Assembly (NCBI GenBank): GCA_001798075.1
Contig: MGRG01000002.1
Location: 46,631 to 110,630, forward strand
Direction of reading: 5' to 3'
Source of the DNA: Deltaproteobacteria bacterium RIFCSPHIGHO2_01_FULL_43_49
Lineage (GTDB): Bacteria > UBA10199 > SPLOWO2-01-44-7
Length of the DNA: 64,000 bases
Part shown: piece after piece, positions 1-64,000 of the stretch
Numbering within the stretch: the stretch's first letter is position 1
Layout: each line of letters begins with the position of its first letter
The notes under the pieces: model-generated
What the model was told of the DNA's origin: nothing
The model's input: only the letters and a program-made list of their open reading frames with translations
Databases searched by the model: none
Made by a program: the position numbers and the translations under genes

Positions 1-1
1 A

Positions 2-463
2 AGGGCCTTTGGGCCGGCTATTTTGGAGACTTCCAACAATCTTGGAAATGAAACCGCCGTTGTTTCAAAAGAAAAGATTGTTGAGGTGGTGAAGTTTCTT
101 CGCGACACGCCAGACTTGAAATTTAATTTCATGATGGATCTGGCAGGGGCCGACTATCCGGGTCGCTCTGAGCGCTTTGAAGTCATTTATCATTTCTATT
201 CTTTATCGACGAAAAAAAGAATTCGCTTGAAGGTAAGGGTTTCAGAAGAAAATCTGGAAATTCCATCCATTCACACACTCTATAAAGCGGCCAACTGGTT
301 TGAAAGGGAAGCCTTTGACATGTTTGGAATTCGTTTTCAAGGGCATCCCAATTTAAAAAGGATTTTGATGTTTGAGGAATTTGAGGGATATCCGCTCCGA
401 AAAGATTATCCGGTCAACAAGCGGCCAAAAATTCCAACACCCGATCCACTTATAAAAGTGTAA
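2..463 (+). CDS. nuoC: NADH-quinone oxidoreductase subunit C (30-kDa subunit), 5' partial
   Basis: Frame is open from nt 2 (RAFGPAILETS...), so the TTG at 23 in the ORF track is probably internal. KAANWFEREAFDMFGIRFQGHP motif. Directly precedes nuoD. Confidence 0.85.
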   Translation, partial: RAFGPAILETSNNLGNETAVVSKEKIVEVVKFLRDTPDLKFNFMMDLAGADYPGRSERFEVIYHFYSLSTKKRIRLKVRVSEENLEIPSIHTLYKAANWFEREAFDMFGIRFQGHPNLKRILMFEEFEGYPLRKDYPVNKRPKIPTPDPLIKV

Positions 464-466
464 ATT

Positions 467-1657
467 ATGGATGATATTGCAAAACCGTTAGACTCTAATC
501 CAATGATCTTGAACCTGGGGCCAGCGCATCCGGCTATGCACGGGACATTGCGTGTTCTTTTGGAACTCCAGGGCGAAACGATTATCAATGCCACACCGGA
601 AATTGGCTATCTGCACCGTTGTTTTGAAAAAGAGTCCGAAGTTAAAACATACACTCAAGTCATTCCCTACACCGATCGCCTCAATTATTTGTCGTCGCTT
701 ATGAATAATGTCGGTTACTGCATGACGGTTGAAAAAATGTTTCCTCTGGAAATTCCAGAGAGGGCTCAATGGATTCGAATGCTCATTTGTGAACTCTCCA
801 GAATCATGGATCACGCGATTTGCATTGGGACGAATGCGGTGGATATCGGCGGGCTTACCAACTTTTGGTATCTTTTCAATCCGAGAGAAAAAATAACTGA
901 TTGGGTGGAGGCGTTGTGTGGTGCCCGTTTGACAACAACCTACACACGCATTGGCGGTCTCATGCGTGATGTTCCTCCCAACACCAAATCTTTTTTGAAA
1001 GAGTGTGTGAAAGAGACTTTGAAAGGGGTCAAAGACACGATTGGGCTCCTCAAGAAAAACCGGATTTTTATGGAGCGAACACAAAATGTTGGCGCGATTT
1101 CCAAGGAAGATGCGATCAGTTATGGCTTTACAGGTCCTTGTTTGCGGGCTTGCGGCGTTGATTATGATATTCGAAAAGCCCACCCTTATTATTTTTATGA
1201 TCAGCTTAATTGGGATGTGCCGCTGGGCCGGCATGGAGATTCTTATGACAGACTTTTTGTGAGGTTTGAAGAGATGATCCAGTCTTGTCGCATGGTCGAA
1301 CAGATTTTGGAAAAAATGCCCGAAGGGCCCATCATGACAGACAATCGAGAGGTAGCCCTTCCGGCAAAACATGAAGTATACGGTTCTATAGAAGGGATCA
1401 TTCAGCAATTTAAAATCGTGATGCACGGAATCAAGCCGCCGCCTGGAGAAATCTATTCCTACACCGAAGCGGCCAATGGAGAATTGGGTTTTTATATTGT
1501 GAGTGATGGTTCCGACAAACCGTATCGGATTAAAGTGAGACCCCCTTGTTTTGCTATTTATCAAGCCTATCCCGATTTGATGAAGGGAGCTTTGGTTGCT
1601 GATGCCGTAGCAATTTTGGGCGGATTGAATATTGTGGCGGGAGAATTAGATCGATGA
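467..1657 (+). CDS. nuoD: NADH-quinone oxidoreductase subunit D (49-kDa subunit)
   Basis: LNLGPAHPAMHGTLR near the N-terminus, C-terminal NIVAGELDR, 396 aa, operon position. Confidence 0.95.
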   Translation: MDDIAKPLDSNPMILNLGPAHPAMHGTLRVLLELQGETIINATPEIGYLHRCFEKESEVKTYTQVIPYTDRLNYLSSLMNNVGYCMTVEKMFPLEIPERAQWIRMLICELSRIMDHAICIGTNAVDIGGLTNFWYLFNPREKITDWVEALCGARLTTTYTRIGGLMRDVPPNTKSFLKECVKETLKGVKDTIGLLKKNRIFMERTQNVGAISKEDAISYGFTGPCLRACGVDYDIRKAHPYYFYDQLNWDVPLGRHGDSYDRLFVRFEEMIQSCRMVEQILEKMPEGPIMTDNREVALPAKHEVYGSIEGIIQQFKIVMHGIKPPPGEIYSYTEAANGELGFYIVSDGSDKPYRIKVRPPCFAIYQAYPDLMKGALVADAVAILGGLNIVAGELDR

Positions 1658-2127
1658 ACTTTGAATTCATTCCAGAGAATAAACGAAAGTTTGAGGAATA
1701 TCTCAAACGTTATCCTCAAAAGAAGGCAGTGTTATTGCCGGCGTTGTGGTTAGTGCAAGAACAACAGGGCTGGATCTCGCCGGAGTCGATGGAGTATCTA
1801 GCCAAACTTTTAGATCTCTCACACGCTTATATCTATGAGACCGTCACTTTCTACACAATGTACAACAAAAAACCGATCGGCAAACATCATATTCAAGTCT
1901 GCAACAGTGTTTGCTGTTGGTTGCGTGGCTCTCAAGAAACGGTGGAGCAGATCAAGAAAAAACTCAATATAGAAGTGGGAGAAACAACAACCGACAAACG
2001 TTTTCATCTATCCACGGTTGAGTGTTTAGGTTCTTGCGGCACGGCCCCCATGATGCAGATTAACAATGATTATTATGAAGATTTGACGGAAGCAAAGATC
2101 GACAAGATATTAAAAGAACTAAAATAG
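1654..2127 (+). CDS. nuoE: NADH-quinone oxidoreductase subunit E (24-kDa, 2Fe-2S)
   Basis: Cys pattern CNSVCC ... ECLGSCGTAP. ATGA overlap with the nuoD stop. Confidence 0.9.
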   Translation: MNFEFIPENKRKFEEYLKRYPQKKAVLLPALWLVQEQQGWISPESMEYLAKLLDLSHAYIYETVTFYTMYNKKPIGKHHIQVCNSVCCWLRGSQETVEQIKKKLNIEVGETTTDKRFHLSTVECLGSCGTAPMMQINNDYYEDLTEAKIDKILKELK

Positions 2128-2128
2128 A

Positions 2129-3382
2129 ATGGAACTCATTTTATCAAAAAATTGGGGGGCTCCAAATCGAAGTGCCTATGCCTCTTTGCAAAAGCTTTTC
2201 AAGATGACTCCTGCGCAAGTGATTGAGGAGGTGAAGGCTTCAGGTCTACGTGGTCGCGGTGGGGCCGGTTTTTCGGCAGGTGTCAAATGGGGTTTTATTC
2301 CCAAAGACACAAAAAAACCGATTTATCTGATTTGTAATTTTGACGAAAGCGAGCCGGGAACCTTCAAAGACAGAGCGATTGCCGAAAAAGATCCCCACAT
2401 GATGATTGAAGGGATGATTATTGCGGCCTATGCAATCGGTGCCCACACAGCCTACATTTATATCCGCGGTGAATTTTACAAACAGTGGGAGATTGTAGAA
2501 GCTGCACTCAAAGAGGCCGCCGCAAAAGGATTTTTGGGAAAAAATATTTTGGGATCCAAATTTGATCTTGATATTTATCAGCATAGAGGTGCGGGCGCCT
2601 ATATTTGTGGGGAAGAGACAGCCCTTTTGTCTTCGCTGGAAGGTGGAAGGGGTTATCCCAGAATCAAGCCCCCCTTTCCGGCGATTGAAGGGGCATGGGG
2701 TTGCCCAACCATTGTGAACAATGTAGAGACCCTTTCAAATCTTCCCTACATTATTAATAACGGTGCCGCCGCTTTCAAAAAATTTGGGACAGAAAAAAGT
2801 TCTGGTACGAAATTAATTTCGGCCTCAGGCCACATCAACAAGCCGGGAGTTTATGAAGTCGAAATGGGGCTTCCTATTCGGACTTTTGTGGAGGAGTATT
2901 GTGGTGGTGTGTGGAAGGGCCGGAAATTAAAAGGGTTGGTGCCGGGTGGTTCTTCGTTTCCCGTTTTGACTGCAGAGGAAGCCTATAATGTGAATCTCGA
3001 TTTTGAATCGTGTGCGGCCGCCGGTACTTCGCTGGGTTCCGGTGGTTTTTATGTGATGGATGAAACGACCTGCATGGTCCGCATGTTACAATTTACTGCC
3101 AAATTTTATGAACATGAATCGTGTGGGCAGTGCACGCCATGCAGAGAGGGAACCGGTTGGGTTTCCCAAATTGTCAAAAGAATTGAAGAGGGAAACGGCC
3201 GCGATCGTGATTTGCAACTCTTGATTGATGTGTCCAATAACATGATGAATGGAAGAACAATTTGTGTTTTTGCCGATGCGCTGGCGATGCCGGTGATTAG
3301 TTATGTGACAAAGTTTAGAAAAGAATTTGAAGAGCATGTCCGTTTGGGAAAATGTCCGTACGCTAGTACGATGGTACGCTAG
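2129..3382 (+). CDS. nuoF: NADH-quinone oxidoreductase subunit F (51-kDa, FMN/NADH site)
   Basis: GLRGRGGAGF, YICGEETALL and ESCGQCTPCREG motifs. The stop TAG at 3380-3382 lies inside a 16-nt tandem duplication. Confidence 0.95.
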   Translation: MELILSKNWGAPNRSAYASLQKLFKMTPAQVIEEVKASGLRGRGGAGFSAGVKWGFIPKDTKKPIYLICNFDESEPGTFKDRAIAEKDPHMMIEGMIIAAYAIGAHTAYIYIRGEFYKQWEIVEAALKEAAAKGFLGKNILGSKFDLDIYQHRGAGAYICGEETALLSSLEGGRGYPRIKPPFPAIEGAWGCPTIVNNVETLSNLPYIINNGAAAFKKFGTEKSSGTKLISASGHINKPGVYEVEMGLPIRTFVEEYCGGVWKGRKLKGLVPGGSSFPVLTAEEAYNVNLDFESCAAAGTSLGSGGFYVMDETTCMVRMLQFTAKFYEHESCGQCTPCREGTGWVSQIVKRIEEGNGRDRDLQLLIDVSNNMMNGRTICVFADALAMPVISYVTKFRKEFEEHVRLGKCPYASTMVR

Positions 3383-3392
3383 TACGATGGTA
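3358..3392 (+). repeat. Tandem duplication of the 16-mer GTACGCTAGTACGATG (2 copies plus GTA) at the nuoF/nuoG junction
   Basis: Copies at 3358-3373 and 3374-3389 are identical. The second copy supplies the nuoF stop TAG and the nuoG ATG. Confidence 0.9.
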
Positions 3393-4916
3393 AAAATAAA
3401 AATAAACAATAAGGAAGTTGAGGTAGCGGAGGGGACGACGGTTTTGAAGGCAGCGCTGGCCAACAAAGTTGATATCCCTTATTTTTGTTATCACCCCAAA
3501 CTCTCGATTTCCGGCAATTGCCGCATGTGTCTGGTCAACATCAAGGGCCAGAACAAACCGGTCATTTCTTGTCGCGAAAGAGTGCGGGAGGGGATGGAGG
3601 TTGATACCAAATCAGAAGAAGTCAAAAAAATGCAGCAGGGAGTTTTAGAGTTTATTTTGGTCAATCATCCTTTGGATTGTCCTATCTGTGATCAATCGGG
3701 TGAGTGCGATCTGCAGGATAATTATTTTAAATTTTCGAAATTTCCCTCCCGCCTGGAAGATCAAAAAATCCATAAACCCAAAGTCAAATCACTGGGTCCT
3801 CTGGTCACACTTGATGATGAGCGCTGCATTGTCTGCACGAGATGTGTGCGATTTTGCGATGAGGTAGCAGGCACTCATGAACTTTGTGTGACCGAGCGTG
3901 GAGGACACTCCGAACTGACGACTTACCCTGGAAAAGAGTTAAAAAATCCTTATTCACTTTGCACAGTCGATGTTTGCCCCGTGGGAGCACTCACTTCCAC
4001 CGATTTTCGTTTCAAAAAACGGGTCTGGTTTTTGAAAACGACCCCTTCAATTTGTACCGGCTGTGCCACCGGCTGTAACATCAAGATGGATTGGGATGAT
4101 TCGGTGGTTTATCGCTACCGTCCCAGAGAAAATGAGGCGGTCAACCAATGCTGGATGTGCGATGAAGGAAGGCTTTCCTATAAATTTATTAATGATGCGA
4201 ACAGGGTTTTTGAACCTTTGCTCAAAAAACATGGGGAGTTTGAAGAAATAACTTGGGAAGGGGCTCTCAAACATATCGCTGATATTTGCTATGAAAATCC
4301 CAAGGTTCATTATATCGGTGTTTTATCGGCTCAAGCCAGCTGCGAAGAAAATTTCACCCTCCATTCCTTTTTGAAAAATGTTTTTCCAAAAGCCCAATTT
4401 TTGACGACAAAAAAAGAAGTGCCACACCCATCCCACGATGAATTTTTAATCGATGCGGACAAAAACCCCAATTCAAATTTTTTAGAATTGCTTGAAATTA
4501 AAGAAGCAGATGATTTTGCAAAAGAAGGGATATATTTTGTTTTGGAACATTTAACGAATGCTCAGAAAGAGGCCTTGATTATGGCCAAGCCAAAGATGGT
4601 TGTTTGGCTGGCCTCAAACTTAGGGGACGTTTCCCTTGCAGGGGGAACGTCCCCTAAGTTGTCCCCTCCGTTGTGGGCCGATGTGATTTTGCCAAAACCG
4701 ACTTTTGCAGAACAAGAAGGACACTTTATTAACAGACAAAAAAGACTTCAGAAAGCAAACAAGGCCTTCGAACCAAAGGGTCATGCGAGGCCTGTTTGGA
4801 TGGCTCTAGCAGAGCTTTCCAGAAAATTGGATAAGCCATTGGATTGGAATTCTTACCCAAATGTTTTTAAAGAAATGAGTCAGGAACTAAAATGGATTAC
4901 GCAATTGCAGCGCTAA
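3387..4916 (+). CDS. nuoG: NADH-quinone oxidoreductase subunit G (short form, 2Fe-2S plus 4Fe-4S N-terminal module)
   Basis: MVKIKINNKEVEV start at ATG 3387; the ORF-track start 3327 overlaps nuoF. CRMCLV, HPLDCPICDQSGECDLQ, CIVCTRCVRFC and CPVGALTS motifs. Carries an in-frame palindrome at 4618-4659. Confidence 0.85.
   Translation: MVKIKINNKEVEVAEGTTVLKAALANKVDIPYFCYHPKLSISGNCRMCLVNIKGQNKPVISCRERVREGMEVDTKSEEVKKMQQGVLEFILVNHPLDCPICDQSGECDLQDNYFKFSKFPSRLEDQKIHKPKVKSLGPLVTLDDERCIVCTRCVRFCDEVAGTHELCVTERGGHSELTTYPGKELKNPYSLCTVDVCPVGALTSTDFRFKKRVWFLKTTPSICTGCATGCNIKMDWDDSVVYRYRPRENEAVNQCWMCDEGRLSYKFINDANRVFEPLLKKHGEFEEITWEGALKHIADICYENPKVHYIGVLSAQASCEENFTLHSFLKNVFPKAQFLTTKKEVPHPSHDEFLIDADKNPNSNFLELLEIKEADDFAKEGIYFVLEHLTNAQKEALIMAKPKMVVWLASNLGDVSLAGGTSPKLSPPLWADVILPKPTFAEQEGHFINRQKRLQKANKAFEPKGHARPVWMALAELSRKLDKPLDWNSYPNVFKEMSQELKWITQLQR
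4618..4659 (+). repeat. P-type palindromic element (GGGGACGTT...AACGTCCCC), in frame inside nuoG
   Basis: ACTTAGGGGACGTTTCCCTTGCAGGGGGAACGTCCCCTAAGT. Near-perfect inverted repeat, encodes NLGDVSLAGGTSPKLS. Confidence 0.85.
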
Positions 4917-6148
4917 AAACAGCTTCGATCTTTCTTGTTGTGATCAGCATCGTACCCGTCTTGATCTGGCTGGAGCGAAAAGGTGCGGCCTATATCCAAG
5001 ATCGTCGTGGCCCCAATCGCGCCGCTATTTTGGGTGTGAGGCTGGGTGGGCTGATCAACAGTTTGAATGATGTCGTCAAACTTTTGTTCAAGGAAGATAT
5101 CATTCCAGCCAATGTCAACAAGCCCCTTTTTATTTTGGCTCCGATGATCGCCTTTTTTGTGGCAACGATTACTTTGGCGGTTATACCGTTTGCAGATCCA
5201 ATTCAGCTTGGTTCGACAAAACTTCTTCTGCAGGTCGCCGATTTGGATGCGGGGCTTTTGTATGTTTTTGCCGTCTCCAGTTTGGGAGTTTATGGTGTTA
5301 TGCTTGCCGGATGGGCAGCCAATAACAAATATTCACTTCTGGGAGGGTTGCGATCTGCTGCCCAGATGGTTAGCTATGAAGTTTCTTTGGGACTGGCTGT
5401 TGTAGGGATTTTTTTGATGGCGGGATCTTTGAAATTGACTGACATTGTGGCTTATCAGGGTTCTAACTTGTTTCATTGGAATATTTTGCTTCAGCCGGTT
5501 GCCTTCTTTATTTTTCTGACGGCGTTGTTTGCAGAGACCAATCGTTTGCCTTTTGATCTACCAGAAGGAGAATCCGAACTGGTTGCCGGTTTTCATGTTG
5601 AATACTCCAGCATGAAGTTCGCCCTCTTTTTTATGGCGGAATACGCCCATATCATTGTCGGCTCTTGTATCATTACAACTTTATTTTTTGGAGGCTGGCA
5701 TATTCCATTCGTTCCTGTCGATTTGATTCGGATGAATGCAGAACTCGTTGCACAGGGTTTGTGGATTGGTTTTGCTATTTTTTCAATCCTGGGTGGCGGG
5801 CTTTTGGTTAGGCGTTTCAAAAAAGGTAAGTATGGAGATTTGAGGGATTACGAGCCATTAGTGATTGGGGCACCAGGAATCCTGATAGGCTTTGCTCTCT
5901 TAGGTTTGTTTGCGATCTTCGCACAAGACTGGGAATTTCTTCCTTGGGGTAAAAATATTTTTATTGCCACCCTTCAAGCCGGTGTTTTTTTAGCGAAAGT
6001 TTTATTTTTCTGTTTCTTTTTTATCTGGGTGCGCTGGACGCTTCCCCGATTTCGCTATGATCAGTTGATGCGTTTGGGTTGGAAAGTGATGTTGCCCTTG
6101 GCATTGATAAATATTTTGGTGACGGGGTGGGTTGTTTTGCAAAGTTAA
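4892..6148 (+). CDS. nuoH: NADH-quinone oxidoreductase subunit H (ND1 homologue), long form
   Basis: LIWLERKGAAYIQDRRGPNR, AETNRLPFDLPEGESELVAGFHVEYS and RWTLPRFRYDQLM motifs. At 418 aa it is longer than the roughly 330 aa I recall as typical, with an extra hydrophobic segment before the last helices. Confidence 0.9.
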   Translation: MDYAIAALKTASIFLVVISIVPVLIWLERKGAAYIQDRRGPNRAAILGVRLGGLINSLNDVVKLLFKEDIIPANVNKPLFILAPMIAFFVATITLAVIPFADPIQLGSTKLLLQVADLDAGLLYVFAVSSLGVYGVMLAGWAANNKYSLLGGLRSAAQMVSYEVSLGLAVVGIFLMAGSLKLTDIVAYQGSNLFHWNILLQPVAFFIFLTALFAETNRLPFDLPEGESELVAGFHVEYSSMKFALFFMAEYAHIIVGSCIITTLFFGGWHIPFVPVDLIRMNAELVAQGLWIGFAIFSILGGGLLVRRFKKGKYGDLRDYEPLVIGAPGILIGFALLGLFAIFAQDWEFLPWGKNIFIATLQAGVFLAKVLFFCFFFIWVRWTLPRFRYDQLMRLGWKVMLPLALINILVTGWVVLQS

Positions 6149-6549
6149 GGGAATAATAAAGAGCAGCCACCTATCTTTTCTATCCAAATAAAATGCTTGT
6201 CTAGACTGAAAACATTGGCAGAAGAACTTTTGGCCAGACTTGCAATGTAACAATCGGTGAGATTAATTTTCTTACCAGTCTGTCTTAATCTTAAAGAAAG
6301 CTCTCCAGCCTCTTGCCAGTGTGTGTCGTTGCCTTGAATCCAATAAAGCGGTTTGAAATATTCTTTAAGTTTTTTGACTTCTTTTTCACCCCGCGAGCCT
6401 TGGACTAGTTCAGCCTGAATAATAGCAGCCGTGGCGACTTGGGCATTATCCAATAATGTGTCTACTGTTTGTTCGAGTTCAATGTTTTTCTTCAAGAAAT
6501 AGTCGATCCAGACGGAGGTATCAATCAAAACAAGATTATCTTTGGGCAT
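6145..6549 (-). CDS. vapC: PIN-domain ribonuclease toxin (VapC family)
   Basis: MPKDNLVLIDTSVWIDYF start typical of PIN toxins, taken at the internal ATG 6549, which overlaps the vapB 3' end by 14 nt. Its stop overlaps the nuoH stop in a shared TTAA. Confidence 0.8.
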   Translation of the reverse strand: MPKDNLVLIDTSVWIDYFLKKNIELEQTVDTLLDNAQVATAAIIQAELVQGSRGEKEVKKLKEYFKPLYWIQGNDTHWQEAGELSLRLRQTGKKINLTDCYIASLAKSSSANVFSLDKHFIWIEKIGGCSLLFP

Positions 6550-6733
6550 GACGGATCTCGTCGGCCGAAAGGTCAAACTTGAGTTTTCCTTTTAGGTCTT
6601 TTATTTTTGCTATTTGATGACGCCTTAGATAATCTTGGATGGCAGTCATGACCGCTTTCGCCTTTGTATTAGCTCGACTGACTTGTTGAAGGGTTTGGAG
6701 CACCTTACTGTCCAATGTAACTGTTGTGCGCAT
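6536..6733 (-). CDS. vapB: Type II antitoxin (VapB/DUF2191-like)
   Basis: 65 aa, MRTTVTLDSKVLQTL... start typical of small antitoxins. Lies immediately upstream of and overlapping vapC. Confidence 0.6.
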   Translation of the reverse strand: MRTTVTLDSKVLQTLQQVSRANTKAKAVMTAIQDYLRRHQIAKIKDLKGKLKFDLSADEIRHAQR

Positions 6734-6948
6734 TGTATAGGAATTATGTGCATTTTTTTAAGAAATGTCAATCAAAATTCAATAGAAATTGTGCACTTTT
6801 TAACCTAAGAGTAGAGCGTTGTTTATACAGCACTGAAAAATTGGAATGCCAAGTTTTCATTTACATATCTAGGTAAGGGAAATGGAGTGTAGGGGATACA
6901 GTTTTTAAAATATTTTTAGAAGCATAACCCATTGAAATTATTTGACTT

Positions 6949-6964
6949 CTCTCTCTCTCTCTCT
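6949..6964. repeat. (CT)8 dinucleotide repeat
   Basis: Uninterrupted CT run about 85 nt upstream of ORF 7048. Confidence 0.9.
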
Positions 6965-7047
6965 GCCTGTAATCCCACGCAACTTTTTTTGATTTCGGAC
7001 GATAACTAGTGTAGAAGGCAAACACGTTTAAAAACAAGGAGGTATTT

Positions 7048-7503
7048 ATGGCCAACGCAATTATTACAAACGCTACAGCAAAAATTGCTAGGGACGTGAA
7101 CCAAGATGGGTACGCCGACATTGTTACACTCCGTTTTGATCTGGATGAATCACAGAAAATCAAAGCCGCTTCAGTGACGGATGTCGAATACGGAACAAAA
7201 GTTGCAGGCGAATTCAAACGTCTAGAGGACCCTGTATTTAGAAATGGCAATGCTTTGTTCCAAAAGGGTATAAGAGCCCAAATAGGTGATGATAGACAAA
7301 GCACTAGTCCTATTGAAGCAATTCTTCTGCGGGTAGAGTCACGTCTAGATAACCCAAAAAAATTCGTAGATCTAGAAGAAGTAATAATTAATGGCGCCAA
7401 AGTCTATGTGGATATATTAGTGGAAATTAAACTAAAAGCGTGGCCAGAGTTACATAATATTGACGGTATGCAGCCAGTCGATAATATTAAATTGACAAAC
7501 TAG
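7048..7503 (+). CDS. Hypothetical protein (ORFan, no Cys, no TM segment)
   Basis: Strong SD AAGGAGG 7 nt upstream of the ATG. 151 aa with no recognisable motif. Occupies the slot where nuoI is expected. Confidence 0.6.
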   Translation: MANAIITNATAKIARDVNQDGYADIVTLRFDLDESQKIKAASVTDVEYGTKVAGEFKRLEDPVFRNGNALFQKGIRAQIGDDRQSTSPIEAILLRVESRLDNPKKFVDLEEVIINGAKVYVDILVEIKLKAWPELHNIDGMQPVDNIKLTN

Positions 7504-7586
7504 GATTGTACAACAAATAGCCGCTACTTTCCGCCTGAAATCCTACCTTGATTTAGCATCGAAAGTTCGTTACCTAGCCATCCCTG

Positions 7587-8084
7587 ATGATGGAACCGAT
7601 TTTCTTTTATGGTTTTGGGGGGTTGGCGGTGGTCACAGCACTGTTGATGGTGACCAGGGTCAATCCAATTGCCTCGGCGGTTTGGCTGGTGGTCTGCTTT
7701 TTTGCCTTTGCCGCACTTTTTATAACGTTGGAAGCCCATTTTATTGGGGTCATTCAAGTGCTACTCTATGCTGGCGCCATCATGGTTTTGTTTATCTTTG
7801 TGATCATGCTTTTAAATATTGGAGCGGAAGAGCTCAAAGCAAGAACGATGCAGTTTTCAGGACTTTTGGGAGGATTAGTTACTATCTACCTCATTGTTTT
7901 GATCACACTGGGGCTTCTCAAAAATCCAGTCAGATTTTTTGAACCTTTGACGGAAGGGTACGGCTACGTTGCCCCCGTTGGACGATTATTGTTTACAAAA
8001 TATTTAGTGCCGTTTGAGCTGACATCCGTTTTACTTTTGGTTGCAATCGTAGGGTCAGTAGTGATGGGGAAGAGGAAGCTGTAA
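7587..8084 (+). CDS. nuoJ: NADH-quinone oxidoreductase subunit J
   Basis: 165 aa polytopic membrane protein in operon position before nuoK. VLLYAGAIMVLFIFVIMLL segment typical of ND6/NuoJ. Confidence 0.85.
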   Translation: MMEPIFFYGFGGLAVVTALLMVTRVNPIASAVWLVVCFFAFAALFITLEAHFIGVIQVLLYAGAIMVLFIFVIMLLNIGAEELKARTMQFSGLLGGLVTIYLIVLITLGLLKNPVRFFEPLTEGYGYVAPVGRLLFTKYLVPFELTSVLLLVAIVGSVVMGKRKL

Positions 8085-8098
8085 AAAATTAGAAATGA

Positions 8099-8167
8099 AA
8101 AATCAAAAACCAAAAATACAAACTAAGAATAAAAGTTTTTTGTTTTTAATATGTGTTTTTGGTTTTT
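8099..8167. repeat. Inverted pair of degenerate AAAAYCA-type heptamer arrays in the nuoJ-nuoK spacer
   Basis: AAAATCA AAAACCA AAAATAC AAACTAA at 8099-8126. The arm 8105-8120 pairs with 8152-8167 (TGTGTTTTTGGTTTTT) with one mismatch. Confidence 0.7.
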
Positions 8168-8191
8168 AACTTTTAATTTTTTATTTAGTTC

Positions 8192-8497
8192 ATGATGATT
8201 ACGTTAACACATTATTTAATTTTGGCTGCGGTGCTTTTTTGCATTGGTGTTTTTGGTGTTGTGGTGCGTCGCAATATCCTCATTATTTTTATGTCGATTG
8301 AATTGATGCTCTCTGCCGTCAATTTAGTTTTTTTATCTTTTTCCCGTTATTTAGGAACTCAAGATGGCCATGTCTGGGTCTTCATGGTTTTAACCGTGGC
8401 AGCAGCAGAGGCTGCAGTGGGGTTGGGAATCATTGTGGCCCTGTTTAGAAATAAACAGACTATCTATGTGGATGAAGTCAAAGAGTTAAAAGGTTAA
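8192..8497 (+). CDS. nuoK: NADH-quinone oxidoreductase subunit K
   Basis: 101 aa with three TM helices. [10 protein letters not shown] and [11 protein letters not shown] motifs of ND4L/NuoK. Confidence 0.9.
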
Positions 8498-8499
8498 AA

Positions 8500-10497
8500 A
8501 TGCTGCGCACACTTTATCAATATATCGCACCGCAGACACTGGCTTGGCTCATTGTTGCCCTTCCATTGGCCGGTGCGACAATCAATGGGTTCTACTCTCT
8601 CGTTGCTTCCAGATTTCACAAACATGCTTCGCACTCATTCACCTCACTCATTGGTTGCGGCCTGCCTGTTCTTTCTTTTGTGATTTCTTTGCTCATTTTT
8701 GTTACTTTAATCGGTTTTTCTGCGGGCCAAGACCCTACCATGATCACCGGCCCGCTTTTTCAGTGGGTGGTGACGGGAAATTTAACAATCGATCTTGGTC
8801 TCAAGTTTGATCAGCTCTCTCTCGTCATGGTCCTCATTGTGACCGGTGTTGGCTCTCTCATCCATATCTATTCGATGGGCTACATGGGGCATGATGAAGG
8901 GTACGCACGTTATTTTTCTTATCTCAATTTATTTTTATTCTTCATGCTCCTTTTGGTTTTGGGAGATAGTCTGGTCCTTCTTTTTGTCGGCTGGGAGGGA
9001 GTGGGGCTCTGTTCTTATTTGCTAATTGGTTTTTGGTTTGAAGATCCTACAAAAGCGGCCGCCGGGAAAAAAGCCTTTATTGTGAACCGAATAGGCGATG
9101 CCGGCTTTTTGCTGGGGATGTTTTTTATTTATGCAACACTTTCCTCACACAATCTGCCGCCGACCGAACATCAATACAACTTTTTTAATTTTGAGGTGAT
9201 CAAACACCATTCGGCTTATTTGATGCCGGTTGCTACACCCATTTGTTTGCTTTTATTTTTGGGGGCTTGCGGAAAGTCGGCACAAATTCCTCTTTATGTT
9301 TGGCTACCCGATGCCATGGCCGGTCCCACACCTGTTTCCGCCCTCATCCATGCCGCAACAATGGTGACCGCCGGTATCTACATGATCGCAAGGCTTAACT
9401 TTTTGTATGTGTTGAGCCCAACTGCGATGCAGGTTGTGGCGTGGATTGGAGCTATTACCGCCATCTTTGCCGCAACGATTGGTCTCACACAAACCGATAT
9501 CAAAAAAGTTCTGGCCTATTCCACCATTTCGCAATTGGGCTACATGTTTTTGGCCTTGGGTGTGGGGGCTTTTAGTGCTGCGATTTTTCATTTGATGACT
9601 CATGCCTTTTTTAAGGCCCTTTTGTTCTTGGGGGCGGGCTCTGTGATTCACGCCATGGGTGGAGAGCAAGATATTCGTAATTTCGGTGGCCTGAAAGAAA
9701 AAATGCCGATTACCGCTTGGACTTTTGTGATTGGCGCTGCAGCCATTTCCGGGATTTTTCCTTTCGCCGGATTTTTCAGCAAAGATGCCATTTTGTGGCA
9801 CACTTTTCATGGGGGTCATATCAGTCTTTGGTTGATTGGATTTGTGGGGGCGGGGCTCACCGCATTTTATATGTTTAGGCTCGTTGGCATGACTTTTTTT
9901 GGCCAACCTCAGATGGGAAGAGGCGAGTGGCAAAAGGTACATGAGTCCCCTCCATCGATGGGGTTTGTCCTTCTTTTCTTAGGTGTCTTGTCGGTGATTG
10001 GCGGCTGGGTCGGAATCCCTGAGGCCTTTGGTGGTGGGGATCATTTTCATCACTGGCTCTCCGGGGTTTTTGGAAAAATGGTCGTGCACGAGGGGATGGA
10101 AGAGGGTCACGCTGCCGAAATTATTTTAACCGTTGTCTCTTTGCTTTGGTCACTCCATTTTGCAATCCTTGCCAGTGTTATTTATGCGCAACGACGCGAA
10201 TGGCCCACCAAAATGGCCGAGAAATTTCAGTTTTTATACAAACTGATCTTCAACAAATATTGGATCGATGAACTCTATGATTTTATCATTGTGAGGCCTC
10301 TTGTCACTCTTTCCGAAAAAGTTTTTTGGGGAGTGATTGATGCCAAAGTGATTGATCAATATGGGGTGCACGGTGCCGGTCGGCTCATGATTTTTTGGAA
10401 TCGCTGTGTCACTGCCGTGCAAACGGGAGTCGTGCAACAGTATCTTTTATTTTTTGTGATTGGTGTTGTTTTGATTCTTTGGGGGTTTGTGTTTTAA
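8500..10497 (+). CDS. nuoL: NADH-quinone oxidoreductase subunit L
   Basis: 665 aa antiporter-like subunit. WEGVGLCSYLLIGFW and GKSAQIPLYVWLPDAMAGPTPVSALIHAATMV motifs. Confidence 0.95.
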   Translation: MLRTLYQYIAPQTLAWLIVALPLAGATINGFYSLVASRFHKHASHSFTSLIGCGLPVLSFVISLLIFVTLIGFSAGQDPTMITGPLFQWVVTGNLTIDLGLKFDQLSLVMVLIVTGVGSLIHIYSMGYMGHDEGYARYFSYLNLFLFFMLLLVLGDSLVLLFVGWEGVGLCSYLLIGFWFEDPTKAAAGKKAFIVNRIGDAGFLLGMFFIYATLSSHNLPPTEHQYNFFNFEVIKHHSAYLMPVATPICLLLFLGACGKSAQIPLYVWLPDAMAGPTPVSALIHAATMVTAGIYMIARLNFLYVLSPTAMQVVAWIGAITAIFAATIGLTQTDIKKVLAYSTISQLGYMFLALGVGAFSAAIFHLMTHAFFKALLFLGAGSVIHAMGGEQDIRNFGGLKEKMPITAWTFVIGAAAISGIFPFAGFFSKDAILWHTFHGGHISLWLIGFVGAGLTAFYMFRLVGMTFFGQPQMGRGEWQKVHESPPSMGFVLLFLGVLSVIGGWVGIPEAFGGGDHFHHWLSGVFGKMVVHEGMEEGHAAEIILTVVSLLWSLHFAILASVIYAQRREWPTKMAEKFQFLYKLIFNKYWIDELYDFIIVRPLVTLSEKVFWGVIDAKVIDQYGVHGAGRLMIFWNRCVTAVQTGVVQQYLLFFVIGVVLILWGFVF

Positions 10498-10501
10498 TTT
10501 T

Positions 10502-12058
10502 ATGCTGATTGAGTGGCTACAATCTCATTTGCTGAGTTTGATGGTTTTTCTGCCGACGGCGGGCGCACTGTTTATTTTATTACTTCCCAAAAATGAGGCG
10601 GCCTCCATCAAAGCAACCGCTTTGGGATTTACCCTTTTCACATTGCTTACCAACATTTGGGCGTGGTGGTTTTTCCATGGCCTAGCCGACTTTGAATTGC
10701 AAGAAACACTCACCTGGATTCCGGCGTTCAACATTTACTATCGTTTAGGAGTTGATGGGGTCAGTTTCCTGCTCATTACACTAACCAATTTTTTGATGCC
10801 CTTGGTTGTTTTGTCTTCCTGGAGAGAAATCAGAACCAAGCTCAAAGAATACATGTTTTTGATGCTCATTTTGCAAACCGGTATGGTGGGGACATTTGCC
10901 GCCCTGGATCTTTTTCTTTTTTATGTCTTTTGGGAAGTGATGCTGATCCCGATGTATTTCTTGATTGGTGTTTGGGGCTCTGGCCGAAAGATTATGGCGG
11001 CCTTCAAGTTCATTCTCTATACAATGATAGGAAGTGTCTTGATGTTGGTCGCCATTTTGTATGGTTATTTCAAGGGAGGACAGAGTTTTAATTTTGTCGA
11101 TTGGCTGACCATTCCCTTTGGTCTCAAGGAACAACTTTGGCTCTTTTTGGCCTTTGGGCTCGCTTTTGCAATCAAAGTTCCTCTCTTTCCTTTTCACACT
11201 TGGTTACCCGATGCCCATACGGAAGCCCCAACGGCGGGGAGTGTGATTTTGGCCGGCGTTTTATTAAAAATGGGAACCTATGGATTTTACCGCTTTGCGA
11301 TGCCCTTTTTTCCAGAGGCGGTTCGCTATTTTTCTCCCTATATTTTGACTTTGGCCGTTGTGGGAATTGTTTATGGCTCACTGGTTGCCATGGTCCAAAA
11401 AGATGTGAAGAGGCTTGTTGCCTATTCCTCGGTTGCGCATTTAGGTTTTGTCATTTTGGGATTGTTTGCGCTGAATCAAAAGGGGGTTGAAGGGGCTGTT
11501 TTACAAATGATCAATCATGGACTCTCCACCGGAGCCCTCTTTTTGCTCGTTGGGATGATTTATGAAAGACGTCACACACGCCAAATTTCTGCGTATGGTG
11601 GGATTGCGGCTAAGGTTCCAGTCTATGCCTTTTTCTTTATTTTTGTCACTTTGTCTTCAATTGGTTTGCCAGGGCTTAATAATTTTGTTGGAGAGTTTTT
11701 GGTTTTGTTGGGTGCTTTTGAAACAAAAGGGATTTTTGGAATAGTGGCTGTTTTGGGTGTGGTTTTGAGTGCGATCTATATGCTTTGGATGGTGGAGAGG
11801 GTCTTTTTTGGAAAGTTAGAACATGAGGAAAATAAAAAATTGCAGGATTTGGGTTTAAGAGAGGTTTTGATTTTGGTTCCCCTTTGTCTGGCAATGATTG
11901 GAATTGGTGTTTATCCAAAACCGATCATGAACAAGATGCACTCTTCGACAGAAGCGTTTTTGAAATTAACAATGCGTACGGATGCGAAGGCTTCCGCTCA
12001 GTTGCTCACACCTTCGCACCAATATATGAAAAATGATGCAAGAATTATTAAAAATTGA
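10502..12058 (+). CDS. nuoM: NADH-quinone oxidoreductase subunit M
   Basis: FYVFWEVMLIPMYFLIG and HTWLPDAHTEAPTAGSVILAGVLLKMG motifs. ATG 10502 is preferred over the TTG at 10487, which overlaps nuoL. Confidence 0.92.
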   Translation: MLIEWLQSHLLSLMVFLPTAGALFILLLPKNEAASIKATALGFTLFTLLTNIWAWWFFHGLADFELQETLTWIPAFNIYYRLGVDGVSFLLITLTNFLMPLVVLSSWREIRTKLKEYMFLMLILQTGMVGTFAALDLFLFYVFWEVMLIPMYFLIGVWGSGRKIMAAFKFILYTMIGSVLMLVAILYGYFKGGQSFNFVDWLTIPFGLKEQLWLFLAFGLAFAIKVPLFPFHTWLPDAHTEAPTAGSVILAGVLLKMGTYGFYRFAMPFFPEAVRYFSPYILTLAVVGIVYGSLVAMVQKDVKRLVAYSSVAHLGFVILGLFALNQKGVEGAVLQMINHGLSTGALFLLVGMIYERRHTRQISAYGGIAAKVPVYAFFFIFVTLSSIGLPGLNNFVGEFLVLLGAFETKGIFGIVAVLGVVLSAIYMLWMVERVFFGKLEHEENKKLQDLGLREVLILVPLCLAMIGIGVYPKPIMNKMHSSTEAFLKLTMRTDAKASAQLLTPSHQYMKNDARIIKN

Positions 12059-13526
12059 TTGGTTAGTTTTTTTGCGGCAGACCCTGCCTTTGCTTCTTCC
12101 TTTGGGTGGGGGCGGTTTTTTATTATTAGTGGGCCCATTTTTTAAGAGGTCTCATCGTTTTAATTTTATCTTTTCTATTGCGATTGCCTTACTCGCCCTT
12201 TTCTTCGCCTGGCAAGAATGGCTTGGAGCCACTAATCAAACTGTCAACCTTTTACTTTTTGATCGTTTCACCTATCTTTTTGCCATTTTATTTTTGATAG
12301 CCCTTATTTTAACGCTGTTACTTTCTTATTCTTATTTGGAATCGTTTGGATTAGTCCGGCCGGAATATTATGCCCTCCTTTTATTTGCCGTTTTTGGGAT
12401 GATGTGCATGGTGGCGGGTCACGATTTGATGGTTGTCTTTTTAGGTTTAGAAGTGATGTCGGTTTCTGTCTATGTTTTGGCCGGTTTTCAAAGAAGCAAT
12501 GTTTTAAGTGTAGAAGCGGCATTAAAATATTTTTTGGTGGGGGCTTTTGCCAGTTCTTTTTTGCTCATGGGAATTGCCTTTATCTATGGGGCCACGGGTA
12601 CAACCGATTTAATTGTTCTTCATCAAAAAGGATTAGGAATGTTAGCCGGTGAGACAAGAGTTTATGCCTTGGTGGGGTTGAGTCTGCTCGCCGTTGGTCT
12701 TGGATTTAAAATCGCCCTCGTCCCTTTTCACTTCTGGGCGGCGGATGTTTATCACGGGGCCCCTGTTATTGTGACGACATTCATGGCCACCGCCGTGAAA
12801 GCCGCCGGCTTTGGCGCCATTTTGAGAGTTGTTTGGGCATTGTTTCAATGGGAACCACTCCTTTTTGCTAACATGATATGGGTGGCTTCTGTCTTGACGA
12901 TGACGATTGGCAACATTGCGGCCCTCACACAGAAAAATTTGAAACGAATGCTTGCCTATTCTTCAATCGCCCATGCCGGTTATGCAATCCTTCCATTAGT
13001 TGCTTTTAGCAAGCAAGGAGCTTCGGTTACTTCCAGTATTTCTTTTTACATGTTGGCCTACATTTTGATGACAGTAGGGGCCTTTGCCGTTTTGATTGCT
13101 TTGTCGGAAAAGGAAGAAAAATGCACTATTCAAGATTTGTCAGGCCTGGGAACTAGAAAACCATTCTTGGCTTTTTCAATGACCCTTTTTCTTTTGTCTT
13201 TAACCGGCATTCCCCCAACGCTTGGGTTTTTTGGTAAATATTATCTGTTTTTGCAAGCTGTTCAGGCTGGCTACATTTGGCTTGCGGTGATTGGTGTCAT
13301 TAATAGTGTGATTTCGGTCTATTATTATTTGGGCCCCGTTGTTGCGATGTATTTTTCAAAAGAAACTGCTGACCAAAAAGTAGGGCCTACTTATTGGTCA
13401 CCCCAAGCCGTATTGGTTGTGATTTGGTTTACTTTTTTAGGAGTTAGCCTTTTTGGCCTTTTCCCATCCAATCTTTTGGACCTGATCCAAACTTCCGTTT
13501 CTTCTTGGCTAGTGGCTGGGAAATAA
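12033..13526 (+). CDS. nuoN: NADH-quinone oxidoreductase subunit N
   Basis: 497 aa antiporter-like subunit. FGLEVMSVSVYVLAG and FHFWAADVYHGAP motifs. Last gene of the operon. Confidence 0.9.
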   Translation: MMQELLKIDWLVFLRQTLPLLLPLGGGGFLLLVGPFFKRSHRFNFIFSIAIALLALFFAWQEWLGATNQTVNLLLFDRFTYLFAILFLIALILTLLLSYSYLESFGLVRPEYYALLLFAVFGMMCMVAGHDLMVVFLGLEVMSVSVYVLAGFQRSNVLSVEAALKYFLVGAFASSFLLMGIAFIYGATGTTDLIVLHQKGLGMLAGETRVYALVGLSLLAVGLGFKIALVPFHFWAADVYHGAPVIVTTFMATAVKAAGFGAILRVVWALFQWEPLLFANMIWVASVLTMTIGNIAALTQKNLKRMLAYSSIAHAGYAILPLVAFSKQGASVTSSISFYMLAYILMTVGAFAVLIALSEKEEKCTIQDLSGLGTRKPFLAFSMTLFLLSLTGIPPTLGFFGKYYLFLQAVQAGYIWLAVIGVINSVISVYYYLGPVVAMYFSKETADQKVGPTYWSPQAVLVVIWFTFLGVSLFGLFPSNLLDLIQTSVSSWLVAGK

Positions 13527-13704
13527 ATCTTTGCGAGGGCTTCCCCTGCCTGGACGAATTTAGGACTGGGTGTATAGAGATGTCGATGGTGGTTTAAATA
13601 TATCTTACCATCGCCTCATCATTTATAAAAGAATTGACAGAGAACTAAAAGCGAACTAAAAGAAATAGCCATGCTACTAAAATTAGTAAGTATTTGAAAT
13701 TATT

Positions 13705-14997
13705 ATGTTTAATGAATTTAATCCCTTTAACCCCAACTCAATTGTAACGCCCACATTATTTGCTGGGCGCCATGAACAAGTCTTGCAGATACTTAAAAAA
13801 CTAGCCCAAGTTCGTGAAGGGCTTCCCTCTAGCTTTGTACTTCAAGGAGAACGAGGTATTGGTAAAACGGCTTTGGCAAAACTTATTCTTCATGTTGCTG
13901 AGGCTAAAGATCCAAAATTGGAAAAACTCAATTTTTTGGCTAGTTATTATAGTGTCGAGAGAGGTCAAACTTTTGAATCGGTCTTGCAGGCATGTTTAAA
14001 CTCAATGACCGACCGTATGCCAGATACGGTTCTCAAACGGTTGACCAATCGGCTAGGGGGTTTTTTTAAGAATGGTAAGTTTACTATTGGGGCCTTTGGT
14101 GCCAGCGCTACCTATGAAGGTTTAGGCTCATCTACTCCAGAAGAAGCTTTGCTTGCTATGAAAGATCGTGCTGTCTCCATTTTTTCTAATATCATTAGTG
14201 GATTAGATGAGGTCCAAGATACAAAAAATAAGCGAGATGGAGTTTTATTAGTTATCGATGAAATCCATAATTTGAAAGACCTTTCAGGCACAGCACAGGT
14301 TCTACGTGCTATTGCTACAACATTAGATGTCAATCAGTTAGGCAAAATTTCTTTTATGATCATTGGCTATGCAGAAGGTATGAATCATTTTTTTGAGGGA
14401 GATCCATCTGCTCGGCGACATTTTGATTTGATAAATTTGGCCGTTATGCCTAGGCACGAAGCAAAGGAAGTGCTTATAAAGGGTTTTACAAGAACGGGTT
14501 TAACATATGATGAAAATGTTTTGGAAAAAAACATCGATGTTGCGGGTGGTTATCCTCATTCAATTCAGATTATTGGTCATAATCTTGTCGGCGTTGACGA
14601 AAATCAGCATATTGATCAAGACGATTGGGCAAAGGCTTTGCGGCGATCTGCTATTGAATTAACTCAAAAAGATTTTTCAGAATTTTATGATTTCAAGGGC
14701 AGGGGAACACTTCGTGAGACCGTATTAAACCTTTTAGCTCTGCGCGGACGGCCCATGACTAAACAGGAGATAAAAAAACTCAGCGATGGAAAAAACATTT
14801 ATACAGAAACCTGTTTAGGAGCTTTGAAAAAATCAGGAGCCATCAAAGAAACGCCAGACAGAACCATTGTGCTTCACTCAATGCTTTTCCGAGCAGCGAT
14901 TCTCATACACCTGTACACACATGCACAGGAAAACCAATCCTATAGTGATTTGATCAAAAAAATTAAGTCGCTCAACAACAAAACCGATTCAATTTAG
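13705..14997 (+). CDS. AAA+/STAND-like ATPase (ORC/Cdc6 or Arch_ATPase-type) with C-terminal winged-helix domain
   Basis: FAGRHEQV...GERGIGKTALAK (Walker A), LLVIDEIHN (Walker B), GGYPHSIQIIG (sensor-2-like). C-terminal LNLLALRGRPMTKQEIKKL looks like a wHTH. Confidence 0.75.
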   Translation: MFNEFNPFNPNSIVTPTLFAGRHEQVLQILKKLAQVREGLPSSFVLQGERGIGKTALAKLILHVAEAKDPKLEKLNFLASYYSVERGQTFESVLQACLNSMTDRMPDTVLKRLTNRLGGFFKNGKFTIGAFGASATYEGLGSSTPEEALLAMKDRAVSIFSNIISGLDEVQDTKNKRDGVLLVIDEIHNLKDLSGTAQVLRAIATTLDVNQLGKISFMIIGYAEGMNHFFEGDPSARRHFDLINLAVMPRHEAKEVLIKGFTRTGLTYDENVLEKNIDVAGGYPHSIQIIGHNLVGVDENQHIDQDDWAKALRRSAIELTQKDFSEFYDFKGRGTLRETVLNLLALRGRPMTKQEIKKLSDGKNIYTETCLGALKKSGAIKETPDRTIVLHSMLFRAAILIHLYTHAQENQSYSDLIKKIKSLNNKTDSI

Positions 14998-15161
14998 GAA
15001 TAGAAGTAAATCATCTCAAAAAGAATTTAAGGGAGATGGAGACTTAACCTAAGCGGTACCCCAAATATGAAATGGGTCATCAGCTTTCCCATGGATTTAA
15101 GCCGTGAAGTGTTCTAAGTGAGACTTCTTCTATGAAAAAGAAATTGCAAGGGGAGAGATAA

Positions 15162-16001
15162 ATGAGCTTTTACAGATATTTCAAATTTGAAGATAGTTTA
15201 AAAACTCTGTCCTCACTTTGCCTTCGCATGTCAGATCCACGTCATTTTAATGACCCTTTCGAGTTCAACCCAGTAATCGATTTAAGTGATATTACTTATG
15301 ACAAAGCCACTGTTTATTTTGGTTCTGAGAAGGGGCTTGAGGGTATTTACAGAGAGAAAGGCACTAAAGAACCATATACTCAATTTAAAGAAAATTTTTT
15401 AAAAACTGAACTGAAGGGTTTTGTTAATAAATGGCTGGATAATCGTCATGTGCATGAGGAAAAGATGAGTTTTCAAAGCGCCCTCTGCCCAAGGTTTAAT
15501 GTTGTTTGTGGCTCGTTCACACCATTATCAATTTTGATGTGGTCTCACTATGCTGAAAAACATTCAGGCGTGGTAATTGAGTTCAATCAAAATGAATCTC
15601 CCTTTTCACGAATACAGAGAATAGGAAGATTGATAAATGTGAATTATGAAGACAAAAGACCTCTTTATAAATTTGGATTTGATCATAGCGAGCTAGAACT
15701 CCTTGAAAAATTCAACCAAGTTGCAAGAACTAAATATACGTGTTGGGGCTATGAAAAAGAGGTTCGAGCCGTTTTGCCGGTGGGAGATGATATAGTGAAA
15801 ACACGTGTAATAAAAAAGTTAGATGATCATTATTACCTTTCAATTACTCCGCGATCAATTTCATCAGTTATCATGGGATCTCGAATAGAAAATACCAGCT
15901 ATGAAGCGCTGAGAGGAATTTTAAACCAGGAATTTTTTAAGCATATTCAGTTAAAAAAATGTTTTTTGTCGAAAAGTAAATTCGAATTGGAAATCGAATA
16001 A
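15162..16001 (+). CDS. DUF2971-family protein
   Basis: Family hallmarks as I recall them: FYRYFKF...LRMSDPRHFNDPFEF, ILMWSHYAEKHSGVVIEF, WGYEKEVRAV and SSVIMGSRI. SD GGGGAGAG upstream. Confidence 0.75.
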   Translation: MSFYRYFKFEDSLKTLSSLCLRMSDPRHFNDPFEFNPVIDLSDITYDKATVYFGSEKGLEGIYREKGTKEPYTQFKENFLKTELKGFVNKWLDNRHVHEEKMSFQSALCPRFNVVCGSFTPLSILMWSHYAEKHSGVVIEFNQNESPFSRIQRIGRLINVNYEDKRPLYKFGFDHSELELLEKFNQVARTKYTCWGYEKEVRAVLPVGDDIVKTRVIKKLDDHYYLSITPRSISSVIMGSRIENTSYEALRGILNQEFFKHIQLKKCFLSKSKFELEIE

Positions 16002-16006
16002 AAAAA

Positions 16007-16040
16007 GTCCTTGGAGTTCCAAGGGCTTTTCTATCTTTGC
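16007..16040 (+). terminator. Rho-independent terminator after the DUF2971 gene
   Basis: GTCCTTGG-AGTT-CCAAGGGC stem-loop followed by TTTTCTATCTTT. Confidence 0.6.
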
Positions 16041-16041
16041 T

Positions 16042-16226
16042 CCGCGAGGTGGATTCGCAAAACCGTTAGCAATTTGGGTGAGAAAGGCGTCTCGGAGGCG
16101 CTTGCGACAGCGGGGGCTATAATCATGCAAGCGCCGAGAGACGAGTGGGTGTTTTGGGGCGCTCCCCGAAACAACCCACGTCCTTTCGAATCCCAAATTG
16201 CGGAAGGTTTTGCGATATATGTCGCG
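16042..16226 (+). repeat. H3 Y-shaped structured repeat, copy 1 (variant)
   Basis: Basal stems CGCAAAACC/GGTTTTGCG and GCAATTTGGG/CCCAAATTGC. Apical hairpin GCGCTTGC...GCAAGCGC with a GGGGGCTATAAT loop. 3' side hairpin GAGTGGGTGTTTTGGGGCGCTCCCCGAAACAACCCACGTC, then CTTTCGAA. Confidence 0.8.
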
Positions 16227-16271
16227 AAATAAATCCTTGGAATCCCATCCTAGCTAGTTTACACTTCGTTT

Positions 16272-17030
16272 ATGGCCGATTTTGAAACCGACATTCCTGA
16301 TTTAGGCGAGATTGATGTTCCAACCGGTTTGGATGATCTCCTTTCAGAATCAACTCGCAAAAAGCAAGTGGTGGGGAGTTGGGGGTTTCACTCCAATTTG
16401 AATTTCACAAAAATGTCTACCGAAGAGACCAATGTCTGGTTTTTTGAACAGGTCTTTAACTTTTTGCGGGCTTTTTTTGGTTTGGTGGTTCCAGACCATA
16501 TGGAAGTCATCACTTATAATGCCGTCAAGCAGATCAAGAAAGAAAACCTAAATCCAATGACTTTTTTGGATGAACTGATGTTGGTGATGAAAAATTTGAA
16601 TGAACCGTTGTGGGTCATTCGCTTGCATTTAAACCTGGTTGGATTTTTACGCACTGATTGGGATCCAGATAACTTGGTCCGCTTTCAAATCCAAGAGCCG
16701 GCCAATTTTGTGGTTTGGGGTGGGCCGGACGAAAACGGTTTTCAAACCTTTTCGATCAGCTATGCTTTGTTTTCGAATCAAAAACTAAAAGGCGAAGATT
16801 CTTTATTATGGTCGATTAATCAGCCGTTGTTGGAAAAGGCTATGAAGAAGTGGGAAAAGCAATCAGGCCATCGCATTGAAGTCGTACGTGGCAACAGCAA
16901 AGATTTAAATTTGTATCAGCACGGTTTTAAGGAGCCGGCCCCAACTGGCGCCAAACCGTTTGGCACTACGCAACAACCCGAAGAACCTTCCGAAGATAAA
17001 ATTCCGGATCTAGATGACCTAGACATTTAA
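16272..17030 (+). CDS. Hypothetical protein with acidic IPDL motifs at both termini
   Basis: 252 aa. N-terminal DIPDLGEIDVP and C-terminal KIPDLDDLDI. No recognisable domain. Flanked by H3 repeats. Confidence 0.6.
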   Translation: MADFETDIPDLGEIDVPTGLDDLLSESTRKKQVVGSWGFHSNLNFTKMSTEETNVWFFEQVFNFLRAFFGLVVPDHMEVITYNAVKQIKKENLNPMTFLDELMLVMKNLNEPLWVIRLHLNLVGFLRTDWDPDNLVRFQIQEPANFVVWGGPDENGFQTFSISYALFSNQKLKGEDSLLWSINQPLLEKAMKKWEKQSGHRIEVVRGNSKDLNLYQHGFKEPAPTGAKPFGTTQQPEEPSEDKIPDLDDLDI

Positions 17031-17069
17031 AATCTTCTCCGACCTATACGATTGGGGTTGTTTCCTTAA

Positions 17070-17234
17070 GTGACGAAAGCTTCCGCTCGTTGGATTCTCA
17101 GGGACGTGGGTTGGTTTGGGGAGAGCCCCAAACCACCCACTCCGCTCTCCCCCGCCAAAATATGAATAGCCCCCACAAAGAGTTGGCGGGGTCCGAGAGG
17201 CCCTTCGAATCCAACTCGCTCGCGCTTTCGTCAC
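17070..17234 (-). repeat. H3 Y-shaped structured repeat, copy 2 (reverse orientation), nested in an outer hairpin 17048-17258
   Basis: The reverse complement reads GTGACGAAAGC...GAGTGGGTGGTTTGGGGCTCTCCCCAAACCAACCCACGTC...GCTTTCGTCAC, with the same module order as copies 1, 3 and 4. Confidence 0.8.
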
Positions 17235-17263
17235 GCCAGTCGAAAACAAACCCAATGCACAAG

Positions 17264-17308
17264 CACTCCAAACTACAGCTATAGTTCGAAGCGCCCCTGC
17301 GAAAAATG
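17264..17308 (-). repeat. Linker hairpin L (reverse orientation)
   Basis: Reverse complement CATTTTTCGCAGGGGCGCTTCGAACTATAGCTGTAGTTTGGAGTG matches 22109-22151 and 28374-28419. Confidence 0.75.
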
Positions 17309-17329
17309 CACAATTTAGTTGGGAGAAAT

Positions 17330-17480
17330 GAAAAGGCGCGAACGAGCTAGGTGAGAAGGTGTCCACAGTCCCGCCACACTGATTGGGGGCCTAATACCTG
17401 GCGGAACGAGGATAAAGTGAGATTTTGGGGGCCTTCCCAAAATCGAGCGGCCTTCGAACCTGGCGAGTGGAAGCCTTTTC
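17330..17480 (+). repeat. H3 Y-shaped structured repeat, copy 3
   Basis: GAAAAGGC-GCG-AACGAG...CCGCCA(loop with TTGGGGGCCTAATA)TGGCGG...GAGATTTTGGGGGCCTTCCCAAAATC...CCTTCGAACCTGG-CGAGTG-GAAGCCTTTTC. Confidence 0.8.
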
Positions 17481-17529
17481 ATTTTGAATCAATCAACAAA
17501 AGCATTTTTCGAAAGGGTCGGGGAAGGGT

Positions 17530-19428
17530 TTATTTAATCTTTGACCCCACTGCCACATCCTTTGTGGGAGTTAAAATAGAAATCACATTGGCATCGCTGG
17601 CGGCGAGGAGCATGCCGTTGGATTCCACACCTCGAATTTTGACTGGTTTTAAATTGATCACAACCACAATTTTTCTGCCGACTAATTCTTCAGGGGGATA
17701 GTGTTGGGCAATGCCGGCTACAATTTGGCGTTTTTCATTTCCGAGATCAATTTGGAGTTTTAGCAACTTATCTGCTCCTTCTATTTTTTCTGCTGAAATA
17801 ACCTGTGCGACTCTCATGTCCACTTTTGCAAAGTCGGTGATGTCTATTGTGGGGGCTCGCGTCGCCCCCTCCGCCGGCAAAGCCGTCGGAGCCTCCCCCT
17901 CTCGCGAGCCTTGCTCGCTAGGCTTTTTTGATTGTTCCATAAGTTTCTCCTTTGGTTCTTCGATTCTTGGAAAAAGGTTTGGGCCTTTTTGGATGTTTGA
18001 GCCAAATTGCTCCAAGATTTTTTCCGCCGTACTTGGCAGAAATGGTTTTAGCAAATTTGCAATGGTTCGAATCGATTCTGCTACGTTATATAAAATTTCC
18101 TTCCGTGTTTGAGTTTCAGTAATTTTCCACGGTTTATTTTCGTTAATATAACGGTCTGTTTGGGTAATCCCTTCCCAAATGGCAGCGAGGGCTTCATGAA
18201 AGGCAATATCCCCCGACTTCATTTCCAGAAACCCCCCAACTTTTTTCTTTAAACCTTTCATTTTTTTGGCCAGAGGATTTGTTTTTCCTTTGACAGGAGA
18301 GATCACACCCTTTTGATACTGCTCAATCATTCCCAATGTCCTGCTCACCAAATTTCCAAGGCCGTTGGCCAAATCACCGTTGTAGCGACGGATGAAATCA
18401 TCCCATGTAAAATCACTATCCTGACCAAAACTGGAAGTCCTGAGCAAATAATAACGAAGGGCATCGGCTCCATAAGCATCAACAACATCCATCGGGGTCA
18501 CAACATTGCCCAACGTCTTGCTCATCTTTTCGCCTCTCAAGTAGACAAAGCCGTGGCCGAAAACAGATTTGGGCAAAGGTATTTTGGCCGCCATCAGCAT
18601 GGCAGGCCAAATGACACAATGAAAGCGGGTGATATCTTTGCCAATCACATGCAGATCGGCCGGCCACCACTTCTTAAATTTTGATTTTTGATTTTTGATT
18701 TTTGATTTTTCTTCGCCATAGCCAATTGCCGTGATGTAATTAATCAGTGCGTCAAACCAGACATAAACAGCATGCGTTTTGTCAAACGGAACAGGAATAC
18801 CCCATTTGACCGAAGCCCTGGAGACACTGATATCTTGAAGCCCCCCTTCGATTAGGCGCAAGATTTCATTGCGGCGCATTGTCGGCAAAATAAATTCAGA
18901 ATTTTTTTTAATGTGTTTGTAGAGTTTATCTTGATATTTTGAGAGTTTAAAAAAATAGTTTTCTTCATGGAGCCATTTTGGTTTCGATTTGTGGTTGGGG
19001 CACAATCCATCCACCAAATCTTTTTCAGTAAAGTAGGCTTCGCACGATTCACAATACCAACCCTCATACGGTTTTTTATAAATGTCACCGTTATCGAAAA
19101 GAGTTTGAAAAAGTCTTTCGACCCCCTTTTTGTGGCGCTCCTCGGAGGTCTGAATAAAATCGTCATAAGAAATTTCCAATTTTTTCCAGATCGCTTCAAA
19201 TTTTTGGCGCATCTGATCACAATAGATTTTGGGTTCCAGACCCGCCTGTCTGGCGGCCTTTTCGACATTTACACTATGCTCATCATTTCCCATCAGGAAA
19301 TGAACTTTGAAGCCTTGCATCCTTTTGGAACGGGCCAAGACATCCGCTCCAATTTTTTCATAGGCGGTTCCAATGTGGGGTAGATTATTGACGTAATCAA
19401 TGGCTGTCGTAATGTAGAATTTCTTCAT
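17530..19428 (-). CDS. metG: Methionine--tRNA ligase with C-terminal Trbp111-like tRNA-binding domain
   Basis: YVNNLPHIGTAYEKI (HIGH-type) and KMSKTLGN (KMSKS) motifs, Zn knuckle CESCEAYF...CPNH. C-terminal DMRVAQVISAEKIEGADKLLKLQIDLG. Contains two in-frame repeat insertions. Confidence 0.95.
   Translation of the reverse strand: MKKFYITTAIDYVNNLPHIGTAYEKIGADVLARSKRMQGFKVHFLMGNDEHSVNVEKAARQAGLEPKIYCDQMRQKFEAIWKKLEISYDDFIQTSEERHKKGVERLFQTLFDNGDIYKKPYEGWYCESCEAYFTEKDLVDGLCPNHKSKPKWLHEENYFFKLSKYQDKLYKHIKKNSEFILPTMRRNEILRLIEGGLQDISVSRASVKWGIPVPFDKTHAVYVWFDALINYITAIGYGEEKSKIKNQKSKFKKWWPADLHVIGKDITRFHCVIWPAMLMAAKIPLPKSVFGHGFVYLRGEKMSKTLGNVVTPMDVVDAYGADALRYYLLRTSSFGQDSDFTWDDFIRRYNGDLANGLGNLVSRTLGMIEQYQKGVISPVKGKTNPLAKKMKGLKKKVGGFLEMKSGDIAFHEALAAIWEGITQTDRYINENKPWKITETQTRKEILYNVAESIRTIANLLKPFLPSTAEKILEQFGSNIQKGPNLFPRIEEPKEKLMEQSKKPSEQGSREGEAPTALPAEGATRAPTIDITDFAKVDMRVAQVISAEKIEGADKLLKLQIDLGNEKRQIVAGIAQHYPPEELVGRKIVVVINLKPVKIRGVESNGMLLAASDANVISILTPTKDVAVGSKIK
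17851..17923 (-). repeat. GC-rich cassette of three tri-loop or short-loop mini-hairpins, in frame in the metG linker
   Basis: GGGGGC-TCGCGTC-GCCCCC, CCGCCGGC-AAA-GCCGTCGG and GCGAGC-CTT-GCTCGC. Encodes SEQGSREGEAPTALPAEGATRAP. Much more GC-rich than the surrounding sequence. Confidence 0.75.
18679..18710 (-). repeat. Heptamer array (AAAATCA)x4 plus a partial unit, in frame in metG
   Basis: The plus strand reads TTTTGAT x4 then TTTT. Encodes KSKIKNQKSK. Confidence 0.9.
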
Positions 19429-19491
19429 GGATACTGTTCAAATAAATTGCTTTAAGCTCCCTTCATTTTATATTAAGCTTGTTTCCTCCAG

Positions 19492-19750
19492 CTACCTGGC
19501 GCTGAGGGTGCTGAAAGTACGTGATATTTTTTGGGTTGAGGCATCAGACTCCACAAACCCTTCGGGTTTGCTTCGCGGCCCAGCAAAGCTGGGCCTTGAC
19601 ACAAAATTCGCTCGACTCTCGGCAATTTTAGCATTCTATCCCTTTTGTTAAAATTGCCCGGCAAAGGCTGGCTTTGCCAGCCTGCGCAGCAACTTCGCAG
19701 AAGTTGCGGAGTATAATAGAGACGACTTTCATCACCCTCATCGCCACGCC
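19492..19750 (+). repeat. H4: element bounded by terminal inverted repeats, made of five mini-hairpins
   Basis: GGCGCTGAGGGTGCTGAAAG (19498-19517) pairs with CTTTCATCACCCTCATCGCC (19726-19745). Internal hairpins are CAAACCC-TTCG-GGTTTG, GGCCCAGC-AAA-GCTGGGCC, GGCAATTTTA...TAAAATTGCC, AGGCTGGC-TTT-GCCAGCCT and GCAACTTC-GCA-GAAGTTGC. Confidence 0.75.
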
Positions 19751-19852
19751 GTCGGAAACAAGCTTCATTCAAAAAATAAGGTAGGTCACTTACGCAATTT
19801 ATTTTGCAAGTATCTCTTTCAAGGGTGTGGGGTAGTAAAGACAAAAGGTAAA

Positions 19853-20013
19853 AGTTGCCACGCGAACGAGGTGGGTGAGAAAAACCTCTCGGAACCCAGC
19901 CAAACCTTATGGGGGTTACAATAATTTGGCGGGGTGAGAGTGGAGTGGGCATTTTGGGGCTCTCCCCAAAATGACCCACGTCTTTTCGAACCCACCAAGT
20001 GGAAGTGGCAACT
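19853..20013 (+). repeat. H3 Y-shaped structured repeat, copy 4
   Basis: AGTTGCCAC-GCG-AACGAG-GTGGGT...CCCAGCCAAA(loop TATGGGGGTTACAATAA)TTTGGCGGGG...GAGTGGGCATTTTGGGGCTCTCCCCAAAATGACCCACGTC-TTTTCGAA-CCCAC-CAAGTG-GAAGTGGCAACT. Confidence 0.8.
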
Positions 20014-20035
20014 TTTAAGTTTGAAACTCCTTTTT

Positions 20036-20878
20036 TCATCCGTTCGCGAGTGTAAACAACAAGCTCTCTATGAGCAACTGCTTATTGGCATAGGTTTGTA
20101 GACCGCGAGTCGCATTTTGGATGGCTGTCCATTGGGTGGTCAGTCTTTCGGTTGCTTTTGCATCTCCGTTTTCCAAGATTTTTTTGTGCCACAGTTGCTC
20201 CAATAGTATCAAAACATAAGGGAGTTTTTCGGACTCTTCACTCAATGTTTCACTCAAATCCAAAATTTTACTAGGAGTTAGACCTTGAGAGAGTTCTGTT
20301 AGTTTTTGGTTGATTTCACCGGCAAGATTCACATCAAAATCAAGAGCCATTTTGAGACTTCCCATGGCAAAGTTAGTCTTTTGTTCCGCCTCTACTTGAG
20401 ACAAACCATTTCGCACCAGATATTGTTTGATTTGTTCATGACTCAAAGGACCAAAAGTCATTTGTCTACATCGTGAACGGATAGTTGGCAGAAGTCTTGT
20501 CGGTTGATGAGAAATCAAAATAAAGTAAGTGGCCTGTGGTGGCTCCTCCAAAATTTTTAGGAGGGCATTGGCACCGGCTTCTGTCATCATGTGAGCATTG
20601 TCGATAATAACTACTTTCACCTCTCCTTCCAGGGGATGAAGGTAAATTTTTTGTTTAAGCCGGCGTAGTAACTCTACCTTGATGGTCAATCCTTCCGGTT
20701 CAATAAAGTGTAAATCAGATTTGGAACAACGCAAAGCTTGTACGAGTCCCAGCGCGATTTGTTTTTTTCCGATCCCTTCAATTCCAGAAAAAAGATAGGC
20801 GTGAGCCAGCTTCTTTTCTTTAAGCTCTTTTTTTAGTTGTTCAATCTGATTTTTATGACCAAAAATATTTTGCCACAT
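20036..20878 (-). CDS. holB: DNA polymerase III subunit delta prime
   Basis: LAHAYLFSGIEGIGKK, NALLKILEEPP and LPTIRSRCRQMTF motifs. Confidence 0.85.
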   Translation of the reverse strand: MWQNIFGHKNQIEQLKKELKEKKLAHAYLFSGIEGIGKKQIALGLVQALRCSKSDLHFIEPEGLTIKVELLRRLKQKIYLHPLEGEVKVVIIDNAHMMTEAGANALLKILEEPPQATYFILISHQPTRLLPTIRSRCRQMTFGPLSHEQIKQYLVRNGLSQVEAEQKTNFAMGSLKMALDFDVNLAGEINQKLTELSQGLTPSKILDLSETLSEESEKLPYVLILLEQLWHKKILENGDAKATERLTTQWTAIQNATRGLQTYANKQLLIESLLFTLANG

Positions 20879-20880
20879 AG

Positions 20881-21525
20881 TTATTTGATGAGTTTCATGA
20901 CTTCTTCCACCACTTTTTGATGGACTGTTTCAATATCATCCATTCCATTTATTACCTTTACCCTTTGGGGTTCTTCATGTGCAATTTTTAAATAGCCCTC
21001 TCTGACCTTCTCGTGAAATTTTGTCGATTCTTTTTCCAGCCGATCGAGTTTTGATTGGCCGGCTATTTCTGATTGTCTCTCGAGTGCTCTTTGTAAACCA
21101 ATTTCAACAGGGCAGTCGATTAAAATGGTCAGATTGGGTTTGAGGTTGTCAGTAGCCAGTTGGTGGATTTCTGTTAAGAATTTTTTGTCGATAGAACGAG
21201 CCGTTCCTTGGTAGGCCGACGTGGCATCGGCAAAACGATCACACAAAACAATTTTGTCTTCCTTAAGAGCAGGTTTAATCACTTCACCCACATGTTGACA
21301 ACGTGCAGCCGCATACAAAAATAATTCGGTTAATGAAGACATCTCTTTAAAATTGGCATTGAGAAGAACTTTGCGAATATTTTCGCCAATAGTCGTTCCC
21401 CCCGGTTCCCTTGTCAGTAAAACAGGGTGTCCCCTTAATTTAAGGTAGTCTTCTAAAATGCGGATTTGGGTCGATTTGCCACACCCTTCAATGCCTTCAA
21501 ATGTAATAAAAATTCCTTGTGTCAT
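20881..21525 (-). CDS. tmk: Thymidylate kinase
   Basis: FITFEGIEGCGKSTQ P-loop, LTREPGGT and DRFADATSAYQG motifs. Confidence 0.93.
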   Translation of the reverse strand: MTQGIFITFEGIEGCGKSTQIRILEDYLKLRGHPVLLTREPGGTTIGENIRKVLLNANFKEMSSLTELFLYAAARCQHVGEVIKPALKEDKIVLCDRFADATSAYQGTARSIDKKFLTEIHQLATDNLKPNLTILIDCPVEIGLQRALERQSEIAGQSKLDRLEKESTKFHEKVREGYLKIAHEEPQRVKVINGMDDIETVHQKVVEEVMKLIK

Positions 21526-21537
21526 GGATCTCAGTTT

Positions 21538-21618
21538 GGTGGTGGGTCCTGTCCCTCCGTGTTTTTGTGGGGGCCCCTAACTAAACCCCACAACAAACAC
21601 TCCGGGCCACCCACCACC
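21538..21618 (+). repeat. H1 hairpin repeat, copy 1 (core plus GGTGGTGGG/CCCACCACC layer)
   Basis: Core CCTGTCCCTCCGTGTTTTTGTGGGGGCCCCTAACTAAACCCCACAACAAACACTCCGGGCC. Confidence 0.85.
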
Positions 21619-21727
21619 CAAGCCGGCTACCCTGAATCGCCAAATTTATCAAGGATTTTAATGGGTTATAAATTTTTTGGCTGGGAAGCAACTTTGGGGT
21701 ATTCCAAAACCGATAACTATTAAGGAA

Positions 21728-21955
21728 ATGGCTATTAAACCTCTGTCATTATCTTTTGAATCTATCGTTAGGGGTGTGCAAGGTGTGCAACCTGAGCAGG
21801 CCCTTCTGACCGATTTTGCCCAAGTCAGAAAGGTTGATAGCCCAGAAGAAGAGCAGACTGTTGTTTCTACTTCACCAGAACAGATGCTTCCTGAAGACAC
21901 TTTCGTTGACGCAACACTCGATCCACTCAAAAATTACCGCTCACTGATTTCTTAA
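21728..21955 (+). CDS. Hypothetical small acidic protein
   Basis: ATG 21728 with AAGGA 3 nt upstream is preferred over the TTG at 21677. 75 aa, no recognisable motif. Confidence 0.35.
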   Translation: MAIKPLSLSFESIVRGVQGVQPEQALLTDFAQVRKVDSPEEEQTVVSTSPEQMLPEDTFVDATLDPLKNYRSLIS

Positions 21956-22004
21956 AAAAAATCTTCTCCGGCCTTTGCGAAAAACGTTTTCATAATACAG
22001 AGTG

Positions 22005-22090
22005 GAGCTTCGGGGTCCTGTCCCTCCGTGTTTTCGTGGGGGCCCCTAACTAAACCCCACGACAAACACTCCGGGCCACCCCTTCGCTTC
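22005..22090 (+). repeat. H1 hairpin repeat, copy 2 (core plus GAGCTTCGGGGT/ACCCCTTCGCTTC layer)
   Basis: Same core carrying a compensated T-A to C-G change (TTTTCGTGGGG / CCCCACGACAAA). Confidence 0.85.
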
Positions 22091-22108
22091 GATCACACTA
22101 CACTGAAA

Positions 22109-22151
22109 CGTTTTTCGCAGGGGTGCTCCGAACTATAGCCATAGTTCGTAG
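22109..22151 (+). repeat. Linker hairpin L
   Basis: CGTTTTTCGCAGGGGTGCTCCGAACTATAGCCATAGTTCGTAG. Its 5' part pairs with CCTTTGCGAAAAACG at 21972-21986, enclosing H1 copy 2. Confidence 0.75.
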
Positions 22152-22173
22152 TTTTTGTGTGCCAGGTGGGTGA

Positions 22174-22362
22174 GGACAGGAGTGGGGTGGACAAAACATT
22201 TGTGCGGGAACGAGGGCGTATCGAGTCAATAAAAATAATATTCGTTTCTGCAGATAGAGCTGACGGCAGGTAAGATACTATCTGCATCTTTATGAAACGA
22301 AATTATTTTTTTGACGAGATAGCCCGAAGTGGAGCACCGTTTTGAACACCCCACTCCTGCCC
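22174..22362 (+). repeat. H2 long-hairpin repeat (about 190 nt), copy 1
   Basis: GGACAGGAGTGGGG...TGCAGATAG-AGCTGACGGCAGGTAAGATA-CTATCTGCA...CCCCACTCCTGCCC. Confidence 0.85.
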
Positions 22363-22380
22363 GAAAGCCATCCACAATTT

Positions 22381-23901
22381 TTATAAATCCATCAGAAAAT
22401 ATAGAATGGTACGGACGGGGTTGCCGGTGGCACCGACCATGGTGTGATAGCTATTCGGTTCATCGGCCCAGGCAGTAGAGGCGATGTCCATATGGACCCA
22501 TTTATTTTTCTTTGCAAATCCTTCTAGAAAGAGGGCGCCACAAATTGTGGAGGCTTTGGATCCACTCCCAGAATTTTTCAAATCGGCCGGCCCTTTCAAA
22601 TAACCTTTTTTGTAATTTTGATAGAGCGGAAGTTCCCATGCCGGTTCTCCCGTTTTTTTGCCAGCATTGATCAAACGTCCAATCAAACCTTTGTCATTGC
22701 CCAAAATCGGAGTGATAAGCTCTCCAACCGCATAAGCAGCGCCACCGGTAAGGGTTGCCATGTCGATCATATAGGTTGGTTTTGATTCGCAGGCATAGTC
22801 AAGCGCATCTGCCAAAACGAGACGTCCTTCCGCGTCGGTGTTGATAACCTCCACCGTTGTCCCTGCTCTTGTTGTGATGATGTCGCCAGGACGGACCGCA
22901 TTGCCCGATGGCATATTTTCACAAGAGGCAATAAATCCTTCAACATGCACTTTTGGTTTCGATGTTGCCAGTGCTTTGAAAACACCCAACACCGTTCCGG
23001 CTCCCGCCATGTCTAACTTCATCAACTCAATTTCTCGCGTTTTGATATTGAGACCACCGCTATCAAAAGTGATTCCTTTTCCAATCAATGCCACTTTGGC
23101 GCGGGACTTCTGTCCAGGTTTGTAAGTTAGATGGATAAACTGCGGCGGTTCGGAAGAACCCTTTGTCACCGCAAGAAGACCTCCCATTTTCTGAGCCTTA
23201 ATTTCTTTGAGTCCAAGGACTCTGCAAGAAATATTTCTATGCTCTTTTGCCAACGCCAATGCTGCTTTGGCCAAAGCGGTTGGTGTAAGGTCATTGGGAG
23301 GAGAGTTGGTTAGATCTCTCGTGAAGTTGGCGGCCTGTGCAAAAGTTTCTGCAGTGGTGCAAGCCTTTGCGAGAAGTGCTGTATTTCCTTTTGTTTGAAA
23401 GTGAATGGCCTTGAATGTCTTTGGGGTCCTTTTTTGTTTGTCTTTGTAGTAATCAAATGAATAATTAGCCAACACACAACCCTCCACAAAGGCTTGCAGA
23501 CGTTCAGCAGTGGTCAATCCTTTTATTTTTGTTTGTTCGACAACACAACCGACACTTTGAGCTTTGATGCCATTAGAAATTTGTGCGACTTTGCCGCCAA
23601 TTCGCCGAATGGTTTCCAAAGAAAATTTTTTCTGAAGGCCTGCTCCAATAATTAAAATATTCTTCGCTTTAATTTTTTCCAGGGAATGAATGAGAAGGCT
23701 CTCTCCTTCTTTCCCATTAAACTCTTGTGCCTTGATTGCTTGCGTGATTTGCCCTTCCAGAAGTTTATCTAGGCCTTGACCGCCATCATTTTGTTGAAGT
23801 GTTGCTGCAACCGGCTTTTCCGAATCTTTCTGAAAAGTGACAACGAAGACCAAATCGGCGATGGTTTTGTCTAAGGACTCTCTTGTGAAATGGAAATTCA
23901 T
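22381..23901 (-). CDS. pepA: Leucyl aminopeptidase (M17)
   Basis: NTDAEGRLVLADAL signature and VALIGKGITFDSGGLNIK motif. Confidence 0.93.
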   Translation of the reverse strand: MNFHFTRESLDKTIADLVFVVTFQKDSEKPVAATLQQNDGGQGLDKLLEGQITQAIKAQEFNGKEGESLLIHSLEKIKAKNILIIGAGLQKKFSLETIRRIGGKVAQISNGIKAQSVGCVVEQTKIKGLTTAERLQAFVEGCVLANYSFDYYKDKQKRTPKTFKAIHFQTKGNTALLAKACTTAETFAQAANFTRDLTNSPPNDLTPTALAKAALALAKEHRNISCRVLGLKEIKAQKMGGLLAVTKGSSEPPQFIHLTYKPGQKSRAKVALIGKGITFDSGGLNIKTREIELMKLDMAGAGTVLGVFKALATSKPKVHVEGFIASCENMPSGNAVRPGDIITTRAGTTVEVINTDAEGRLVLADALDYACESKPTYMIDMATLTGGAAYAVGELITPILGNDKGLIGRLINAGKKTGEPAWELPLYQNYKKGYLKGPADLKNSGSGSKASTICGALFLEGFAKKNKWVHMDIASTAWADEPNSYHTMVGATGNPVRTILYFLMDL

Positions 23902-23954
23902 ATTCTTTTTTAGGCTGTTATTTAAGCCTTTGTTTTGTTAAAGTCAACTTATCG

Positions 23955-24716
23955 ATGGATCAGAAATCGCCAGGCAAGTTGGAAAAGGGAATTGGTTTTC
24001 TTGGCCGTTTTGTGGAGCGCCTCATTGGCCAGGCCAAAAAGGCCAAAGGAAACCTGGAAGTCAAAACCGGCTTGGCCCCTATTTTGTCATTGGAATCAAG
24101 ATTACCTCTTCCTAAACTTAAAACGCTCATTGATCTTGTTGGCAATCGCTTCATCCAACAATCACTCCCCGAAAATCTTAAAGATAAAAACATTTTGGAA
24201 ATTGGTGAGGAAGCTTTGCCGTTTCAAAAAAACCTTTCCGAACAAAAGCCTAAAATTTTGTGCGGCGTTGTAGTGGATAAAAGATTGCCACCGAGCGTGA
24301 CGGGCTCCTCGGTTTTAAAGGGGTCATTGAAGGCTCTTCCCTTTGAAAATCAATTTTTCGATTGCGCGGTGGCCCATTTGACGACTCCGCATCAAGGAGA
24401 CGTGGTAAGCGTTTTCAAGGAATTAGGCAGGGTTTTGACCTCTGATGGCTTGGGACTGGTTGTTGATTTTCACCCCTTTGGGCTGTACGCAAAGAGCGGG
24501 ACGCCAAGACTTCGGTCTGTCCAAGCGACAATCAAGGGGCTAGAAGATTATTATAAAATGTGTCGTGTCGCTAATCTTTCTATTATGGATGTCCATGAAG
24601 GTTTTGTGGATGATACGTTAAGAAACCAGTTTGTCAGCCACGATGAAATAGAAGCCTTTCGTGAAATTAAAGGGACACCATTGGTACTATTTTTAAAAGT
24701 CAAAAGAATTCGTTAA
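23955..24716 (+). CDS. Class I SAM-dependent methyltransferase-like protein (degenerate motif I)
   Basis: ILEIGEE..., FFDCAVAHL and VFKELGRVLTSDGLGLVVDF resemble methyltransferase-type-11 motifs. The assignment is weak. Confidence 0.45.
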   Translation: MDQKSPGKLEKGIGFLGRFVERLIGQAKKAKGNLEVKTGLAPILSLESRLPLPKLKTLIDLVGNRFIQQSLPENLKDKNILEIGEEALPFQKNLSEQKPKILCGVVVDKRLPPSVTGSSVLKGSLKALPFENQFFDCAVAHLTTPHQGDVVSVFKELGRVLTSDGLGLVVDFHPFGLYAKSGTPRLRSVQATIKGLEDYYKMCRVANLSIMDVHEGFVDDTLRNQFVSHDEIEAFREIKGTPLVLFLKVKRIR

Positions 24717-24723
24717 GGTTAAT

Positions 24724-25182
24724 ATGGATTATGAAAAACGGTTGACTGAGCTTTTTATTGAGTTGCCCGAGGTAACTCATCAAGCAAAATATTTTACCCC
24801 CACCGTTCAAGCTGGAAAATTGCTTTTCGTGAGCGGACTGCTCCCTTTTGCAGAGGGAAAGCTGGCGTTCAAAGGGAGGCTTGGCCTTGAAATCACTTTA
24901 GATCAAGGAGTACAGGCTTCGCGCTATGCGATGATTCAGTGCTTGAGTGCAGTGCGAGCCAAACTGGGCTCTCTCAACAAAATAGAAAAAATTGTTCAAA
25001 TAACCGGTTTTGTCGCCTCGGGTGGAGATTTTAAGGATCATGATCGTGTTTTGGATGGAGCCTCTAATTTATTACAAGAAATTTTTGGTACAGCAGGAAA
25101 ACATAGTCGCATGGCCGCTGGAGTGAATACCTTGCCTTCAGGTGCTTGTGTGGAGCTGGGAATGATTGTTGAAGTTAAATAG
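24724..25182 (+). CDS. RidA/YjgF/UK114 family protein
   Basis: 152 aa. GKLLFVSGLLPF start of the fold and C-terminal AAGVNTLPSGACVELGMIVEV. Confidence 0.8.
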   Translation: MDYEKRLTELFIELPEVTHQAKYFTPTVQAGKLLFVSGLLPFAEGKLAFKGRLGLEITLDQGVQASRYAMIQCLSAVRAKLGSLNKIEKIVQITGFVASGGDFKDHDRVLDGASNLLQEIFGTAGKHSRMAAGVNTLPSGACVELGMIVEVK

Positions 25183-25549
25183 TCTTTTTCTGAAGCATGT
25201 GTTGGATTTTTCTCACCAACGATCTTAGGTGAAATGGTTTTGAAACATAGTCGTCGGCACCGTGAGTGAGGCCTTCGAGTCGATCGGCCTGAGCATCTCT
25301 TGCAGAAAGAATTAGAATGAGAATATCTTTCGTTTCTGGATTTTCTTTCAGACGATTGCAAACTTCAATCCCGGAGACCTTCGGCATCATCACATCAAGT
25401 AAAATGAGTGAAGGTCTTTTGAGAGCAATTTTTTTGAATGCCTCTTCAGCACTATAAGCACTTTCGATTTCATACCCTTCTTTGGAGAGGAGCTTCCCCA
25501 AAACGGTATGGATTTGAGGCTCGTCATCAACGATTAGAATATTTACCAT
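25175..25549 (-). CDS. Response regulator, receiver domain only (CheY-like)
   Basis: ILIVDDEP, LILLDVMMPKVSG, ILILSA and KPF motifs. 124 aa. Confidence 0.9.
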   Translation of the reverse strand: MVNILIVDDEPQIHTVLGKLLSKEGYEIESAYSAEEAFKKIALKRPSLILLDVMMPKVSGIEVCNRLKENPETKDILILILSARDAQADRLEGLTHGADDYVSKPFHLRSLVRKIQHMLQKKTI

Positions 25550-25551
25550 AG

Positions 25552-25572
25552 GGTACCAGGTACCTGGCGGTA
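25552..25572. repeat. GGTACCAGGTACCTGGCGGTA, a half-copy of the 51936-51974 palindrome, 3 nt from the response-regulator start codon
   Basis: Shares 21 nt with the right half of the 39-nt palindrome and contains the nested palindromes GGTACC and CCAGGTACCTGG. Confidence 0.8.
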
Positions 25573-25895
25573 GCCGTATAATGTTCGTCCTTAAAAATTC
25601 AATTTAGCGTTGCCATTCAGTTTCGCTTACTTTATATTGCATTCCTGTTCATTTTTGAAGTGGAAGTTTAAGGTTTGGGGGAGGGGATAAATCCTTCCTT
25701 GACAGATAAGGGCCCTCTTGGAATTAGGGCTCAAATTTATTGGGTTTTTTAACTTAAGCCAACCCATTTTCGTAAAACTGGAGTCGGAAAGGGGGTGCGA
25801 TCTCCGAAAGACTACTACGATTGTTTTACTTGGGTGGACATTTATAACCCGCCTTTGCCCATTGTGGGCTTTGGCGAGGTAAAGGAGAGGAAAGT

Positions 25896-27143
25896 ATGAA
25901 AAAACTGTTTATTACTACGTTGGCCTTAGGCCTTCTCTTTGGGACAGCAAGCTTCGCAGAAGACTCTGTCGCAGGGGGTTTTGAAGCCTCTGGTCATATT
26001 GTTACAGGTGCTGGCTGGCAGCGCTATAAAGTAGCGGGTGCTGCTGGTACGGCGATTGCGTTTGATGTAAATGGTACGGCCCCTGGAGTGATCGGTCAGT
26101 ATTCCACAGGGGGTTTGGTCAATAGAGAAGATGAATTCAAATTCTTTGTTGATGAAGTTGAATTGGATATTGCCAAGACATTTGGCGAAAATATCCGAGT
26201 CCGTGCCGATCTCGATTTTGGTTCCCAAACAATGCATGGGGGACCAAGATTCAATGATCTTGGAACAGCTCTAGGTGGTACCGGTGTCGGCGTGCTCCTT
26301 GAGCAAGCTTATGCCACAGCCAATTTGTCCATTGGCAATGGTCTTGAGGTCTTGTTAGGTCGTTTCAATGCCCCATTGGGCTTTGAGTCGGTAGATACCA
26401 ACAAAAACGACACCATTTCCAAGAGTATTCTCTATCGTGCATTACGTCCAAACACCTTCACTGGTGTTAAGCTTTATTATGCCTTTAGTGACTTGGTCGA
26501 TTGGCATTTCTATCTTGCCAATAATAACTTGACCTACGATGATGGCGATGCGCTTAATTTGAATACCGATATTCCCGCACTTGGGTTCCGTTTGGGATTC
26601 AACTGGGGCGAAGAGGGTAAGAAAAGCACACTCGGTTGGTCGGGTGCTGTTGGTCAAGATCGCGCCAATATCAAAAGACATATGAGCTTCTTGGGTGATG
26701 TCGATTGGCAATGGTGGGCAACAGATAACTTCGCCATTGGTGGTGAAGGAATCTATCGCCAGATCAACAATACCAGAGTCACTGCTGGTTCAACAAAGAA
26801 CGGCAAATATTTTGGTGCTCTCTTAAACCTACACTATGATTTTTCCGATGTGTGGGATGGAACGCTCAAATATGCCTGGGCTCATGATGTGAATGGTATT
26901 ACCAGCCCGGGTCTCTCTGGACTTGGTACTGATGTTGGTGTCACCAACGTTTTTGGTGGTGGTCCCCAATCTCTCACTGGTGCTGACCAGATGTTCCATG
27001 AAATTACCGTTGCTGGTAATTACATGATTACTGATGGTGCCAAGTTGAAACTCGAAGGTGGCTATACCCTGATCAATCCAACAGGTCCTGCTAACAAGCA
27101 GCATACGTTTGGATTGGGTGGCGCCTTTGCTTATGAGTTCTAA
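25896..27143 (+). CDS. Outer-membrane porin (beta-barrel)
   Basis: Signal peptide MKKLFITTLALGLLFGTASFA, alternating-hydrophobicity strands, C-terminal GGAFAYEF. SD AAGGAGAGG upstream and a terminator downstream. Confidence 0.7.
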   Translation: MKKLFITTLALGLLFGTASFAEDSVAGGFEASGHIVTGAGWQRYKVAGAAGTAIAFDVNGTAPGVIGQYSTGGLVNREDEFKFFVDEVELDIAKTFGENIRVRADLDFGSQTMHGGPRFNDLGTALGGTGVGVLLEQAYATANLSIGNGLEVLLGRFNAPLGFESVDTNKNDTISKSILYRALRPNTFTGVKLYYAFSDLVDWHFYLANNNLTYDDGDALNLNTDIPALGFRLGFNWGEEGKKSTLGWSGAVGQDRANIKRHMSFLGDVDWQWWATDNFAIGGEGIYRQINNTRVTAGSTKNGKYFGALLNLHYDFSDVWDGTLKYAWAHDVNGITSPGLSGLGTDVGVTNVFGGGPQSLTGADQMFHEITVAGNYMITDGAKLKLEGGYTLINPTGPANKQHTFGLGGAFAYEF

Positions 27144-27170
27144 CAGGTAGTTTGTGACTGTTGTTCGAAA

Positions 27171-27206
27171 AGCCCTGATAGGGAAACCTATCGGGGCTTT
27201 TTATTT
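27171..27206 (+). terminator. Rho-independent terminator after the porin gene
   Basis: AGCCCTGATAGG-GAAA-CCTATCGGGGCT followed by TTTTTATTT. Confidence 0.75.
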
Positions 27207-27251
27207 GCAGACCCTTGACAAAACTTACACACTTAGGCACTTACCCATTTT

Positions 27252-28133
27252 ATGAACTTTCTTCGTTCCATAGACCCTGTTTGGATCAGCCTAGGGCCTA
27301 TCCTAGTCATAAACCTCATTTTGCTTACTTCGCTTCTTTATTTTTTGGCCACACGGGATCGCTGGCCTGTTCCCTCGGAAGTAAAAACCCGTCCCAATTC
27401 TAAGTTTTTGAGCGGTGTTTTAAAACACTGGTGGTATTGGAACAATGAACCGATTGGTAAATTTTTTATGCGTCTCGGTTGGACACCCAATACCCTTACT
27501 TTTCTCGGTTTTCTTTTCAGCATTGTCGCTGCCTTCTTCTACGGCAATGGGTTGTTTGGTTACGCCGGGTGGTTGATGCTATTTGGTTCCACCTTTGATT
27601 TGTTTGATGGCCAAGTGGCCCGCCTCACCGGAAAGGTTTCCAGGTCGGGGGCTTTTTTTGACTCGGTGATGGATCGTTTCAGCGAGGGGATTATTTTTTT
27701 GGGTCTCAGTTTTTATTTTCGTGATTCCTGGATTCTCTTTTTTCTTCTTTTAGGGCTTATCGGTTCAATGGCGGTTTCGTACACAAGGGCGAGGGGAGAA
27801 GCGGTGGGCGTTGATGTTAAAAAGGGGTCCATGCAACGCCCAGAACGGATCGTCTATCTTGGCTGCGCCTCTATTTTCGAGCCGATGACGACTTACGGCC
27901 TCAATTTTATTTGGCCTGTGCCACCTCCAGTTTTGGTCATTGCTGCGATTGTCTTGATTGGTGTGATGACGAATGTCACCGCTGTTTATCGGATGATTTA
28001 TGTCATGAATGAATTGGATAATCGTGAAAAAGCTGGAATTGAAACTCTACCAAAAATGTTGTCAAGATTGACTACCCCTGAAGGCCGTGAAAAACTGCGT
28101 TCCGAATGGAAACAGAAAAAGCTGGGCTCCTAA
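27252..28133 (+). CDS. CDP-alcohol phosphatidyltransferase family protein
   Basis: DLFDGQVARLTGKVSRSGAFFDSVMDRFSEG matches D-x2-DG-x2-AR-x8-G-x3-D-x3-D. Polytopic membrane protein. Confidence 0.85.
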   Translation: MNFLRSIDPVWISLGPILVINLILLTSLLYFLATRDRWPVPSEVKTRPNSKFLSGVLKHWWYWNNEPIGKFFMRLGWTPNTLTFLGFLFSIVAAFFYGNGLFGYAGWLMLFGSTFDLFDGQVARLTGKVSRSGAFFDSVMDRFSEGIIFLGLSFYFRDSWILFFLLLGLIGSMAVSYTRARGEAVGVDVKKGSMQRPERIVYLGCASIFEPMTTYGLNFIWPVPPPVLVIAAIVLIGVMTNVTAVYRMIYVMNELDNREKAGIETLPKMLSRLTTPEGREKLRSEWKQKKLGS

Positions 28134-28176
28134 CATCTTCTCCGACCTTTGCGAAAAACGCTTTCATAAATAGATG

Positions 28177-28356
28177 GAGCTTCGGGGTCTGAATCAATGA
28201 GTTGAAAATGACAGATTCTGTGTGGAGTGGCGGATCCTGCCCCTCCGTGTTACTGTGGGGGCCCCTAACTAAACCCCACAGCAACACTGCGGGCCACCCA
28301 CCACTCCACCATTTGTGCGTCATTTTCAACCTTTGAAAGCAGTTACCCCTTCGCTC
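28177..28356 (+). repeat. H1 hairpin repeat, copy 3 (expanded, four nested layers)
   Basis: GAGCTTCGGGGT / AGTTGAAAATGAC / GGAGTGGCGG / core / CCACCCACCACTCC / GTCATTTTCAAC / ACCCCTTCGCTC. Confidence 0.85.
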
Positions 28357-28373
28357 CAATCATTATGCTGATG

Positions 28374-28419
28374 CGTTTTTCGCAAGGGTGCTCCAAACTA
28401 TAGCAGTAGTTCGGAGTGC
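28374..28419 (+). repeat. Linker hairpin L
   Basis: CGTTTTTCGCAAGGGTGCTCCAAACTATAGCAGTAGTTCGGAGTGC. Its 5' part pairs with CCTTTGCGAAAAACG at 28146-28160. Confidence 0.75.
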
Positions 28420-28438
28420 TTGTGTGCCAATTGCGCTA

Positions 28439-28629
28439 GGGCAGGAGGTGGGGGTGTGAAAAACATTGTGCGGGAACGAGGGCGTATTGAGTCAAATAAA
28501 ATAATATTCGTTTCTGCAGATAGAGCTGACGGCAGGTAAGATACTATCTGCATCTTTTGAAACGAAATTATTTTTTTGACGAAATAGCCCGAAGTGAAGC
28601 ACCGTTTTGAACACCCCCACCTCCTGCCC
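28439..28629 (+). repeat. H2 long-hairpin repeat, copy 2
   Basis: The basal stem is changed on both arms (CAGGAGGTGGGGG / CCCCCACCTCCTG). The apical loop is identical to copies 1 and 3. Confidence 0.85.
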
Positions 28630-28661
28630 GGAAGCAATTGGTAGATAGGTCGGAGAAGGGT

Positions 28662-31340
28662 TTAGAATGGGTACCCGAAGGTCAAGTGAAACCTGCCGAA
28701 GTTTTCGCCGGATTTGCGATCCAAAATCACACCGTAGTCAGCCCTGATTGGTCCCACTGGGGTTACATAGCGCAAACCGACACCAACCGAATGTCTTATC
28801 GTATTCCAATCAATTTCAGGAAATGTATCTGTAAGGCTGCCTGCATCGTAAAAAGTAGCAAGTTGCAAATCTTTAACCAAACGAAGATGAAATTCTGCGT
28901 TATAAATCCATCGCAAACGTCCCCCCGCGGCTTGGCCAGTAGCATCCAGAGGGCCTAAAACATCTTCTTTGAAACCGCGCAGGGTATCATCACCCCCCAG
29001 AGTAAAAAGTTGGCGCTGCGGAATACTGATATTCGAACCAATGGATTGGATTCGATCAAAACGGAGTGTATTGGAGAATGTCAAACGGCCGAACGGCGAA
29101 TAGTAATGACTAAACACCCATTTTAATTTGGCAAAGTTTGCCCCTAGTCCTTTGATTTCGTTAACGACATTGGCACCTACGAGGCCAAAAAAACCTCGGG
29201 TTGGATCCGAAAAACTGTTGCGTCGATCGTAACTTCCTGAAAGTGTTATTTGTGAAAGTGTGCTGTCACGCAACGATCCTGGGTCTCTTGCCCTTCCTTC
29301 GAAGATATAGTTTCGGGCCAGTTCGTACCGAGTCAGAAATCCAAAGCGATGAAATTGTCTAAAGAAAGCAACAGCCCCACCAGTTTGCAGGGAGGTTTCT
29401 ACCGGTTCTTCTTCATAATCTATCCAAGAAGCAATTGTCATTTGCACATCGGAGCCCACAAAACGGGGATCAAACCAAGAAAGTTCTAATCGATCTTTTT
29501 CTTTTCCGGCTTGGAATAGCAACCCAGTTTGCTTTGCCCATCCGAAGGAATTGAAGTTGGTAAATTTCAGCACCCCCCCGAATGCTTTATCGGTGCTATA
29601 TTGGCCTTCCAAGTCGACGACAAAAGGGGACTTTTCCTCAACCTTCACCTTGAGATGTATAACCTTTTCTTTTTCTTCCAGACCAATTGTTTCAACATTA
29701 ACGACATTAAAAGCACCTAAACGTCTCAGGTTAAGTTGTGCTTCCAGAATCTTTTGCTGGTTGTAGAGATCTCCAGAGCGAATTCCAATCGCCTGGCGAA
29801 TGGCTTTTACACCGGTTAAGACATCTCCCAAAATAAAAATTTCTCCGATTTGGACCGTTGGCCCTTCATCAATCTGATATATAATGCCTATTTTGTTTTC
29901 ACTTCGTTTGATCTCCTGAGAAATTTCAGCGTAAGGGTGTCCATGGTCGGCGTATAAAAACTGGAGTCGTTCTTTATCTTGTTTGAGCACCAATTCATTA
30001 AATGGAAGACCCTCTTTGTTTTCTAAAGGTTTTATTAGTTGTTCTTTTTGGAGAGATTTGTTTCCATCAAACATGACAGAGTTGATGGTGACGAGTGGCC
30101 CTTCATCAACATTGAAAGCGATATCCAACTTTATTTTGCTGTCATCGATGGTGACTTGTGGAAGGCCGACTGTAGCATCTGAAAAACCTTTGCTTTGATA
30201 ATATTCCGTGGCTATTTTTGAATCTTCATCCAAAAAATCTTCATAGAGGAGGCCTTTTTTTGTCAAAGAACGTTCCTTTGTTAACATCTGTTTTTTAATC
30301 TCTTTTTCAGAAATCGCTTGGCTCCCTTCAAAATGAATGGATTTAACAAATTGTTGGGGCCTTAAACGAATGTTAAAATAAATTTGGAAGTGTTCCGGAT
30401 CAATTTTTTCTTTTTTAAAAACTACTTCGGCCTCTTTATAACCATCCTCCCAGAACTTTTTTAATAAAGCGTCACGACTCTCCTCCAAAGTGGCCATGTC
30501 GAAGTTGCCATCTCTAAAAAGTGTCACAATTTTTTTGAAGGTGGCGAGCCGATAACGTTTTGTCCCTCTAAAAAAGACTTCTACTTTGGGACCCTCTTGA
30601 ATGCCTAGTTTCAACGCGACACGCCTTTTTCCCAGGTCACTATTTTTTTCAAGCACTCTGACATGGGCCTTTAAATAACCCCTGGCCCTATAGAATTCTG
30701 TTAGTTTTTGAATAGCGTTTTTAAGCTCTCTTTCGGAATAATAATTATGAGGTTTGATAAAAGTATAGATGCGTCCTTTGGGAAAGGCTTTCACCCCTTC
30801 TAGATCTAATTTTCCAATTCGTATTCGCTCTCCCTTGATAATATGATAGGTCAAATAAACGCTGTTGTTAGCGGCAGCCGGTTCCTCTTTTATATCGATC
30901 CTGGTATTATAATAACCCCTTCTTTCATAAAATGATCGGATCCTTTCTTTTTGTTCTTCGGCTCGTTCTGGTATCAACATGTCTCCAACTTGCAAATTGA
31001 GCCGTTTTCTTATTTTGGTTTCTACGTAAGGATAATTTCCATCAACGTCAATTTCTCCAATGACAAGGGCCTCATGTAACTTGAATCGGATGATTGTCCC
31101 TTTGGCCGCATACTCTGTCTTAGCCGAAATTTCGTCAAAAATACCCCATTTTTTTAAAAGTTGGATTCCTTGTTCTAATTTTTCCGGCTGATAGGGATCG
31201 CCTAATTTGAAGGGAAGAACACTTAAAATGCGCTCTTTTGCTGTTAAAAGTTCCCCTTCAATAACTATGTCTGAAATTTTCGAAGCGGAAATAACCTGTG
31301 TAGCGATCAAAAGAATTATGAATCCTGGAATTTTTTTCAT
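28662..31340 (-). CDS. bamA: Outer membrane protein assembly factor BamA (Omp85)
   Basis: 892 aa with a signal peptide, repeated POTRA-like modules and a C-terminal barrel ending FHLTFGYPF. Confidence 0.92.
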   Translation of the reverse strand: MKKIPGFIILLIATQVISASKISDIVIEGELLTAKERILSVLPFKLGDPYQPEKLEQGIQLLKKWGIFDEISAKTEYAAKGTIIRFKLHEALVIGEIDVDGNYPYVETKIRKRLNLQVGDMLIPERAEEQKERIRSFYERRGYYNTRIDIKEEPAAANNSVYLTYHIIKGERIRIGKLDLEGVKAFPKGRIYTFIKPHNYYSERELKNAIQKLTEFYRARGYLKAHVRVLEKNSDLGKRRVALKLGIQEGPKVEVFFRGTKRYRLATFKKIVTLFRDGNFDMATLEESRDALLKKFWEDGYKEAEVVFKKEKIDPEHFQIYFNIRLRPQQFVKSIHFEGSQAISEKEIKKQMLTKERSLTKKGLLYEDFLDEDSKIATEYYQSKGFSDATVGLPQVTIDDSKIKLDIAFNVDEGPLVTINSVMFDGNKSLQKEQLIKPLENKEGLPFNELVLKQDKERLQFLYADHGHPYAEISQEIKRSENKIGIIYQIDEGPTVQIGEIFILGDVLTGVKAIRQAIGIRSGDLYNQQKILEAQLNLRRLGAFNVVNVETIGLEEKEKVIHLKVKVEEKSPFVVDLEGQYSTDKAFGGVLKFTNFNSFGWAKQTGLLFQAGKEKDRLELSWFDPRFVGSDVQMTIASWIDYEEEPVETSLQTGGAVAFFRQFHRFGFLTRYELARNYIFEGRARDPGSLRDSTLSQITLSGSYDRRNSFSDPTRGFFGLVGANVVNEIKGLGANFAKLKWVFSHYYSPFGRLTFSNTLRFDRIQSIGSNISIPQRQLFTLGGDDTLRGFKEDVLGPLDATGQAAGGRLRWIYNAEFHLRLVKDLQLATFYDAGSLTDTFPEIDWNTIRHSVGVGLRYVTPVGPIRADYGVILDRKSGENFGRFHLTFGYPF

Positions 31341-34300
31341 CGGCTTTTGAAACGAAGTCCCATGTTTAACTGATAACTTTCATCAGTTGTACGAGCCCCT
31401 TTAATAAGCAAAAAATCAGTCAACCAGTATTCCATTCGGAATGTTTGCAGGGCATTTTGTCGGCTAATTTCGGAAGCAAACTCGACAGAAAGCCTGTCAC
31501 TGAGTCGTTTGCCAACATGAAATTGTTGAATTCTTCCATCTTGTGTTGGTTTTGACTCGAGTCGAAAAATGTCCAAACGCGTTGCTTTTGCGAAAGGCCT
31601 TTGCAATGCGTGCGTAATTTGCTCTGCAACAACTTGTGGTCCTAATTCTTGTTCAAAATAAGAGCCTCGCCTAAGTCGCTCACTGTTGGTTACTCCAAAC
31701 AAGATAAGAGAGATGACATCTTTTTTCTCAAGGGCGCCTTCCCTCGTGGAATTTCCAGAAAGATCAATAGCGAGATTATCTGTGCGACCATGCAGCTTTA
31801 CTCGGACATGGGCATCATCCACTTCCTTTTCGGCATCGACCTCTAAATAGGGCGCGCTATAGGCCTCTCGAAATTCCAAAAAACCTTTTGTGATATCGAA
31901 GTCAAGGCCCAAATAATGAATAATTCCCTCTGACACACCGACAGAGCCTTGAAAACGGGGAGCAATGCTTGTTCCTTGTGCTTGAAGGTTGGTTGATAGT
32001 TCAATTCTGCCTACATTATTATCGATGAGTAGATCTCCCAAATTTTTGATTGAAACATTGAATCGGAGAGGCCATTCTTTTAAGGCCGCCTGTTGAAATT
32101 CTTTGACCGTGCGTGGGGTTTTTTGGAGCTCTTCAATGATATTAAAGTCTTTTGTATAACGCCCGTCCAAAATAATGAGGGAACCGCTGACTTCTGGATT
32201 TTGAGCAGCCCCACGAATCGCCAGATCGGCGTCATATTCCATTCGGAAATCTCCCTGTTCATTGCGAAAATATAGTTGGTTGCCAATGAGTTTGGCGTCG
32301 AAAGCAGAGGGTTTTCCTTGCGAATGTGTCATCCATCCTTTTAATTGAAAATTGCCGACCCCAATGATGCCTGTGAGGCCATCTGTCTGAATACGATTGC
32401 CTTGAAAATTGAGAGTCCCCTTTAACTCTTCCGCCGCTAAAGGGAGCTTCCTAAGTGAAACAACATTCGAATTGAAGTTAATTTTTCCATGAATTCCCAA
32501 ATTAGGATACGTTCCATTCACAGAAAGTTGGAATTGGGCGGGACCTTCTGCCTCCCGAATATGTTTTGTCAAAAATTTAAGACGGCTGAGTTCGATATCT
32601 CCCGCTCCTTTGAGATTCATGTCGGTAGGAGAGATGGTTCCACTGGCCTGACTTTTGAAATTGGAATTGTCTGGGTCTTGAATTGTTAGTTTATTGATTT
32701 GCCAGCGCTTATTTTCTCCGGAATAATTGACATCGACATTTACACCAGCCAAAGGTTGTCCCCACAATTTGAAACCACTTGGAATAAAGTCAAATGTCAG
32801 AGGCTTGATAAAACTCGTTGTGAGGTTGGAAAAAACAAAATCAGCTTGATCCACCACCATTTTTTTGTTGCTCAAAGTAAAGTGAGTTTTGATGTTTTCA
32901 AAACCTTCGTCGAAAAAACTTCCTTGAGAGGCATTGATGGTTCCTTTTCCTTGAATGTTGAGTGGGCTTCCACTTAATGTTATCTCTCCATCGGCTGCCC
33001 CCTTTAAATGAAAGCCTGGAAGGGTAGATTCCAGAGGTTGATTGTTAATTTTACCCATAAAAGAGATTTTTTTTGGCCTTGCTTGACCCAGTATTTTAGG
33101 ACCGTAATTGATGATCAGTTGAGCGTCACCGGTTGGTCTTTCTTCTGCAAAAATTTTTCCATCTAGTTTCAAACGATCATAATTAATATCGAGTGTGATG
33201 GCTGCTTTTTCTGCCTTGACGAGACCATAACCCCCTTCGGTTGCATCCGCAGTCAATTGCAGGTGGATTGTTTTGCCAAGGCCGTTAAGTGTTCCTTGGG
33301 CATTGCCTTTGCCGTGAATGGGGTGCAAGTTTTTATCCAAAAATTTATCAAAGAAGCGCTCCAGTGGGAAATCTTGTGTCTTCAAATTCAGATGTAGGGA
33401 AGGAGAACTTAAATCAATGGAACCAGCAACATCGATGCTTGCGTTATCTGTTGTTACCTTCCCTTCTTTTAGCTGCACTATCCCTTTCGCGACATCAAAT
33501 CGTGCTAAAACATCAACAGGATAGTCTTCAATGTTTTCAAAAAGATGAGTGACCTTCAGCAATCCCTTGGCGTTGGTTGTTTTGAAATCAAACCCTTGAC
33601 CATCCAACTCAAGGTTTGCCGTTAGTTTTCCGGCGGAATTGAACGTTCTAATTTCGGAGCTGAGTTCGGGTAAATAAAGTGGTTTTGGAATGTCAAGATT
33701 TAGAGAAAATTTTTCAGTCGGTATTTCTGCATCCAGATCACCGGTCAAGAAATTTTCTCCGACCTGAATTGAGAATTTTTTAGAACGAAGTTTTCCATTC
33801 ACAAATTGTAGTTTGGCCTCAACTTCATCCAGTTGAAGGCGACCCAAATCGGTTTTTTGGAGAAGAAAATTTCCATCCACGTCGTCAATATAGGGAAAGG
33901 TTTTTGACCAATTTCTAAAATTGGTTGTCACAGAAACTTTTAAGTTTTTCGCTTTCTTTTTTTGGCCTATCGGCCCTTGAAATTGAACATTGTTGAAATC
34001 AATACCCAGGTTTGTTCCTCCCAAGAGCGAGGGTTTGAATTTGAGGCCAAAGAGATCGACAGTCAGCGTTTTTGCTCCGGGGAGGTCCATTTTAAAATTT
34101 TTAATCGTGCCGTTGTAGATCAACAAATTTTGCAGCAAGAGGAGAGTTCTTAATTTGAATCTTTTTTTCGGCTTCTTTTCTTTTGGGGTCAAACTTTTGG
34201 CGATGAAGAGGGAGGGGGATTCAATAGAGAGTTGATCAACAGCCACCTGGGCGCGCAATAGGCGCAGCGTTCTTAATTTCAGAAAAATGGAATCGATGGC

Positions 34301-34537
34301 AATTTGATGTCCTTCCGGATGGGAAAATTTGAGTTTTGAAACATTAAATTTAAGACGCCACGGTTGGAATTTTAAGGACTCGAAGGAGACAATCCAGGGA
34401 GAAAATGGTTTATAATTTCGTAGGAACCATTGTTGAAAACGGGTTGAATTAAGTAACGCGACCGGGGTTTGAGCAAAAATAAATGTCGCCAAAACAACCA
34501 CTGCAAGATGCCATTTTAGATTTTTTCCCCTTTTCAT
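31337..34537 (-). CDS. tamB: Translocation and assembly module protein TamB (DUF490 C-terminus)
   Basis: 1066 aa with an N-terminal membrane anchor, a long beta-rich body and a C-terminal RLSDRLSVEFASE...YQLNMGLRFKSR. 4-nt overlaps with mpl and bamA. Confidence 0.8.
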   Translation of the reverse strand: MKRGKNLKWHLAVVVLATFIFAQTPVALLNSTRFQQWFLRNYKPFSPWIVSFESLKFQPWRLKFNVSKLKFSHPEGHQIAIDSIFLKLRTLRLLRAQVAVDQLSIESPSLFIAKSLTPKEKKPKKRFKLRTLLLLQNLLIYNGTIKNFKMDLPGAKTLTVDLFGLKFKPSLLGGTNLGIDFNNVQFQGPIGQKKKAKNLKVSVTTNFRNWSKTFPYIDDVDGNFLLQKTDLGRLQLDEVEAKLQFVNGKLRSKKFSIQVGENFLTGDLDAEIPTEKFSLNLDIPKPLYLPELSSEIRTFNSAGKLTANLELDGQGFDFKTTNAKGLLKVTHLFENIEDYPVDVLARFDVAKGIVQLKEGKVTTDNASIDVAGSIDLSSPSLHLNLKTQDFPLERFFDKFLDKNLHPIHGKGNAQGTLNGLGKTIHLQLTADATEGGYGLVKAEKAAITLDINYDRLKLDGKIFAEERPTGDAQLIINYGPKILGQARPKKISFMGKINNQPLESTLPGFHLKGAADGEITLSGSPLNIQGKGTINASQGSFFDEGFENIKTHFTLSNKKMVVDQADFVFSNLTTSFIKPLTFDFIPSGFKLWGQPLAGVNVDVNYSGENKRWQINKLTIQDPDNSNFKSQASGTISPTDMNLKGAGDIELSRLKFLTKHIREAEGPAQFQLSVNGTYPNLGIHGKINFNSNVVSLRKLPLAAEELKGTLNFQGNRIQTDGLTGIIGVGNFQLKGWMTHSQGKPSAFDAKLIGNQLYFRNEQGDFRMEYDADLAIRGAAQNPEVSGSLIILDGRYTKDFNIIEELQKTPRTVKEFQQAALKEWPLRFNVSIKNLGDLLIDNNVGRIELSTNLQAQGTSIAPRFQGSVGVSEGIIHYLGLDFDITKGFLEFREAYSAPYLEVDAEKEVDDAHVRVKLHGRTDNLAIDLSGNSTREGALEKKDVISLILFGVTNSERLRRGSYFEQELGPQVVAEQITHALQRPFAKATRLDIFRLESKPTQDGRIQQFHVGKRLSDRLSVEFASEISRQNALQTFRMEYWLTDFLLIKGARTTDESYQLNMGLRFKSR

Positions 34538-35973
34538 GTCTTTACTTTAATGGATCGCACTTGTTTTCTATCGGGGTAAATTTTTCTTTTTTCTAATTTA
34601 TCCAAGAGCTTTTGATGGATATTGTCAAAATCACCGTTTGATAAACAAGCAACCACCTCACTAGGGCCGATGCCGCGAACAAGGAATTCAACAATAAAAT
34701 CGGTTCCATCGATGGCAAAGGCTTCTACTCCCCTTTTCATCAAATCATCGGCCAGTTTTGCGGTATCAAGCCGTTCTTCTTGGGGAATTTTTTCAGGTTT
34801 AAATAAACTAGCGATGATAACTCGGTTAGCTCCATCAAAGGCTCTTAGATATTCTTCATAATGTGCTTTGCGTCTTGAAGTATTCGAACGCGGTTCAAAG
34901 ACAACAGTGAGCCTTTGACCCAGAAATTTTTCTTTAAGGGCCTCGATTGTTCGTTTCACAGCAGTAGGGTGATGAGCAAAATCGTCGATAACACTCACCC
35001 CTTTTACAACCCCTTTGATCTCCTGGCGGCGCTTGATTCCCTTAAAAGTTTTTAAACCTTCACGAATTTGTTCCCAAGAAAGCCCCAACTGATGGCAAAG
35101 TCCAACGACCGCCAGCGTATTTTCTAAATTTGCCAGACCAGTCATGGTTGAAAATAAGGGGATTCTTTGATCACCCTGGCAAAGGAGGAAAGAGGTTCCA
35201 TCAGGAGAGTGGGAGATATCTTGAGCAGTATAATCGCCGTGTCTAAACCCATAACGAAAAAGAGGATATTGGTGGACATGAGTAAGCTCGGTTATTTTTG
35301 GGCTATCTGCCCAGGCAAGGAGTGTGCTTTTGCCAGACAATGTAGCCAGAAATTTTTCAAAGGCTGTCACCATTTTGTCGAAAGTAGGATAAATATCGAC
35401 ATGATCCCATTCAATAGAGGTTAAAATAGCGCCAAAAGGTTTGTAGTGGGCGAATTTTGGGCCTTTATCAAAAAAGGCGCTATCATATTCATCGCCCTCC
35501 ACCACGAAGTATTCTCCTTTGCCCAGTTGGTAACTTTTCCCGAGATTTAAACCGACACCCCCAATCATGAAACCGGGGTCAAGGCCCGCATTTGTCAAAA
35601 TCCATGCAAGCAGTGTGGAGGTTGTGGTTTTGCCGTGAGTGCCGGCCACGACAAGTGTTTTTTTATTTTTAAGAAAAAATTCCTGAAGAGCTTGTGGCAA
35701 AGACATGGTGGCAATGTTTTGTGCCAACGTTTCTTTCACTTCTGGATTCTCTTTGGTACAGACGTTTCCGATGATCACCAGATCTGGTTTGGGTTCTAAA
35801 TTTTTTGGATCAAAACCGGTTTTTAATGGGATGTTCAGTCCTTTAAGCTGATCCCCCATAGGTGAGTAAAATGCTGTGTCAGAGCCTGAGACTTGGTAGC
35901 CGGCATCTACTAATAAGCCAGCCAAAGATCCCATTCCCGTGCCGCAGATTCCAATCAGATGAATTCGTCGCAT
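34534..35973 (-). CDS. mpl: UDP-N-acetylmuramate:L-alanyl-gamma-D-glutamyl-meso-diaminopimelate ligase
   Basis: MRRIHLIGICGTGMGSLAGLL start, VAGTHGKTTT P-loop, Mur-ligase architecture closer to Mpl than MurC (SGSDTAFYSPM). Confidence 0.85.
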   Translation of the reverse strand: MRRIHLIGICGTGMGSLAGLLVDAGYQVSGSDTAFYSPMGDQLKGLNIPLKTGFDPKNLEPKPDLVIIGNVCTKENPEVKETLAQNIATMSLPQALQEFFLKNKKTLVVAGTHGKTTTSTLLAWILTNAGLDPGFMIGGVGLNLGKSYQLGKGEYFVVEGDEYDSAFFDKGPKFAHYKPFGAILTSIEWDHVDIYPTFDKMVTAFEKFLATLSGKSTLLAWADSPKITELTHVHQYPLFRYGFRHGDYTAQDISHSPDGTSFLLCQGDQRIPLFSTMTGLANLENTLAVVGLCHQLGLSWEQIREGLKTFKGIKRRQEIKGVVKGVSVIDDFAHHPTAVKRTIEALKEKFLGQRLTVVFEPRSNTSRRKAHYEEYLRAFDGANRVIIASLFKPEKIPQEERLDTAKLADDLMKRGVEAFAIDGTDFIVEFLVRGIGPSEVVACLSNGDFDNIHQKLLDKLEKRKIYPDRKQVRSIKVKT

Positions 35974-36021
35974 AAGAAGTTATAGCTAGCAATTTTTAGC
36001 TGTTTTGTAAAATAAGTAGGT

Positions 36022-36492
36022 TTAGCGGCTTTTGCAGGATTGATAGTTGGCGTAATGGGCGGCACTTGCCAACAACAGTAAGGTTCCCGGTTTTTCTTCC
36101 GTTCCTTCGAAGGCATCAATGATTTTTAGTTTTTCAGATTCGGGAAAAATGCTATTTAAAATACCCTCCGTGATACTTCCGACGGTTTGATTGACCGAAA
36201 ATGGGTTCAGTTGGGAGTGAGACAGACTATATTCGAAGTCAATTCCTTCGTAACGAGGGCATTTTTTGAAAAGACCGTAGGAGAAGTGAAAAACAACATC
36301 CCGAGGTTTTTGGTATGGCAGTCTGCGAAAAGCTGAACCCACTAATTTTTTCATTTCATACTCAAGCCACTCGCGAAATTTTTGGGATTCACTCTCTTGG
36401 GGTGGGATAGATTTTTCAATAGGTAGGCAAACGAAGTTATAATAGGAAAGTTGGCCGCCGCTTGTAACCTCCAGGCAAAGTTCTTTAGCCAT
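36022..36492 (-). CDS. Hypothetical protein
   Basis: 156-aa ORF with no recognisable motif. Confidence 0.5.
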   Translation of the reverse strand: MAKELCLEVTSGGQLSYYNFVCLPIEKSIPPQESESQKFREWLEYEMKKLVGSAFRRLPYQKPRDVVFHFSYGLFKKCPRYEGIDFEYSLSHSQLNPFSVNQTVGSITEGILNSIFPESEKLKIIDAFEGTEEKPGTLLLLASAAHYANYQSCKSR

Positions 36493-36532
36493 GCGGGGCT
36501 TCTATCCCGCAAACATAGTAAAATCAAGCATT

Positions 36533-37411
36533 TTAAGCTCTTACCCTTCGATTAATTAGGAAAACGGCCCCTAAAATAACGACGGCTCCAATGGCTTGGT
36601 TCCAAGTAATCCATTTATTTAAGAAAATTACATCAAGAATGATGGCAACCAGCGGTGGGCAATAGGTAACAGCGGAGGCCTGTACACTCCCTATATCTTT
36701 AACCAAGACGAAAAATAGGAGAAGGGAAATGGCAGAACTAAAAAGCCCTAGATAAGTGAGGGCCAAAAGGGCTTTTCCAGACCATTGCAGGGTTTCATGG
36801 GGCAATTCAAAAATGGCTGACGAAAGGAGCAAAACAGTGGCAGATCCAAAACATTGATAGAAGAGGTTTGTAGAATTGTTCACCCTTTTACTGAGTCTTC
36901 TTGTCCACAAAGTTCCAATTGCGTAGCAAACAGACATCATCAATATCGCTAAAAGACCTTGTGAATGGAGCGACATTCCTAGAGAAATTTCGGGAAAGAA
37001 AATGACGACAATTCCTAAAAAACCGATCAAAACACCTGCCCATTTGTTCCAGGTCAGTTTGTCTTGAGGGGTTACCAGTGGCAGAAGAAGTGTCGTGAAA
37101 ATGGGGACGGTACCGTTGAGGATTGCTGCAATCGCTGGGCTTACATATTTTTCACCCCAAAAAAGAAAAATCCAGGCGACCCCCATCATAAAAAGCCCGG
37201 ATCCAAACGACTGTAACCAAAGTTTTGATTTTGGAATTTTTTTCTGTTTCCACAAAAGGTAGAAACCGATTACTGACATGGCAATAGAACTTCTGATGAA
37301 GGCGGCAAAGAAAGGTGGAAAATGTTCAACAGCAATTCGGATGGCTAGAAAAGAACCTCCCCAAAATAGAGAGATTAAGATAAAATATAAAATGTGTCTT
37401 GGATTTGACAT
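36533..37411 (-). CDS. EamA/DMT-family transporter
   Basis: 292 aa, about 10 TM helices in two EamA-like halves. Confidence 0.85.
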   Translation of the reverse strand: MSNPRHILYFILISLFWGGSFLAIRIAVEHFPPFFAAFIRSSIAMSVIGFYLLWKQKKIPKSKLWLQSFGSGLFMMGVAWIFLFWGEKYVSPAIAAILNGTVPIFTTLLLPLVTPQDKLTWNKWAGVLIGFLGIVVIFFPEISLGMSLHSQGLLAILMMSVCYAIGTLWTRRLSKRVNNSTNLFYQCFGSATVLLLSSAIFELPHETLQWSGKALLALTYLGLFSSAISLLLFFVLVKDIGSVQASAVTYCPPLVAIILDVIFLNKWITWNQAIGAVVILGAVFLINRRVRA

Positions 37412-37438
37412 GGGTCGTCTATTACACTAACGAAGTTT

Positions 37439-37531
37439 CAACAAATCGACGGACCCTGTCCCTCCGTGTTTTCGTGGGGGCCCCTAACTAAACCCCACGA
37501 CAAACACTACGGGCCACCCATCGATTTGTTG
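37439..37531 (+). repeat. H1 hairpin repeat, copy 4 (core inside CAACAAATCGA/TCGATTTGTTG arms)
   Basis: Lies in the 127-nt divergent spacer between the EamA gene and the acs-like gene and ends 8 nt before the acs-like ATG. Confidence 0.85.
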
Positions 37532-37538
37532 TTAATTT

Positions 37539-39464
37539 ATGCAAAATATAATCTGGAAACCTTCTACGGAGTTCTTAAAAAATAGCAACATTGCAATCTT
37601 CATGAAGAAGCATGGAATTGGCTCTTATGAAGAGCTGATTAAGCGTTCGACTCAAGATATCGATTGGTTTTGGAAAGCTTGTATAGAAGATTTGGGTGTT
37701 GAGTGGATCAAGCCCTACACAAAACTCTATGATAGTTCAAAAGGCTTTGCCTGGACAAAATGGTTTGTAGGAGGAGAGCTCAATATTATTCAGAATTGTT
37801 TGGACAGGCACGCTCTGAATAGAGGCGAGGCGACCGCGTTAATTTGGGAAGCCGATGATGGAGAAACAAAAACTTTTTCCTATTCCAAACTCAATTTAGA
37901 GATCAAACGCCTGGGCAATGCCCTTTTGGGTTCCGGAATCAAAAAGGGAGATGCGGTTGGGATTTATCTTCCGATGATTCCGGAAGTAGTGGTGTCGCTC
38001 CTTGCCTGTTTCAAAATTGGTGCGGTTGCGGTTCCTGTTTTCTCTGGCTTTGGGCCGGAGGCTTTGAAGGTTCGGTTGATGGATTCTGAAGCAAAAGTTT
38101 TGATCACAGCAGATGGGGCTTATCGGCGTGGCAAGATGATTTCGATCAAACCCAATGCTGATCAAGCGATTCAAGATTTAAAAATTAAAACCCAGTTGGT
38201 GGTCAAACGAACGGGTCAAGAGGTTGCTTGGAAAGAAGGGAGAGATTTATGGTGGCACGATGTGCTCCCCTATCATTCCCCTTCTTGTGGAACCTATCCC
38301 CTCGATTCTGAACACCCTTGCATGGTTTTGTACACCTCTGGGACAACGGGAAAACCAAAGGGTTGTGTGCATACGCAGGCAGGTGCCCTCGCACAAATCG
38401 CGAAGGAATTAAAATATGCCTTTGATGTGAAACCAAATGACAAATTTTTCTGGTTCACCGATATGGGTTGGATGATGGGGCCTTGGGAGGTGATTGGCGT
38501 TTTATTTCAAGGAGCAACCCTTTTTATCTATGAAGGGGCACCAGATTATCCAGAGCCGGACCGAGTCTGGAAAATGGTTGAAAAACATCAACTCACTCAT
38601 TTAGGAATTTCGCCGACCGCTATTCGTTTGTTGAAAAAAAGCTCGGATGATTGGGTGAACAAACATGAAATGAAGTCTTTAAGGATTTTGGGTTCGACCG
38701 GTGAACCTTGGGATCCGGAATCTTACAACTGGTTTTTTGAGAAAGTTGGCAAAAAGCGGTGTCCCATCATTAATATATCGGGTGGGACGGAATTGGTTGG
38801 GTGCCTATTATCGCCTTATCCTATTACTGACTTAAAACCTTGCACATTGCGGGGCCCAGGTCTTGGAATGGATATTGATGTCTTTAATGAAGAAGGGAAA
38901 TCAGTGCGAGGCGAGGTTGGTTTTTTAGTCTGCAAAAAACCGTTTCCTTCCATGACTCGTGGATTTTTGAAAGATCGAGAGCGCTATTTAGAAACTTATT
39001 TTTCAAAGTGGCTCAATGTTTGGAATCATGGTGATTGGGCTTATGTGGACGGCGATGGTTTCTGGTTTTTGCAAGGGAGAGCCGATGATACGATCAAAAT
39101 TGCCGGCAAAAGAGTGGGACCTGCAGAGGTAGAATCGGCTTTAAATGGACATCCAGCTGTTGCTGAATCGGCGGCCATTGGAGTGCCTCATGATATAAAA
39201 GGTGAGTCACTGGTTTGTTTTGTAGTCCTGAAAGACCCCCAAAAGGCGTCCGACGCCTTTCGTGAGGAGCTAAAAAATGTGGTTATTCAAGTGCTTGGCA
39301 AAACTTTGGCCCCAGAAAAAATCGAGTTTGTCCCAGCCCTTCCCAAAACCCGCTCCGCAAAAATTGTCCGCGGTGCTATTCGGAAAAAGTATCTCGGCCA
39401 ACCTTTGGGTGATACGACGAGTATTGAAAACCCAGAAACACTAGACAACTTAAAAATTCATTAG
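37539..39464 (+). CDS. Acetyl-CoA synthetase-like AMP-forming acyl-CoA ligase
   Basis: YTSGTTGKPKG AMP-binding motif, GDWAYVDGDGFWFLQGRADD and LPKTRSAKIVR motifs. 641 aa. Confidence 0.85.
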   Translation: MQNIIWKPSTEFLKNSNIAIFMKKHGIGSYEELIKRSTQDIDWFWKACIEDLGVEWIKPYTKLYDSSKGFAWTKWFVGGELNIIQNCLDRHALNRGEATALIWEADDGETKTFSYSKLNLEIKRLGNALLGSGIKKGDAVGIYLPMIPEVVVSLLACFKIGAVAVPVFSGFGPEALKVRLMDSEAKVLITADGAYRRGKMISIKPNADQAIQDLKIKTQLVVKRTGQEVAWKEGRDLWWHDVLPYHSPSCGTYPLDSEHPCMVLYTSGTTGKPKGCVHTQAGALAQIAKELKYAFDVKPNDKFFWFTDMGWMMGPWEVIGVLFQGATLFIYEGAPDYPEPDRVWKMVEKHQLTHLGISPTAIRLLKKSSDDWVNKHEMKSLRILGSTGEPWDPESYNWFFEKVGKKRCPIINISGGTELVGCLLSPYPITDLKPCTLRGPGLGMDIDVFNEEGKSVRGEVGFLVCKKPFPSMTRGFLKDRERYLETYFSKWLNVWNHGDWAYVDGDGFWFLQGRADDTIKIAGKRVGPAEVESALNGHPAVAESAAIGVPHDIKGESLVCFVVLKDPQKASDAFREELKNVVIQVLGKTLAPEKIEFVPALPKTRSAKIVRGAIRKKYLGQPLGDTTSIENPETLDNLKIH

Positions 39465-39535
39465 TAATTTTAACTATTTAGAATGCTTATTTTTTTAAGC
39501 AACTTTTTTGGGAATTTAGCGAAAACAACAAAGAT

Positions 39536-40426
39536 ATGTCCACGCAAGCAACAACATGGTTACAACAATTTCAGTCACCGGCAATGCAAGCCTGTCTGGC
39601 GGGGCTTGACCGACAGCAAGCCGATTTTTTCGAACAAGTACAAAGTAGTGGAGATTTTGTTGTAACGGCCTTTACCTTAGACGAAACTCCTTTGATTGTT
39701 GGAGGGAGTGAAGGCTGGAGAAAAGCGCTACGTTTTTTCGAGGAGACGAACTATCCCAGGCCGATAGTGCCTGTTCTTAGAGTGTTGCAAGAAAAGCAAT
39801 CCGAAGGACGTTTTCACTGGAGTGGAATGAAGTATCTGAGAAATGCCACAGACAACATTTTTGCTTTTGATGAAAGGCCCCATATTTTTCATGGCCCCTA
39901 TTTTGCTCCCAGCAATGTGTTGACCATAGCCTCCCTGCTCATGTTGCCAAATCAGACAGGCATTACTCTTGAGCCGGTTCCCAGAGAAATTAGTGTTCAA
40001 GCCGTTAGGGATTTGTTGGGAGAAAGGAAGTGGCCACTCTATCTTGGTAGTCAACCCGTCGATATCCATGGTGATAGAGAAGTCCTTCCTTATCTAGCAG
40101 CCATGCACGACATCATTCATTATTTGTGCTGGCAGGATAGGGACGCCGATTACCTAGAAGATGCCTTGGCTTATTACGATTTTCTAAAGGGGGTTATAGA
40201 GAAAGAAGGAGATTCTTACCCCAGGGAGAAGCCCCAATACGAGATAGCCCTAGATAGAATACTTTCGGGCGCTGTAACTTTTTCAGTTCTTTTTAGAAGA
40301 CTTTGGGAAAATTTACCTGGAGATATTTTTTATCCTTTTTTGGAAAAAGTTAGGCAAAGGCTAGAGTCCAGTGTCAAACCAGGCCACCATGAACTTTTAC
40401 AGGAGCTTCCCGCAAGCTTTTGGTGA
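39536..40426 (+). CDS. Hypothetical protein
   Basis: 296-aa ORF with no recognisable motif. Confidence 0.55.
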   Translation: MSTQATTWLQQFQSPAMQACLAGLDRQQADFFEQVQSSGDFVVTAFTLDETPLIVGGSEGWRKALRFFEETNYPRPIVPVLRVLQEKQSEGRFHWSGMKYLRNATDNIFAFDERPHIFHGPYFAPSNVLTIASLLMLPNQTGITLEPVPREISVQAVRDLLGERKWPLYLGSQPVDIHGDREVLPYLAAMHDIIHYLCWQDRDADYLEDALAYYDFLKGVIEKEGDSYPREKPQYEIALDRILSGAVTFSVLFRRLWENLPGDIFYPFLEKVRQRLESSVKPGHHELLQELPASFW

Positions 40427-40429
40427 TGT

Positions 40430-41464
40430 TCAATTCTCCGACCCAAGTTCTTTCCAAATTAAATTATGAATCCTGGGCCGAAAGGCCTTGATTTTTTCGT
40501 TGGTGGCAGAAGGATGGATGCGGTTCGTCAGTAAAATCACCCAAAAATTTTTATCAAGATCAATCCACATGGAGCAACCGGTGTAGCCCAAATGACCAAT
40601 GGAATGGGGGGAGAAATAAGAGCCAGAAGAGGAACTGCCAAAGGTGGGGGTGTCCCAGCCTAAGACATACGTGCTGGGAGTTCCAGGTTCTAGGTTCAAA
40701 GTTCTAAGTTCGCTGAATTGATGAATAATGAATGTATGCAAATCCGAAGTTGTGGAAAAAAGGCCGGCGTGGCCAGCAACACCTCCCATTGCATAAGCGT
40801 TTTGATCGTGGACTTCGCCGTGGATCACTTTTTTTCGCCAGGGGCAGTCTTCGGTGGGGGCAAATCTTTTTGAGTGAATCGTGAATCGTGAATCGTGAAT
40901 CGTTTTGACAAAAAAAGTATCTTTGAGTCCCAAGGGTTTTGCAATTTTGTTTTGAAATAAAACATCAAGACTGACTGAACCTGCGTGTTCCAAAATTTCG
41001 CCCAGTAAAATATATCCGATGTCGCTATAAACGCATTGTGTTCCTGGTTTGAAAACAATCGGCTCTTTTAAACAAGCTTGTACAATATGTTCTTTTCCCC
41101 CTTTGGTTCCAACAAATGTCGTGGGGAGTTCGCGGTAGTAGGGCTTCCACGCCGGCAGACCAGAAGTATGAGACAACAAGTGAGCCACCGTCATTTCTTT
41201 GTGCGCTGGTAGCCTTGCCCCTCCCAACCATTGATAAACGGTATCGGTTAGTTTTAAAAAACCTTCTTGAACGAGTTGCATTGCCAATGTAGCTGTGGCG
41301 ACCGGTTTAGTAAGAGAGGCAATGTCAAAACAGGTTCCAGATCTTGCTTTGCCATAGTTCCCTTCATGAATAATATTGTTATTGTGTCCCACTAATAGAC
41401 TAGCGGATGGGAAAATGCCTCTTTCCACCGCTTGTTTCATCATTTGGTCGATTGCTGCGGTCAT
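40430..41464 (-). CDS. Serine hydrolase (beta-lactamase class C / PBP4*-like family)
   Basis: SLTKPV (S-x-x-K) motif. Start placed at the ATG forming an ATGA overlap with the ldcA stop. Contains two in-frame heptamer arrays. Confidence 0.85.
   Translation of the reverse strand: MTAAIDQMMKQAVERGIFPSASLLVGHNNNIIHEGNYGKARSGTCFDIASLTKPVATATLAMQLVQEGFLKLTDTVYQWLGGARLPAHKEMTVAHLLSHTSGLPAWKPYYRELPTTFVGTKGGKEHIVQACLKEPIVFKPGTQCVYSDIGYILLGEILEHAGSVSLDVLFQNKIAKPLGLKDTFFVKTIHDSRFTIHSKRFAPTEDCPWRKKVIHGEVHDQNAYAMGGVAGHAGLFSTTSDLHTFIIHQFSELRTLNLEPGTPSTYVLGWDTPTFGSSSSGSYFSPHSIGHLGYTGCSMWIDLDKNFWVILLTNRIHPSATNEKIKAFRPRIHNLIWKELGSEN
40685..40712 (-). repeat. Degenerate heptamer array (ARGTTCN x4 on the plus strand), in frame in the serine hydrolase gene
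   Basis: AGGTTCT AGGTTCA AAGTTCT AAGTTCG. Encodes part of SELRTLNLEPG. Confidence 0.7.
40874..40903 (-). repeat. Heptamer array (GATTCAC)x4 in gene sense, in frame in the serine hydrolase gene
   Basis: The plus strand reads GTGAATC x4 then GT. Encodes HDSRFTIHS. Confidence 0.9.
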
Positions 41465-42324
41465 TGATTTGTGTCCAAGCAAACTTCGACGCCTAGCGGT
41501 AAGGTAACAAAATCATTGGTGTGACCGGCAGGAAAATGGGTGACAATAGGCCCCTCAAAATCTTTGAAAATATCTTTGAGCATGTCATCAATAGAATGAA
41601 CCTCTTTTTCTTTTGGCTCCAATGATCCCACAATAATCCCTTTCACTCCTTTTAATTTTCCAGCATTTTTGAGTTGGGTTAGCATGCGATCTAATGCATA
41701 AACTTTTTCACCGGTATCCTCGAAAAAAAGGATTGAATTGTCGGTTTGCAGTTCATAGGAGGTTCCAATACTGCTGGTAATCATCGAAAGACATCCTCCA
41801 ACCAAAATTCCTTTTGCCTTTCCCTCTTTCAAAATATGGCAGCCCTTAAAATGAAGCGGCGGAGTTTCTTTTTGAGTGAGGTTTTGTTTCAAACTCAAGG
41901 CTGTTCGTTCGGTCGGGTTGTTTCCAAGCTGGGTGAGAACCGGCCCGTAAAAAGTGGGCATATCAGCACTTTGTTTTAGAAAGGCGAGCAGGGCTGTTAC
42001 ATCGCTAAAACCGATCACCGGCTTTTTGTGTTTTTTCAAAACTTCTGGTTTTAGATAGGGGATGATGCGCTGCGAGCCATAACCCCCTCTGGCAAACATA
42101 ATCGCCTTGACATCTTTTTTGGTAAACAGTTCGGTTAATTCTTCGGCACGGCGTTGATCGGAACCGGCCAAGTAGCGCTCCTGGGAAAAAATGTCGTCAC
42201 GATGCCAGACTTGAAACCCCAGTTTTTTGAGAAGAGTAACGCCGTGTTTGAATTGATTTTTGTCAAAAGGGCTCGACGGCGCCGCAATCCCGATACAATC
42301 GCCTTCTTTGAGTGGCTTGGGCAT
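41461..42324 (-). CDS. ldcA: Muramoyltetrapeptide LD-carboxypeptidase (S66)
   Basis: MPKPLKEGDCIGIAAPSSPF start and GFSDVTALL nucleophile motif. The 51-codon upstream extension in the ORF track is encoded by an H1 repeat and is rejected. Confidence 0.85.
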   Translation of the reverse strand: MPKPLKEGDCIGIAAPSSPFDKNQFKHGVTLLKKLGFQVWHRDDIFSQERYLAGSDQRRAEELTELFTKKDVKAIMFARGGYGSQRIIPYLKPEVLKKHKKPVIGFSDVTALLAFLKQSADMPTFYGPVLTQLGNNPTERTALSLKQNLTQKETPPLHFKGCHILKEGKAKGILVGGCLSMITSSIGTSYELQTDNSILFFEDTGEKVYALDRMLTQLKNAGKLKGVKGIIVGSLEPKEKEVHSIDDMLKDIFKDFEGPIVTHFPAGHTNDFVTLPLGVEVCLDTNQ

Positions 42325-42337
42325 AATGTTTGCCTTG

Positions 42338-42440
42338 CTTTGTTTGGAGCGAAGGGGTGGCCCGGAGTGTTTGTTGTGGGGTTTAGTTAGGGGCCCCCAC
42401 AAAAACACGGAGGGACAGGACCCCGAAGCTCCAAACAAAG
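42338..42440 (-). repeat. H1 hairpin repeat, copy 5 (reverse orientation; core plus GAGC..GGGGT layer plus CTTTGTTTG/CAAACAAAG arms)
   Basis: Starts 14 nt upstream of the ldcA ATG and generates the spurious N-terminal ORF extension GSCPSVFLWGPLTKPHNKHSGPP. Confidence 0.85.
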
Positions 42441-42506
42441 TTACGTTAGCATGTTTTAAACATATCAATTTGACCAAGAGGTGGCAACTTCATTAAAGTG
42501 AAGTGT

Positions 42507-43169
42507 ATGAAAGAAGCAAAGTTACAGCAGGCTTTAGAAAGGATCTTAAGAAAACCCACTCAACTTACCATCACCGACAACACCCATGTTTTTTTGAATG
42601 CTGCCTACAAAAAGAAAGTTTGGAAGGTTCGGCTCCATTGGATGTTTTTAAAAGCACCCAAAAACTTGTGGCATCATGTTGCTCAATATATCAATACCCA
42701 TAACAAAGAGAGTTCCAAACTTGTAGATCGCTATATCGAAGACCATTGGCATTGGGTAAAACACCCTTTACCAGAAATTCAGACAAAGGGAAAAGTTTAT
42801 CATCTTCAGAAAATTTTTGATTCCCTGAACAAGCGTTATTTTCATGGTCGATTGCGCTCAAAAATTACATGGGGAAAGGGCCTGACAAAAAGAGCTTATG
42901 AGCAACTTCAATTAGGAAGTTTTTCCACTTCAAGAAATCTTATTACCGTTCATCCTAATTTGGATCAACGCTTTGTCCCCAAACATGTTGTCGAGGCGAC
43001 TGTTTTTCACGAAATGTGCCATGCGATGATTCCCGTTCAAACGGTCAATGGCCGTAAACAAATCCATCCCCCCGCTTTTAAAAAATTGGAAGCAAGATAT
43101 CCCCATTTGCGGAAAGCCAGAAACTGGGAAGAAAAAAACGTCAACCGCCTTTTGCTAAAGTACCGTTAA
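42507..43169 (+). CDS. SprT-like zinc metalloprotease-domain protein
   Basis: VFHEMCHAMIP (HExxH) motif. ATG 42507 is preferred to GTG 42498. Confidence 0.6.
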   Translation: MKEAKLQQALERILRKPTQLTITDNTHVFLNAAYKKKVWKVRLHWMFLKAPKNLWHHVAQYINTHNKESSKLVDRYIEDHWHWVKHPLPEIQTKGKVYHLQKIFDSLNKRYFHGRLRSKITWGKGLTKRAYEQLQLGSFSTSRNLITVHPNLDQRFVPKHVVEATVFHEMCHAMIPVQTVNGRKQIHPPAFKKLEARYPHLRKARNWEEKNVNRLLLKYR

Positions 43170-43365
43170 GAGTGTCAATTTACCCCCCCCCTGGGTGTCA
43201 ACCATTTGACGAAAGAGGGTGAAATGAATACTCCGTTCATTTTTTAACACCTTGACCTGTTGGTTAAGTTTCTAATTTGATTCAGGATTTTAGAAAACCT
43301 CATAAATCCTAACTTTCCAAAACTTTGGCACGTTTTATGCGCGAATATAAGATGGGGAATGGGTG

Positions 43366-43371
43366 TATAAT
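43366..43371 (+). promoter_or_regulatory. Candidate -10 box (TATAAT) upstream of the NHL-repeat gene
   Basis: Perfect TATAAT 36 nt upstream of the GTG start. No good -35 box. Confidence 0.25.
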
Positions 43372-43406
43372 GTTCTGGGCATGCTTTAAAGCAGGAGGGC
43401 AGTACA

Positions 43407-46259
43407 GTGATTCGTAATAGTATAAAATCTCTGAGGTTTTTATCCATTCTGATTGCCTCTGTTTTCTTGTTGTTGGAGGGGGGTTGTGGGGGTACTTCCG
43501 GGTCTTCAAGTTCTGGAGCGGGCAAAGGAGATGGAGGTGGATCGAGTGGTTCAGGAGTTTCACTGAGCGGAAGCGTTGAAGCTCCTCGTACGACGACTAC
43601 CAGCATTAGTGTTGGTTCCTCTGCCTCAAAAAGTGTTGGAAAAGGTGTGGGCTCAGAGGACTCCGGAGAAACAATTATTGTCTCCAAAGCAACGACCGAA
43701 CTCCCTGTCAGTGGCGGAGAATGTATTTGCAAAAAATTGGATGGAACGAAGTTGGACGAGTTTGAGATCAATTCTGCGGGTCAGTTTTCAGGTGCGAATA
43801 TTAACCCCGCGCTTTTGGATAGCAGCAAACAGGTATTAATTGATTGCAAAACGGGGGGTGGAGGACGTTTCAGCACACTTTGCGATTTGACGTCGGCCTC
43901 AGCAGGGACCACGATTAACTGCGGCAAAACCAATACGGACACAACACTTTCTGTTTCTCAAACAATTTCGGAGTGCGGATCGGGGACAAATCTAGACAGC
44001 CTTTCTGCTTGCGCCTCAGCCAGTGGATTCAAACCGTTAGCCCTTTTTCAAACGTTTAATGGAATAAGTGGAACGGCAGGGGTTTCCGACACAGCCGGTG
44101 TTCAGGAAGCTTTTAAAAAAATGATGAAAGCAGCCTATGCGAGTGGCAAGCCACCCTCACCTGCCGATATGGTCAATATGATCAAGGGGGATACCAGTTT
44201 GATTAACAAATTTAAAGCTCTGGATTCCTCGATTTCTAGCTTGGACACCAGTTCCCTTGCCGATGGCATGAAGGCTTTCCCAGGGGCATGCAAGGAATAC
44301 TATGGGAGTGACACACTTTATAACAACTATGTAAAAGCCGGTGTCTCTTCCTTTCGATCCGGCGGAGCAAACTTTTTTAAGAATTTAAAGACAGCCGATC
44401 TGGATAAAATCAAGGCGGAACCAACTCTCTATCAAACCATCATGGGAGAATATGTCTCCGCCGCAGCAAGTGGAACGGCGTTGGCAACTGCATTTAAAAA
44501 CTTTGAAAAAGCTGATTTCGCAAGGACGGTAGCTGGATTGGGACAATTTATCGATGTAACTGATTTCTCGACCTCTGGAAAGGCAGCGGCTTACAAAAAC
44601 CTCTTAGAAGGAGGTACGTGGGGAACTTCCAAAGATCCAGCCCAATTAGCTGAGGCCTTTGGTAATGCTTGCAAATCAGGAAACGAAGCAACCGAGTTTG
44701 CCTCATGGAACACAAATGGAGCTGCATTCGCAGGTAAATACATTGATAACCCCGGAGCCTATTCAGGAACGACTGGCTTGAACACTATTAACAACCAATA
44801 CATTACATACATACAAAATCCAACTGCCTTCACCAGTTCTGGTGCTAAAGGATGTTCGAGTAGTTCTGATTGTGGTTCGGGCCTGACTTGCAACACACAA
44901 GGAGGTTTTTGTGTGGCTGCTTGTAGTTCCAGTTGTGGGTTTGGGGCCCCTTGTACATCAGACTCTGGATGTACCTCCGGTAAATGTAGCTCGGGCTTTT
45001 GTTTTTATGACACGACGATCTCTGGTTTTAATCCCTTCACACCCATTGTCATTATTGGGGGAACGTGCACTTCCAACAGTCAATGTCCATCCGGGAATTG
45101 TATCAGCGGTGTTTGCGCCCTGCCTGGACAGGTGGCTATTGGCGGTGCTTGTACTCCTGCAAATCTGGGCACGGATTGTCAATCGGGAGTGTGTGGCAGG
45201 CATGGTCTTTGTTTATCGACTACCTCTGTCACTTCAGGCGGCGTTGTTACCAATTTAGCAGGTCCAGATGCCGGGACAACGACGGCGGGAAGTAGTGATG
45301 GTGCCGAAAACGCCGCTAGTTTTAGTGGCCCTGCGGGGGTTTGCATGAATCCCACTGGCACGAAATTGTATGTCGTCGAGATAATAAACAACATCATTCG
45401 TGAGATCACCATTTCGACAGCCAACGTGGTAACATTGGCAGGCACCGCCGGTTCTGCTGATACGACGGATGGCACCGGTTCTGCGGCGCGGTTCAATGCG
45501 CCTCTTGGTTGTGTGGTGGATCCTGCAGGCACCAATCTTTATGTGGTAGACGGCTCGAACCACACGATCCGTAAAATTGTCATTTCCTCAGCGGCAGTGA
45601 CGACTTTTGCGGGGACGGCTGGAAGCAGCGGCGGTGAAAATGGAACAGGGACATCGGCCAGTTTTAACGCCCCCTACGGGATTATTATTGATCACGCCGG
45701 GGCAAATTTGTACGTTGCGGAATTCACCGGCTGCCGGATTCGAAAAATTGTTGTGAACACTCAGGTTGTATCAACTCTGGCAGGTTCCGGTACTTGCGCT
45801 ACCACGGATGGGACAGGAACATCTGCCGGTTTTAATGCCCCGGCGGGCCTCACCATTGATTCAACCGATGCCAGCCTTTATGTCGGTGAAAGCACCGGTC
45901 ATAGAATCCGTAAAATAGTGATTGCCTCCGGGGAGGTGACAACTTTTGCCGGTTCAGGAAGTGCAGCAAGTACGGATGGGACTGGGACAGGGGCTGCCTT
46001 CAACCGACCGCGGGGAATTGTCATCGATCCAACAAACACTAATCTTTACGTGGCGGAATTTACGGGGAAGAAAATCAGGAAGATTGTGGTCGCTACTCAA
46101 GTTGTCACAACATTGGCCGGATCCGGCGTAAACAGCGACACTAATGGAACTGGAACCGCGGCCGCTTTTAAAATACCTGAGTTGCTAGACATCGATCCGA
46201 CGGGGACTGTTCTTTATATCCCAGATCGCTCATCAAACAAAGTCCGCCAGATTCAGTAA
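43407..46259 (+). CDS. Large secreted or lipoprotein NHL-repeat beta-propeller protein with Cys-rich spacer
   Basis: AGGAGG SD at 43393-43398 and a GTG start. Signal peptide ending LLLEGGCGG, a G/S-rich linker and a Cys-rich block (GCSSSSDCGSGLTC...). About 8 repeats of F-x-P-x-G-x3-D-x3-LYV-x-D/E-x3-H/R-IRKI. Confidence 0.8.
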   Translation: MIRNSIKSLRFLSILIASVFLLLEGGCGGTSGSSSSGAGKGDGGGSSGSGVSLSGSVEAPRTTTTSISVGSSASKSVGKGVGSEDSGETIIVSKATTELPVSGGECICKKLDGTKLDEFEINSAGQFSGANINPALLDSSKQVLIDCKTGGGGRFSTLCDLTSASAGTTINCGKTNTDTTLSVSQTISECGSGTNLDSLSACASASGFKPLALFQTFNGISGTAGVSDTAGVQEAFKKMMKAAYASGKPPSPADMVNMIKGDTSLINKFKALDSSISSLDTSSLADGMKAFPGACKEYYGSDTLYNNYVKAGVSSFRSGGANFFKNLKTADLDKIKAEPTLYQTIMGEYVSAAASGTALATAFKNFEKADFARTVAGLGQFIDVTDFSTSGKAAAYKNLLEGGTWGTSKDPAQLAEAFGNACKSGNEATEFASWNTNGAAFAGKYIDNPGAYSGTTGLNTINNQYITYIQNPTAFTSSGAKGCSSSSDCGSGLTCNTQGGFCVAACSSSCGFGAPCTSDSGCTSGKCSSGFCFYDTTISGFNPFTPIVIIGGTCTSNSQCPSGNCISGVCALPGQVAIGGACTPANLGTDCQSGVCGRHGLCLSTTSVTSGGVVTNLAGPDAGTTTAGSSDGAENAASFSGPAGVCMNPTGTKLYVVEIINNIIREITISTANVVTLAGTAGSADTTDGTGSAARFNAPLGCVVDPAGTNLYVVDGSNHTIRKIVISSAAVTTFAGTAGSSGGENGTGTSASFNAPYGIIIDHAGANLYVAEFTGCRIRKIVVNTQVVSTLAGSGTCATTDGTGTSAGFNAPAGLTIDSTDASLYVGESTGHRIRKIVIASGEVTTFAGSGSAASTDGTGTGAAFNRPRGIVIDPTNTNLYVAEFTGKKIRKIVVATQVVTTLAGSGVNSDTNGTGTAAAFKIPELLDIDPTGTVLYIPDRSSNKVRQIQ

Positions 46260-47035
46260 TTTTTTGAAATAGACTCTTTGGCAAACTGGACCGCAGACAA
46301 AGCAAAAACCACAACACAAACAATGAGCACAAGGCTGTCGATACCTTTCCAAAAGCCAGTCGAAGGAATCTGATTTTCCAAAACGTGATTAATAAAGGTC
46401 CAACTGTTGTTGATGAGATGGGCAAGGATCGGAAACCATAGGTTTCCAGTTTGAAACAAAAGCCAGCTCAAGTAAAATCCGAGGAGCAAATATAAATGCC
46501 AATACCAGGGCATGCCGTGGATGAGGGCGAAGGCAATCGCTGTGAGAACTAGACTTAAGTTTTTGCCCCAATGGTGCCCCAGAGTATTTTGAAAAAACCC
46601 CCGAAAAAATATCTCTTCACAAAAAGCAGGGGTCAAACAGATTAAAAACAAACGCCAAGCTCCTTGTGGCAGTGATTCAACATGCATGATTTTATCAAGG
46701 ACCTCTTTTGCCGCCGAAGGGGGTGGAAAAACGAGCTCACTCAAAAAAGTGAGGTAATCGATGATGACAACAAGGCTTAACGTCATGATGCAAAGCCAAA
46801 AAAGAGATTTTATTTTCGGTTTCTTGAAGGGAAAAACTTCTAAGGTGGGTATTTTTAATTTCCAGGCGATGAGAAAAGGTAGCCCCGCCACAACCAGCCA
46901 TTCATTGATCAGAATTCCAGCACTCAGCGAGACATTTTGAATGAAGTAACTCGATGGCCATTGGAGAATAGCAATGAAAGTGAACATCAACATTACCAAA
47001 GGAGGGCTTGGCCACTTTTGAGAGGTTGACAGCAT
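46253..47035 (-). CDS. CPBP-family intramembrane glutamic endopeptidase (CAAX protease-like)
   Basis: FCEEIFFRGFFQ, FALIHG and ILAHLINN motifs. Start set to ATG 47035 because the TTG at 47146 would overlap the mutY 5' end; the start remains uncertain. Confidence 0.75.
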   Translation of the reverse strand: MLSTSQKWPSPPLVMLMFTFIAILQWPSSYFIQNVSLSAGILINEWLVVAGLPFLIAWKLKIPTLEVFPFKKPKIKSLFWLCIMTLSLVVIIDYLTFLSELVFPPPSAAKEVLDKIMHVESLPQGAWRLFLICLTPAFCEEIFFRGFFQNTLGHHWGKNLSLVLTAIAFALIHGMPWYWHLYLLLGFYLSWLLFQTGNLWFPILAHLINNSWTFINHVLENQIPSTGFWKGIDSLVLIVCVVVFALSAVQFAKESISKNY

Positions 47036-47063
47036 CGGCAGTTGAAAAGTAAGAACGAAAAGA

Positions 47064-48215
47064 ATGAAGACGTCAATCCAAAAGCTCCTATTAGCCTGGT
47101 ACGATAAAAATAAGCGTCCACTTCCTTGGCGAAAGCCCCCACCCAATCCTTATAAAATCTGGCTCTCCGAGATTATGCTCCAGCAAACACAAGTAGAAAC
47201 GATGCTTCCTTACTACGAGCGATTTTTACAGGCCTTTCCCACGTTGAATGATTTGGCCAAATCTCCGCCTACAGAGGTTTTAAAACTTTGGTCGGGTTTA
47301 GGTTATTATTCGAGGGCCAGAAACCTTCACAAAACAGCGCGTAAGATCATCCAGCATTTTGGAGGTCGTTTTCCAACAACCAAAGAGGAGTTGATTAGCT
47401 TGCCAGGGATTGGTGATTATTCTGCCGGGGCCATTGCCAGCATCGCTTTTGGTAAAAAGGTTCCTGTTGTAGATGGGAATGTGATTCGGGTCTTGACAAG
47501 GCTTTTCGCCCTGAAAGGTGATCCCAAGGCCAAACCGTTGAAACAAAAGTTATGGAAATTGGCAGCACGTTTAGTTCCAAAAAGTTGTCAAGACCCGGCT
47601 TTGCCGGGCTGCGAAGCAAACTCGAAGAGTTTGCGGAGTAGAAATAGACCAGGTGATTTTAATCAAGCCCTTATGGAGTTGGGGGCGCTTGTTTGTTCGC
47701 CTAAAGATCCGAAGTGTCTATTATGTCCGCTGAAAAAGAGGTGTGTGGCAAAAATAAAAGATAAAATTAGCGAATATCCAACCCCAAGAGAAAAACTTCC
47801 GACCGAAAAAGTTTTTTTGGCCGCCGCCTTGATTGAAAAAAATGGTTCTTTTTTATTGGCACAACGCGGGAGTCAAAAACATTTACAATCAATGTGGGAA
47901 TTTCCGCAGGTGGCCGGAGAAGAAAAATCTTTAAGCGGCAAACAGCTTATTCAGAAACTTCAAAAAAAATATGGAATGGATATTGAATTAAAAGGACAAT
48001 TACCGGTGGTACGCCATGCCATCATGAACCGAAGGATCGTCATGACACCCTTTTTGTGTCGCTATCAAAAGGGGAGTCCCAAAATGGGAAAAGGACATGT
48101 GGCTTTTAAATGGATTGCGCCCGATCAACTAAAGGAATTTCCCACTTCATCCATTAATCATAAAGTGATCCAACATTTAAACCGCAAACATCAAGATCTT
48201 TTTTTGCCTTTCTAG
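47064..48215 (+). CDS. mutY: A/G-specific adenine DNA glycosylase
   Basis: LLAWYDKNKRPLPWR, PYKIWLSEIMLQQTQV, GIGDYSAGAIASIAFG, FNQALMELGA and the CSPKDPKCLLCPLKKRC Fe-S cluster, plus a NUDIX-like C-terminus. Carries an in-frame twin-hairpin insertion at 47592-47648. Confidence 0.92.
   Translation: MKTSIQKLLLAWYDKNKRPLPWRKPPPNPYKIWLSEIMLQQTQVETMLPYYERFLQAFPTLNDLAKSPPTEVLKLWSGLGYYSRARNLHKTARKIIQHFGGRFPTTKEELISLPGIGDYSAGAIASIAFGKKVPVVDGNVIRVLTRLFALKGDPKAKPLKQKLWKLAARLVPKSCQDPALPGCEANSKSLRSRNRPGDFNQALMELGALVCSPKDPKCLLCPLKKRCVAKIKDKISEYPTPREKLPTEKVFLAAALIEKNGSFLLAQRGSQKHLQSMWEFPQVAGEEKSLSGKQLIQKLQKKYGMDIELKGQLPVVRHAIMNRRIVMTPFLCRYQKGSPKMGKGHVAFKWIAPDQLKEFPTSSINHKVIQHLNRKHQDLFLPF
47592..47648 (+). 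repeat. Twin-hairpin element, in frame inside mutY
   Basis: GACCCGGC-TTT-GCCGGGC TGCGAA GCAAACTC-GAA-GAGTTTGC GGAGTAGAAATAGAC is homologous to intergenic 19665-19723. Encodes QDPALPGCEANSKSLRSRN. Confidence 0.8.
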
Positions 48216-48218
48216 CCC

Positions 48219-48854
48219 ATGTTTCATAACCTTTTAAAAGTTTGGTTTTTATTTGTACTAGACTGGCGTTATGCCGGTGTTGCTTTGCTCATGGCTTTGG
48301 AGAGTACCGTTTTTCCAATTCCCAGCGAAATCATCATCCCTCCGGCTGCCTATTGGGCAAGTCTTGGTAAAATGCATTTTTGGGGAGTCGTAGCCGCGGG
48401 GATGATTGGTTCTTATATTGGTTCTGCGATTTCTTATTGGGTATCTCAATGGTTGGGAAGACCCTTTTTATTGAAATTTGGAAAATATTTCTTTTTACCC
48501 GCAGAAAAATTAATTTTCGCAGAAAAGTGGGCGGTCAATTATGCGGGTCCCGGAATTTTTTTGGCGCGCATGCTTCCTGTCGCAAGGCATGTTGTTTCTA
48601 TTCCAGCTGGAATTTTGAAAATGCCCTTTTGGAAGTTTAGTTTGGCAACACTTGTCGGTTCTGGAGGTTGGTGTGCCGTTTTAGCCTGGTTTGGGGCGAA
48701 AGTGATAGGGGATCAACCAACTTTATTGCAAGAGCCGGCGGTTTTGGTGCATGTTCTTAAAGCAAAACTCATTTATTTTGTAGGGGCCATTCTTGTTTTT
48801 GGCTTTTTATATTTCTATATCCACTGTCAGATGAAACAAGCATCACGGACGTGA
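48219..48854 (+). CDS. dedA: DedA-family (VTT domain) membrane protein
   Basis: 211 aa. ESTVFPIPSEIIIPPA and RMLPVARHVVSIPAG motifs. Confidence 0.85.
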   Translation: MFHNLLKVWFLFVLDWRYAGVALLMALESTVFPIPSEIIIPPAAYWASLGKMHFWGVVAAGMIGSYIGSAISYWVSQWLGRPFLLKFGKYFFLPAEKLIFAEKWAVNYAGPGIFLARMLPVARHVVSIPAGILKMPFWKFSLATLVGSGGWCAVLAWFGAKVIGDQPTLLQEPAVLVHVLKAKLIYFVGAILVFGFLYFYIHCQMKQASRT

Positions 48855-49355
48855 GAGTGTTTTTAAGAATTCCGCAAGAAGGGATTTGGCTTCTTCAAGA
48901 TGGCTGTATTCTTTGAGATGAAAATGAGGGACTTTTTTGTTGGTGATTCCACGAATCATGGTTGATAAATCGTTGGGCCAAAAGTTTTTTTCGTACAACG
49001 CCAGTACTGGAATTGTTTTTAGTCTCAATCTTGGGCGTAAGTATGCGTGGGCGAGTTCGATGCCGGTTCCTAAACTTGGTAGGGAGACTTCAAAAACAGC
49101 GCCTGCGATATCTCCTTCGACCCCTTCGATCATTTTGTTGCAGACATAGATTCTGCGTTGCAAACCAGGTGGGGGCAAAGGGCCAATCGATTCCTCCAAA
49201 AGTTTGGTCGTTTCTTCAAAAGTCGTTCCGGTCGTATGTTCGGTAATCACTTGAAAACCTTGTGTCTTGATACATTCAATCAGTGTTTTGTGAACGCTGG
49301 CACGATCGACTCGATTCTTTTGGCCCTGTATGGCGGCCCCGAAAAAAATCTTCAT
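48843..49355 (-). CDS. Nucleoside 2-deoxyribosyltransferase-like / DNPH1 (Rcl)-like protein
   Basis: MKIFFGAAIQG start and EVSLPSLGTGIELA resemble the DNPH1 motifs as I recall them (xYFCGSIRGG, EVTQPSLGVGYELG). Confidence 0.65.
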   Translation of the reverse strand: MKIFFGAAIQGQKNRVDRASVHKTLIECIKTQGFQVITEHTTGTTFEETTKLLEESIGPLPPPGLQRRIYVCNKMIEGVEGDIAGAVFEVSLPSLGTGIELAHAYLRPRLRLKTIPVLALYEKNFWPNDLSTMIRGITNKKVPHFHLKEYSHLEEAKSLLAEFLKTLSRP

Positions 49356-50203
49356 AAATTGACTGATTCTGTTGGCTGATAACCCTTATCCGTTTGAGCA
49401 ACATAGGATGCTGCAAGATGGGGGCAGTGTTCAAAAACTAAAATCCATTTTTCTTTCGCCGCCTTTTCCAGAATTTCCTTTTTTTCTTTCATCGTGGTTA
49501 AGGGAAAATTATCATAGGCCATGACCCATGGGATTCCCAAATGGATAGAAGTGGGAATCACATCGCCGCAAAAAAAGAGTTTTTGTTTTCCATCATCTAA
49601 TAGAGAGAGTTGGATTCCTTGTGTGTGACCAAAAAAGAGTTTCGCATGGATTCCTGGAAGAATCTCTTTTTCACCATCGATTATTTTGAGAATGCCGGCT
49701 TTTAGGAGAGGCTCCCAATCCTCTTTAATATAGCTAGCCCGATCTTTTTCGGTTGGATTTTGAGCCCAATCTAAATTTTTCTTTTGGACGGTGTAAGTGG
49801 CTTTGGGAAATGTTGGGACTAACTTTCCTTGATTATCTTTCAATGTAGAGCCACCGGCATGATCAAAATGGAGATGAGTTAAAATGACATCGGTGATTTT
49901 ATCGAATGTCAAATGATGGGCTGCCAGACTTTTCTCCAACGACATTTTTGAAGTGTCGAGCCGATAAATATCCCGCATTTTTTCATCCCATTTATCTCCC
50001 ATGCCGCAATCGATCAAAATGTTACGTCCATCACCTTGGAGAAGGAGGCAGCGGAGTCGCATGTCGATCCGGTTGCGCTCATCGACACCTACGCGTTTGC
50101 TCCAAAGTGTTTTGGGAACAACGCCAAACATCGCCCCTCCATCGAGAGCAAATTCTCCGGTTTCAATGCTGTGAACTTCGTAGGAACCAATGCGCATAGG
50201 CAA
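49352..50203 (-). CDS. MBL-fold metallo-hydrolase
   Basis: ILTHLHFDHAGG (HxHxDH) motif. 283 aa. Confidence 0.85.
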   Translation of the reverse strand: MPMRIGSYEVHSIETGEFALDGGAMFGVVPKTLWSKRVGVDERNRIDMRLRCLLLQGDGRNILIDCGMGDKWDEKMRDIYRLDTSKMSLEKSLAAHHLTFDKITDVILTHLHFDHAGGSTLKDNQGKLVPTFPKATYTVQKKNLDWAQNPTEKDRASYIKEDWEPLLKAGILKIIDGEKEILPGIHAKLFFGHTQGIQLSLLDDGKQKLFFCGDVIPTSIHLGIPWVMAYDNFPLTTMKEKKEILEKAAKEKWILVFEHCPHLAASYVAQTDKGYQPTESVNL

Positions 50204-50268
50204 TGCGGTATCAAAGTATTAAAACGGGTCAAGGCTTAATGTAGAAATCGTTTTTAATCGGTGAGTTG

Positions 50269-50451
50269 GAGCTTCGGGGTTTCAATTGATCAGTTGAAAA
50301 TGACGGGCTTTATTTGGAGTGGCGGGTCCTGTCCCTCTGTGTTTTTGTGGGGGCCCCTAACTAAACCCCACAACAAACACTCCGGGCCACCCACCACTCC
50401 ACCAATCATCCGTCATTTTCAACTCTTGAGGATAGGCCACCCCTTCGCCCC
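50269..50451 (+). repeat. H1 hairpin repeat, copy 6 (expanded, four nested layers)
   Basis: Same layer order as copy 3 (28177-28356). Confidence 0.85.
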
Positions 50452-50522
50452 AACCATCTCGCACGATTCCTATGCACTTAATTAACTAAAAGGTAGGCGC
50501 TGCCTTATGGTAAAATATGTAA

Positions 50523-50712
50523 GGGCAGGAGTGGGGATGGGCAAAACATCGTGCGGGAACGAGGGCGTATTGAGTCAATAAAAATCATATTCGTTTCTGC
50601 AGATAGAGCTGACGGCAGGTAAGATACTATCTGCATCTTTTGAAACGAAATGATTTTTTTGACGAGATAGCCCGAAGTGGAGCACAGTTTTGAACACGCC
50701 CCACTCCTGCCC
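50523..50712 (+). repeat. H2 long-hairpin repeat, copy 3
   Basis: Carries the compensated change AATCAT / ATGATT where copies 1 and 2 have AATAAT / ATTATT. The apical loop is identical. Confidence 0.85.
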
Positions 50713-50752
50713 AAAAACGATTCGAGACTGAATTTACTTTAAATTTGGATTA

Positions 50753-51319
50753 TTAATCTTGAAAAAAAGTTCTGGCGACCAAGATGGTGGCCGCGATATC
50801 ATCAGCTAGATGCAAAGCGGCGCCAGCTCTGACCGAATTCACTATTTTTGCTGCTTTTGCAGCAGCGCCAATGGCAAAACCGGCCCCTAGCAAAGTAGCA
50901 TCGGCCAAGGTCACGCCAAATTGTGAAGCGCTTTTATTGGTATAGGCGTTATAGGCACCGGCGATGATGAGACCGACAGAGACACCAGCTAAAAACCACC
51001 CCACAGGATTCCATATCAAAGCTGCTGTTATCGCTGCTGCTGTGGCACTTGTCATAAGAACAGGGCTTTCTGTAAAGGAACTTCCCAAATCGGAAAATCT
51101 TTTTTTATAACCACCCCAAACAGTTTCTTGGGAACTATTTAGGTTTTGAAAAATGGATGGGTCCTGCCAGCCGCTTGGGTCCGTCTCCCCAAAAAGGGGC
51201 CCCTCGGACTCATCGCGGCTGTCACCCATCCATTTTTCATGACAATTATGATGAGTGTGAACACTAATACCAAAACCACCTGTTTCTCTATTGAAGGACA
51301 AACCACCACATCCAGACAT
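50753..51319 (-). CDS. Hypothetical membrane protein, Cys/His-rich N-terminus plus glycine-zipper TM region
   Basis: MSGCGG...HTHHNCHEKW N-terminus. C-terminal GxxxG/A-rich helices (AGVSVGLIIAGAYNAY, LLGAGFAIGAAAKAA). Lies 41 nt downstream of the DtxR-like gene on the same strand. Confidence 0.55.
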   Translation of the reverse strand: MSGCGGLSFNRETGGFGISVHTHHNCHEKWMGDSRDESEGPLFGETDPSGWQDPSIFQNLNSSQETVWGGYKKRFSDLGSSFTESPVLMTSATAAAITAALIWNPVGWFLAGVSVGLIIAGAYNAYTNKSASQFGVTLADATLLGAGFAIGAAAKAAKIVNSVRAGAALHLADDIAATILVARTFFQD

Positions 51320-51359
51320 GACTCCTCCTTGCCTGCTGACAGGCTTTTATTGTACTGAA

Positions 51360-51896
51360 TTAACTAACTACACGAAGTTTGGCAGGCATTAGCTCTTTCA
51401 AGCAGGTCGTTTCACAAACCGGGCAATCTTTGAGACCCGGGCAGGTTTCACTGAGCTGCCAAAATTTTTCCAAAACCTTTTTGACTTGAGGATCAGCAGA
51501 AGACATAAAACGAATGAAGGCTAAGAGATTTGCCCCCGTTTCTGAACTGATCAAATGTTCAATTTTGCAAGTATCGACTTCCGCCTGATACGGTTTTACT
51601 TTCAAGATGTCCTGGAAAAAGCGTTTGAGAACGACCTTCTTGCCAATGATTTCTTCTGCGACTCGTTTTCCATCGGGTGTCATCTGAAGAAATTTATTGG
51701 TATCCTCTTTAAGGTAATTTTTTTCAATCAACGCATGTAGTCCCATTGAAGCGGAGGACCTGGCAATTCCCAATTTTTTAGCGACATCGGCAGCACGCGC
51801 ATAACCCTGTTCACCAATCAAATCATGGACAGCAACCAGGTAGTGCGCCGCACTGTGTGTTAGTTGATTGGCTTCAAACTCTTTCCATACTTCCAT
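51360..51896 (-). CDS. DtxR/MntR-family metal-dependent transcriptional regulator with Cys-rich C-terminus
   Basis: N-terminal wHTH (SAAHYLVAVHDL...ARAADVAKKLGIARSSAS) and a dimerisation domain. C-terminal CPGLKDCPVCETTC. Confidence 0.8.
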   Translation of the reverse strand: MEVWKEFEANQLTHSAAHYLVAVHDLIGEQGYARAADVAKKLGIARSSASMGLHALIEKNYLKEDTNKFLQMTPDGKRVAEEIIGKKVVLKRFFQDILKVKPYQAEVDTCKIEHLISSETGANLLAFIRFMSSADPQVKKVLEKFWQLSETCPGLKDCPVCETTCLKELMPAKLRVVS

Positions 51897-51935
51897 AATG
51901 TTAGCCTATACTAACAGAAATAAGATATGTCAAAC

Positions 51936-51974
51936 ATAAATACCGCCAGGTACCAGGTACCTGGCGGTATTTAT
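51936..51974. repeat. Perfect 39-nt palindrome (19-nt arms, 1-nt centre) in the dtxR-like/mraZ divergent region
   Basis: ATAAATACCGCCAGGTACC A GGTACCTGGCGGTATTTAT. Confidence 0.9.
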
Positions 51975-52169
51975 AAAAGTTTTTATAAATTATATAGATA
52001 GAGCGTTTTCTAACTGTTTACTTATAAAAATTGTTATAATTCTTTGAAATTAAGCTTCTTTTTTCATTCAGAAATTAAACCGCCAAAATCGAAAAAAAGG
52101 CCTTTTTTCAAGCATTTACAAAGGAATTTCTCTTGACGCTCCTCAGGTGATGGTTTAGGTTCCCAAAAA

Positions 52170-52185
52170 GTGGGGAAAGGTGGGG
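52170..52185 (+). promoter_or_regulatory. Candidate MraZ operator: two GTGGGG direct repeats with 10-bp spacing
   Basis: AAGTGGGGAAAGGTGGGGA lies 24 nt upstream of the mraZ ATG. As I recall, E. coli MraZ binds 10-bp-spaced GTGGG-type direct repeats in its own promoter. Confidence 0.35.
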
Positions 52186-52208
52186 ATTTAAAACTCCTTG
52201 ATTTTACT

Positions 52209-52649
52209 ATGTTTAGAGGCCGTCACGAATATGGAATCGATAGTAAAGGAAGACTCGCCATCCCTGCGAAGTTCCGGGAAATTCTAGTCGCTCAATTTGA
52301 TGAACGTTTAATCGTCACCCATTTTGACCAGTGTTTATGGGCCTATCCGGTTTCTCTCTGGCAGGAACTTGAGAAAAAAATAGGACAACTCCCACAATTT
52401 TTAGAAGAGGTGAAAGCTTTGCAACGGGTTTTTGTTTCTGCCGCTTCGGAATGTCCTCTCGACAAACAAGGAAGAATTTTACTCCCGCCAACACTGCGCG
52501 ATTACGCAGGACTCAGCAAAGATGTGGTTTTGGTGGGAATGACACAACGAATTGAAATTTGGTCGAAGTCTCGTTGGAAAAAAGTTTTTGGAGACTCACA
52601 AAAGAAACTAGAATCACTCCAGGAAAAACTTGCGGAGTTAGGTTTATAA
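52209..52649 (+). CDS. mraZ: Division/cell wall cluster transcriptional regulator MraZ
   Basis: MFRGRHEYGIDSKGRLAIPAKFR and a second half-domain LDKQGRILLPPTLR. ATG 52209 is preferred over the GTG at 52170. Confidence 0.92.
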   Translation: MFRGRHEYGIDSKGRLAIPAKFREILVAQFDERLIVTHFDQCLWAYPVSLWQELEKKIGQLPQFLEEVKALQRVFVSAASECPLDKQGRILLPPTLRDYAGLSKDVVLVGMTQRIEIWSKSRWKKVFGDSQKKLESLQEKLAELGL

Positions 52650-52652
52650 ACT

Positions 52653-53003
52653 ATGTTTGAGGTCAAACATTTTAATGATGTTTTAGTAATGGGAGTCTCA
52701 GGCGAATTGGGGCTCAGTAATGTCCGTCAGTTTGATTCTCTTTTAAATCAAGCTTTGCAGAGTAGAAGTCATCGAGTCGTTTTGGATCTCTCCGATTTGT
52801 CCCACATCGATTACAAATTAGTTCCGCATCTTGTTGACCGTGTTATCGAAATTCAGTGCCAAGGTGGAGAAATTAAACTGGCCAGCAACAATGGTTACAT
52901 ATCCAATATTTTAAAGGCGATGGGTTTTGAAGAAGAGCTATACCTTTCTGTTGAAGATGCCGTGATCAGTTTTGCGCCGATGTCAGAGGAAGAATGGCAG
53001 TGA
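52653..53003 (+). CDS. STAS-domain protein (anti-sigma-factor-antagonist-like, no conserved phospho-Ser)
   Basis: 116 aa. VLVMGVSGELGLSNVRQFDSLL...VVLDLSDLSHIDYKLVPHLV...GGEIKLAS pattern of SpoIIAA/STAS. Overlaps rsmH by 10 nt. Confidence 0.6.
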   Translation: MFEVKHFNDVLVMGVSGELGLSNVRQFDSLLNQALQSRSHRVVLDLSDLSHIDYKLVPHLVDRVIEIQCQGGEIKLASNNGYISNILKAMGFEEELYLSVEDAVISFAPMSEEEWQ

Positions 53004-53899
53004 GTGAAGTGGTTCATGAGCCAGTCCTAGTTAAAGAGTTATTGGAAAATCTAGCAATCAAAGCAAATGGAATTTATATTGATGGAACATTGGGGGGTGG
53101 AGGACACGCGCAAGCGTTGTTAGAAAAAATCAACTCTCAAGGGGTGCTTGTTGGGGTGGATCAAGATGAGGAAATTTTGGAGAAATCAAAAGTCAGATTA
53201 GAAAAATTTCGGGAACGAGTAAAATTTATTCATGATAATTTTTCAAACATCAAAGAAATTTTGCAAAAAGAAGGTTTAAAAATGGTAGATGGGATTTATC
53301 TCGATTTAGGGGTCTCTAGTTGGCAACTCGATCAAGCCCATCGTGGTTTTAGTTTTAGAAAAGAGGGCCCAATCGACATGCGTATGAATCTTTCGCAAAT
53401 AGAGACAGCTTTGACCAAAATAAAATCGAGTAATGAAAAAGAGCTGACCGACATTTTGAAAGAATATGGCGAAGAAAGACTCGCTGCAAGAATTGCTAGA
53501 CAACTGATAGAAAAAGCAAAGCGCCATCAACTTCAGACAACGCTAGATATCGCTCAAGTGGCCTGGGAGGCTTACCCTCCAAAAGCTCGCCACAAAAAAA
53601 TTCATCCAGCCACACGGACTTTTCAGGCATTACGCATTTGGGTCAACAAGGAGTTGTGGGCCTTGGAACAATTTTTAAAGGAGTCGCCTCATTTTTTAAA
53701 CGAAAAAGGGCGTTTATGTATTATCAGCTATCATTCCCTAGAAGATCGTTTGGTAAAACATGCTTTTAGAAAGTGGGCGACTCAAGACCAGCGTTTCAAG
53801 GTTATTACCAAAAAACCGGTGATCCCTTCTCAAGAAGAAATCGATCAAAATCCACGCGCGCGCTCTGCCAAGTTGAGAACGTTGGAAAGGCTGCATTGA
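52994..53899 (+). CDS. rsmH: 16S rRNA (cytosine1402-N4)-methyltransferase
   Basis: HEPVLVKELLENL, YIDGTLGGGGH, DLGVSSWQLD, RGFSF, HPATRTFQALRIWVN and SLEDR motifs. Confidence 0.93.
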   Translation: MAVSEVVHEPVLVKELLENLAIKANGIYIDGTLGGGGHAQALLEKINSQGVLVGVDQDEEILEKSKVRLEKFRERVKFIHDNFSNIKEILQKEGLKMVDGIYLDLGVSSWQLDQAHRGFSFRKEGPIDMRMNLSQIETALTKIKSSNEKELTDILKEYGEERLAARIARQLIEKAKRHQLQTTLDIAQVAWEAYPPKARHKKIHPATRTFQALRIWVNKELWALEQFLKESPHFLNEKGRLCIISYHSLEDRLVKHAFRKWATQDQRFKVITKKPVIPSQEEIDQNPRARSAKLRTLERLH

Positions 53900-54162
53900 A
53901 AAGATCATTTTCTAAAAAAATTGTTCTTGTTTTGATAATTTTGGGGCTTGCCCTTTTATACGCCGGCTCCCGTGTCAAAGTCATTGAGTTTGGGTATGAG
54001 GTCTCAAAAATCAAGGCGGGAGTCTCCGACATGGAAAGAGAAAATGCTTTGCTGAAATCAAAAGTTGCGCAGGCTAGATCAACGGAAAAACTAATAGAGT
54101 CGGCAAAACGTTTGGGTTTTGCCGCTCCAGAGACACATCAGGTTTTATTTTTAAGGGAATAA
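53896..54162 (+). CDS. ftsL: Cell division protein FtsL (putative, TTG start)
   Basis: 88 aa with one TM helix (IVLVLIILGLALLY) then a coiled-coil. Sits between rsmH and ftsI. The TTG overlaps the rsmH stop; the start is uncertain. Confidence 0.55.
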   Translation: MKRSFSKKIVLVLIILGLALLYAGSRVKVIEFGYEVSKIKAGVSDMERENALLKSKVAQARSTEKLIESAKRLGFAAPETHQVLFLRE

Positions 54163-56153
54163 TGTCTGTTCGTTTTACAAATCCTGCGTTGGAGCGAAAA
54201 GCCAAGGCTGAGAAGAGGCTTAGAATTTTTTATTTTGGGCTCTGTTTTGGATATCTCATTGTTGTAGGTAAAGCGGTCACTCTCATGTCGCAAGATAATC
54301 AGAAATTAGAAAAGATCGCGATGAGTCAATATCGCGCGGCGATTCAAAAATTTTCAGATCGGAGCCGTGTTTTGGATAGAAAGGGACAAGAGTTTGCCAT
54401 CAGCACGCCGACTTGGTCTTTTTATTCCGATCCGAGGGAAATTAAGAATTTTTCTGAAACAGCCTCCCTTCTGGCAGGGGTGTTGAATATTCCCAAAGAA
54501 ACTCTGGAACAGAAATTCAAAGAAAAGCGAAAATTTGTTTGGATTAAAAGGAGAGTCGATGCCACCACAATGGAAAAAATAAATCAGCTCAATTTGAATG
54601 GTATTTACAGCATCAAGGAAAACATGCGCTTGTATCCGCATGGTGAGTTGGCAGGCTCCGTTATGGGCGCTGTTGGGATTGATTCTCAAGCGCTAGGGGG
54701 CATTGAATTGGCTTATGACTCCTATTTAATGCTCAACCAAGAGCCTGGAATGTATTTGCGGGATGCGAGAGGCCAATTGTATTTGGCGCCTCCTAATTTA
54801 GAAAGTATTTCGCCAAAGGGCGATGTTTACTTGACGATTGATAAAAATATTCAGTTTTTTGCAGAAGAGGCTCTTAAGAGAGCAGCCAGGACTTATAGCG
54901 CCAAAGCGGGTGTCGCACTCATCATGGATCCAGAAACAGGCGATATCATGGCGATGGCAAATTATCCTTCCTTTAATCCAAATCAGTTTGAAAAAGCTGA
55001 TTTCAACGTTTGGCGTAACCGAGCGGTAACCGATCTTTATGAACCTGGTTCCACTTTCAAAGTTATTGTAGCCGCAGCAGCCCTAGATCATCGCTCCATT
55101 AAGTTAGATGAGAAATTCAACTGTGAAAGAGGATCCTTTGTTTTGGAAGACGGCGAAGCCATTCATGATCACGACCCTTACGGACTTTTGAATATTAGCG
55201 ATATTATCAAAGTCTCGAGCAATATCGGCATTTATAAAGTCTCTCAACGTCTGGGAAGAGAAAAATTTTATCAAACCATCAAGGATTTTGGTTTTGGTTC
55301 CAAGACAGGGGTCGATTTTCCAGGTGAGATTGCAGGGATTCTTCGCCCTGTTCAAAAATGGCGACCCATTGAGGCGGGAACTATTTCTTTTGGACAAGGA
55401 ATTGGAGTCACTTCTTTACAGATATTGTCAGCCTTCAGCGCCATTGCCAATGGTGGCTTGAGAGTGCAACCCCATTTGGTTGAAAAAATTGTCTCTAAAA
55501 ATGGAGAGACTCTCTATCAAAAAGAACACAGAGTTTTAGCAAGACCGATCCAGGAAGAAACAGCTCAAATACTCACACAAATTTTGAAAAGTGTTGTCGC
55601 AAAAGGGGGAACCGCCCCCTTGGCCACAATAGAAGAATATCCTGTAGCGGGCAAAACAGGGACATCACAAAAAGTGGATCCAAAAAGGGGTGGATACCTG
55701 GAAGGAAAATATATTGCCTCCTTTGTCGGTTACGCACCGGCAGATCATCCAAAACTTGTTGCTCTTGTTTTGCTTGACGAACCGCAAGGATATTATTACG
55801 GCGGCATCGTTGCTGCCCCTGTCTTTAAAGAAATTATGCTCAAATCGCTCAATTATTTGGGAGTTCCGCCCCAAGGGACTTCGTCAGAAGTTTTGGTTGC
55901 TTCAAAACAACAATCGAGCCTATCACATTTTGGTTTTATGAAAACTACAACTGAGATCAAAAAAGAGGGGAACTATTTCAAAGTTCCTGATTTTCGCGGT
56001 GTTTCGTTGCGTCAAGTGTTGAAAACGGCCGGTGATTTTCCAGTCGCCATGGAGTTTAAAGGAAGGGGAGAGGCCATTTCCCAAAGCCCAGCACCGGGAA
56101 CACTGGTGGCAGCAGGAAGTAAAATTTATGTAGAATTTAAACCATTGTATTAA
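54162..56153 (+). CDS. ftsI: Peptidoglycan D,D-transpeptidase FtsI (class B PBP) with C-terminal PASTA domain
   Basis: N-terminal TM helix, STFK (EPGSTFKV), SSN and KTGT motifs. C-terminal FKVPDFRGVSLRQVL...ISQSPAPGTLVAAGSKIYVEF matches a PASTA domain. Confidence 0.9.
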   Translation: MSVRFTNPALERKAKAEKRLRIFYFGLCFGYLIVVGKAVTLMSQDNQKLEKIAMSQYRAAIQKFSDRSRVLDRKGQEFAISTPTWSFYSDPREIKNFSETASLLAGVLNIPKETLEQKFKEKRKFVWIKRRVDATTMEKINQLNLNGIYSIKENMRLYPHGELAGSVMGAVGIDSQALGGIELAYDSYLMLNQEPGMYLRDARGQLYLAPPNLESISPKGDVYLTIDKNIQFFAEEALKRAARTYSAKAGVALIMDPETGDIMAMANYPSFNPNQFEKADFNVWRNRAVTDLYEPGSTFKVIVAAAALDHRSIKLDEKFNCERGSFVLEDGEAIHDHDPYGLLNISDIIKVSSNIGIYKVSQRLGREKFYQTIKDFGFGSKTGVDFPGEIAGILRPVQKWRPIEAGTISFGQGIGVTSLQILSAFSAIANGGLRVQPHLVEKIVSKNGETLYQKEHRVLARPIQEETAQILTQILKSVVAKGGTAPLATIEEYPVAGKTGTSQKVDPKRGGYLEGKYIASFVGYAPADHPKLVALVLLDEPQGYYYGGIVAAPVFKEIMLKSLNYLGVPPQGTSSEVLVASKQQSSLSHFGFMKTTTEIKKEGNYFKVPDFRGVSLRQVLKTAGDFPVAMEFKGRGEAISQSPAPGTLVAAGSKIYVEFKPLY

Positions 56154-56176
56154 TTTGACTGCGGGCGGGGGGAGAG

Positions 56177-57676
56177 ATGAATTGGTCAGAGCTGGCAAGT
56201 AAGGTGAAAGGAAATATGAAATTAGGACAATTACTAGAGGGGTTAAAAAAACTTAATTTTTCAGGGGATGAAACATTGAACATTACCGACCTTGCCTATC
56301 ATACCGGCCAGGTCAAACCTGGTTGTTGCTTTGCAGCCATTCGCGGGCTGCAGACCGATGGCCATCATTATATAGATGAGGCAGTCAGAAAAGGGGCGAA
56401 GGCTGTTTTGATAGAACGAGATATTTCAGTTCCTCGGGGTGTTTCCAAAATTATTGTCGAGGATACCAGAGATTGTTTGGGAAGACTTTCTGCGCTGCTT
56501 TTTGGAGAGCCGACGAAATCATTACGCTTGGTTGGTATTACAGGAACGAATGGCAAAACAACAATCGCCTATCTCATTGATAGTATCTGGCAAGCTGCTT
56601 CTTATAAGTCTGGGCTCATTAGTACTGTCGCCTATCGTTATGGAGACCAGTTGAAACCGGCGGAGAGAACCACTCCCGAATCTTATGACCTGCAGCAGAT
56701 GTTTCGGCAAATGGTATCCAAAGGGGTGACTGATTGCGTGATGGAAGTTACCTCCCATGCCCTCGATTTAAAACGGGTGATCGGTTGTCATTTTGACGGC
56801 GCTGTTTTTACAAATCTTTCTCAAGATCATTTGGATTATCACAAAGATATGGAGAGTTATTTTGCGGCAAAGGCAAAATTATTTCGAGAGAGGCTCGTTG
56901 TTAGCGAAAAAAAATCACTCTGGGCAGTTTTGAATTGGGATGACCCTTACGGGAGAACCCTTGCGGGCGGCCTTCCAGCCAAAATCTGGCGTTACGGTGT
57001 TCGAGAAAAAGCCGATGTATGGGCAAGCAATCCCAAAGCAAGTTGGGACGGGCTTCGACTCAATGTCGTTTCACCTCAGGGGAATTTCCCCCTTTCCTCT
57101 TCTCTGATCGGTTCTTTCAACGCATCGAATATTTTAGCGGCAGTGGCGGCCTCTTTGGCGATGGAGATTCCCATTGATCAAATTAGTTTAGGCGTGGCTT
57201 CTTTCAAAGGAGTCCCCGGGCGTTTGGAAAAAATTTCTAATTCAAAAGGTATTGAAATTTTTGTTGACTACGCCCACACCCCTGCAGCACTTGAAAATGT
57301 TTTGAATACACTGAGAGCCCTAAACCCCAAAAAGCTCATCACTGTGTTTGGGTGTGGAGGCAACAGAGATAAAACAAAACGGCCTCTTATGGGAGCGGCA
57401 GCGAGCTGTTTGAGTGATGTTGCGATTGTTACCTCTGATAATCCCCGAGATGAAGGGCCTCAAGCCATCATCAATGATATTTTGCCGGGCTTAAAAAAGA
57501 ATAGAGAATCTTTGATGATTGTTGACCGCAAAGAAGCAATTTCAAAAGCTTTAGAGTTAGCAGCACCTGGTGATTGTGTTTTGATCGCCGGCAAGGGGCA
57601 TGAGACCTATCAAGAAGCAAGGGGAGTCAAAAAACATTTTGATGATAGAGAAGTCGCGAAAGAATGTTTAATATAA
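56177..57676 (+). CDS. murE: UDP-N-acetylmuramoyl-L-alanyl-D-glutamate--2,6-diaminopimelate ligase
   Basis: GITGTNGKTT, DNPR (TSDNPRDE) and GKGHE motifs. The start could be the internal ATG 56216 (MKLGQLL). Confidence 0.93.
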   Translation: MNWSELASKVKGNMKLGQLLEGLKKLNFSGDETLNITDLAYHTGQVKPGCCFAAIRGLQTDGHHYIDEAVRKGAKAVLIERDISVPRGVSKIIVEDTRDCLGRLSALLFGEPTKSLRLVGITGTNGKTTIAYLIDSIWQAASYKSGLISTVAYRYGDQLKPAERTTPESYDLQQMFRQMVSKGVTDCVMEVTSHALDLKRVIGCHFDGAVFTNLSQDHLDYHKDMESYFAAKAKLFRERLVVSEKKSLWAVLNWDDPYGRTLAGGLPAKIWRYGVREKADVWASNPKASWDGLRLNVVSPQGNFPLSSSLIGSFNASNILAAVAASLAMEIPIDQISLGVASFKGVPGRLEKISNSKGIEIFVDYAHTPAALENVLNTLRALNPKKLITVFGCGGNRDKTKRPLMGAAASCLSDVAIVTSDNPRDEGPQAIINDILPGLKKNRESLMIVDRKEAISKALELAAPGDCVLIAGKGHETYQEARGVKKHFDDREVAKECLI

Positions 57677-57690
57677 ATTTAACAAATTGG

Positions 57691-57720
57691 CTACCTGGCG
57701 ATGAGGGTGCTGAAAGTACG
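57691..57720 (+). repeat. Solo copy of the H4 left terminal repeat
   Basis: CTACCTGGCGATGAGGGTGCTGAAAGTACG versus 19492-19521 CTACCTGGCGCTGAGGGTGCTGAAAGTACG. No matching right end was found nearby. Confidence 0.75.
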
Positions 57721-57749
57721 CGAATCGCTAGCGAGTTTATAAAGGGTGT

Positions 57750-57916
57750 GGTGAAAAAGTCGCTTCCGGGATGCGTTTTGAGAAAAGACGCGGTTCCCGC
57801 CGGGTCGTCCCGGCGGGACCGCTCGGCTCTCGCCCATTTTATCTTTATTTCCCGTTTGTGAAAATGGGCTGCGAGACGCTTTTCTCAAAACGCATCCCTC
57901 GCGCGACTTTTTCACC
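57750..57916 (+). repeat. Branched (Y-shaped) palindromic element between murE and murF
   Basis: GGTGAAAAAGTCGC/GCGACTTTTTCACC and GGGATGCGTTTTGAGAAAAG/CTTTTCTCAAAACGCATCCC enclose two hairpins: GGTTCCCGCCGGG-TCGT-CCCGGCGGGACC and CTCGCCCATTTT...AAAATGGGCTGCGAG. Confidence 0.8.
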
Positions 57917-57938
57917 AGTTCCATAAGCGATGGGGGTT

Positions 57939-57969
57939 GTCAGGGGGAGATGCAAGATCGCCCCCTGAC
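57939..57969 (+). repeat. Hairpin GTCAGGGGG-(13 nt)-CCCCCTGAC
   Basis: 9-bp perfect stem. Followed by TAGCGAGCA and the CTGGC-TTT-GCCAG mini-hairpin (57982-57994) also seen in the H4 and metG cassettes. Confidence 0.7.
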
Positions 57970-58016
57970 TTTAGCGAGCATCTGGCTTTGCCAGTGTGAG
58001 CGAATGGAGTGTTTAG

Positions 58017-59411
58017 ATGGAGTTTAGTGTGGAACAATTTTTAAAAGCGAGTGGTGCAAAGGTAATTAGTGAAGGGACCAAGGCCCTTTGCAAAGGTATT
58101 TCCACCGACAGCCGTAGTCTAAAAGTAAAAGAACTTTTTTTTGCATTAAAAGGCCCCCATTTTGATGGCCACCGGTTTTGTGACGAGGTGATTAAAAAAG
58201 GGGCGTGGGGGGTGGTGGTACAAAATCAAAAATCAAAAATCAAAAATCAAAATTTATCGTGGATATTTGAGGTTAAAGACACATTGAAAGCGTTGGGTGA
58301 CATAGCCCAGTGGTGGCGCTCCCAATTTTCGATTCCTTGCGTCGCGATTACTGGGAGTAATGGTAAAACGACGACAAAAGAAATGATTGCCTCAATTACC
58401 CAGGCAAAGTGGAAAACTCTAAAAACAGATGGAAATTTTAACAATTTGATTGGGCTTCCACTGACATTGAATCGTCTTAACAAAGATCATGGGATTGCTG
58501 TTTTGGAAATGGGCATGAATGCCGTTGGCGAAATTGAGAGACTAACAAAAATTGCCTCACCGACAGTGGGAATTGTGACCAATGCGGCAGCGGCGCACCT
58601 AGAAAAGTTGCATACCGTGGAGGCAGTTGCCAAAGCTAAGGCAGAACTTTACGAAGCCATGAACCCTGAAGGGTATGCCATTTACAACGCAGAAGATCCT
58701 TGGCTGTCCAAGTTGGTTAAAAATTTTAAAGGAAAAAAGATTTCATTCGGGATGCGGGGTGGTTGCGATATTCTTTTTGAACATATGGAAAATTTTGGTT
58801 TTGACTCGATGGAGTTAAAACTTTCTGTGCAGGGAAAACTTTTTCAAGCAAAGCTCAAAGCAACTGGGCTTCATAATGTAATGAATGCGATGTCGGCGTG
58901 TGCCGTGGGGGTTAGTTTAAATCTTTCTCACGATCTCATCCAACAAGGTTTGGAAAATTTCACTCCTTTAAAAATGCGCCTTGAACAAATTCAGCTTGAT
59001 AATGGCGTTCGGCTTGTCAACGATGCCTATAACGCCAACCCTGTTTCCATGGAGGCTGCCTTTCGCACAGTGGGTGCAGCCAGAAGGGCTGGGCGATTTA
59101 TCGCCGTGTTGGGTGATATGAAAGAATTAGGGGAAAAATCAGAAGAACTTCATCAAGAAGTGGGTCACAAAGCGATTCAGTATGGAATTTCTAAATTATT
59201 TGTGATTGGAGATTTTGCAAAACATTTAGCAGATGGGGCGAAAAAAGCGGGCCTGGCAACTAGTTCTATTTATACTGCTGACAATGAAGAACAGTTGGTG
59301 AAAAAGTTGGAATCCGAAATAGAGTCGGGAGATATTGTTTTGGTAAAGGGTTCCAGGGCAATGCATTTGGAAAACGTTGTGGAAGCACTCAAAGAAAGGT
59401 TCGGAATCTAG
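58017..59411 (+). CDS. murF: UDP-N-acetylmuramoyl-tripeptide--D-alanyl-D-alanine ligase
   Basis: ITGSNGKTTTKEM, LEMGMN and NDAYNANP motifs. In-frame AAAATCA x4 array at 58222-58253. Confidence 0.93.
   Translation: MEFSVEQFLKASGAKVISEGTKALCKGISTDSRSLKVKELFFALKGPHFDGHRFCDEVIKKGAWGVVVQNQKSKIKNQNLSWIFEVKDTLKALGDIAQWWRSQFSIPCVAITGSNGKTTTKEMIASITQAKWKTLKTDGNFNNLIGLPLTLNRLNKDHGIAVLEMGMNAVGEIERLTKIASPTVGIVTNAAAAHLEKLHTVEAVAKAKAELYEAMNPEGYAIYNAEDPWLSKLVKNFKGKKISFGMRGGCDILFEHMENFGFDSMELKLSVQGKLFQAKLKATGLHNVMNAMSACAVGVSLNLSHDLIQQGLENFTPLKMRLEQIQLDNGVRLVNDAYNANPVSMEAAFRTVGAARRAGRFIAVLGDMKELGEKSEELHQEVGHKAIQYGISKLFVIGDFAKHLADGAKKAGLATSSIYTADNEEQLVKKLESEIESGDIVLVKGSRAMHLENVVEALKERFGI
58222..58253 (+). repeat. 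Heptamer array (AAAATCA)x4 plus a partial unit, in frame in murF
   Basis: Same unit, copy number and reading frame as the metG array. Encodes QKSKIKNQN. Confidence 0.9.
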
Positions 59412-59414
59412 AGT

Positions 59415-60494
59415 ATGCTATATCACTGGCTCTATCCGTTGCACGATCAATTGGTGGCATTCAATGTCATCAAATATATTACCTTTCGCACCTTCATGGG
59501 CCTTTTTACCTCTCTGGGGATTGTCTTTGTCCTTGGAAAACCGTGGATTGCTTTTTTGCAACGACACCAATTGTTGCAAACACTATGGGAATATGTTCCC
59601 GAGACACATCATAAAACAAAAGCCAAGACGCCAACCATGGGAGGCATTCTCATCTGGTTTGCCTTTTTACTTTCGACATTGTTGTGGGCAAGATGGGACA
59701 ACCCCTTTGTCTGGATGATGTTGGGTTTAGGGTCGGCATTGGGTGCCATTGGATTTTTGGATGATTATTGGAAGATTTCCAGAAAAGATGCACACGGTCT
59801 TAAGGCCCGCTACAAATTTCCTTTGCAGGTTTTGGTGTGTGGGTTGGTGGCGTTAATTCTGTATGACGGATTTGGTTTTAATACCGAATTGTCGATTCCT
59901 TTTATGAAGCAGATCTCTCCTGATTTAGGAATGTATTATATTATTTTAGCTATTTTGGTGTTGGTGGGGACTAGCAATGCGGTCAACCTCACCGATGGTT
60001 TGGATGGTTTAGTGACAGGCCCTGCAATCATTGCCTTCATGACATACGGTGTTTTTGCCTACATTGCGGGCCACATCAAAATTGCCTCTTATTTGCAGGT
60101 TCCTTATGTTCCACAATGTGGCGAACTTTCTATTTTATGTGGAGCCATTGCGGGGGCCTTGATCGGTTTTCTATGGTTTAATTCCCACCCTGCTCAACTC
60201 TTCATGGGAGATGTAGGAGCTTTGAGCATTGGGGGAATGTTGGGATTGGTTGCTCTCTTGACGAAAAATGAACTTCTCCTTGTAGTTATTGGCGGTGTTT
60301 TTGTTTTGGAAACTCTTTCAGTCATTACGCAAGTGGTCTCTTTTAAGTTGAGGGGAAAACGAATTTTTCGAATGGCTCCTTTGCATCATCATTTTGAATT
60401 AAAGGGGTGGCCGGAATCAAAAGTGATTGTGAGATTTTGGATTATTTCCATGATTTTGGCCTTAGCAAGTATGAGCACATTAAAATTGCGATGA
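59415..60494 (+). CDS. mraY: Phospho-N-acetylmuramoyl-pentapeptide-transferase
   Basis: KTPTMGG, NAVNLTDGLDGL, MGDVGALSIGG and PLHHHFE motifs. Confidence 0.95.
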   Translation: MLYHWLYPLHDQLVAFNVIKYITFRTFMGLFTSLGIVFVLGKPWIAFLQRHQLLQTLWEYVPETHHKTKAKTPTMGGILIWFAFLLSTLLWARWDNPFVWMMLGLGSALGAIGFLDDYWKISRKDAHGLKARYKFPLQVLVCGLVALILYDGFGFNTELSIPFMKQISPDLGMYYIILAILVLVGTSNAVNLTDGLDGLVTGPAIIAFMTYGVFAYIAGHIKIASYLQVPYVPQCGELSILCGAIAGALIGFLWFNSHPAQLFMGDVGALSIGGMLGLVALLTKNELLLVVIGGVFVLETLSVITQVVSFKLRGKRIFRMAPLHHHFELKGWPESKVIVRFWIISMILALASMSTLKLR

Positions 60495-60807
60495 AGGTTG
60501 AACTTAAAAATAAAAAAGTTCTGGTCGTTGGCTTTGGAAAGTCAGGCCAGGCTGCTGCGCGCTATTGCATTGCCAAAGGGGCTCGCCTGGCAGTGACCGA
60601 TTTAAGAGAGAAAAAAGTTTTCAGCTATCAGCTATCTGCTTTCAGCGGGCATCCCATCGACTGGTATTTGGGTTCTCATAAGCTCGAAGTTTTCTTAGCG
60701 GCCGATTTGATTGTGGTGAGCCCAGGGGTTCCTTGGAACTTGGAGCCACTTAAAGAAGCAAGAAAAAAAGGAATTCCCATTGTAGGAGAGATGGAGTTAG
60801 CCATTGC

Positions 60808-60839
60808 AGACTCGAGACTCGAGACTCGAGACTCGAGAC
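60808..60839 (+). repeat. Heptamer array (AGACTCG)x4 plus a partial unit, in frame in murD
   Basis: Encodes DSRLETRDSR just upstream of the P-loop VTGTNGKTTT. Confidence 0.9.
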
Positions 60840-61396
60840 CAAAGATCATTGCTGTGACCGGAACGAATGGCAAGACCACCACGGTCAGCCTCATTCATCA
60901 TTTGCTACAAACTGCTGGGAAAAAATCTTTGCTCGCCGGCAATGTGGGGACACCACTTCTCGATTGTCTGGATCAAATAGCCGAGACTGAATTTTTAGTT
61001 TTAGAGGTCTCCAGTTATCAATTAGAAACGACTCCTTCTTTGAAACCCGATGTTGCTGTTTGGCTCAATGTGACTGAAGACCATCTCGATTGGCATGAAG
61101 ATTTTTTTACCTATGTGGCTGCAAAAACAAAACTCATTCGACAGGCCTCTCCGAATGGTTTGGTCATTTATAATGCAGAAGACAGCATGGTCACCCAAAG
61201 CGTGGAACAAATTCCAGCAACCCGTTTTTCCTTCAGCAGCAAACGACAATTAAAACTGGGGGGATGGGTAGAAGAAGGAGCTCTTTTATTGAAAATCAAA
61301 CCTACAAGCGAACCGCAGCGCTTTGATCTTTCTGAAATAGTTTTGAAAGGGATTCACAATTGGGAAAATATGTTAGCAGCATTGCTTGCCATTTCA

Positions 61397-61426
61397 GGGG
61401 ACGTTCCCCTGCAGGGGAACGTCCCC
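61397..61426 (+). repeat. P-type palindromic element, in frame inside murD
   Basis: GGGGACGTTCCCCTGCAGGGGAACGTCCCC is a perfect 30-nt palindrome. Same core and same reading frame as the nuoG copy (SGDVPLQGNVPL). Confidence 0.9.
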
Positions 61427-61871
61427 CTCCTGCAAAAAGCTTTAGAAACTTTCGTTCCCCTTCCCCATCGTATGCAAGAAGTGAGGCAGGTCAGCGGTGT
61501 CACCTATATTAATGATTCAAAGGCCACCAATGTCGGGGCTGCTGTTAAGGCCTTGGCCAGTCTCAAAGCCCCCATTTTCTGGATCGCCGGAGGTAGGGAC
61601 AAGGGGGGGAGTTACGAACCGTTAAAAGAGTTGGTAAAAAAAAAGTCAAAAAAACTTACCTTTTTGGAGAAGCCAAACAAAAAATGGCCGCTCTGTTCCA
61701 AGAATGTGGAGATATTGTGATGACTAAAGATTTGAAAGAAGCCGTTCTGCTTATTTCAAAAGAGGCGAAATCGGGAGACACCGTTTTATTTTCTCCTGCT
61801 TGTTCCAGTTTTGACATGTTCAAAGATTATGAAGAACGGGGAGAAGCTTTTATCAATTTAGTAAAAAGTCT

Positions 61872-63017
61872 ATGAAAAATTGGGATGAAAATACAGTACG
61901 ACACACGAGATTTGATTATCCTTTGTTAATTATTGTCGTGTTGCTTTCTGGTCTGGGCTTAACGATGGTTTTCAGTTCCTCAGCCGTTTTGGCGCAGGAG
62001 CGTTTTGGAGACGGTCTTTTTTTCCTGAAAAAAATGTTAACCTACGCTTGTCTAGGATTTGCGGTGATGTCTCTCATCATGCGTGTTCCATACCTTTATT
62101 GGAAGAAATTAGTTTATCCTCTTTTTATTATCAGTTTTATTTTTATGCTTCTCACGCTTTATTCAGGATTGGGGTTGACGGTTAGTGGGGCTAGACGTTG
62201 GATTATTCTTGGGCCTTTTCATTTTCAAACCTCTGAGCTAGCAAAAATTGTCATTATTTTGTTTCTTGCCTATTCGCTTGAAAGAAAGAGCGAAAAAATG
62301 GAGCGTTTCGCCGTTGGTGTCGCCCCCAATATATTAATTCCAGGTATTTTGGTTTTGATGGTGTTGTTCAGCAAAGATTTGGGGACTGCCTTTGTGATGG
62401 GACTATTAATTGTTACGATGCTTTTTTTAGGGGGAACCAGTTTCAAACATCTCTTTTTTCTTTTTTTAGGTGCTGTCCCAATGTTTTTTTATCTTATCTT
62501 CCAAGAAGGTTACCGTGTCCGAAGAATCACTGGGTTTTTGAATCCGTGGGCCGATCGTTACGGTGCCGGTTTTCAAATGATCCAATCGTTGTTGGCCTTC
62601 AGTGAAGGAGGGATTTTGGGAAAAGGGTTGGGGGCTGGGCAACAAAAATTATTTTATCTGCCAGAGGCCCATACTGATTTTATTTTTTCCGTTTTGGGAG
62701 AAGAATTGGGGCTCATTGGCGTGATCATGACGATCGTCTTTTTTTTACTTTTTTGTCATCGAGGAATCAAGATTGCGACACAAGCACCCGATCTTTTTGG
62801 ACGCTATTTAGGGTTGGGGATTGTGATTTTGATTGGCCTCCAAAGCTTGCTCAATATGGCTGTTGTGATGGGCCTGCTCCCAACAAAGGGGCTTGTTTTG
62901 CCGTTTATCAGCTACGGCGGCTCGGCGTTAGTTATGACATTATTTAGTGTCGGCATTTTGTTGAATATTTCTATGTATCAGGCAGCGGGAACGCCGCCGA
63001 TGTTTAAAAAACGATGA
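61872..63017 (+). CDS. ftsW: Peptidoglycan glycosyltransferase FtsW (SEDS family)
   Basis: 381 aa polytopic protein. RWIILGPFHFQTSELAKI, PEAHTDFIFS and LPFISYGGSA motifs. Confidence 0.93.
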   Translation: MKNWDENTVRHTRFDYPLLIIVVLLSGLGLTMVFSSSAVLAQERFGDGLFFLKKMLTYACLGFAVMSLIMRVPYLYWKKLVYPLFIISFIFMLLTLYSGLGLTVSGARRWIILGPFHFQTSELAKIVIILFLAYSLERKSEKMERFAVGVAPNILIPGILVLMVLFSKDLGTAFVMGLLIVTMLFLGGTSFKHLFFLFLGAVPMFFYLIFQEGYRVRRITGFLNPWADRYGAGFQMIQSLLAFSEGGILGKGLGAGQQKLFYLPEAHTDFIFSVLGEELGLIGVIMTIVFFLLFCHRGIKIATQAPDLFGRYLGLGIVILIGLQSLLNMAVVMGLLPTKGLVLPFISYGGSALVMTLFSVGILLNISMYQAAGTPPMFKKR

Positions 63018-64000
63018 AAATACTTTTGGCTTGTGGTGGTACAGGAGGGCATTTGTTTCCAGGCATTGCACTAGCAGAAACCTTTGAAGAGAGGGTTCCC
63101 GGCGTGGAAATTGTTTTTGTTGGGACACCGCGTGGCCTAGAAAAAGATGTTTTACCCAAGACTCATTGGAGATTAGAAATGATTGCCTCCCAATCGTTAG
63201 CGGATAAAAAGGGAATTAAAAAAATTGAAGCAGGCTTTGGATTATTCAAAACACTCAAAGCCTCTTGTCATTTGATTAAAAAAGAAAAACCAGATCTTGT
63301 AATAGGCATTGGTGGATATGCTGCAGGTCCGATATTAATGATGGCCTCTTTGCTTCGCAAACCGACATTGACAGTAGAACCCAATGCAATCCCCGGCATG
63401 ACAACAAGACTTTTAAAACCTTTTGTCGATCGAGTCGTTGTTGCTTATCCTCAGTTAGAAGAAAAATTTGGCGCAAAGAAAGCGAGATTTTTTGGGGTTC
63501 CGGTCAGAAAAAGCATCATTAAAGGAGCCAAGATGGCGACCTTCATGGGCAAGAAGGTTGTCTTTATCTTTGGGGGGTCGCAAGGGGCAAAAACGATTAA
63601 TGAAGGCATTCTGGAAGCCCTGCCATTTTTGAAAGCTTTGAACGATAGGATTTATTTTATCCATCAAATTGGAAAACAAACCCCTGTCCATTTGGTTGAA
63701 AAAGCCTACCTTGAAAATGGATTTCAAGCAGAGGTCTACCCCTTCGTTGAAAAGATGGGGCCAATTTATGGCAGGGCAGATCTAGTTATTGCGAGGGCTG
63801 GGGCTAACACGTTGGCGGAACTGGTTGCATTAGCTAAGCCCTCTCTTTTGATTCCGTATCCACACGCTGCGGGAGGCCATCAAGAGTGGAATGCGAGGTC
63901 TTTAGAAAAAGAGGGTGGAACTAAAGTTTTGCTTGATTCAGAAGCAACGGGCGAAAAATTGGCCATGGAGATTCGGGCCCTGTTGGAATCACCTGGAATG
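63014..64000 (+). CDS. murG: Undecaprenyldiphospho-muramoylpentapeptide beta-N-acetylglucosaminyltransferase, 3' partial
   Basis: MKILLACGGTGGHLFPGIALAE start with an ATGA overlap with ftsW. The frame is open to the window end. Confidence 0.9.
   Translation, partial: MKILLACGGTGGHLFPGIALAETFEERVPGVEIVFVGTPRGLEKDVLPKTHWRLEMIASQSLADKKGIKKIEAGFGLFKTLKASCHLIKKEKPDLVIGIGGYAAGPILMMASLLRKPTLTVEPNAIPGMTTRLLKPFVDRVVVAYPQLEEKFGAKKARFFGVPVRKSIIKGAKMATFMGKKVVFIFGGSQGAKTINEGILEALPFLKALNDRIYFIHQIGKQTPVHLVEKAYLENGFQAEVYPFVEKMGPIYGRADLVIARAGANTLAELVALAKPSLLIPYPHAAGGHQEWNARSLEKEGGTKVLLDSEATGEKLAMEIRALLESPGM

Follow-up and report, generated by a model that had tools for sequence, protein, structure and literature searches.

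Two short palindromes, each lying inside a housekeeping gene, were found in a 64,000-nucleotide stretch of DNA (hereafter the window) from an uncultured groundwater bacterium. The host genes, nuoG and murD, are situated mid-way in the long nuo and dcw operons, respectively. The features are listed below.

3387–4916, + strand: nuoG, NADH-quinone oxidoreductase subunit G, short 509-aa form (Pfam NuoG), host of copy 1
4617–4660, no strand assigned: hairpin copy 1, in nuoG, 44-nt palindrome AACTTA-GGGGACGTTTCCC-TTGCAG-GGGGAACGTCCCC-TAAGTT
4623–4635, no strand assigned: left arm of copy 1, 13 nt, with T at variable position 10
4642–4654, no strand assigned: right arm of copy 1, 13 nt, with G at the partner of position 10
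4656–4667, + strand: decayed additional right-arm copy AAGTTGTCCCCT, adjoining copy 1 in nuoG
60491–61875, + strand: murD, UDP-N-acetylmuramoylalanine--D-glutamate ligase (Pfam MurD on the ORF at 60491–61720), host of copy 2
61397–61426, no strand assigned: hairpin copy 2, in murD, perfect 30-nt palindrome GGGGACGTTCCCC-TGCA-GGGGAACGTCCCC

The two halves of copy 1 (4617–4638 and 4639–4660) were 22 nt apiece and 91% complementary, with no spacer. The initial annotation had called this palindrome near-perfect and 42 nt long; its length is 44 nt. Its core arms enclose the loop TTGCAG, and the partner G of position 10 faces a left-arm T, forming a G-T/G-U pair. The halves of copy 2 (61397–61411 and 61412–61426) were 100% complementary, in agreement with the perfect palindrome reported there. 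Both copies share the arms GGGGACGTT(C/T)CCC / GGG(G/A)AACGTCCCC. Exact matches to GGGGACGTTNCCC numbered only four in the window, namely the four hairpin arms. The proposal that both palindromes derive from a single repeat family is supported. With up to two mismatches there were 17 matches, against 4.0 ± 2.2 in shuffles, and four of the eight GGGGACG occurrences lay inside the two hairpins. A covariance model of the family scored the nuoG site at 55.5 bits and the murD site at 45.9 bits, whereas the next-best site in the window reached 13.8 bits. With the filters off, the same model found no decayed copies in the window; scores were either above 45 or below 14 bits. RNA folding gave −39.5 kcal/mol for the nuoG site and −30.7 kcal/mol for the murD site (z = −5.8). 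The murD palindrome was present in all four independent assemblies of the locus, and nine sequencing runs contained every sampled 31-mer of the region.

Both copies are in frame and stop-free, and GGG GAC GTT is read as G-D-V in each ORF, as had been noted. Copy 1 translates as N-L-G-D-V-S-L-A-G-G-T-S-P-K-L (predicted translated stretch, GDVSLAGGTSPK), and copy 2 translates as G-D-V-P-L-Q-G-N-V-P (predicted translated stretch, GDVPLQGNVPL). Comparison with homologues indicated that NuoG has a net gain of about 12 residues, immediately N-terminal to the conserved strand WAD(V/I)(I/V)LPKPTFAEQ. In MurD, the hairpin peptide substitutes for a loop of similar length (PYIKDxx). The idea that a short peptide had been added thus holds for NuoG, whereas MurD shows a patch replacement and not a clean insertion. 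The peptide was present in only 3 of the roughly 60 closest NuoG homologues and in 4 of the roughly 30 closest MurD homologues, plus two single-arm forms (murD of L086 and L087). It is lineage-specific, as proposed, and lies in length-variable loops of both proteins. The palindromes leave both frames unbroken, as the initial annotation stated. Elsewhere, murD is out of frame at an A9 run about 240 nt downstream of the palindrome, unrelated to it; the gene is read as two ORFs (60491–61720 and ~61684–61875) because a −1 shift is needed at the A9 run near 61640.

A terminator scan called neither window copy. The 3' flanks, TAAGTTG for copy 1 and CTCCTGC for copy 2, have no T-tract after the stem, so both copies are probably read through and do not act as terminators.

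Pattern scans for the exact arms hit 78 loci among species-representative genomes and 98 among metagenomes. Together these amount to 173 distinct hairpins that have 24 specified bases in common. By our own estimate, about 0.02 exact-arm matches were expected by chance. The hairpins occurred in Gammaproteobacteria (a 1.8-Mb contig, 66% G+C), Aminicenantes (an 827-kb contig, 64% G+C), Omnitrophota (a 647-kb contig, 48% G+C) and the window's own lineage, labelled 'Deltaproteobacteria' (43% G+C). All known hosts were metagenome-assembled genomes (MAGs) from groundwater and sediment, with about four to dozens of copies per genome. The family unit is a stem-loop whose central 13 bp (GGGGACGTT-N-CCC paired with GGG-N'-AACGTCCCC) are essentially invariant. 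The loop is variable, 2–10 nt long and occasionally about 20 nt (L028 and L052), with 6 nt as the commonest length. The outer stem also varies, adding about five base pairs in which A usually predominates on the 5' side and T on the 3' side, and these flanks covary through AU, UA, GC, CG and GU pairs. Position 10 covaries as well (U-A 41, C-G 20, A-U 2 and G-C 2), and the covariation score was matched by none of 500 shuffles. Some hairpins carry mismatched 'dialects' at position 10.

Most of the 173 hairpins lie between genes, directly next to gene ends, and have a terminator-like appearance. The Gammaproteobacteria and Omnitrophota MAGs contain many dispersed GC-rich imperfect palindromes, mainly extragenic and at gene ends. 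Gammaproteobacterial copies include sub-variants and a few decayed copies, as is usual in repeat families, and many copies of the Omnitrophota type have AAAA...TTTT around the stem, giving the T-tract of an intrinsic terminator. At least five hairpin loci are translated; the other in-frame cases, L070 (in a Peripla_BP_2 gene), L064 and L180, all read GDV.

The hairpin arms and the repeat family are apparently undescribed. The window had no Rfam match at the gathering score, and the gammaproteobacterial copies matched only a plastid 3'UTR hairpin model below threshold (39 bits versus 53). A literature search for the arm sequences returned unrelated primers only, with no relevant paper printing the arm, and a keyword search returned general repeat papers and PARCEL only. 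The consensus had no BLAST match in plasmids, phages or E. coli genomes, and a pattern scan of IMG/VR had no match. As far as these searches reach, the core belongs to no described family, consistent with the initial annotation.

Copies within one genome were often identical. In one gammaproteobacterial MAG, 17 of 20 hairpins were identical; in one Omnitrophota MAG, the same loops recurred at different loci; and in MAG JAUYJH, the copies in nuoG and in a Peripla_BP_2 gene were identical 32-mers. The loops of the window genome were all TGCA-like. Identical hairpins at unrelated loci of one genome show that copies are made or homogenised within genomes, and loops that are identical within a genome but specific to it speak for copying and against independent selection. 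The window genome has at least four copies (about four or five in the lineage), and half of the known ones are intragenic. Its additional copies were on depth-matched contigs (35x, 36x and 48x; three runs) that matched the hairpin only, and their flanks are AT-rich and terminator-like. Two of them, copies C and D, are known from 30-nt flanks, and copy C has the stem and T-tract of a terminator. By the initial annotation's own criterion, only two copies genome-wide and no intergenic relatives would have counted against it; the genome holds more, intergenic relatives are many, and the reading is not refuted on this point.

At orthologous sites, the arms were identical at 150 of 156 nt in murD and 76 of 78 nt in nuoG (96–97%), whereas flanking synonymous third positions of related species were only 47–50% identical. 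Loops differed between species, and the reading frame was kept in every orthologue. A compensatory double change was seen at position 10 in L085. The difference between the arms and the flanking synonymous sites resembles the effect of purifying selection acting at the nucleotide level. A passive or decaying selfish insertion would not be expected to leave the arms conserved unless something kept re-homogenising the copies. The related species L073 has an intact GGAACGTCCCCT where the window nuoG has the decayed third arm. This makes the third arm an internal control, with the unpaired copy diverged and the paired arms intact. Omnitrophota species also had hairpins with different loops at orthologous intergenic positions, where the flanking proteins were 75–80% identical. 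Hairpin presence was patchy on the MurD and NuoG trees. L085 and L088 are 88–93% identical across murD–ftsW, except that a patch of about 60 nt at the hairpin cannot be aligned and looks like another clade's allele; L088 has no hairpin. The empty sites in nuoG of L089 (TGGGAACCTTC) and in murD of L088 (CCTTACGTT) slightly resemble the arm, too weakly to be called targets.

Our leading interpretation, which we hold with about even confidence, is that both palindromes belong to a dispersed family of non-autonomous hairpin repeats resembling REP/REPIN or minimal MITEs. The copies would be produced by an enzyme acting in trans with sequence specificity for the arm or the stem base, most likely a single-strand HUH/Y1 (RAYT-like) transposase. 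Insertions in genes would survive only where the peptide is harmless and no in-frame stop arises, and the permissive sites here would be NuoG and MurD loops that are variable or at the surface, read G-D-V-(P/S)... Hairpin alleles may then spread among related co-resident lineages through homologous recombination of short patches, which would explain the patchy phylogenetic distribution at the same loop. No transposase or RAYT gene adjoined the copies in the approximately 1.1 Mb inspected around hairpins, where the neighbours were ordinary genes. Likewise, Pfam annotation of 60 + 10 hairpin-adjacent ORFs showed no transposase among the families listed (for the 60-ORF set, the first 25 of 73 matched families). 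All-versus-all clustering of ORFs across these loci gave generic families only (ECF sigma factors, oxidoreductases, GGDEF and response regulators). There was no clear target-site duplication; the flanks were complementary and not direct repeats, and inverted termini were present. TA lay next to the core in about a third to half of copies, which is indistinguishable from extension of the palindrome; TA is itself palindromic. The total absence of decayed copies in the window argues against the REP/MITE reading, as does the cross-phylum identity of the arms, which is unusual for REP families. For the hairpin to recur in one particular loop of one particular gene, it must be targeted there or arrive by lateral transfer of alleles, neither of which is proven. 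More tentatively, and with a probability well short of even, the stem may be the recognition element of an undescribed trans-acting system shared by distant phyla. One option is a new mobilisation or 'homing' machinery dedicated to hairpins, writing and re-homogenising them, also in the coding loops of essential genes; the other is a conserved factor that uses them as functional RNA or DNA signals. The nuoG and murD copies would then be kept by selection or drive and not be passive relics.

Several other explanations were weighed. The hairpin could be a host-functional cis element, that is, a structured RNA motif (or one of single-stranded or cruciform DNA) with a 13-bp stem that a conserved trans-acting factor recognises sequence-specifically. 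Purifying selection would maintain it, in nuoG and murD too, and it might mark 3' ends, serve in processing or stability, or bind a protein. We consider this rather unlikely but worth serious attention, since arm conservation above that of synonymous sites, the decay of the unpaired third arm beside intact paired arms, the compensatory change in L085, covariation of an outer stem whose sequence is free, persistence of orthologous intergenic hairpins with different loops in Omnitrophota and the window free of decayed copies all favour it. In other phyla, the hairpins also lie exactly at gene ends, with A/T tracts like those of bidirectional terminators. However, no candidate factor is known, close relatives thrive although both sites lack the hairpin (L088 versus L085, at about 90% nucleotide identity, is an example), and the window copies lack the T-tract of terminators. 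Genome-specific identical loops favour copying, copy number runs from about four to dozens per genome, and it is not obvious what an essential gene would gain from an intragenic stem of 13–20 bp. Chance, convergence or an assembly artefact is barely credible and effectively refuted already. G4 and C4 runs are simple sequence and all hosts are metagenome-assembled, but the same sequence came from four independent assemblies and nine runs; the family's hits come from different sequencing technologies and studies, the frame is preserved in every orthologue, and 24 specified bases are common to 173 distinct copies.

Two further explanations were weighed, both of which we regard as very improbable. 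According to one, the 13-mer would be a signal like a DNA uptake sequence, favoured by the competence machinery and accumulating through uptake bias and recombination; inverted pairs would double as terminators, and the 13-mer would enter coding loops in frame, like DUS/USS in Neisseria and Haemophilus. Invariant arms with variable spacers, the position-10 'dialects', the recombination patch centred on the hairpin, the lateral and patchy distribution, the single-arm murD forms in L086 and L087, and the in-frame occurrence with its frame preference are consistent with it. This idea was rejected on single-motif counts, which showed no excess: outside hairpins, GGGGACG was at or below the composition expectation in all lineages but MAG JAHFSU (two short loci, 7 GGGGACG versus 1.8 expected). 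Moreover, genomes carry between a few and some tens of copies, far below the density of roughly one per kb of known uptake sequences, and one signal in unrelated phyla would be unexpected. According to the other, the hairpin would be a site-specific recombination site, as loxP, FRT, dif or attC, with 13-bp inverted binding arms and a short spacer, moving gene cassettes. The architecture of 13 + (about 6) + 13 with a modal loop of 6 suits such a site. In Omnitrophota, two genes of L080 are separated by one hairpin where the orthologous L028 region has hairpin–ORF6N gene–hairpin, and the mismatched 'dialects' could be recombinants. However, a spacer of 2–10 nt, and up to about 20 nt, is intolerable for a double-strand tyrosine-recombinase site, no recombinase was among the families listed for the neighbouring ORFs, and copies within essential genes are senseless as cassette sites. 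The cassette idea drawn from L028 and L080 was rejected because hairpin pairs bracket ordinary housekeeping genes such as recA, gap, aroQ and typA.

Short palindromic repeats (REP, MITE and RPE) are usually confined to one lineage and degenerate once inserted. Here, one 13-bp stem occurs in Gammaproteobacteria, Omnitrophota, Aminicenantes and a lineage labelled 'Deltaproteobacteria', and it stays nearly unchanged at orthologous positions in essential genes whose neighbouring synonymous sites are saturated. The initial annotation did not foresee the invariant arms across phyla or the above-neutral conservation at orthologous sites. If a dedicated enzyme or binding factor exists, it would represent a new, widely transferred hairpin-recognising system, with a bearing on genome evolution, terminator design and possibly sequence-specific tools for single-strand DNA or RNA. 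The family is also a clean natural example, outside Rickettsia, of proteins gaining loop peptides from repeat DNA. In practice, annotation pipelines could mask the motif or use it to mark gene ends in these uncultured groups.

The hairpins were compared with known systems. Rickettsia palindromic elements (RPEs) are about 100–150 bp long and form the families RPE-1 to RPE-10 in Rickettsia and close relatives; they were reportedly described by Ogata et al. in 2000. They likewise are palindromic repeats in frame within genes, add peptides in permissive regions and have non-coding copies. Unlike RPEs, the present units are 30–44 nt, have hosts in other phyla and keep almost invariant arms at orthologous sites. 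The likening of the window copies to RPEs is not upheld: on this comparison the hairpins are not RPEs, the resemblance is an analogy of outcome only, and a relationship in sequence would not be expected. PARCELs and the yeast mitochondrial GC clusters or 'byp' elements are also palindromic mobile sequences in coding regions with scattered hosts, but PARCELs are longer and encode amphipathic repeats. Ribosomes bypass byps, whereas the present hairpins always preserve the frame, which indicates ordinary read-through and not byp-like bypassing.

Inverted pairs of DUS/USS share with the hairpins invariant 10–13-mers, terminator-forming pairs, dialects, an association with recombination tracts and in-frame copies in poorly conserved protein segments; the present motif differs in being far sparser and cross-phylum, with no single-copy excess. 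The core site of tyrosine recombinases (lox/FRT/dif) has a fixed spacer of 6–8 bp between inverted binding arms, unlike the variable spacer found here (2–10 nt, about 20 in L028 and L052). Correia elements of Neisseria, as minimal MITEs, have a TA duplication and terminator and promoter effects. The hairpins resemble them in having terminal inverted repeats and a variable interior, in being non-autonomous, often TA-flanked and able to terminate. However, the present unit is much shorter, with arms of 13–20 nt, its TA duplication is inconsistent, and no autonomous partner is known.

REP/REPIN sequences are mobilised by RAYT (Y1 HUH) transposases, whose gene is typically REP-flanked. No RAYT (Y1_Tnp) gene was found in the inspected 1.1 Mb or so, and the hallmark 5' GT(A/G)G foot is missing, the present foot being (A/T-rich)-GGGGACG. 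REPs are normally lineage-specific and by definition extragenic, whereas the present arms are identical across phyla and at least five loci are translated. The likenesses are that both consist of short, imperfect, GC-rich palindromes whose stem is conserved and whose loop varies, lie at gene ends and between convergent genes in terminator- or mRNA-stabiliser-like positions, and have a genome-specific 'master' sequence with variants and an inverted arrangement.

A repeat finder located two palindromes without spacers in the window.

4617–4660, hairpin copy 1, in nuoG: AACTTAGGGGACGTTTCCCTTGCAGGGGGAACGTCCCCTAAGTT, 22-nt arms, 91% complementary
61397–61426, hairpin copy 2, in murD: GGGGACGTTCCCCTGCAGGGGAACGTCCCC, 15-nt arms, 100% complementary

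The host ORFs were identified by Pfam as NuoG (Fer2_4, NADH-G_4Fe-4S_3, Fer4_Nqo3 and Molybdopterin) and MurD (MurD-like_N, Mur_ligase_M and Mur_ligase_C). The initial annotation had proposed one in-frame palindrome in each gene, and this was confirmed: both are translated through, stop-free, as GGG GAC GTT. Its length of 42 nt for the nuoG copy has to be corrected to 22 + 22 nt. The half-site GGGGACGTTNCCC had four exact matches in 64 kb, one for each palindrome arm. At up to two mismatches, 17 matches were found in the window versus 4.0 ± 2.2 in shuffles. RNA folding gave −39.5 kcal/mol for the nuoG hairpin and −30.7 kcal/mol for the murD hairpin (z about −5.8). Neither was followed by a T-tract or called by the terminator scan. 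Covariance-model scores in the window left a gap between 45.9 and 13.8 bits with no site in between, and the model detected no decayed copies there. The locus lies on a 124-kb contig of the groundwater MAG GCA_001798335.1 and recurs in three more assemblies, each of which carries the murD palindrome, and every sampled 31-mer of 60900–61900 was present in nine sequencing runs from several studies. The nearest named homologues are from MAGs labeled "Deltaproteobacteria bacterium".

Full-length MurD requires a −1 shift at GTA AAA AAA AAG (about 61637–61648; region 61637–61660), and murD is split into ORFs 60491–61720 and about 61684–61875. The A9 allele was reproducible in the nine runs. The murD contig L084 shares both the A9 run and the −1 requirement, and five further MurD homologues from related species leave the frame after KKKS as the window does; other relatives are in frame, and murD of contig L086 has an additional T in a T9 run instead. 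A_AAA_AAG is known as the classical slippery heptamer of dnaX. The shift could be programmed −1 frameshifting or slippage during transcription in an essential gene, or else a homopolymer error that recurs.

Three other features of the window were recorded. A perfect 19 + 1 + 19 nt palindrome at 51936–51974 (ATAAATACCGCCAGGTACC-A-GGTACCTGGCGGTATTTAT), lying between a DtxR-like iron-dependent repressor gene (51360–51896, minus strand) and mraZ, could serve as an operator or as a terminator in both directions; it has no sequence kinship with the hairpin family. An AT-rich inverted repeat of ~100 nt at 8086–8186 (49-nt arms, 80% complementary, 3-nt spacer) occupies the gap between nuo-operon ORFs 7587–8084 and 8192–8497. 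NuoH (4892–6148) has 418 aa, and the Pfam NADHdh model (298 positions) covers residues 11–411, indicating ~100 residues beyond the model, which seem to form further hydrophobic segments.

An exact-pattern scan (GGGGACGTTNCCC, 2–10 nt, GGGNAACGTCCCC; 24 bases specified) returned 78 loci from bacteria and archaea represented by one genome per species, 98 from JGI metagenomes and none from IMG/VR, giving 173 distinct hairpins after de-duplication. Among the hosts were several related gammaproteobacterial MAGs (at least 20 copies in one; consensus CTAAAGGGGACGTTCCCCTTTAAAGGGGAACGTCCCCTTTAG), Omnitrophota MAGs (AAAA-GGGGACGTTTCCC-variable loop-GGGAAACGTCCCC-TTTT), an Aminicenantes MAG (5-nt loops), an unclassified high-GC MAG (G at position 10 of the arm) and two MAGs of the window lineage. 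Several contigs of MAG CAZEBD, grouped here with the Omnitrophota (L016–L081; "uncultured Planctomycetales"), were syntenic with Omnitrophota MAGs at protein identities of 75–95%, and judging by these its NCBI label is probably imprecise.

Arm invariance among the 173 hairpins was imposed by the search pattern; unbiased evidence comes from the orthologous nuoG and murD sites. Position 10 and its partner, free in the search, were complementary in 162 of the 173, with four pair types. Six positions on either flank, also free, covaried with many pair types; their score was matched by 0 of 500 shuffles, and slid controls were much lower. This covariation indicated that the unit is a ~20-bp stem that is invariant in its middle, outer stem and loop both being free.

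Identical hairpins recurred at unrelated loci within genomes. In one gammaproteobacterial MAG, 17 of 20 were identical. Three recurrent loop types were found among the 16 hairpins of CAZEBD, three of four hairpins in MAG CBDUXZ were identical, and the nuoG and Peripla_BP_2-gene copies of MAG JAUYJH were one 32-mer. Loops were genome-specific (TTGCAG, TGCA and TGGCA in the window genome). Sub-variants with arm GGGGACGTTCACC, with longer loops or with tandem partial units were also present at gammaproteobacterial loci, as were a few decayed copies. Additional copies in the window genome were sought by aligning Logan contigs of four runs to the nuoG and murD sites. In three runs, other contigs matched the hairpin only, at the depth of the window contig (35x, 36x and 48x), and depth summed over the hairpin was ~4.5 times baseline, indicating four copies or more, two of which are flanked by AT-rich, terminator-like sequence. 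The Logan contigs contained:

Copy C: ...TTTTTTCAATCACTTA-hairpin-TTTTTGCGGATGG..., loop TGGCA
Copy D: ...CTTTAAAAATT-hairpin-GTCTGGGGGG...

In gammaproteobacterial MAGs the hairpin lies 1–25 nt from the ends of real genes (high GC3), which often converge on it from both sides, and the flanks CTAAA and TTTAG supply the neighbors' TAA/TAG stop codons. Read from the consensus, CTAAAGGGGACGTTCCCCTTTAAAGGGGAACGTCCCCTTTAG has stops in all three frames on both strands (L005–L078, e.g. L024 2051–2093), which would explain the confinement of these copies to gene ends. Genes adjoining hairpins were ordinary; those bracketed by two hairpins included aroQ, gap, recA and typA. In Omnitrophota, hairpins were kept at orthologous intergenic positions with different loops, the flanking proteins being 75–80% identical; at one such position the GGGGACG/CGTCCCC foot alone was kept and the interior was different. 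In the corresponding intergenic region of two Omnitrophota species, contig L028 (962–1633) has an ORF6N-domain gene between two hairpins, whereas L080 (7430–7458) has one hairpin.

Further in-frame hairpins were found in a Peripla_BP_2 gene (L070), a fusion of two heptosyltransferase-like halves (L064) and an Fe-S oxidoreductase N-terminus (L180); arm 1 was read G-D-V at all five independent in-ORF sites. In L064, an Omnitrophota-type contig, the hairpin (5100–5132, read GDVSPGGGNVP) links the two halves into one 675-aa ORF; two genes may have fused here through a hairpin whose flanking stop was lost.

Of the 60 closest NuoG homologues, three had GDVxLxGGTSP: the window protein, P0003 and P0004. 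Relatives at 70–75% identity have a five-residue WEPSx loop there, and more distant homologues have an unrelated ~45-residue insertion, so the loop is length-variable. The insert directly precedes the conserved WAD(V/I)(I/V)LPKPTFAEQ strand of the molybdopterin-like domain. Most MurD relatives read ...LA-S-PYIKD-xx-LLQKGL... at the corresponding position; in the window protein, P0122, P0150 and P0126 the hairpin peptide takes the place of the PYIKD-type loop, and P0124 and P0127 have "GDVP" alone. Compared with a solved MurD structure, the helix-loop segment AKLAGISN is replaced, with a net gain of ~2 residues. The peptides are thus lineage-specific, as had been proposed; as added segments they hold for nuoG, a net insertion, and not for murD, a replacement.

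Orthologous-site DNA was taken from contigs encoding NuoG or MurD homologues.

Table. Hairpin state at orthologous sites
murD, window: GGGGACGTTCCCC-TGCA-GGGGAACGTCCCC
murD, L083: arms as window, loop GAAT
murD, L084: arms as window, loop TTTAAT; one additional G, arm 1 read GRSP
murD, L085: GGGGACGTTTCCC-TTTT-GGGAAACGTCCCC; compensatory change at position 10
murD, L086 and L087: one arm, GGGGACGTTCCCC
murD, L088 and L090: hairpin absent
nuoG, window: hairpin, loop TTGCAG
nuoG, L069: hairpin, loop TTGAAG
nuoG, L073: hairpin, loop AAAAAA
nuoG, L089: empty

Pairwise arm identity was 150/156 nt at the murD site and 76/78 nt at the nuoG site; the 25 + 25 flanking codons were 63–67% identical, with synonymous third positions at 47–50%. 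The nuoG of L073 has an additional intact right-arm copy in tandem; in the window nuoG this copy has decayed to AAGTTGTCCCCT, and the paired arms are intact.

Neighbor-joining trees were built with the loop columns removed. Hairpin-bearing MurD sequences were scattered: P0126 grouped with empty P0136 and P0139, P0122 was sister of empty P0123, and P0150 of empty P0125. In the NuoG tree, empty lineages lay between the window sequence and P0003 + P0004. The empty loops PYIKD and WEPSx, common to relatives, look ancestral, which implies several gains of the hairpin state or its lateral movement. Across murD–ftsW, L085 (with hairpin) was 88–93% identical to L088 (empty), with a ~60-nt patch around the L085 hairpin that was unalignable to L088 and resembled the allele of L084, from another clade. 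The L085 sample was also the source of one window-organism contig. The pattern fits transfer of the hairpin allele between co-resident relatives by homologous recombination. The empty nuoG site of L089 (about 3250–3275) reads CTG TGG GAA CCT TCT, where TGGGAACCTTC resembles arm GGGGAACGTCC, and the empty murD site of L088 (about 3900–3915) reads CCT TAC GTT, with ACGTT in common with the arm; this likeness may be accidental or may hint at a preferred target.

We give about even chances to the hairpin being a REP/REPIN- or MITE-like non-autonomous repeat. This is suggested by identical hairpins at unrelated loci within a genome, genome-specific loops, the gene-end position of most copies, and sub-variants with decayed copies in one lineage. 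A sequence-specific enzyme recognizing the stem would make the copies, and those inside genes would have survived where the loop is permissive. Three findings are unexpected of passive insertion: near-invariant arms at orthologous sites, decay of the unpaired arm copy in the window nuoG, and the lack of decayed copies in the window. They point either to ongoing homogenization or drive by the putative machinery, or to a function at the host level. We consider a host-functional hairpin less likely than the repeat but the next most likely reading, and the others carry small weights. An excess of single arms was seen only at the two short loci of MAG JAHFSU and in no other lineage, which speaks against a DNA uptake sequence; a lox/dif-type site is disfavored by the variable spacer length.

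No Rfam family corresponded to the hairpin, the plasmid, phage and E. coli collections gave no match, and a literature search found no relevant publication printing the arm sequence. No consistent target duplication was seen at the hairpins. In the ~1.1 Mb inspected, neither a transposase nor a RAYT or recombinase was seen; for the 60 hairpin-adjacent ORFs, this covers the 25 listed of 73 matched Pfam families. Compared with REPs, the hairpin lacks the GTAG head, and with no RAYT found in that stretch it is at most a candidate member. The initial annotation had likened the palindromes to Rickettsia palindromic elements (RPEs). The hairpin falls outside the RPE family, but the outcome is alike, with in-frame copies surviving in permissive loops.

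Follow-up and report, generated by a model that had tools for sequence, protein, structure and literature searches.

A 64-kb stretch of DNA (the window) from an uncultured groundwater bacterium labelled 'Deltaproteobacteria' (Rifle aquifer) carries copies of a branched, structured sequence that resemble small mobile repeats of a new, non-coding kind lodged between genes rather than RNA genes. We consider it probable that these copies represent a non-autonomous, structure-defined interspersed repeat, REP/BIME- or MITE-like in character, that has colonised the intergenic gaps of one lineage. The absence of promoters and terminators, the mixed orientation of the copies, their Watson-Crick helices, their folding on both strands and their lineage-specific insertion all point to a mobile or dispersed repeat, and a non-autonomous interspersed repeat is the best reading of the family, rather than an sRNA or a riboswitch.

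The four copies of the initial annotation were all recovered, at approximately 165 nt each, by a profile search, a covariance model and self-BLAST. The profile search placed them at 16047-16223 (+), 17061-17243 (-), 17321-17491 (+) and 19844-20025 (+), and self-BLAST, which is independent of the models that were built, linked the four with E values of 1e-9 to 1e-19. Copy c1 (alpha type; 16055-16216, +; cmsearch 147.6 bits, fold z -8.9) has a DUF2971 gene on one side and a conserved 252-aa ORF on the other, and an extra outer stem extends it to approximately 16043-16228. Copies c2 (17070-17233, -; 161.7 bits, fold z -8.4) and c3 (17328-17483, +; 120.9 bits, fold z -6.2) form a head-to-head pair between two convergent genes, the 252-aa ORF and metG. 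Copy c4 (19850-20015, +; 157.2 bits, fold z -6.4) comes immediately after the stop codon of holB and is antisense to the holB-metG operon; the relative L035 has a copy at the same place and in the same orientation.

Two further members are absent from the initial annotation. The fifth full copy, c5 (57753-57912, -; cmsearch 132 bits), occupies the space between murE and murF in antisense orientation and is enclosed by a beta-like outer stem; its sequence is divergent (42-54% identity to the others), yet 43 of its 43 modelled pairs are formed. The other, w19 (19478-19770, -), is an expanded relative recognised by its fold and by a weak covariance model hit (19567-19700, E 0.007). Its base is of the beta type (GGCGTGGCGATGAGGG.../...CCCTCAGCGCCAGGTAGC), in common with the copies L025:3333-3493 and L028:2130-2292, its core has the same P3a/P3b/GAG/P4 with small G+C-rich hairpins inserted, and together with c4 it forms a head-to-head pair in front of metG. 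Outside the window, six copies were found in other metagenome contigs: one each in L023 and L035 and two each in L025 and L028. Of these, L025:3520-3683 is 80% identical to c1 and L028:1732-1889 is 89% identical to c3. The window copies themselves are 55-65% identical to each other (c5 as given above), with almost perfect pairing. Five of the six window copies, w19 counted, are clustered within 4 kb and no copies were found in an extra 20 kb of flank, a distribution less even than is typical of a high-copy repeat.

Every one of the four copies folds into the same Y shape (z -6.2 to -8.9 against shuffles), with predicted stabilities of -75 to -106 kcal/mol for c1-c4, and the module order that they share had been described correctly. 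The ends of the unit pair as two stems, P1 and P2, whose sequence varies freely, and between these stems lies a conserved asymmetric internal loop, GCGAACGAG opposite AAGYGGAAG, which is built by both ends. The middle of the unit is a three-way junction bearing two hairpins, P3 and P4. The P3 loop carries AC..GGG..TA..AA, and its P3a helix starts with CGTC, CCTC or TGTC; P4 is an imperfect palindrome of approximately 35 nt with a bulged A. The junction is flanked by CGTC motifs, with CGTC after P4 in most copies. Taking c4 as the exemplar, the 5' arm of P1 (TAAAAGTTGCCAC; 19849-19861, +) pairs with 20005-20017, and the 5' side of the internal loop (GCGAACGA; 19862-19869, +) stands opposite 19997-20004 (AAGTGGAA). 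The apical arm P3 (19885-19943, +) consists of P3a (C[G/C]TCTC / GAGAG..), a GGA/GA internal loop, a covarying P3b and the conserved loop, and is followed by the side hairpin P4 with its bulged A and by CGTC at the three-way junction (19944-19982, +).

The three compensatory versions of the side hairpin reported earlier, GGGTGTTTT/GAAACAACCC, GGGCATTTT/AAAATGACCC and GGGTGGTTT/AAACCAACCC, are borne out by the sequence, as is the presence of the bulged A in copies 1, 2 and 4 and its absence from copy 3, whose subfamily also has a different P3a. The basal stem had been called copy-specific; it is variable between copies but partly conserved within subfamilies (for example, GAAAAGG/CCTTTTC in copy 3 and L028). 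The motif YTTTCGAA, given as a shared module, does not hold for copy 2, where the sequence is CCTGAGAA. No terminal inverted repeats are conserved between the copies, the P1 arms of which differ (TCGCAAAACC, GTGACGAAAGC, AAATGAAAAGGC, TAAAAGTTGCCAC and GGTGAAAAAGTCGC), and neither of the conserved subterminal motifs (GCGAACGAG and AAGYGGAAG) is the reverse complement of the other. The identity of the unit is the three-way-junction core together with the asymmetric internal loop formed from both ends, and not terminal inverted repeats.

Covariation was analysed over 43 modelled pairs in 11 copies from five sources, with the L035 copy (one of the 11) left out of model building. The modelled pairs were formed in 94.3% of cells, compared with 38-51% in slid-partner controls, and changes on both sides were observed in 35 of the 43 pairs, although fitting of the alignment to the model inflates the pair counts somewhat; in A2, an alignment made with MAFFT only, the figure was already 32 of 43. 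None of 500 shuffles reached the observed values. Within subfamilies that are 74-81% identical, double compensated and single changes numbered 3 v 3, 6 v 1 and 5 v 3. The helices contain 419 Watson-Crick, 10 G-U and 4 A-C pairs, so that G-U makes up only 2%. Folded as DNA, both strands are equal (z -7.8 and -8.0), and in sequence the family is polar, scoring 120-160 bits on one strand and 11-14 bits on the other. On the strength of the covariation, an evolutionarily maintained single-strand fold is well supported. The initial annotation had proposed a selected fold, either of RNA or of single-stranded DNA; the maintained fold stands, and a discrete RNA gene is disfavoured. Templated correction of the palindrome arms could nevertheless mimic selection. 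The retention of pairing at 55-65% identity is unexpected for decaying selfish DNA, and would fit either selection on a host function of each copy or templated correction of the arms.

Comparison with relatives shows the copies to be lineage-specific insertions at gene junctions that are compact elsewhere. The relatives L032, L034, L038, L039 and L040 have the same gene order, and in them holB and metG overlap or lie no more than 9 bp apart. This junction is filled in the window, with 607 bp of repeats, and in L035, and is empty in the other five of the six relatives. Similarly, the gap between metG and the 252/254-aa ORF is 34 bp in L034, whereas the window has 499 bp of repeats there; the 254-aa ORF of L034 is 82% identical to the 252-aa ORF of the window. 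A relic of the metG start (ATGAAAAAAGG) persists at the holB stop, with ATGAAGAAA seen again at the real start, and ATGAARAAA flanks the w19 and c4 pair on both sides. A regular target-site duplication was not seen at c1, c2, c3, c5, L025 or L035, and neither a consistent duplication nor a target motif was found. Among near-identical strains there was no presence/absence polymorphism, with six of six strain contigs in agreement across the repeats.

Genes next to the copies belong to nuo, metG, holB, tmk, mur and gsp, and copies are also located within operons, between murE and murF and, in a type II secretion operon, between gspJ and the next gene. Subfamily mates occur at unrelated loci: the mate of c1 (L025) lies in a type II secretion operon, and that of c3 (L028) adjoins a PEGA/TPR gene. 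Relative to host transcription, four of the 11 copies are sense and seven antisense. Adjacent pairs are head-to-head, with 5' ends facing, in four of four cases: c2/c3, w19/c4, L025 3333-3493(-)/3520-3683(+) and L028 1732-1889(-)/2130-2292(+). In addition, the copies sit in blocks of other nested hairpin repeats, two of which have TIR-like ends. The intergenic block holding c2 and c3 (17031-17529) folds as a single nested hairpin and has inverted ends, TAAA(N)CTTCYCCGACC, whose terminal TA forms part of the stop codon of each flanking gene. The AACGAG/GAAGTG module said to be common to the H2 family was indeed found in hairpins of approximately 200 nt at 22160-22375 (+), which has the same GGGAACGAG / GAAGTGGAG end-pairing loop, 28425-28645 and 50515-50720.

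The Rfam check proposed with the initial annotation was run on the whole window at gathering thresholds and gave no match to Rfam 15, the scope of which includes riboswitches, ribozymes, 6S, Y RNA, HEARO, IS605-orfB and other IS-associated motifs. At E<=10, the region 15900-20200 gave weak matches only, and the four reported copies were free of them; AaHKsRNA22 scored best (23 bits, gathering threshold 39.8, E 0.33) and lies inside w19 (19642-19726). Plasmid and phage searches gave no matches. A Pfam search of nearly all ORFs of at least 80 aa found no transposase, recombinase or reverse transcriptase encoded in the window, nor a gene for TnpB, IscB, IS110 recombinase, Ro, an integrase or a Y1 transposase (PF01797). 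Nor did an autonomous partner emerge. The contig of one relative carries a Y1 transposase gene (PF01797). The retron ncRNA, the omega RNA of TnpB or IscB and the IS110 bridge RNA were rejected because no partner-enzyme gene is adjacent. A consensus scan of 15900-20100, a weak test restricted to sigma-70 promoters, revealed no promoter or terminator at the unit boundaries, with site counts not above those of shuffles. No U-tract terminator follows the units, and the P1 and P2 arms have no matches elsewhere in the window beyond chance.

REP/BIME/REPIN elements are mobilised by RAYT Y1 transposases. They resemble the units described here in being extragenic imperfect palindromes with conserved bulges, arranged mostly as head-to-head dimers that in some cases lie within longer palindromes and so take a branched fold, located between unidirectional or convergent genes and in mosaic arrays with other repeats; P4 (approximately 35 nt), with the CGTC that follows it, may be compared with the palindromes of GTAG- and CGTC-tagged REPs. 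The REP dimers described by Di Nocera et al. 2013 (PMC3733652) lie within longer palindromes and are mostly head-to-head, and their CGTC-REPs have stems of 8-9 bp starting with AT and a CCA tail. The present units, however, break the stem and loop rules of CGTC-REPs. Moreover, REPs are hairpins of 20-40 nt, whereas the unit here is approximately 165 nt long with a three-way junction, neither of its internal hairpins is a copy of the other, a linked RAYT gene is lacking, and the known copies are so far few in number and divergent.

The defining features of MITEs are target-site duplications and terminal inverted repeats that stay the same from copy to copy. In contrast, the terminal arms here vary between copies, the subterminal motifs are not inverted copies and no regular duplication was seen. 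Nevertheless, bacterial MITEs and structured repeats (Correia/NEMIS, ERIC, RUP, BOX, bcr1 and Nezha) are likewise non-coding, intergenic and 100-300 nt long with long hairpins, are absent from the same sites in relatives, and can supply the stop codons of neighbours, as BOX elements do (PMC3049150). The ends of IS200/IS605 and their ORF-less derivatives (PATEs) are similar in their asymmetry, without terminal inverted repeats or duplications, in their subterminal imperfect hairpins with extrahelical bases, and in the short conserved tetranucleotides adjoining the hairpins. The IS200/IS605 substrate is a strand-specific fold of single-stranded DNA. Their left and right hairpins are alike and their ends are not paired with each other, which differs from the present units, where there is also no TnpA nearby and no conserved target tetranucleotide. 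Integron attC sites share recognition by fold more than by sequence, ends that pair in one strand, conserved extrahelical bases and a variable, sometimes branched, terminal structure. However, the R''/R' core sites (RYYYAAC / GTTRRRY) are absent from the unit ends, an integrase in the window and a cassette array are both lacking, and the orientation of the units is mixed; an attC identity was therefore rejected.

Points against a mobile repeat are the lack of an enzyme in the window, of an autonomous partner, of strain polymorphism, of a consistent target-site duplication or target motif and of conserved terminal inverted repeats, together with the almost perfect pairing of diverged window copies and their clustering within 4 kb. 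A rather unlikely alternative is that the units spread as DNA repeats and are now each under selection as cis-acting RNA modules that the host keeps in its operon mRNAs, serving as mRNA stabilisers, processing sites, barriers to translational coupling or bidirectional terminators. Such roles have been proposed for REP, BOX and ERIC elements, and the position of copies exactly between operon genes (holB-metG, murE-murF and gspJ-next gene) or between convergent genes, the 41-43 of 43 pairs formed by old, diverged copies, the conserved unpaired bases and the very stable folds would agree with them. However, with seven of 11 copies antisense to the surrounding transcript and a strongly polar family, it is mostly the complement of the conserved loops that would be read; the same junctions lack any element in five close relatives, and no U-tract follows the units.

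Independently transcribed, trans-acting structured sRNAs, or RNA partners of a protein (similar to Y RNA, 6S RNA or a guide-RNA scaffold), would account for the strong covariation with conserved loops, the sequence polarity, and a size and three-way junction typical of protein-bound RNAs, with no known family matching. The variable stems would then be specificity elements, but the P1/P2 arms have no above-chance matches elsewhere in the window. We regard this explanation as highly improbable, given the unit ends free of promoter- or terminator-like sites, the G-U share of 2%, the lack of a partner gene (reverse transcriptase, TnpB, IscB, IS110 or Ro) in the window, and the embedding of the units in composite repeat blocks. 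The pairing might instead be a mutational by-product of quasipalindrome correction through intramolecular template switching in replication, with no selection on the fold, the arms co-evolving and the outer stems growing by inverted duplication of their flanks. The almost purely Watson-Crick helices with very few G-U intermediates, the flawless 32-bp basal stem in L035, the many strand flips (GC to CG, AU to UA) impossible via wobble pairs, the copy-specific P1 extensions beyond the shared sequence and the whole intergenic blocks of nested palindromes are consistent with such a process. Correction should, however, erase the unpaired bases, bulged A, tandem G-A mismatches and asymmetric loop, which are conserved across genomes and across copies 42-60% identical, and it leaves the presence of the family at unrelated loci unexplained; we consider it improbable.

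For the preferred reading, a mobile structure-defined repeat, we infer mobility itself, a single-stranded intermediate and the kind of enzyme involved. The unit would fold once the DNA becomes single-stranded, or upon read-through as RNA, and a trans-acting protein encoded elsewhere would recognise its conserved unpaired bases. The same protein would move or copy the unit, often as head-to-head dimers; our leading guess, a tentative one, is an HUH/Y1 transposase of the RAYT or IS200 type. Only those lineages that keep the fold would propagate, and the stems of the family would thus covary while its loops stay fixed.

The four copies of the H3 family claimed in the initial annotation, Y-shaped hairpin repeats of about 165 nt, are indeed present, with self-BLAST, profile and fold in agreement. 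Searched with a profile of these four, the window yields 16047-16223 (+), 17061-17243 (-), 17321-17491 (+) and 19844-20025 (+), here called c1 to c4, and nothing comparable elsewhere, and self-BLAST, a search independent of the built models, links the four with E values of 1e-9 to 1e-19. In addition, the covariance model R1 identified a fifth full copy, c5, between murE and murF (57753-57912, -); c5 is 42-54% identical to the other copies, yet all 43 of its 43 modelled pairs are formed.

Folded alone, each of the four copies takes on one and the same Y shape, with energies of -75 to -106 kcal/mol and z-scores between -6.2 and -8.9 relative to dinucleotide shuffles. In c4, taken as the exemplar (+), the basal stem P1 (19849-19861 with 20005-20017) leads to an asymmetric internal loop in which GCGAACGA (19862-19869) faces AAGTGGAA (19997-20004), with two pairs inside the loop. 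Stem P2 comes next and is followed by a conserved helix, P2b (GAAAGG/CCTTTC), often preceded by tandem G-A mismatches, and beyond P2b lies a three-way junction bearing an apical arm, P3, and a side hairpin, P4. The apical arm consists, in order, of P3a (CGTCTC/GAGACG), a GGA/GA loop, a variable stem P3b and a terminal loop that keeps AC..GGG..TA..AA, and the side hairpin has a bulged A and is followed by CGTC. The compensatory versions of P4 described initially are borne out by the sequence, and so is the A bulge of copies 1, 2 and 4. Readings of the internal loops as a K-turn or C/D box were rejected, as the loop sizes, judged by eye, are unsuitable. An expanded relative of 293 nt, w19 (19478-19770, -), keeps the H3 core; its P3 and P4 carry inserted small G+C-rich hairpins, and its base is of a different 'beta' type conserved in sequence (GGCGTGGCGATGAGGG.../...CCCTCAGCGCCAGGTAGC). 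The small hairpins in the w19 loops (e.g., GGCTGGCAAAGCCAGCC and GGCCCAGCTTTGCTGGGCC; 19548-19601 and 19670-19720) recur at 47586-47648 and look like a REP-like mini-family.

The H3 fold is maintained. RNAalifold, run on a MAFFT alignment of nine copies, found 32 of 43 pairs changed on both sides. In a model-fitted alignment of 11 copies, both-side changes occur in 35 of the 43 pairs, and 94.3% of cells pair, compared with 38-51% when the partners are slid by 1-3 columns; none of 500 shuffles matched the observed pairing values. Among subfamily mates with 74-81% identity, compensated double changes stand against single changes at 3 versus 3, 6 versus 1 and 5 versus 3, and the unpaired loop and junction bases are conserved in all copies. 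The family also has a marked polarity, its scores being 120-160 bits for one strand and 11-14 for the opposite strand. The initial claim of a selected fold is partly supported: a covarying, maintained structure is borne out, and the evidence favours a dispersed repeat over an RNA gene.

The P4 motif AGTGRGNNNTTKGGGGCNYTCCC was found at 17 loci in metagenome contigs, of which only those on contigs L023, L025 and L028 are real; L025 and L028 each harbor two copies and L023 a single truncated one. The eight matches to this motif in species-representative genomes are all due to chance and confined to the motif, and viral contigs gave no match, nor did plasmids and phages in a blastn search with one H3 unit. 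An alignment of unit-spanning translated peptides, used with the aim of catching spurious ORFs over further H3 copies, had no match in the protein database, the peptides being too short for a database of that size.

The organism is a member of a clade of metagenome-assembled genomes from the Rifle aquifer that are labelled Deltaproteobacteria, and the window is identical to contig MGRW01000013.1 of GCA_001798335.1 as well as to assemblies of this population at JGI and ENA. Six relatives keep the gene order around the locus, with MetRS proteins 65-78% identical. In five of the six (L032, L034, L038, L039 and L040), holB and metG overlap or are separated by at most 9 bp, and these five relatives carry no H3 copy at all. 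The corresponding gap in the window is 607 bp and is filled by w19 and c4, while the 499-bp gap from metG to a 252-aa ORF is filled by c2 and c3; in L034, metG lies 34 bp from a conserved 254-aa ORF that is 82% identical to the 252-aa ORF. The holB stop in the window is still overlapped by a metG-start relic (ATGAAAAAAGG, 20024-20038), and ATGAAGAAA recurs at the real metG start, an arrangement resembling a short duplicated stretch on either side of an insertion. The sixth relative, L035, was fetched via MetRS and has an H3 copy, left out of model building, that reaches 104 bits and whose basal stem of 32 bp is without a flaw. This unit occupies the same junction as c4 in the same orientation, and as L035 is not the closest relative of the window, the shared position suggests that H3 has a preferred kind of insertion site. 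Furthermore, mates of one subfamily are found at loci unrelated to each other: the L025 copy with 80% identity to c1 lies within a type II secretion operon, and the L028 copy with 89% identity to c3 adjoins a PEGA/TPR gene. Taken together, these observations describe lineage-specific insertions at scattered sites, not an RNA gene passed on vertically.

A composite transposon formed by c1 and c2 around the 252-aa ORF was rejected because L034 carries this ORF in the same order without the repeats, the ORF being a conserved core gene. A 188-aa ORF (19473-20039), opened by the metG-start relic, runs across w19 and c4 and is annotated in several assemblies; this ORF and a 73-aa ORF across c1 (16011-16232) are probably spurious. 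The repeats show no differences among six near-identical strain contigs. The only variable stretch in these contigs, in L009 (ENA ERZ4903070), matches 17873-18028 within metG, where a poly-C and then poly-T-like replacement splits the gene call, and it looks like an assembly artefact. Between nuoN and the 252-aa ORF (13705-16001), two genes, one for a 430-aa STAND/AAA_16 ATPase and one for a DUF2971 protein of 279 aa, may be an inserted defence-type pair, and L034 carries a different 282-aa gene at this place. The nuo operon is broken between nuoH and nuoJ by a PIN-domain toxin and VapB antitoxin pair (6145-6760, -). Perfect tandem arrays of a 7-nt unit, with 4.3-4.6 copies each, lie within coding genes, namely metG (18679-18710), murF (58222-58252), a beta-lactamase-like gene (40874-40903) and murD (60808-60839); those of metG and murF have the identical unit AAAATCA in the coding sense, and the arrays could reflect an in-frame expansion of repeats or be tracts prone to slippage in essential genes. 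Palindromes that are perfect or nearly so stand isolated at 61395-61428, 51936-51974 and 4617-4660, one of them a 30-nt perfect palindrome (CAGGGGAACGTCCCCCTG unit) within murD.

The H3 units share their intergenic blocks with other repeat families, and these blocks fold into nested hairpins of giant size. All four adjacent pairs (c2/c3, w19/c4 and the pairs of L025 and L028) are head-to-head, for which the chance under random orientation is about 0.004. The block with c2 and c3 (17031-17529) and a second block with different repeats (28134-28661) have the same inverted ends, TAAA(N)CTTCYCCGACC, the terminal TA of which belongs to the stop codon of the gene on either side. These ends are absent from every locus of the relatives, and the blocks are compatible with a putative TA-targeting (IS630/Tc1-like) composite MITE carrying other repeats; the left end also occurs at 21956. 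The H2 family of long hairpins (about 200 nt; 22160-22375, 28425-28645 and 50515-50720; 86-93% identical) has an internal loop of GGGAACGAG opposite GAAGTGGAG, the same as in H3, and the remaining body is unrelated. As the same end-pairing loop is borne by an unrelated body, we regard it as a shared 'handle' (GAACGAG/GAAGTGGAA). A separate family of hairpins of about 70-86 nt (GGGTCCTGTCCCTCCGTGTTTTTGTGGGGGCCCCTAACTAAACCCCACAACAAACACTCCGGGCCACCC) has six copies (21539-21617, 22003-22088, 28227-28304, 37455-37520, 42348-42440 (-) and 50308-50397), and their identity of 87-100% points to an expansion much more recent than that of H3.

Strong covariation and conserved loops are the usual signature of functional RNA. 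Several features of H3 speak against an RNA gene or a riboswitch. Rfam gave no match at gathering thresholds and, at E<=10, weak matches only, none of them in the four reported copies and the best within w19. There were no tRNA-like calls, and a consensus scan of 15900-20100, limited to sigma-70 for promoters, gave no promoter-like or terminator-like sites at the unit ends. Relative to the surrounding transcription, four copies are sense and seven antisense. The helices comprise 419 Watson-Crick, 10 G-U and 4 A-C pairs, and with DNA parameters both strands of c4 fold equally well (z of -7.8 and -8.0). A T-box or leader upstream of metG and a tRNA-like element were set aside without Rfam or ARAGORN support, and a guide-RNA reading was dropped, as the P1 and P2 arms match the flanks or other window sequence no better than chance.

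H3 most likely belongs among the bacterial interspersed palindromic repeats, as a new variant defined by its structure, and is not a new RNA gene. REP families occur mostly as head-to-head dimers, some within longer palindromes, and include a CGTC-tagged superfamily without a known transposase (Di Nocera et al., PMC3733652). H3 resembles REP/BIME elements in array organisation but fails the CGTC-REP stem and loop rules of these authors, and its shared handle and three-way-junction core are unusual. The units would be non-autonomous, with a folded single strand as the substrate form: pairing would bring the two ends together and display the conserved asymmetric loop, and the junction and two hairpins would add fixed bases of their own, in the bulged A, the GGG..TA..AA loop and the CGTC motifs. 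These features might be recognised by a protein with its gene elsewhere, which would move or copy the unit, often as a dimer, and lineages losing the fold would cease propagating, leaving covariation. A Pfam scan of nearly all window ORFs of at least 80 aa revealed neither a transposase nor a recombinase nor a reverse transcriptase. The foremost candidate for the mobiliser, at low confidence, is an HUH/Y1 enzyme, since the ends are asymmetric without terminal inverted repeats, the hairpins have extrahelical bases and adjacent tetranucleotides, and one relative has a PF01797 gene.

However, three other explanations stay alive, because the copies in the window are of old age (55-65% identical) but keep near-perfect pairing, cluster (five of six within 4 kb, with no further copy in 20 kb of additional flank, L036 and L037) and lack strain-level polymorphism. 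H3 might be a cis-acting RNA or DNA structure retained by the host, or a protein-bound RNA family. Alternatively, the palindromes might be maintained by templated correction, in keeping with the many changes of the strand-flip kind and the near absence of G-U pairs; however, this explanation does not fit the conservation of the bulge, the mismatches and the asymmetric loop.

A further reading, which we consider rather unlikely, is that H3 units and H2 hairpins both serve as substrates for a mobilisation or RNA-protein system not yet described, one that reads a folded single strand. Its protein would recognise the GAACGAG/GAAGUGGAA end loop and the CGTC-flanked three-way junction and leave the stem sequence free, and the system would represent either a new single-strand (HUH-like or other) class of mobile elements with a cargo-independent handle or a new protein-bound structured RNA family.

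For annotation, the results mean that several unit-spanning 'hypothetical proteins', the 73-aa and 188-aa ORFs among them, are unlikely to be genes, and for RNA discovery H3 is a cautionary case, in which strong covariation and conserved loops occur in elements behaving like mobile DNA palindromes. If this interpretation of H3 is right, compact operon junctions of this lineage would have been pried open by repeats defined by their fold and not by terminal sequence, and the two unrelated bodies with one handle would offer a concrete recognition site for a partner protein.

Follow-up and report, generated by a model that had tools for sequence, protein, structure and literature searches.

H1 hairpins of an uncultured groundwater 'Deltaproteobacteria' lineage and the modular, REP/MITE-like superfamily to which they may belong

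What is the short hairpin that recurs between housekeeping genes of a groundwater bacterium, wrapped in a variable number of inverted repeats, and how do such nested palindromes come about? The DNA analysed, a 64-kb window of a 'Deltaproteobacteria' MAG contig from Rifle aquifer groundwater, contains six exact matches to the loop GGGGGCCCCTAACTAAACCCC, at 21569, 22038, 28257, 37476 and 50349 on the forward strand and at 42378 on the reverse strand; none occurs in 100 shuffles. This bears out the claim of an earlier note on the sequence that a hairpin core with an invariant loop is present six times.

H1 hairpins in the window

Every one of the six loops sits in an imperfect hairpin of about 71 nt, designated H1. 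All six copies are intergenic, lying among tmk, pepA, bamA, acs and ldcA, and three are in divergent promoter regions. The copies, with cores as delimited by a covariance model, are:

21538-21618, forward strand: H1 copy 1, core 21543-21613, c-type arms GGTGGTGGG/CCCACCACC
22004-22090, forward strand: H1 copy 2, core 22012-22082, within layer b GGAGCTTCGGGG/CCCCTTCGCTTC
28176-28357, forward strand: H1 copy 3, core 28231-28300, in layers c, d and b
37439-37531, forward strand: H1 copy 4, core 37450-37520, arms CAACAAATCGA/TCGATTTGTTG
42338-42440, reverse strand: H1 copy 5, core 42354-42424, layer b
50268-50451, forward strand: H1 copy 6, core 50323-50393, in layers c, d and b

The loci and orientations had been given correctly before, but the positions described as core starts are those of the outermost arm seen. 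Copy 1 lies between two divergent genes, tmk, whose start codon is 13 nt from it, and an ORF of 92 aa, copy 4 between divergent genes for an EamA-type transporter and acs, with the acs start codon 8 nt past the 3' arm, and copy 5 upstream of an ldcA-like gene.

H1 is a single hairpin, and its arms are not themselves palindromic, so that it does not constitute an inverted doublet; the unit measures 71 nt when bare and 80-245 nt when layered. Its conserved base is an asymmetric internal loop, GGG-U-CCU-G...C-C-A-CCC, and the apical loop contains the palindrome GGGGCCCC. A bulged C said to be kept in all copies is absent from 28231-28300 (a 1-nt deletion in the 3' arm). Overall, 95% of stem cells pair, compared with at most 54% in slid-partner controls, and there are 30 double-changed cells against 11.2 +/- 2.4 in shuffles, a number reached in none of 500. 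Among 29 distinct cores, U-A is replaced by C-G at two stem pairs (in 10 and 8 cores) and by G-C at a third (in 2), with U.G and C.A intermediates present; the compensated stem changes proposed from inspection are thus upheld.

Outer layers, composites and sister hairpins

From zero to five outer layers surround each copy in the fixed order T>e>b>d>c>core (from the outside inward), with no violation among the copies examined. An alternative outer module is the clamp GGTGAAAAA-N5-GGG / CCC-N5'-TTTTTCACC (TGAAAAA-N5-GGG...CCC-N5'-TTTTTCA), in which the 5 bp adjoining the junction remain complementary although they are hypervariable. Arm positions 4-14 form Watson-Crick pairs in 73-83% of cases, compared with 36-42% when partners are exchanged at random; the flanks therefore pair far beyond chance, as expected of inverted repeats, and in all copies inspected they are inverted rather than direct repeats, in agreement with the proposed lack of target-site duplications.

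Several layers carry mismatches of their own: a TTC/TTC internal loop in layer b is retained at unrelated loci, an A.C mismatch in the f clamp at at least five loci, and a C.A mismatch in layer c. It follows that the arms travel with, or are inherited with, the element. The paired layers are conserved and the spacers between them diverged; those of copy 3 are unpaired and differ between copies. The clamp GGTGAAAAAGT.../...ACTTTTTCACC and layer b are recurrent and could be terminal inverted repeats; copies end in different layers, several with private arms. The f-clamp arms contain GTAG/CTAC and the d-clamp arms GACG/CGTC, paired where present, and layers b and c lack these motifs. Layers d and c look homologous and are nested one within the other in the four-layer copies.

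All of the layers listed in the earlier note are present. Those taken to be copy-specific are mostly recurrent, fixed-order layers with shared mismatches, and the description holds for a few private extensions. Copy 2 (22012-22082), thought to have the GAGCTTCGGGGT layer only, is also flanked by a terminal motif on its left and by the outer pair GCGAAAAACG/CGTTTTTCGC.

That motif belongs to a larger unit. Copies 2, 3 and 6 (three of the six in the window, and roughly 40% of all copies) are enclosed in a composite repeat of 420-530 nt that holds H1 and a conserved rod of ~190-215 nt, X:

21958-22380, forward strand: composite repeat 2, with left motif CTTCTCCGGCC at 21963-21973 and e layer 21977-21986 pairing with 22109-22118, followed 3' by layer b and H1, a small hairpin (22125-22151) and the X rod (22174-22362)
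28134-28661, forward strand: composite repeat 3, which forms a three-way junction; its closing stem joins CTTCTCCGACC (28137-28147) to GGTCGGAGAAG (28648-28658), and within it are an H1 rod of ~245 nt, e layer included (28145-28161 pairing with 28373-28389), then a small hairpin (28390-28416) and finally the X rod (28427-28641)
50523-50712, forward strand: X rod of composite 6, outer stem GGGCAGGAGTGGGG/CCCCACTCCTGCCC

Composite 2 occupies the entire spacer between the convergent 92-aa ORF and pepA, and composite 3 that between a PIP-synthase-like gene and bamA; where genes converge, composites sit exactly between the two stop codons. The ~165-nt centre of the X rod in composite 6 is >95% identical to 13 other copies. 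Composite 3 has a predicted fold of -272 kcal/mol (z-score -18), and its two strands fold alike (-272 versus -268 kcal/mol). The earlier note would have counted its reading as refuted had all copies proved to be fragments of one longer known element or IS terminus. This is half the case: three of the six lie in a longer repeat, but the composite has no match among known IS, plasmid or phage sequences.

The same modules also surround other hairpins. Two in the window are:

51147-51239, forward strand: sister hairpin H3, clamp TGAAAAA-TGGAT-GGG / CCC-ATCCA-TTTTTCA, junction TCCTG...TGTCA as in H1
57749-57917, forward strand: branched hairpin H5, 169 nt, whose interior is unrelated but whose outer clamp, TGGTGAAAAAGTCGC/GCGACTTTTTCACCA, is the same

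H3, which the earlier inventory of hairpins overlooked, is a seventh hairpin with the same clamp and junction; its 63-nt interior is unlike H1 (predicted fold -61 kcal/mol, z-score -8.8). One clamp thus has at least four interiors (H1, H3, H5 and an H2-like interior in L005), and the junction TCCTG...CCA is common to at least four core types (H1, the apex2 type, H3, and H4 in L006). A second, unrelated apex stands on the same base and layers in L039, L007, L044 and L050. These shared scaffolds and clamps with unrelated interiors, together with the nested, seemingly homologous d and c layers, make nesting of element inside element plausible. The earlier proposal of insertion into the loops of pre-existing hairpins finds no support as worded: among ~380 kb there is not a single empty hairpin of the clamp or of layers b, c, d or e. 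What survives of it is that one scaffold carries at least two unrelated apexes and one clamp at least four interiors.

The two arms of a palindrome tend to change together. In the outer stem of X, indels are mirrored and arm lengths correlate (r = 0.85, permutation p = 0.005), and mirrored indels are also seen in the e/e' layer and the upper stem of H1. One-armed intermediates are found at L009, L002 and L021, and private palindrome extensions of 5-6 bp at 42338-42440 in the window (copy 5, CTTTGT/ACAAAG beyond TTGGAGC/GCTCCAA) and at 5491-5561 of L006. Compensated substitutions, mirrored indels, one-armed intermediates and private extensions all fit the outward growth, or concerted evolution, of palindromes that had been put forward for these repeats. 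Template switching homogenises and expands inverted-repeat arms and produces compensatory changes in one step (PMC8794818, PMC13100816, PMC7202029). It cannot be separated from selection as the source of the paired arm changes with these data, and the persistence of conserved mismatches argues against efficient homogenisation of arms. Fold-back (self-primed) arm synthesis is rejected, as bulges, internal loops and mismatches are copied faithfully between loci.

Distribution and the search for an enzyme

Forty-two distinct full copies of H1 were recognised in ~330 kb of related contigs (~1 per 8 kb). Nine of them, at nine unrelated loci with differing flanks, have the identical score of 102.9 bits, consistent with a shared, identical 71-nt b-type core and hence with recent copying. 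All other assemblies of the window locus (L026-L030, L037, L038) are >99.9% identical and of the same strain, and a search for an unoccupied H1 site resolved to the nucleotide gave none. The family is absent from the syntenic relatives L031 and L033-L036 despite their conserved gene order; protein identity to these is 62-74% (Tmk at most 74%), and the intergenic DNA is unalignable. In these relatives, pepA and the small ORF abut or are 18-95 nt apart, compared with the 425-nt composite in the window, and L031 has no spacer at the composite 2 locus. The exact loop has no match in the GTDB representative genomes or IMG/VR, and H1 was not found in plasmid or phage collections. A pseudo-protein query from the H1 reading frame returned two database entries only, each either belonging to the same strain or lacking a contig, and the X pseudo-protein query yielded loci L038-L051.

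A search for a Y1/HUH enzyme gave one candidate. The contig L039, related to the window, encodes at 12342-12953 a protein of 203 aa that scores 76.9 bits (E 1.4e-21) against the model for REP-associated tyrosine transposases (RAYT), just below the curated cut-off of 80, and also matches Y1_Tnp. The gene lies 1.8 kb from a composite and is flanked by a different repeat, AAAAGGCGTCSGACGCCTTTT, not by H1; it is the sole RAYT-like gene seen, and no H1-linked transposase was found in the contigs searched. Nor did phmmer detect a Y1 gene among the ORFs of the first ~280 kb, a weak test with IS200 TnpA and E. coli RAYT queries. A parent autonomous IS with the same ends was not found in ~380 kb or in plasmids and phages. 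Copy orientation shows no bias relative to local GC skew (15/32), which counts against lagging-strand ssDNA transposition of the IS200/IS605 kind.

Origin of the family and comparison with known repeats

We consider the odds slightly better than even (roughly 0.55) that H1 is the commonest member of a lineage-specific, modular, REP/MITE-like hairpin superfamily that spread as DNA and whose arms evolve in concert. Unusual though it is as a variant, the family belongs to a known class of genomic repeats and does not represent a novel type of system, and the host of the superfamily is a clade of uncultured groundwater 'Deltaproteobacteria'. New copies bring their arms along, mismatches included, and land in intergenic DNA without target-site duplication; relatives lack them although the gene neighbourhoods are conserved. 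Each copy would follow one plan: an apex stem-loop, a conserved base with an internal loop, and zero to five outer layers or a clamp. Such units may be mobilised in trans by an enzyme that reads the folded single strand, with the conserved bulge and internal loops as putative recognition features and a RAYT-type Y1/HUH transposase as the obvious candidate class. After insertion the arms would change in step, whether through intrastrand template switching or hairpin-templated repair, through selection that favours pairing, or through a combination of the two, and this would give the compensated substitutions, the mirrored indels, symmetric loss of layers via one-armed intermediates and the occasional private extension. 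Multi-layer copies could stem from nesting of elements and from membership of the composite with X. The clamp-type copies, whose strong stem is preceded by an A-run and followed by a T-run, are probably bidirectional terminators or 3'-end stabilisers of the flanking genes, although the position of three window copies in divergent promoter regions speaks against such a role. This sequence form is seen at L016, L019, L025, L040 and 51147 in the window; the clamp-type stem encloses at least 60 nt, as against the 3-8-nt loop of an intrinsic terminator, and b and c types have no T-run.

In published accounts, REPs are extragenic, high-copy imperfect palindromes of 20-40 nt (PMC3116915, PMC3337134, PMC3733652). 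The H1 family resembles REPs and REPINs in being high-copy, imperfect, intergenic and lineage-specific, often placed after genes and without target-site duplication; its stems likewise vary by compensated changes with bulges and tails conserved, and there is a RAYT-like gene in a related contig. GTAG/CTAC (f clamp) and GACG/CGTC (d clamp) occur in some arms, and the 3' junction CCA is like the tails of tagged REPs. However, the H1 core, at 71 nt or more, exceeds a REP two- to threefold in length (two- to sixfold once layers are counted), it is one long hairpin rather than the inverted doublet of two REPs that makes a REPIN, its GTAG and CGTC tags are not universal and are paired where present, the flanking repeat of the RAYT-like gene in L039 is AAAAGGCGTCSGACGCCTTTT rather than H1, and up to five concentric layers in fixed order are not described for REPs. 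Di Nocera et al. (2013, PMC3733652) describe REP units inside larger, family-specific palindromes without empty forms, GTAG-15 of Anabaena and CGTC-1 of Halothiobacillus. In these families, as they are presented there, the enclosing palindromes are never found empty, as with the layers of H1; each has one enclosing palindrome, whereas several layers are nested here, and the H1 family differs further in the hypervariable, complementary 5 bp at the junction and in having several interiors per clamp.

The composite, in the order T-e-b-H1-hairpin-X, is also an intergenic mosaic of modules in the manner of BIMEs. The BIMEs of E. coli and the mosaics of Neisseria draw on a limited set of modules, arranged in orders that are preferred, and often lie between genes that converge or run in the same direction; BIME modules stand side by side in alternating orientation, whereas those of H1 are concentric. 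In MITEs such as ERIC/IRU, RUP, Correia/NEMIS and Nezha the terminal inverted repeats are constant, the target duplication is usually TA or otherwise short, and the parent IS is recognisable; some variants of ERIC contain insertions at fixed internal positions. H1 resembles MITEs in being 70-250 nt, non-coding and multicopy and in a predicted fold as long hairpins in RNA, which in MITEs can affect mRNA stability and termination; unlike them it has no target-site duplication and no parent IS was found in the sequences searched. In attC sites and the end hairpins of IS200/IS605 it is folded ssDNA that is recognised, the recombinase reading extrahelical bases and internal loops and not the stem sequence. 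Across families H1 similarly retains a bulged C as well as an internal loop of 3x1, but it lacks a cassette array, an integrase, a left/right hairpin pair, adjacent tnpA/tnpB and a GC-skew bias. An integron attC array is ruled out, the copies being scattered singly among housekeeping genes in both orientations, and membership of retrons, IS200/IS605 ends or known RNAs is rejected for the H1 family.

The layers could instead record successive insertions, the first of the two options in the earlier note, the core or apex being a small mobile hairpin that enters, in a structure-specific way, the tips of other hairpins, whether clamp/REP-like ones or further copies of itself. Such a history would account for the scaffold with two unrelated apexes, for the clamp and the junction that each serve at least four interiors or core types, and for d and c/f layers that look homologous (variants of GGTGAAAAA-N5-GGG) yet are nested in one hairpin, and Di Nocera et al. 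write of REPs 'inserted within' palindromes in the families they describe (PMC3733652). In L023 and L009, d5 is followed by GGGGCCT/GGGACCT, and in L023 ATCACCC precedes d3; these resemble older H1 junction remnants, although they are short (4-7 nt). The complete lack of empty layer and clamp hairpins in ~380 kb, a strictly fixed order that random nesting does not predict, and arms with identical mismatches at unrelated loci, where arm plus core were copied whole, make this history unlikely. A more elaborate version, in which an enzyme reads the junction GGG-U-CCU-G...C-C-A-CCC of a folded single strand and integrates hairpins into hairpin tips while template switching symmetrises and extends the arms, is quite doubtful; if it were true, terminator-like clamps and 250-nt rods would be built de novo by mutation and not by selection on each base pair.

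We also regard it as quite unlikely that H1 and the composite function as structured RNAs (for instance as terminators, leaders, 3'-end stabilisers or a multicopy sRNA) kept by selection on the RNA fold, with copy number due to duplication or recruitment and not to transposition. Covariation with U.G intermediates, the invariant loop, the conserved internal loops, extreme predicted stability and the placement of composites between stop codons all speak for a role in RNA. So do the A-run/T-run clamps, which resemble bidirectional intrinsic terminators in sequences where classical perfect-stem terminators are otherwise scarce. The window, however, has no Rfam 15 match at gathering thresholds (composite 3 gives chance-level microRNA and snoRNA matches only, at a permissive E-value), no promoter-like site was found, and the strand cannot be told from folding energy or from wobble and mismatch statistics; orientation to flanking genes is inconsistent, by crude and noisy ORF calls. 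Conservation lies in the stem sequence and drift in the unpaired spacers, a pattern that is reversed in most functional RNAs, and the equal scores at nine unrelated loci imply recent copying. Finally, the repeats might be binding or architectural sites in duplex DNA for a nucleoid protein or gyrase, like the BIMEs of E. coli, and be palindromic for the sake of a dimeric protein, not a hairpin. Conservation of stem sequence beyond pairing, the palindrome GGGGCCCC within the loop and the BIME-like mosaic organisation are in keeping with this; compensatory changes, mirrored indels and conserved bulges are traits of a folded single strand and not of a duplex. We find this explanation very improbable, and such binding would in any case be compatible with a modular superfamily spread as DNA.

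Should the repeats indeed form such a modular superfamily, they would offer a natural case for why REP-like units occupy larger palindromes that are never found empty, and for weighing selection against one-step template switching behind compensated changes and mirrored indels. The junction common to several unrelated interiors is a testable candidate site for a structure-specific ssDNA enzyme. The repeats also have practical consequences: they fill entire spacers, break assemblies, and give rise to spurious public ORF annotations ('proteins' of 68 and 79 aa). The short contigs L047 and L049 have the same X pseudo-ORF with different left flanks, and may be repeat-induced chimeras.

Copies, fold and distribution of the H1 hairpin

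H1 is a multicopy family of intergenic hairpins with a stem under pairing constraint, arms that travel with the element, and modules arranged concentrically. The earlier note described it correctly as a real, non-random feature: its 21-nt loop, GGGGGCCCCTAACTAAACCCC, has six exact matches in the window, five on the forward strand and one on the reverse, with no matches in 100 dinucleotide shuffles of the window, and all of the arms listed for the six sites were found again when those sites were read. The limits of the 71-nt cores, as set by a covariance model, are:

H1 cores in the window
21543-21613, +, copy 1
22012-22082, +, copy 2
28231-28300, +, copy 3, lacking the bulged C
37450-37520, +, copy 4
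42354-42424, -, copy 5
50323-50393, +, copy 6

Three details require revision: the bulged C said to be kept in all copies is absent from copy 3, copy 2 carries more outer layers than the single one reported, and the family extends beyond six hairpins, a seventh related hairpin at 51147-51239 having been missed.

The consensus fold has, on its 5′ side, GGGGU, an unpaired CCU, GUCC, an unpaired CUCC, and a 14-bp stem leading to a 13-nt loop; on the 3′ side the stem arm with one bulged C is followed by an unpaired UCC, GGGC, an unpaired C, and ACCCC. Among 29 distinct H1 cores, standard pairs occupy 95% of cells, double-sided changes are seen in 30 cells (11.2 ± 2.4 in shuffles; 0/500), and the covariation score is 0.139 (0.079 in shuffles; 0/500); sliding the partners as a control lowers pairing to 54% or less. 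The compensated stem changes reported previously are confirmed, with U-A replaced by C-G at two adjacent pairs in 10 and 8 sequences, and U·G and C·A intermediates are also found. Since the H1 copies are kin to one another, we read the covariation figures only as showing that the stem is under pairing constraint; they say nothing of whether the double changes arose independently.

The window sequence is identical to that of NCBI contig MGRW01000013.1 (GCA_001798335.1), and the same strain, identical to the window, is present in several Rifle-aquifer assemblies; the nearest species representatives are metagenome-assembled genomes labelled ‘Deltaproteobacteria bacterium’, with PepA identities of 62-70%. 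All H1 copies are intergenic and lie among ordinary housekeeping genes (tmk, pepA, bamA, acs, an ldcA-like gene, and genes for a CDP-alcohol phosphatidyltransferase and an EamA-type transporter). The exact loop has no match in 185,579 representative genomes or in IMG/VR, and is found at 25 loci in JGI metagenome contigs; more loci were recruited by way of false ORFs annotated on the repeats by gene callers. In total there are 42 full H1 copies in ~330 kb of non-redundant related DNA, or about one per 8 kb. Relatives at 63-74% Tmk identity have pepA, the small ORF and tmk in this same order, without H1; their pepA and small ORF overlap or are 18-95 nt apart, and in the window a 425-nt composite lies in between. 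The family is therefore young or of narrow phylogenetic range, and relative to those genomes its copies have been gained. One such relative (L035) has different intergenic repeats of its own at the syntenic pepA and tmk spacers (3400-3500 and 3840-3920)—one a GGGGAGGTAGATCATGATCATCTACC palindrome, the other a set of CAGAAG(A/T)-type repeats—so that the group as a whole may be characterised by hairpin-rich spacers, with turnover of families.

Stem layers, composites and the origin of the arms

Outside the H1 core are a small number of stem layers:

Stem layers (5′ arm/3′ arm)
Layer b: TTGGAGCTTCGGGG/CCCCTTCGCTCCAA, with a symmetric TTC/TTC internal loop in every case
Layer c: GGAGTGGCGGG/CCCACCACTCC, with a C·A mismatch in every case
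Layer d: GTTGAAAATGACGGG/CCGTCATTTTCAAC
Clamp: GGTGAAAAA-N5-GGG ... CCC-N5′-TTTTTCACC
f, the commonest clamp version: GTAGTAGG/CCCACTAC, with one A·C mismatch recurring at at least five unrelated loci
Layer e, farther out in composite copies: GCGAAAAACGC/GCGTTTTTCGC; variant e′, GCAATCGC/GCGATTGC
Layer T, farther out in composite copies: CTTCTCCGRCC/GGYCGGAGAAG

When the 5′ flank of each copy was aligned to the reverse complement of its own 3′ flank, pairing was 73% at positions 4-8 and 83% at positions 9-14, compared with 36% and 42% for shuffled partners. Some of the arms had been described as copy-specific; most arms are instead a few recurrent layers, and private pairing exists in a minority, such as the window copy at 42338-42440, which lengthens layer b by six perfect pairs, and a copy in contig L006 (5491-5561), which adds five pairs to layer b and compensates a G-to-A change within it.

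Copies 2, 3 and 6 are parts of a 420-530-nt composite repeat with the order T5, e5, b5, (d5, c5), H1 core, (c3, d3), b3, e3, a small hairpin, X, T3, where 5 and 3 denote the arms and X is a conserved rod-like repeat of ~190-215 nt:

X repeats in the window
22174-22362
28427-28641
50523-50712

The composite at 28134-28661 takes up exactly the space between the stop codons of two convergent genes and is predicted to fold as a three-way junction (-272 kcal/mol, z-score -18), the other strand folding nearly equally well. No match to the composite was found in Rfam, plasmid or phage collections, nor to X in Rfam. X is present at 14 distinct loci from several contigs, its ~165-nt centre being >95% identical among them. 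Nine composites contain H1 as well as X, and in each of them X follows H1 on the 3′ side and shares its orientation; X is also found next to other hairpin modules (L040, L050) and without H1 (L024), and the composite organisation is thus a mosaic of modules. Gene callers placed spurious ORFs of 51-132 aa on X. At the left boundary of X (L044, L047 and L049), short contigs with the same X pseudo-ORF have differing left flanks; these are probably assembly chimeras or the product of real recombination at the repeat, and short repeat-bearing contigs in these metagenomes call for caution.

The two arms change in concert. Indels in the X outer stem are mirrored (-3/-3 in L039, -6/-6 in L020, -2/-2 in window copy 2 and L008), substitutions are compensated between copies (e.g., GGGAG/CTCCC and GGACAGG/CCTGTCC), and arm lengths are correlated (r = 0.85, permutation p = 0.005, n = 12). 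Mirroring is seen likewise in the e/e′ pair and in the upper stem of H1 (L014, 903-971). Copies with several layers keep the paired segments conserved, with free divergence of the unpaired spacers that separate them. One-armed intermediates also occur: in L009 the left side has b5, d5 and c5 and the right side b3 alone, d3 has decayed in L002, L021 carries an additional b3, and L003 three 5′ half-arms in tandem. Template switching between imperfect inverted-repeat arms is known to homogenise and expand them and to give compensatory changes in one step (PMC7202029, PMC8794818, PMC13100816), and these patterns fit such arm-to-arm templated correction; strong selection for pairing would also fit, and as specific mismatches and bulges persist, any homogenisation is incomplete or opposed by selection.

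The layer order, T > e > b > d > c > core, is without exception. Together with the same arm mismatches at unrelated loci and the lack of empty b, c, d, e or clamp hairpins in ~380 kb, it argues that the arms are carried along with the element, and neither pre-existed at the target nor were made on insertion. Classical perfect-stem terminators are rare in the same related sequences. The mechanism proposed in the earlier note—insertion into pre-existing hairpins or outward growth of palindromes, with no target-site duplication—is half right: target duplications are indeed absent at the H1 copies and the arm patterns fit concerted evolution, but the arms are borne by the element.

Sister hairpins and proposed mobility

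An alternative apex, TGCACGCCCTCCCNACAGATCGGGCTGACA, sits on H1-type bases and layers at four loci (L039 10415-10482, L007 ~150-260, L044 ~17500-17570 and L050 20042-20109), and these hairpins are a sister family on the H1 scaffold. The junction GGG-TCCTG ... (C/T)CA-CCC and clamp-like arms are common to hairpins H3 (window 51147-51239) and H4 (L006 5346), the interiors of which are unrelated. H3 is 93 nt long with apex CCCCAAAAAGGGG and a predicted energy of -61 kcal/mol (z-score -8.8); it lies within a 188-aa ORF call (50753-51319, -) without a match to any protein family, so that the 5′ part of this ORF is probably spurious. The clamp occurs without the H1-type junction in a hairpin in L005 and in H5 (window 57749-57917), a branched structure of 169 nt between two co-directional genes, closed by TGGTGAAAAAGTCGC/GCGACTTTTTCACCA and predicted at -112 kcal/mol (z-score -11). 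With such varied interiors on one scaffold, the asymmetric junction and the clamp are the superfamily's conserved features, as might be expected if an enzyme that works on folded single strands recognised them, an expectation drawn by analogy with IS608 end hairpins and integron attC sites.

We infer that H1 spreads as DNA, mobilised in trans, with the conserved junction and bulge as the likely handle for the mobilising enzyme. Arms would be kept complementary by template switching and/or selection, layers being lost symmetrically via one-armed intermediates and gained by nesting. Clamp-type copies—A-run, strong stem, T-run—may act as bidirectional terminators or 3′-end protectors. A specific strand-based model is weakened, as the orientation of copies is uncorrelated with GC skew, wobble statistics favour neither strand, and orientation relative to genes is inconsistent.

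Judged by protein similarity, a candidate enzyme class present in the community is that of the RAYT-like (REP-associated tyrosine transposase) Y1 transposases. A 203-aa protein in L039 matches the RAYT model at 76.9 bits (cut-off 80; E = 1.4e-21) and also Pfam Y1_Tnp, its gene being 1.8 kb from a composite. Since the three small palindromes flanking this gene (gene and flanks, 12150-13010) are of another kind, AAAAGGCGTCSGACGCCTTTT, we keep it as a candidate class and draw no link to H1; further copies of AAAAGGCGTCSGACGCCTTTT are found in L004, L014 and other parts of L039, with a single one in the window (39244-39259, within the acs reading frame).

Known repeat families and other palindromes

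The closest known systems to H1 are REP/REPIN elements; E. coli BIMEs and Neisseria intergenic mosaics are closest in organisation, and ERIC-type hairpin MITEs in size. Di Nocera et al. (PMC3733652) describe some REP families as always within a longer family-specific palindrome, the empty form not having been found; this observation is the closest single precedent. H1 departs from REPs in its size and in not forming doublets; the one RAYT-like gene seen is flanked by another repeat, and tag-like motifs occur in some arms (GTAG/CTAC in the f clamp, GACG/CGTC in the d clamp), where they are paired, and are lacking in layers b and c. The absence of target duplications sets it apart from MITEs, and no parent IS was found in ~380 kb or in plasmid and phage collections. 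We therefore class it as REP/MITE-like in its working, outside any described family. New in H1 and its superfamily are the concentric layers in fixed order, an N5 clamp block that is hypervariable yet complementary, several unrelated interiors on one junction, and mirrored arm indels.

Four further long inverted repeats lie at 16055-16215, 17070-17234, 17326-17484 and 19844-20022, the last within a 188-aa ORF without a Pfam match. Their arms are 24-40 nt, 74-88% complementary and separated by 91-113 nt, and share related motifs (GCGAACGAG..GGTGAGAA / TTCGAACC..GCGAGTGGAAG) that also occur beside X in L041 and L050. Perfect or near-perfect palindromes with spacers of 0 or 1 nt, usually unstable in bacteria, are found at 4617-4660 and 61397-61426, and at 51936-51974 and 25539-25572; one type, GGGGACGTTCCCCTG/CAGGGGAACGTCCCC, occurs twice in the window, each time within a long ORF, and ATAAATACCGCCAGGTACC/GGTACCTGGCGGTATTTAT is a second. 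An AT-rich, low-complexity quasi-palindrome (8082-8186; arms of ~49 nt, 77-80% complementary) occupies the spacer before the gene at 8500.
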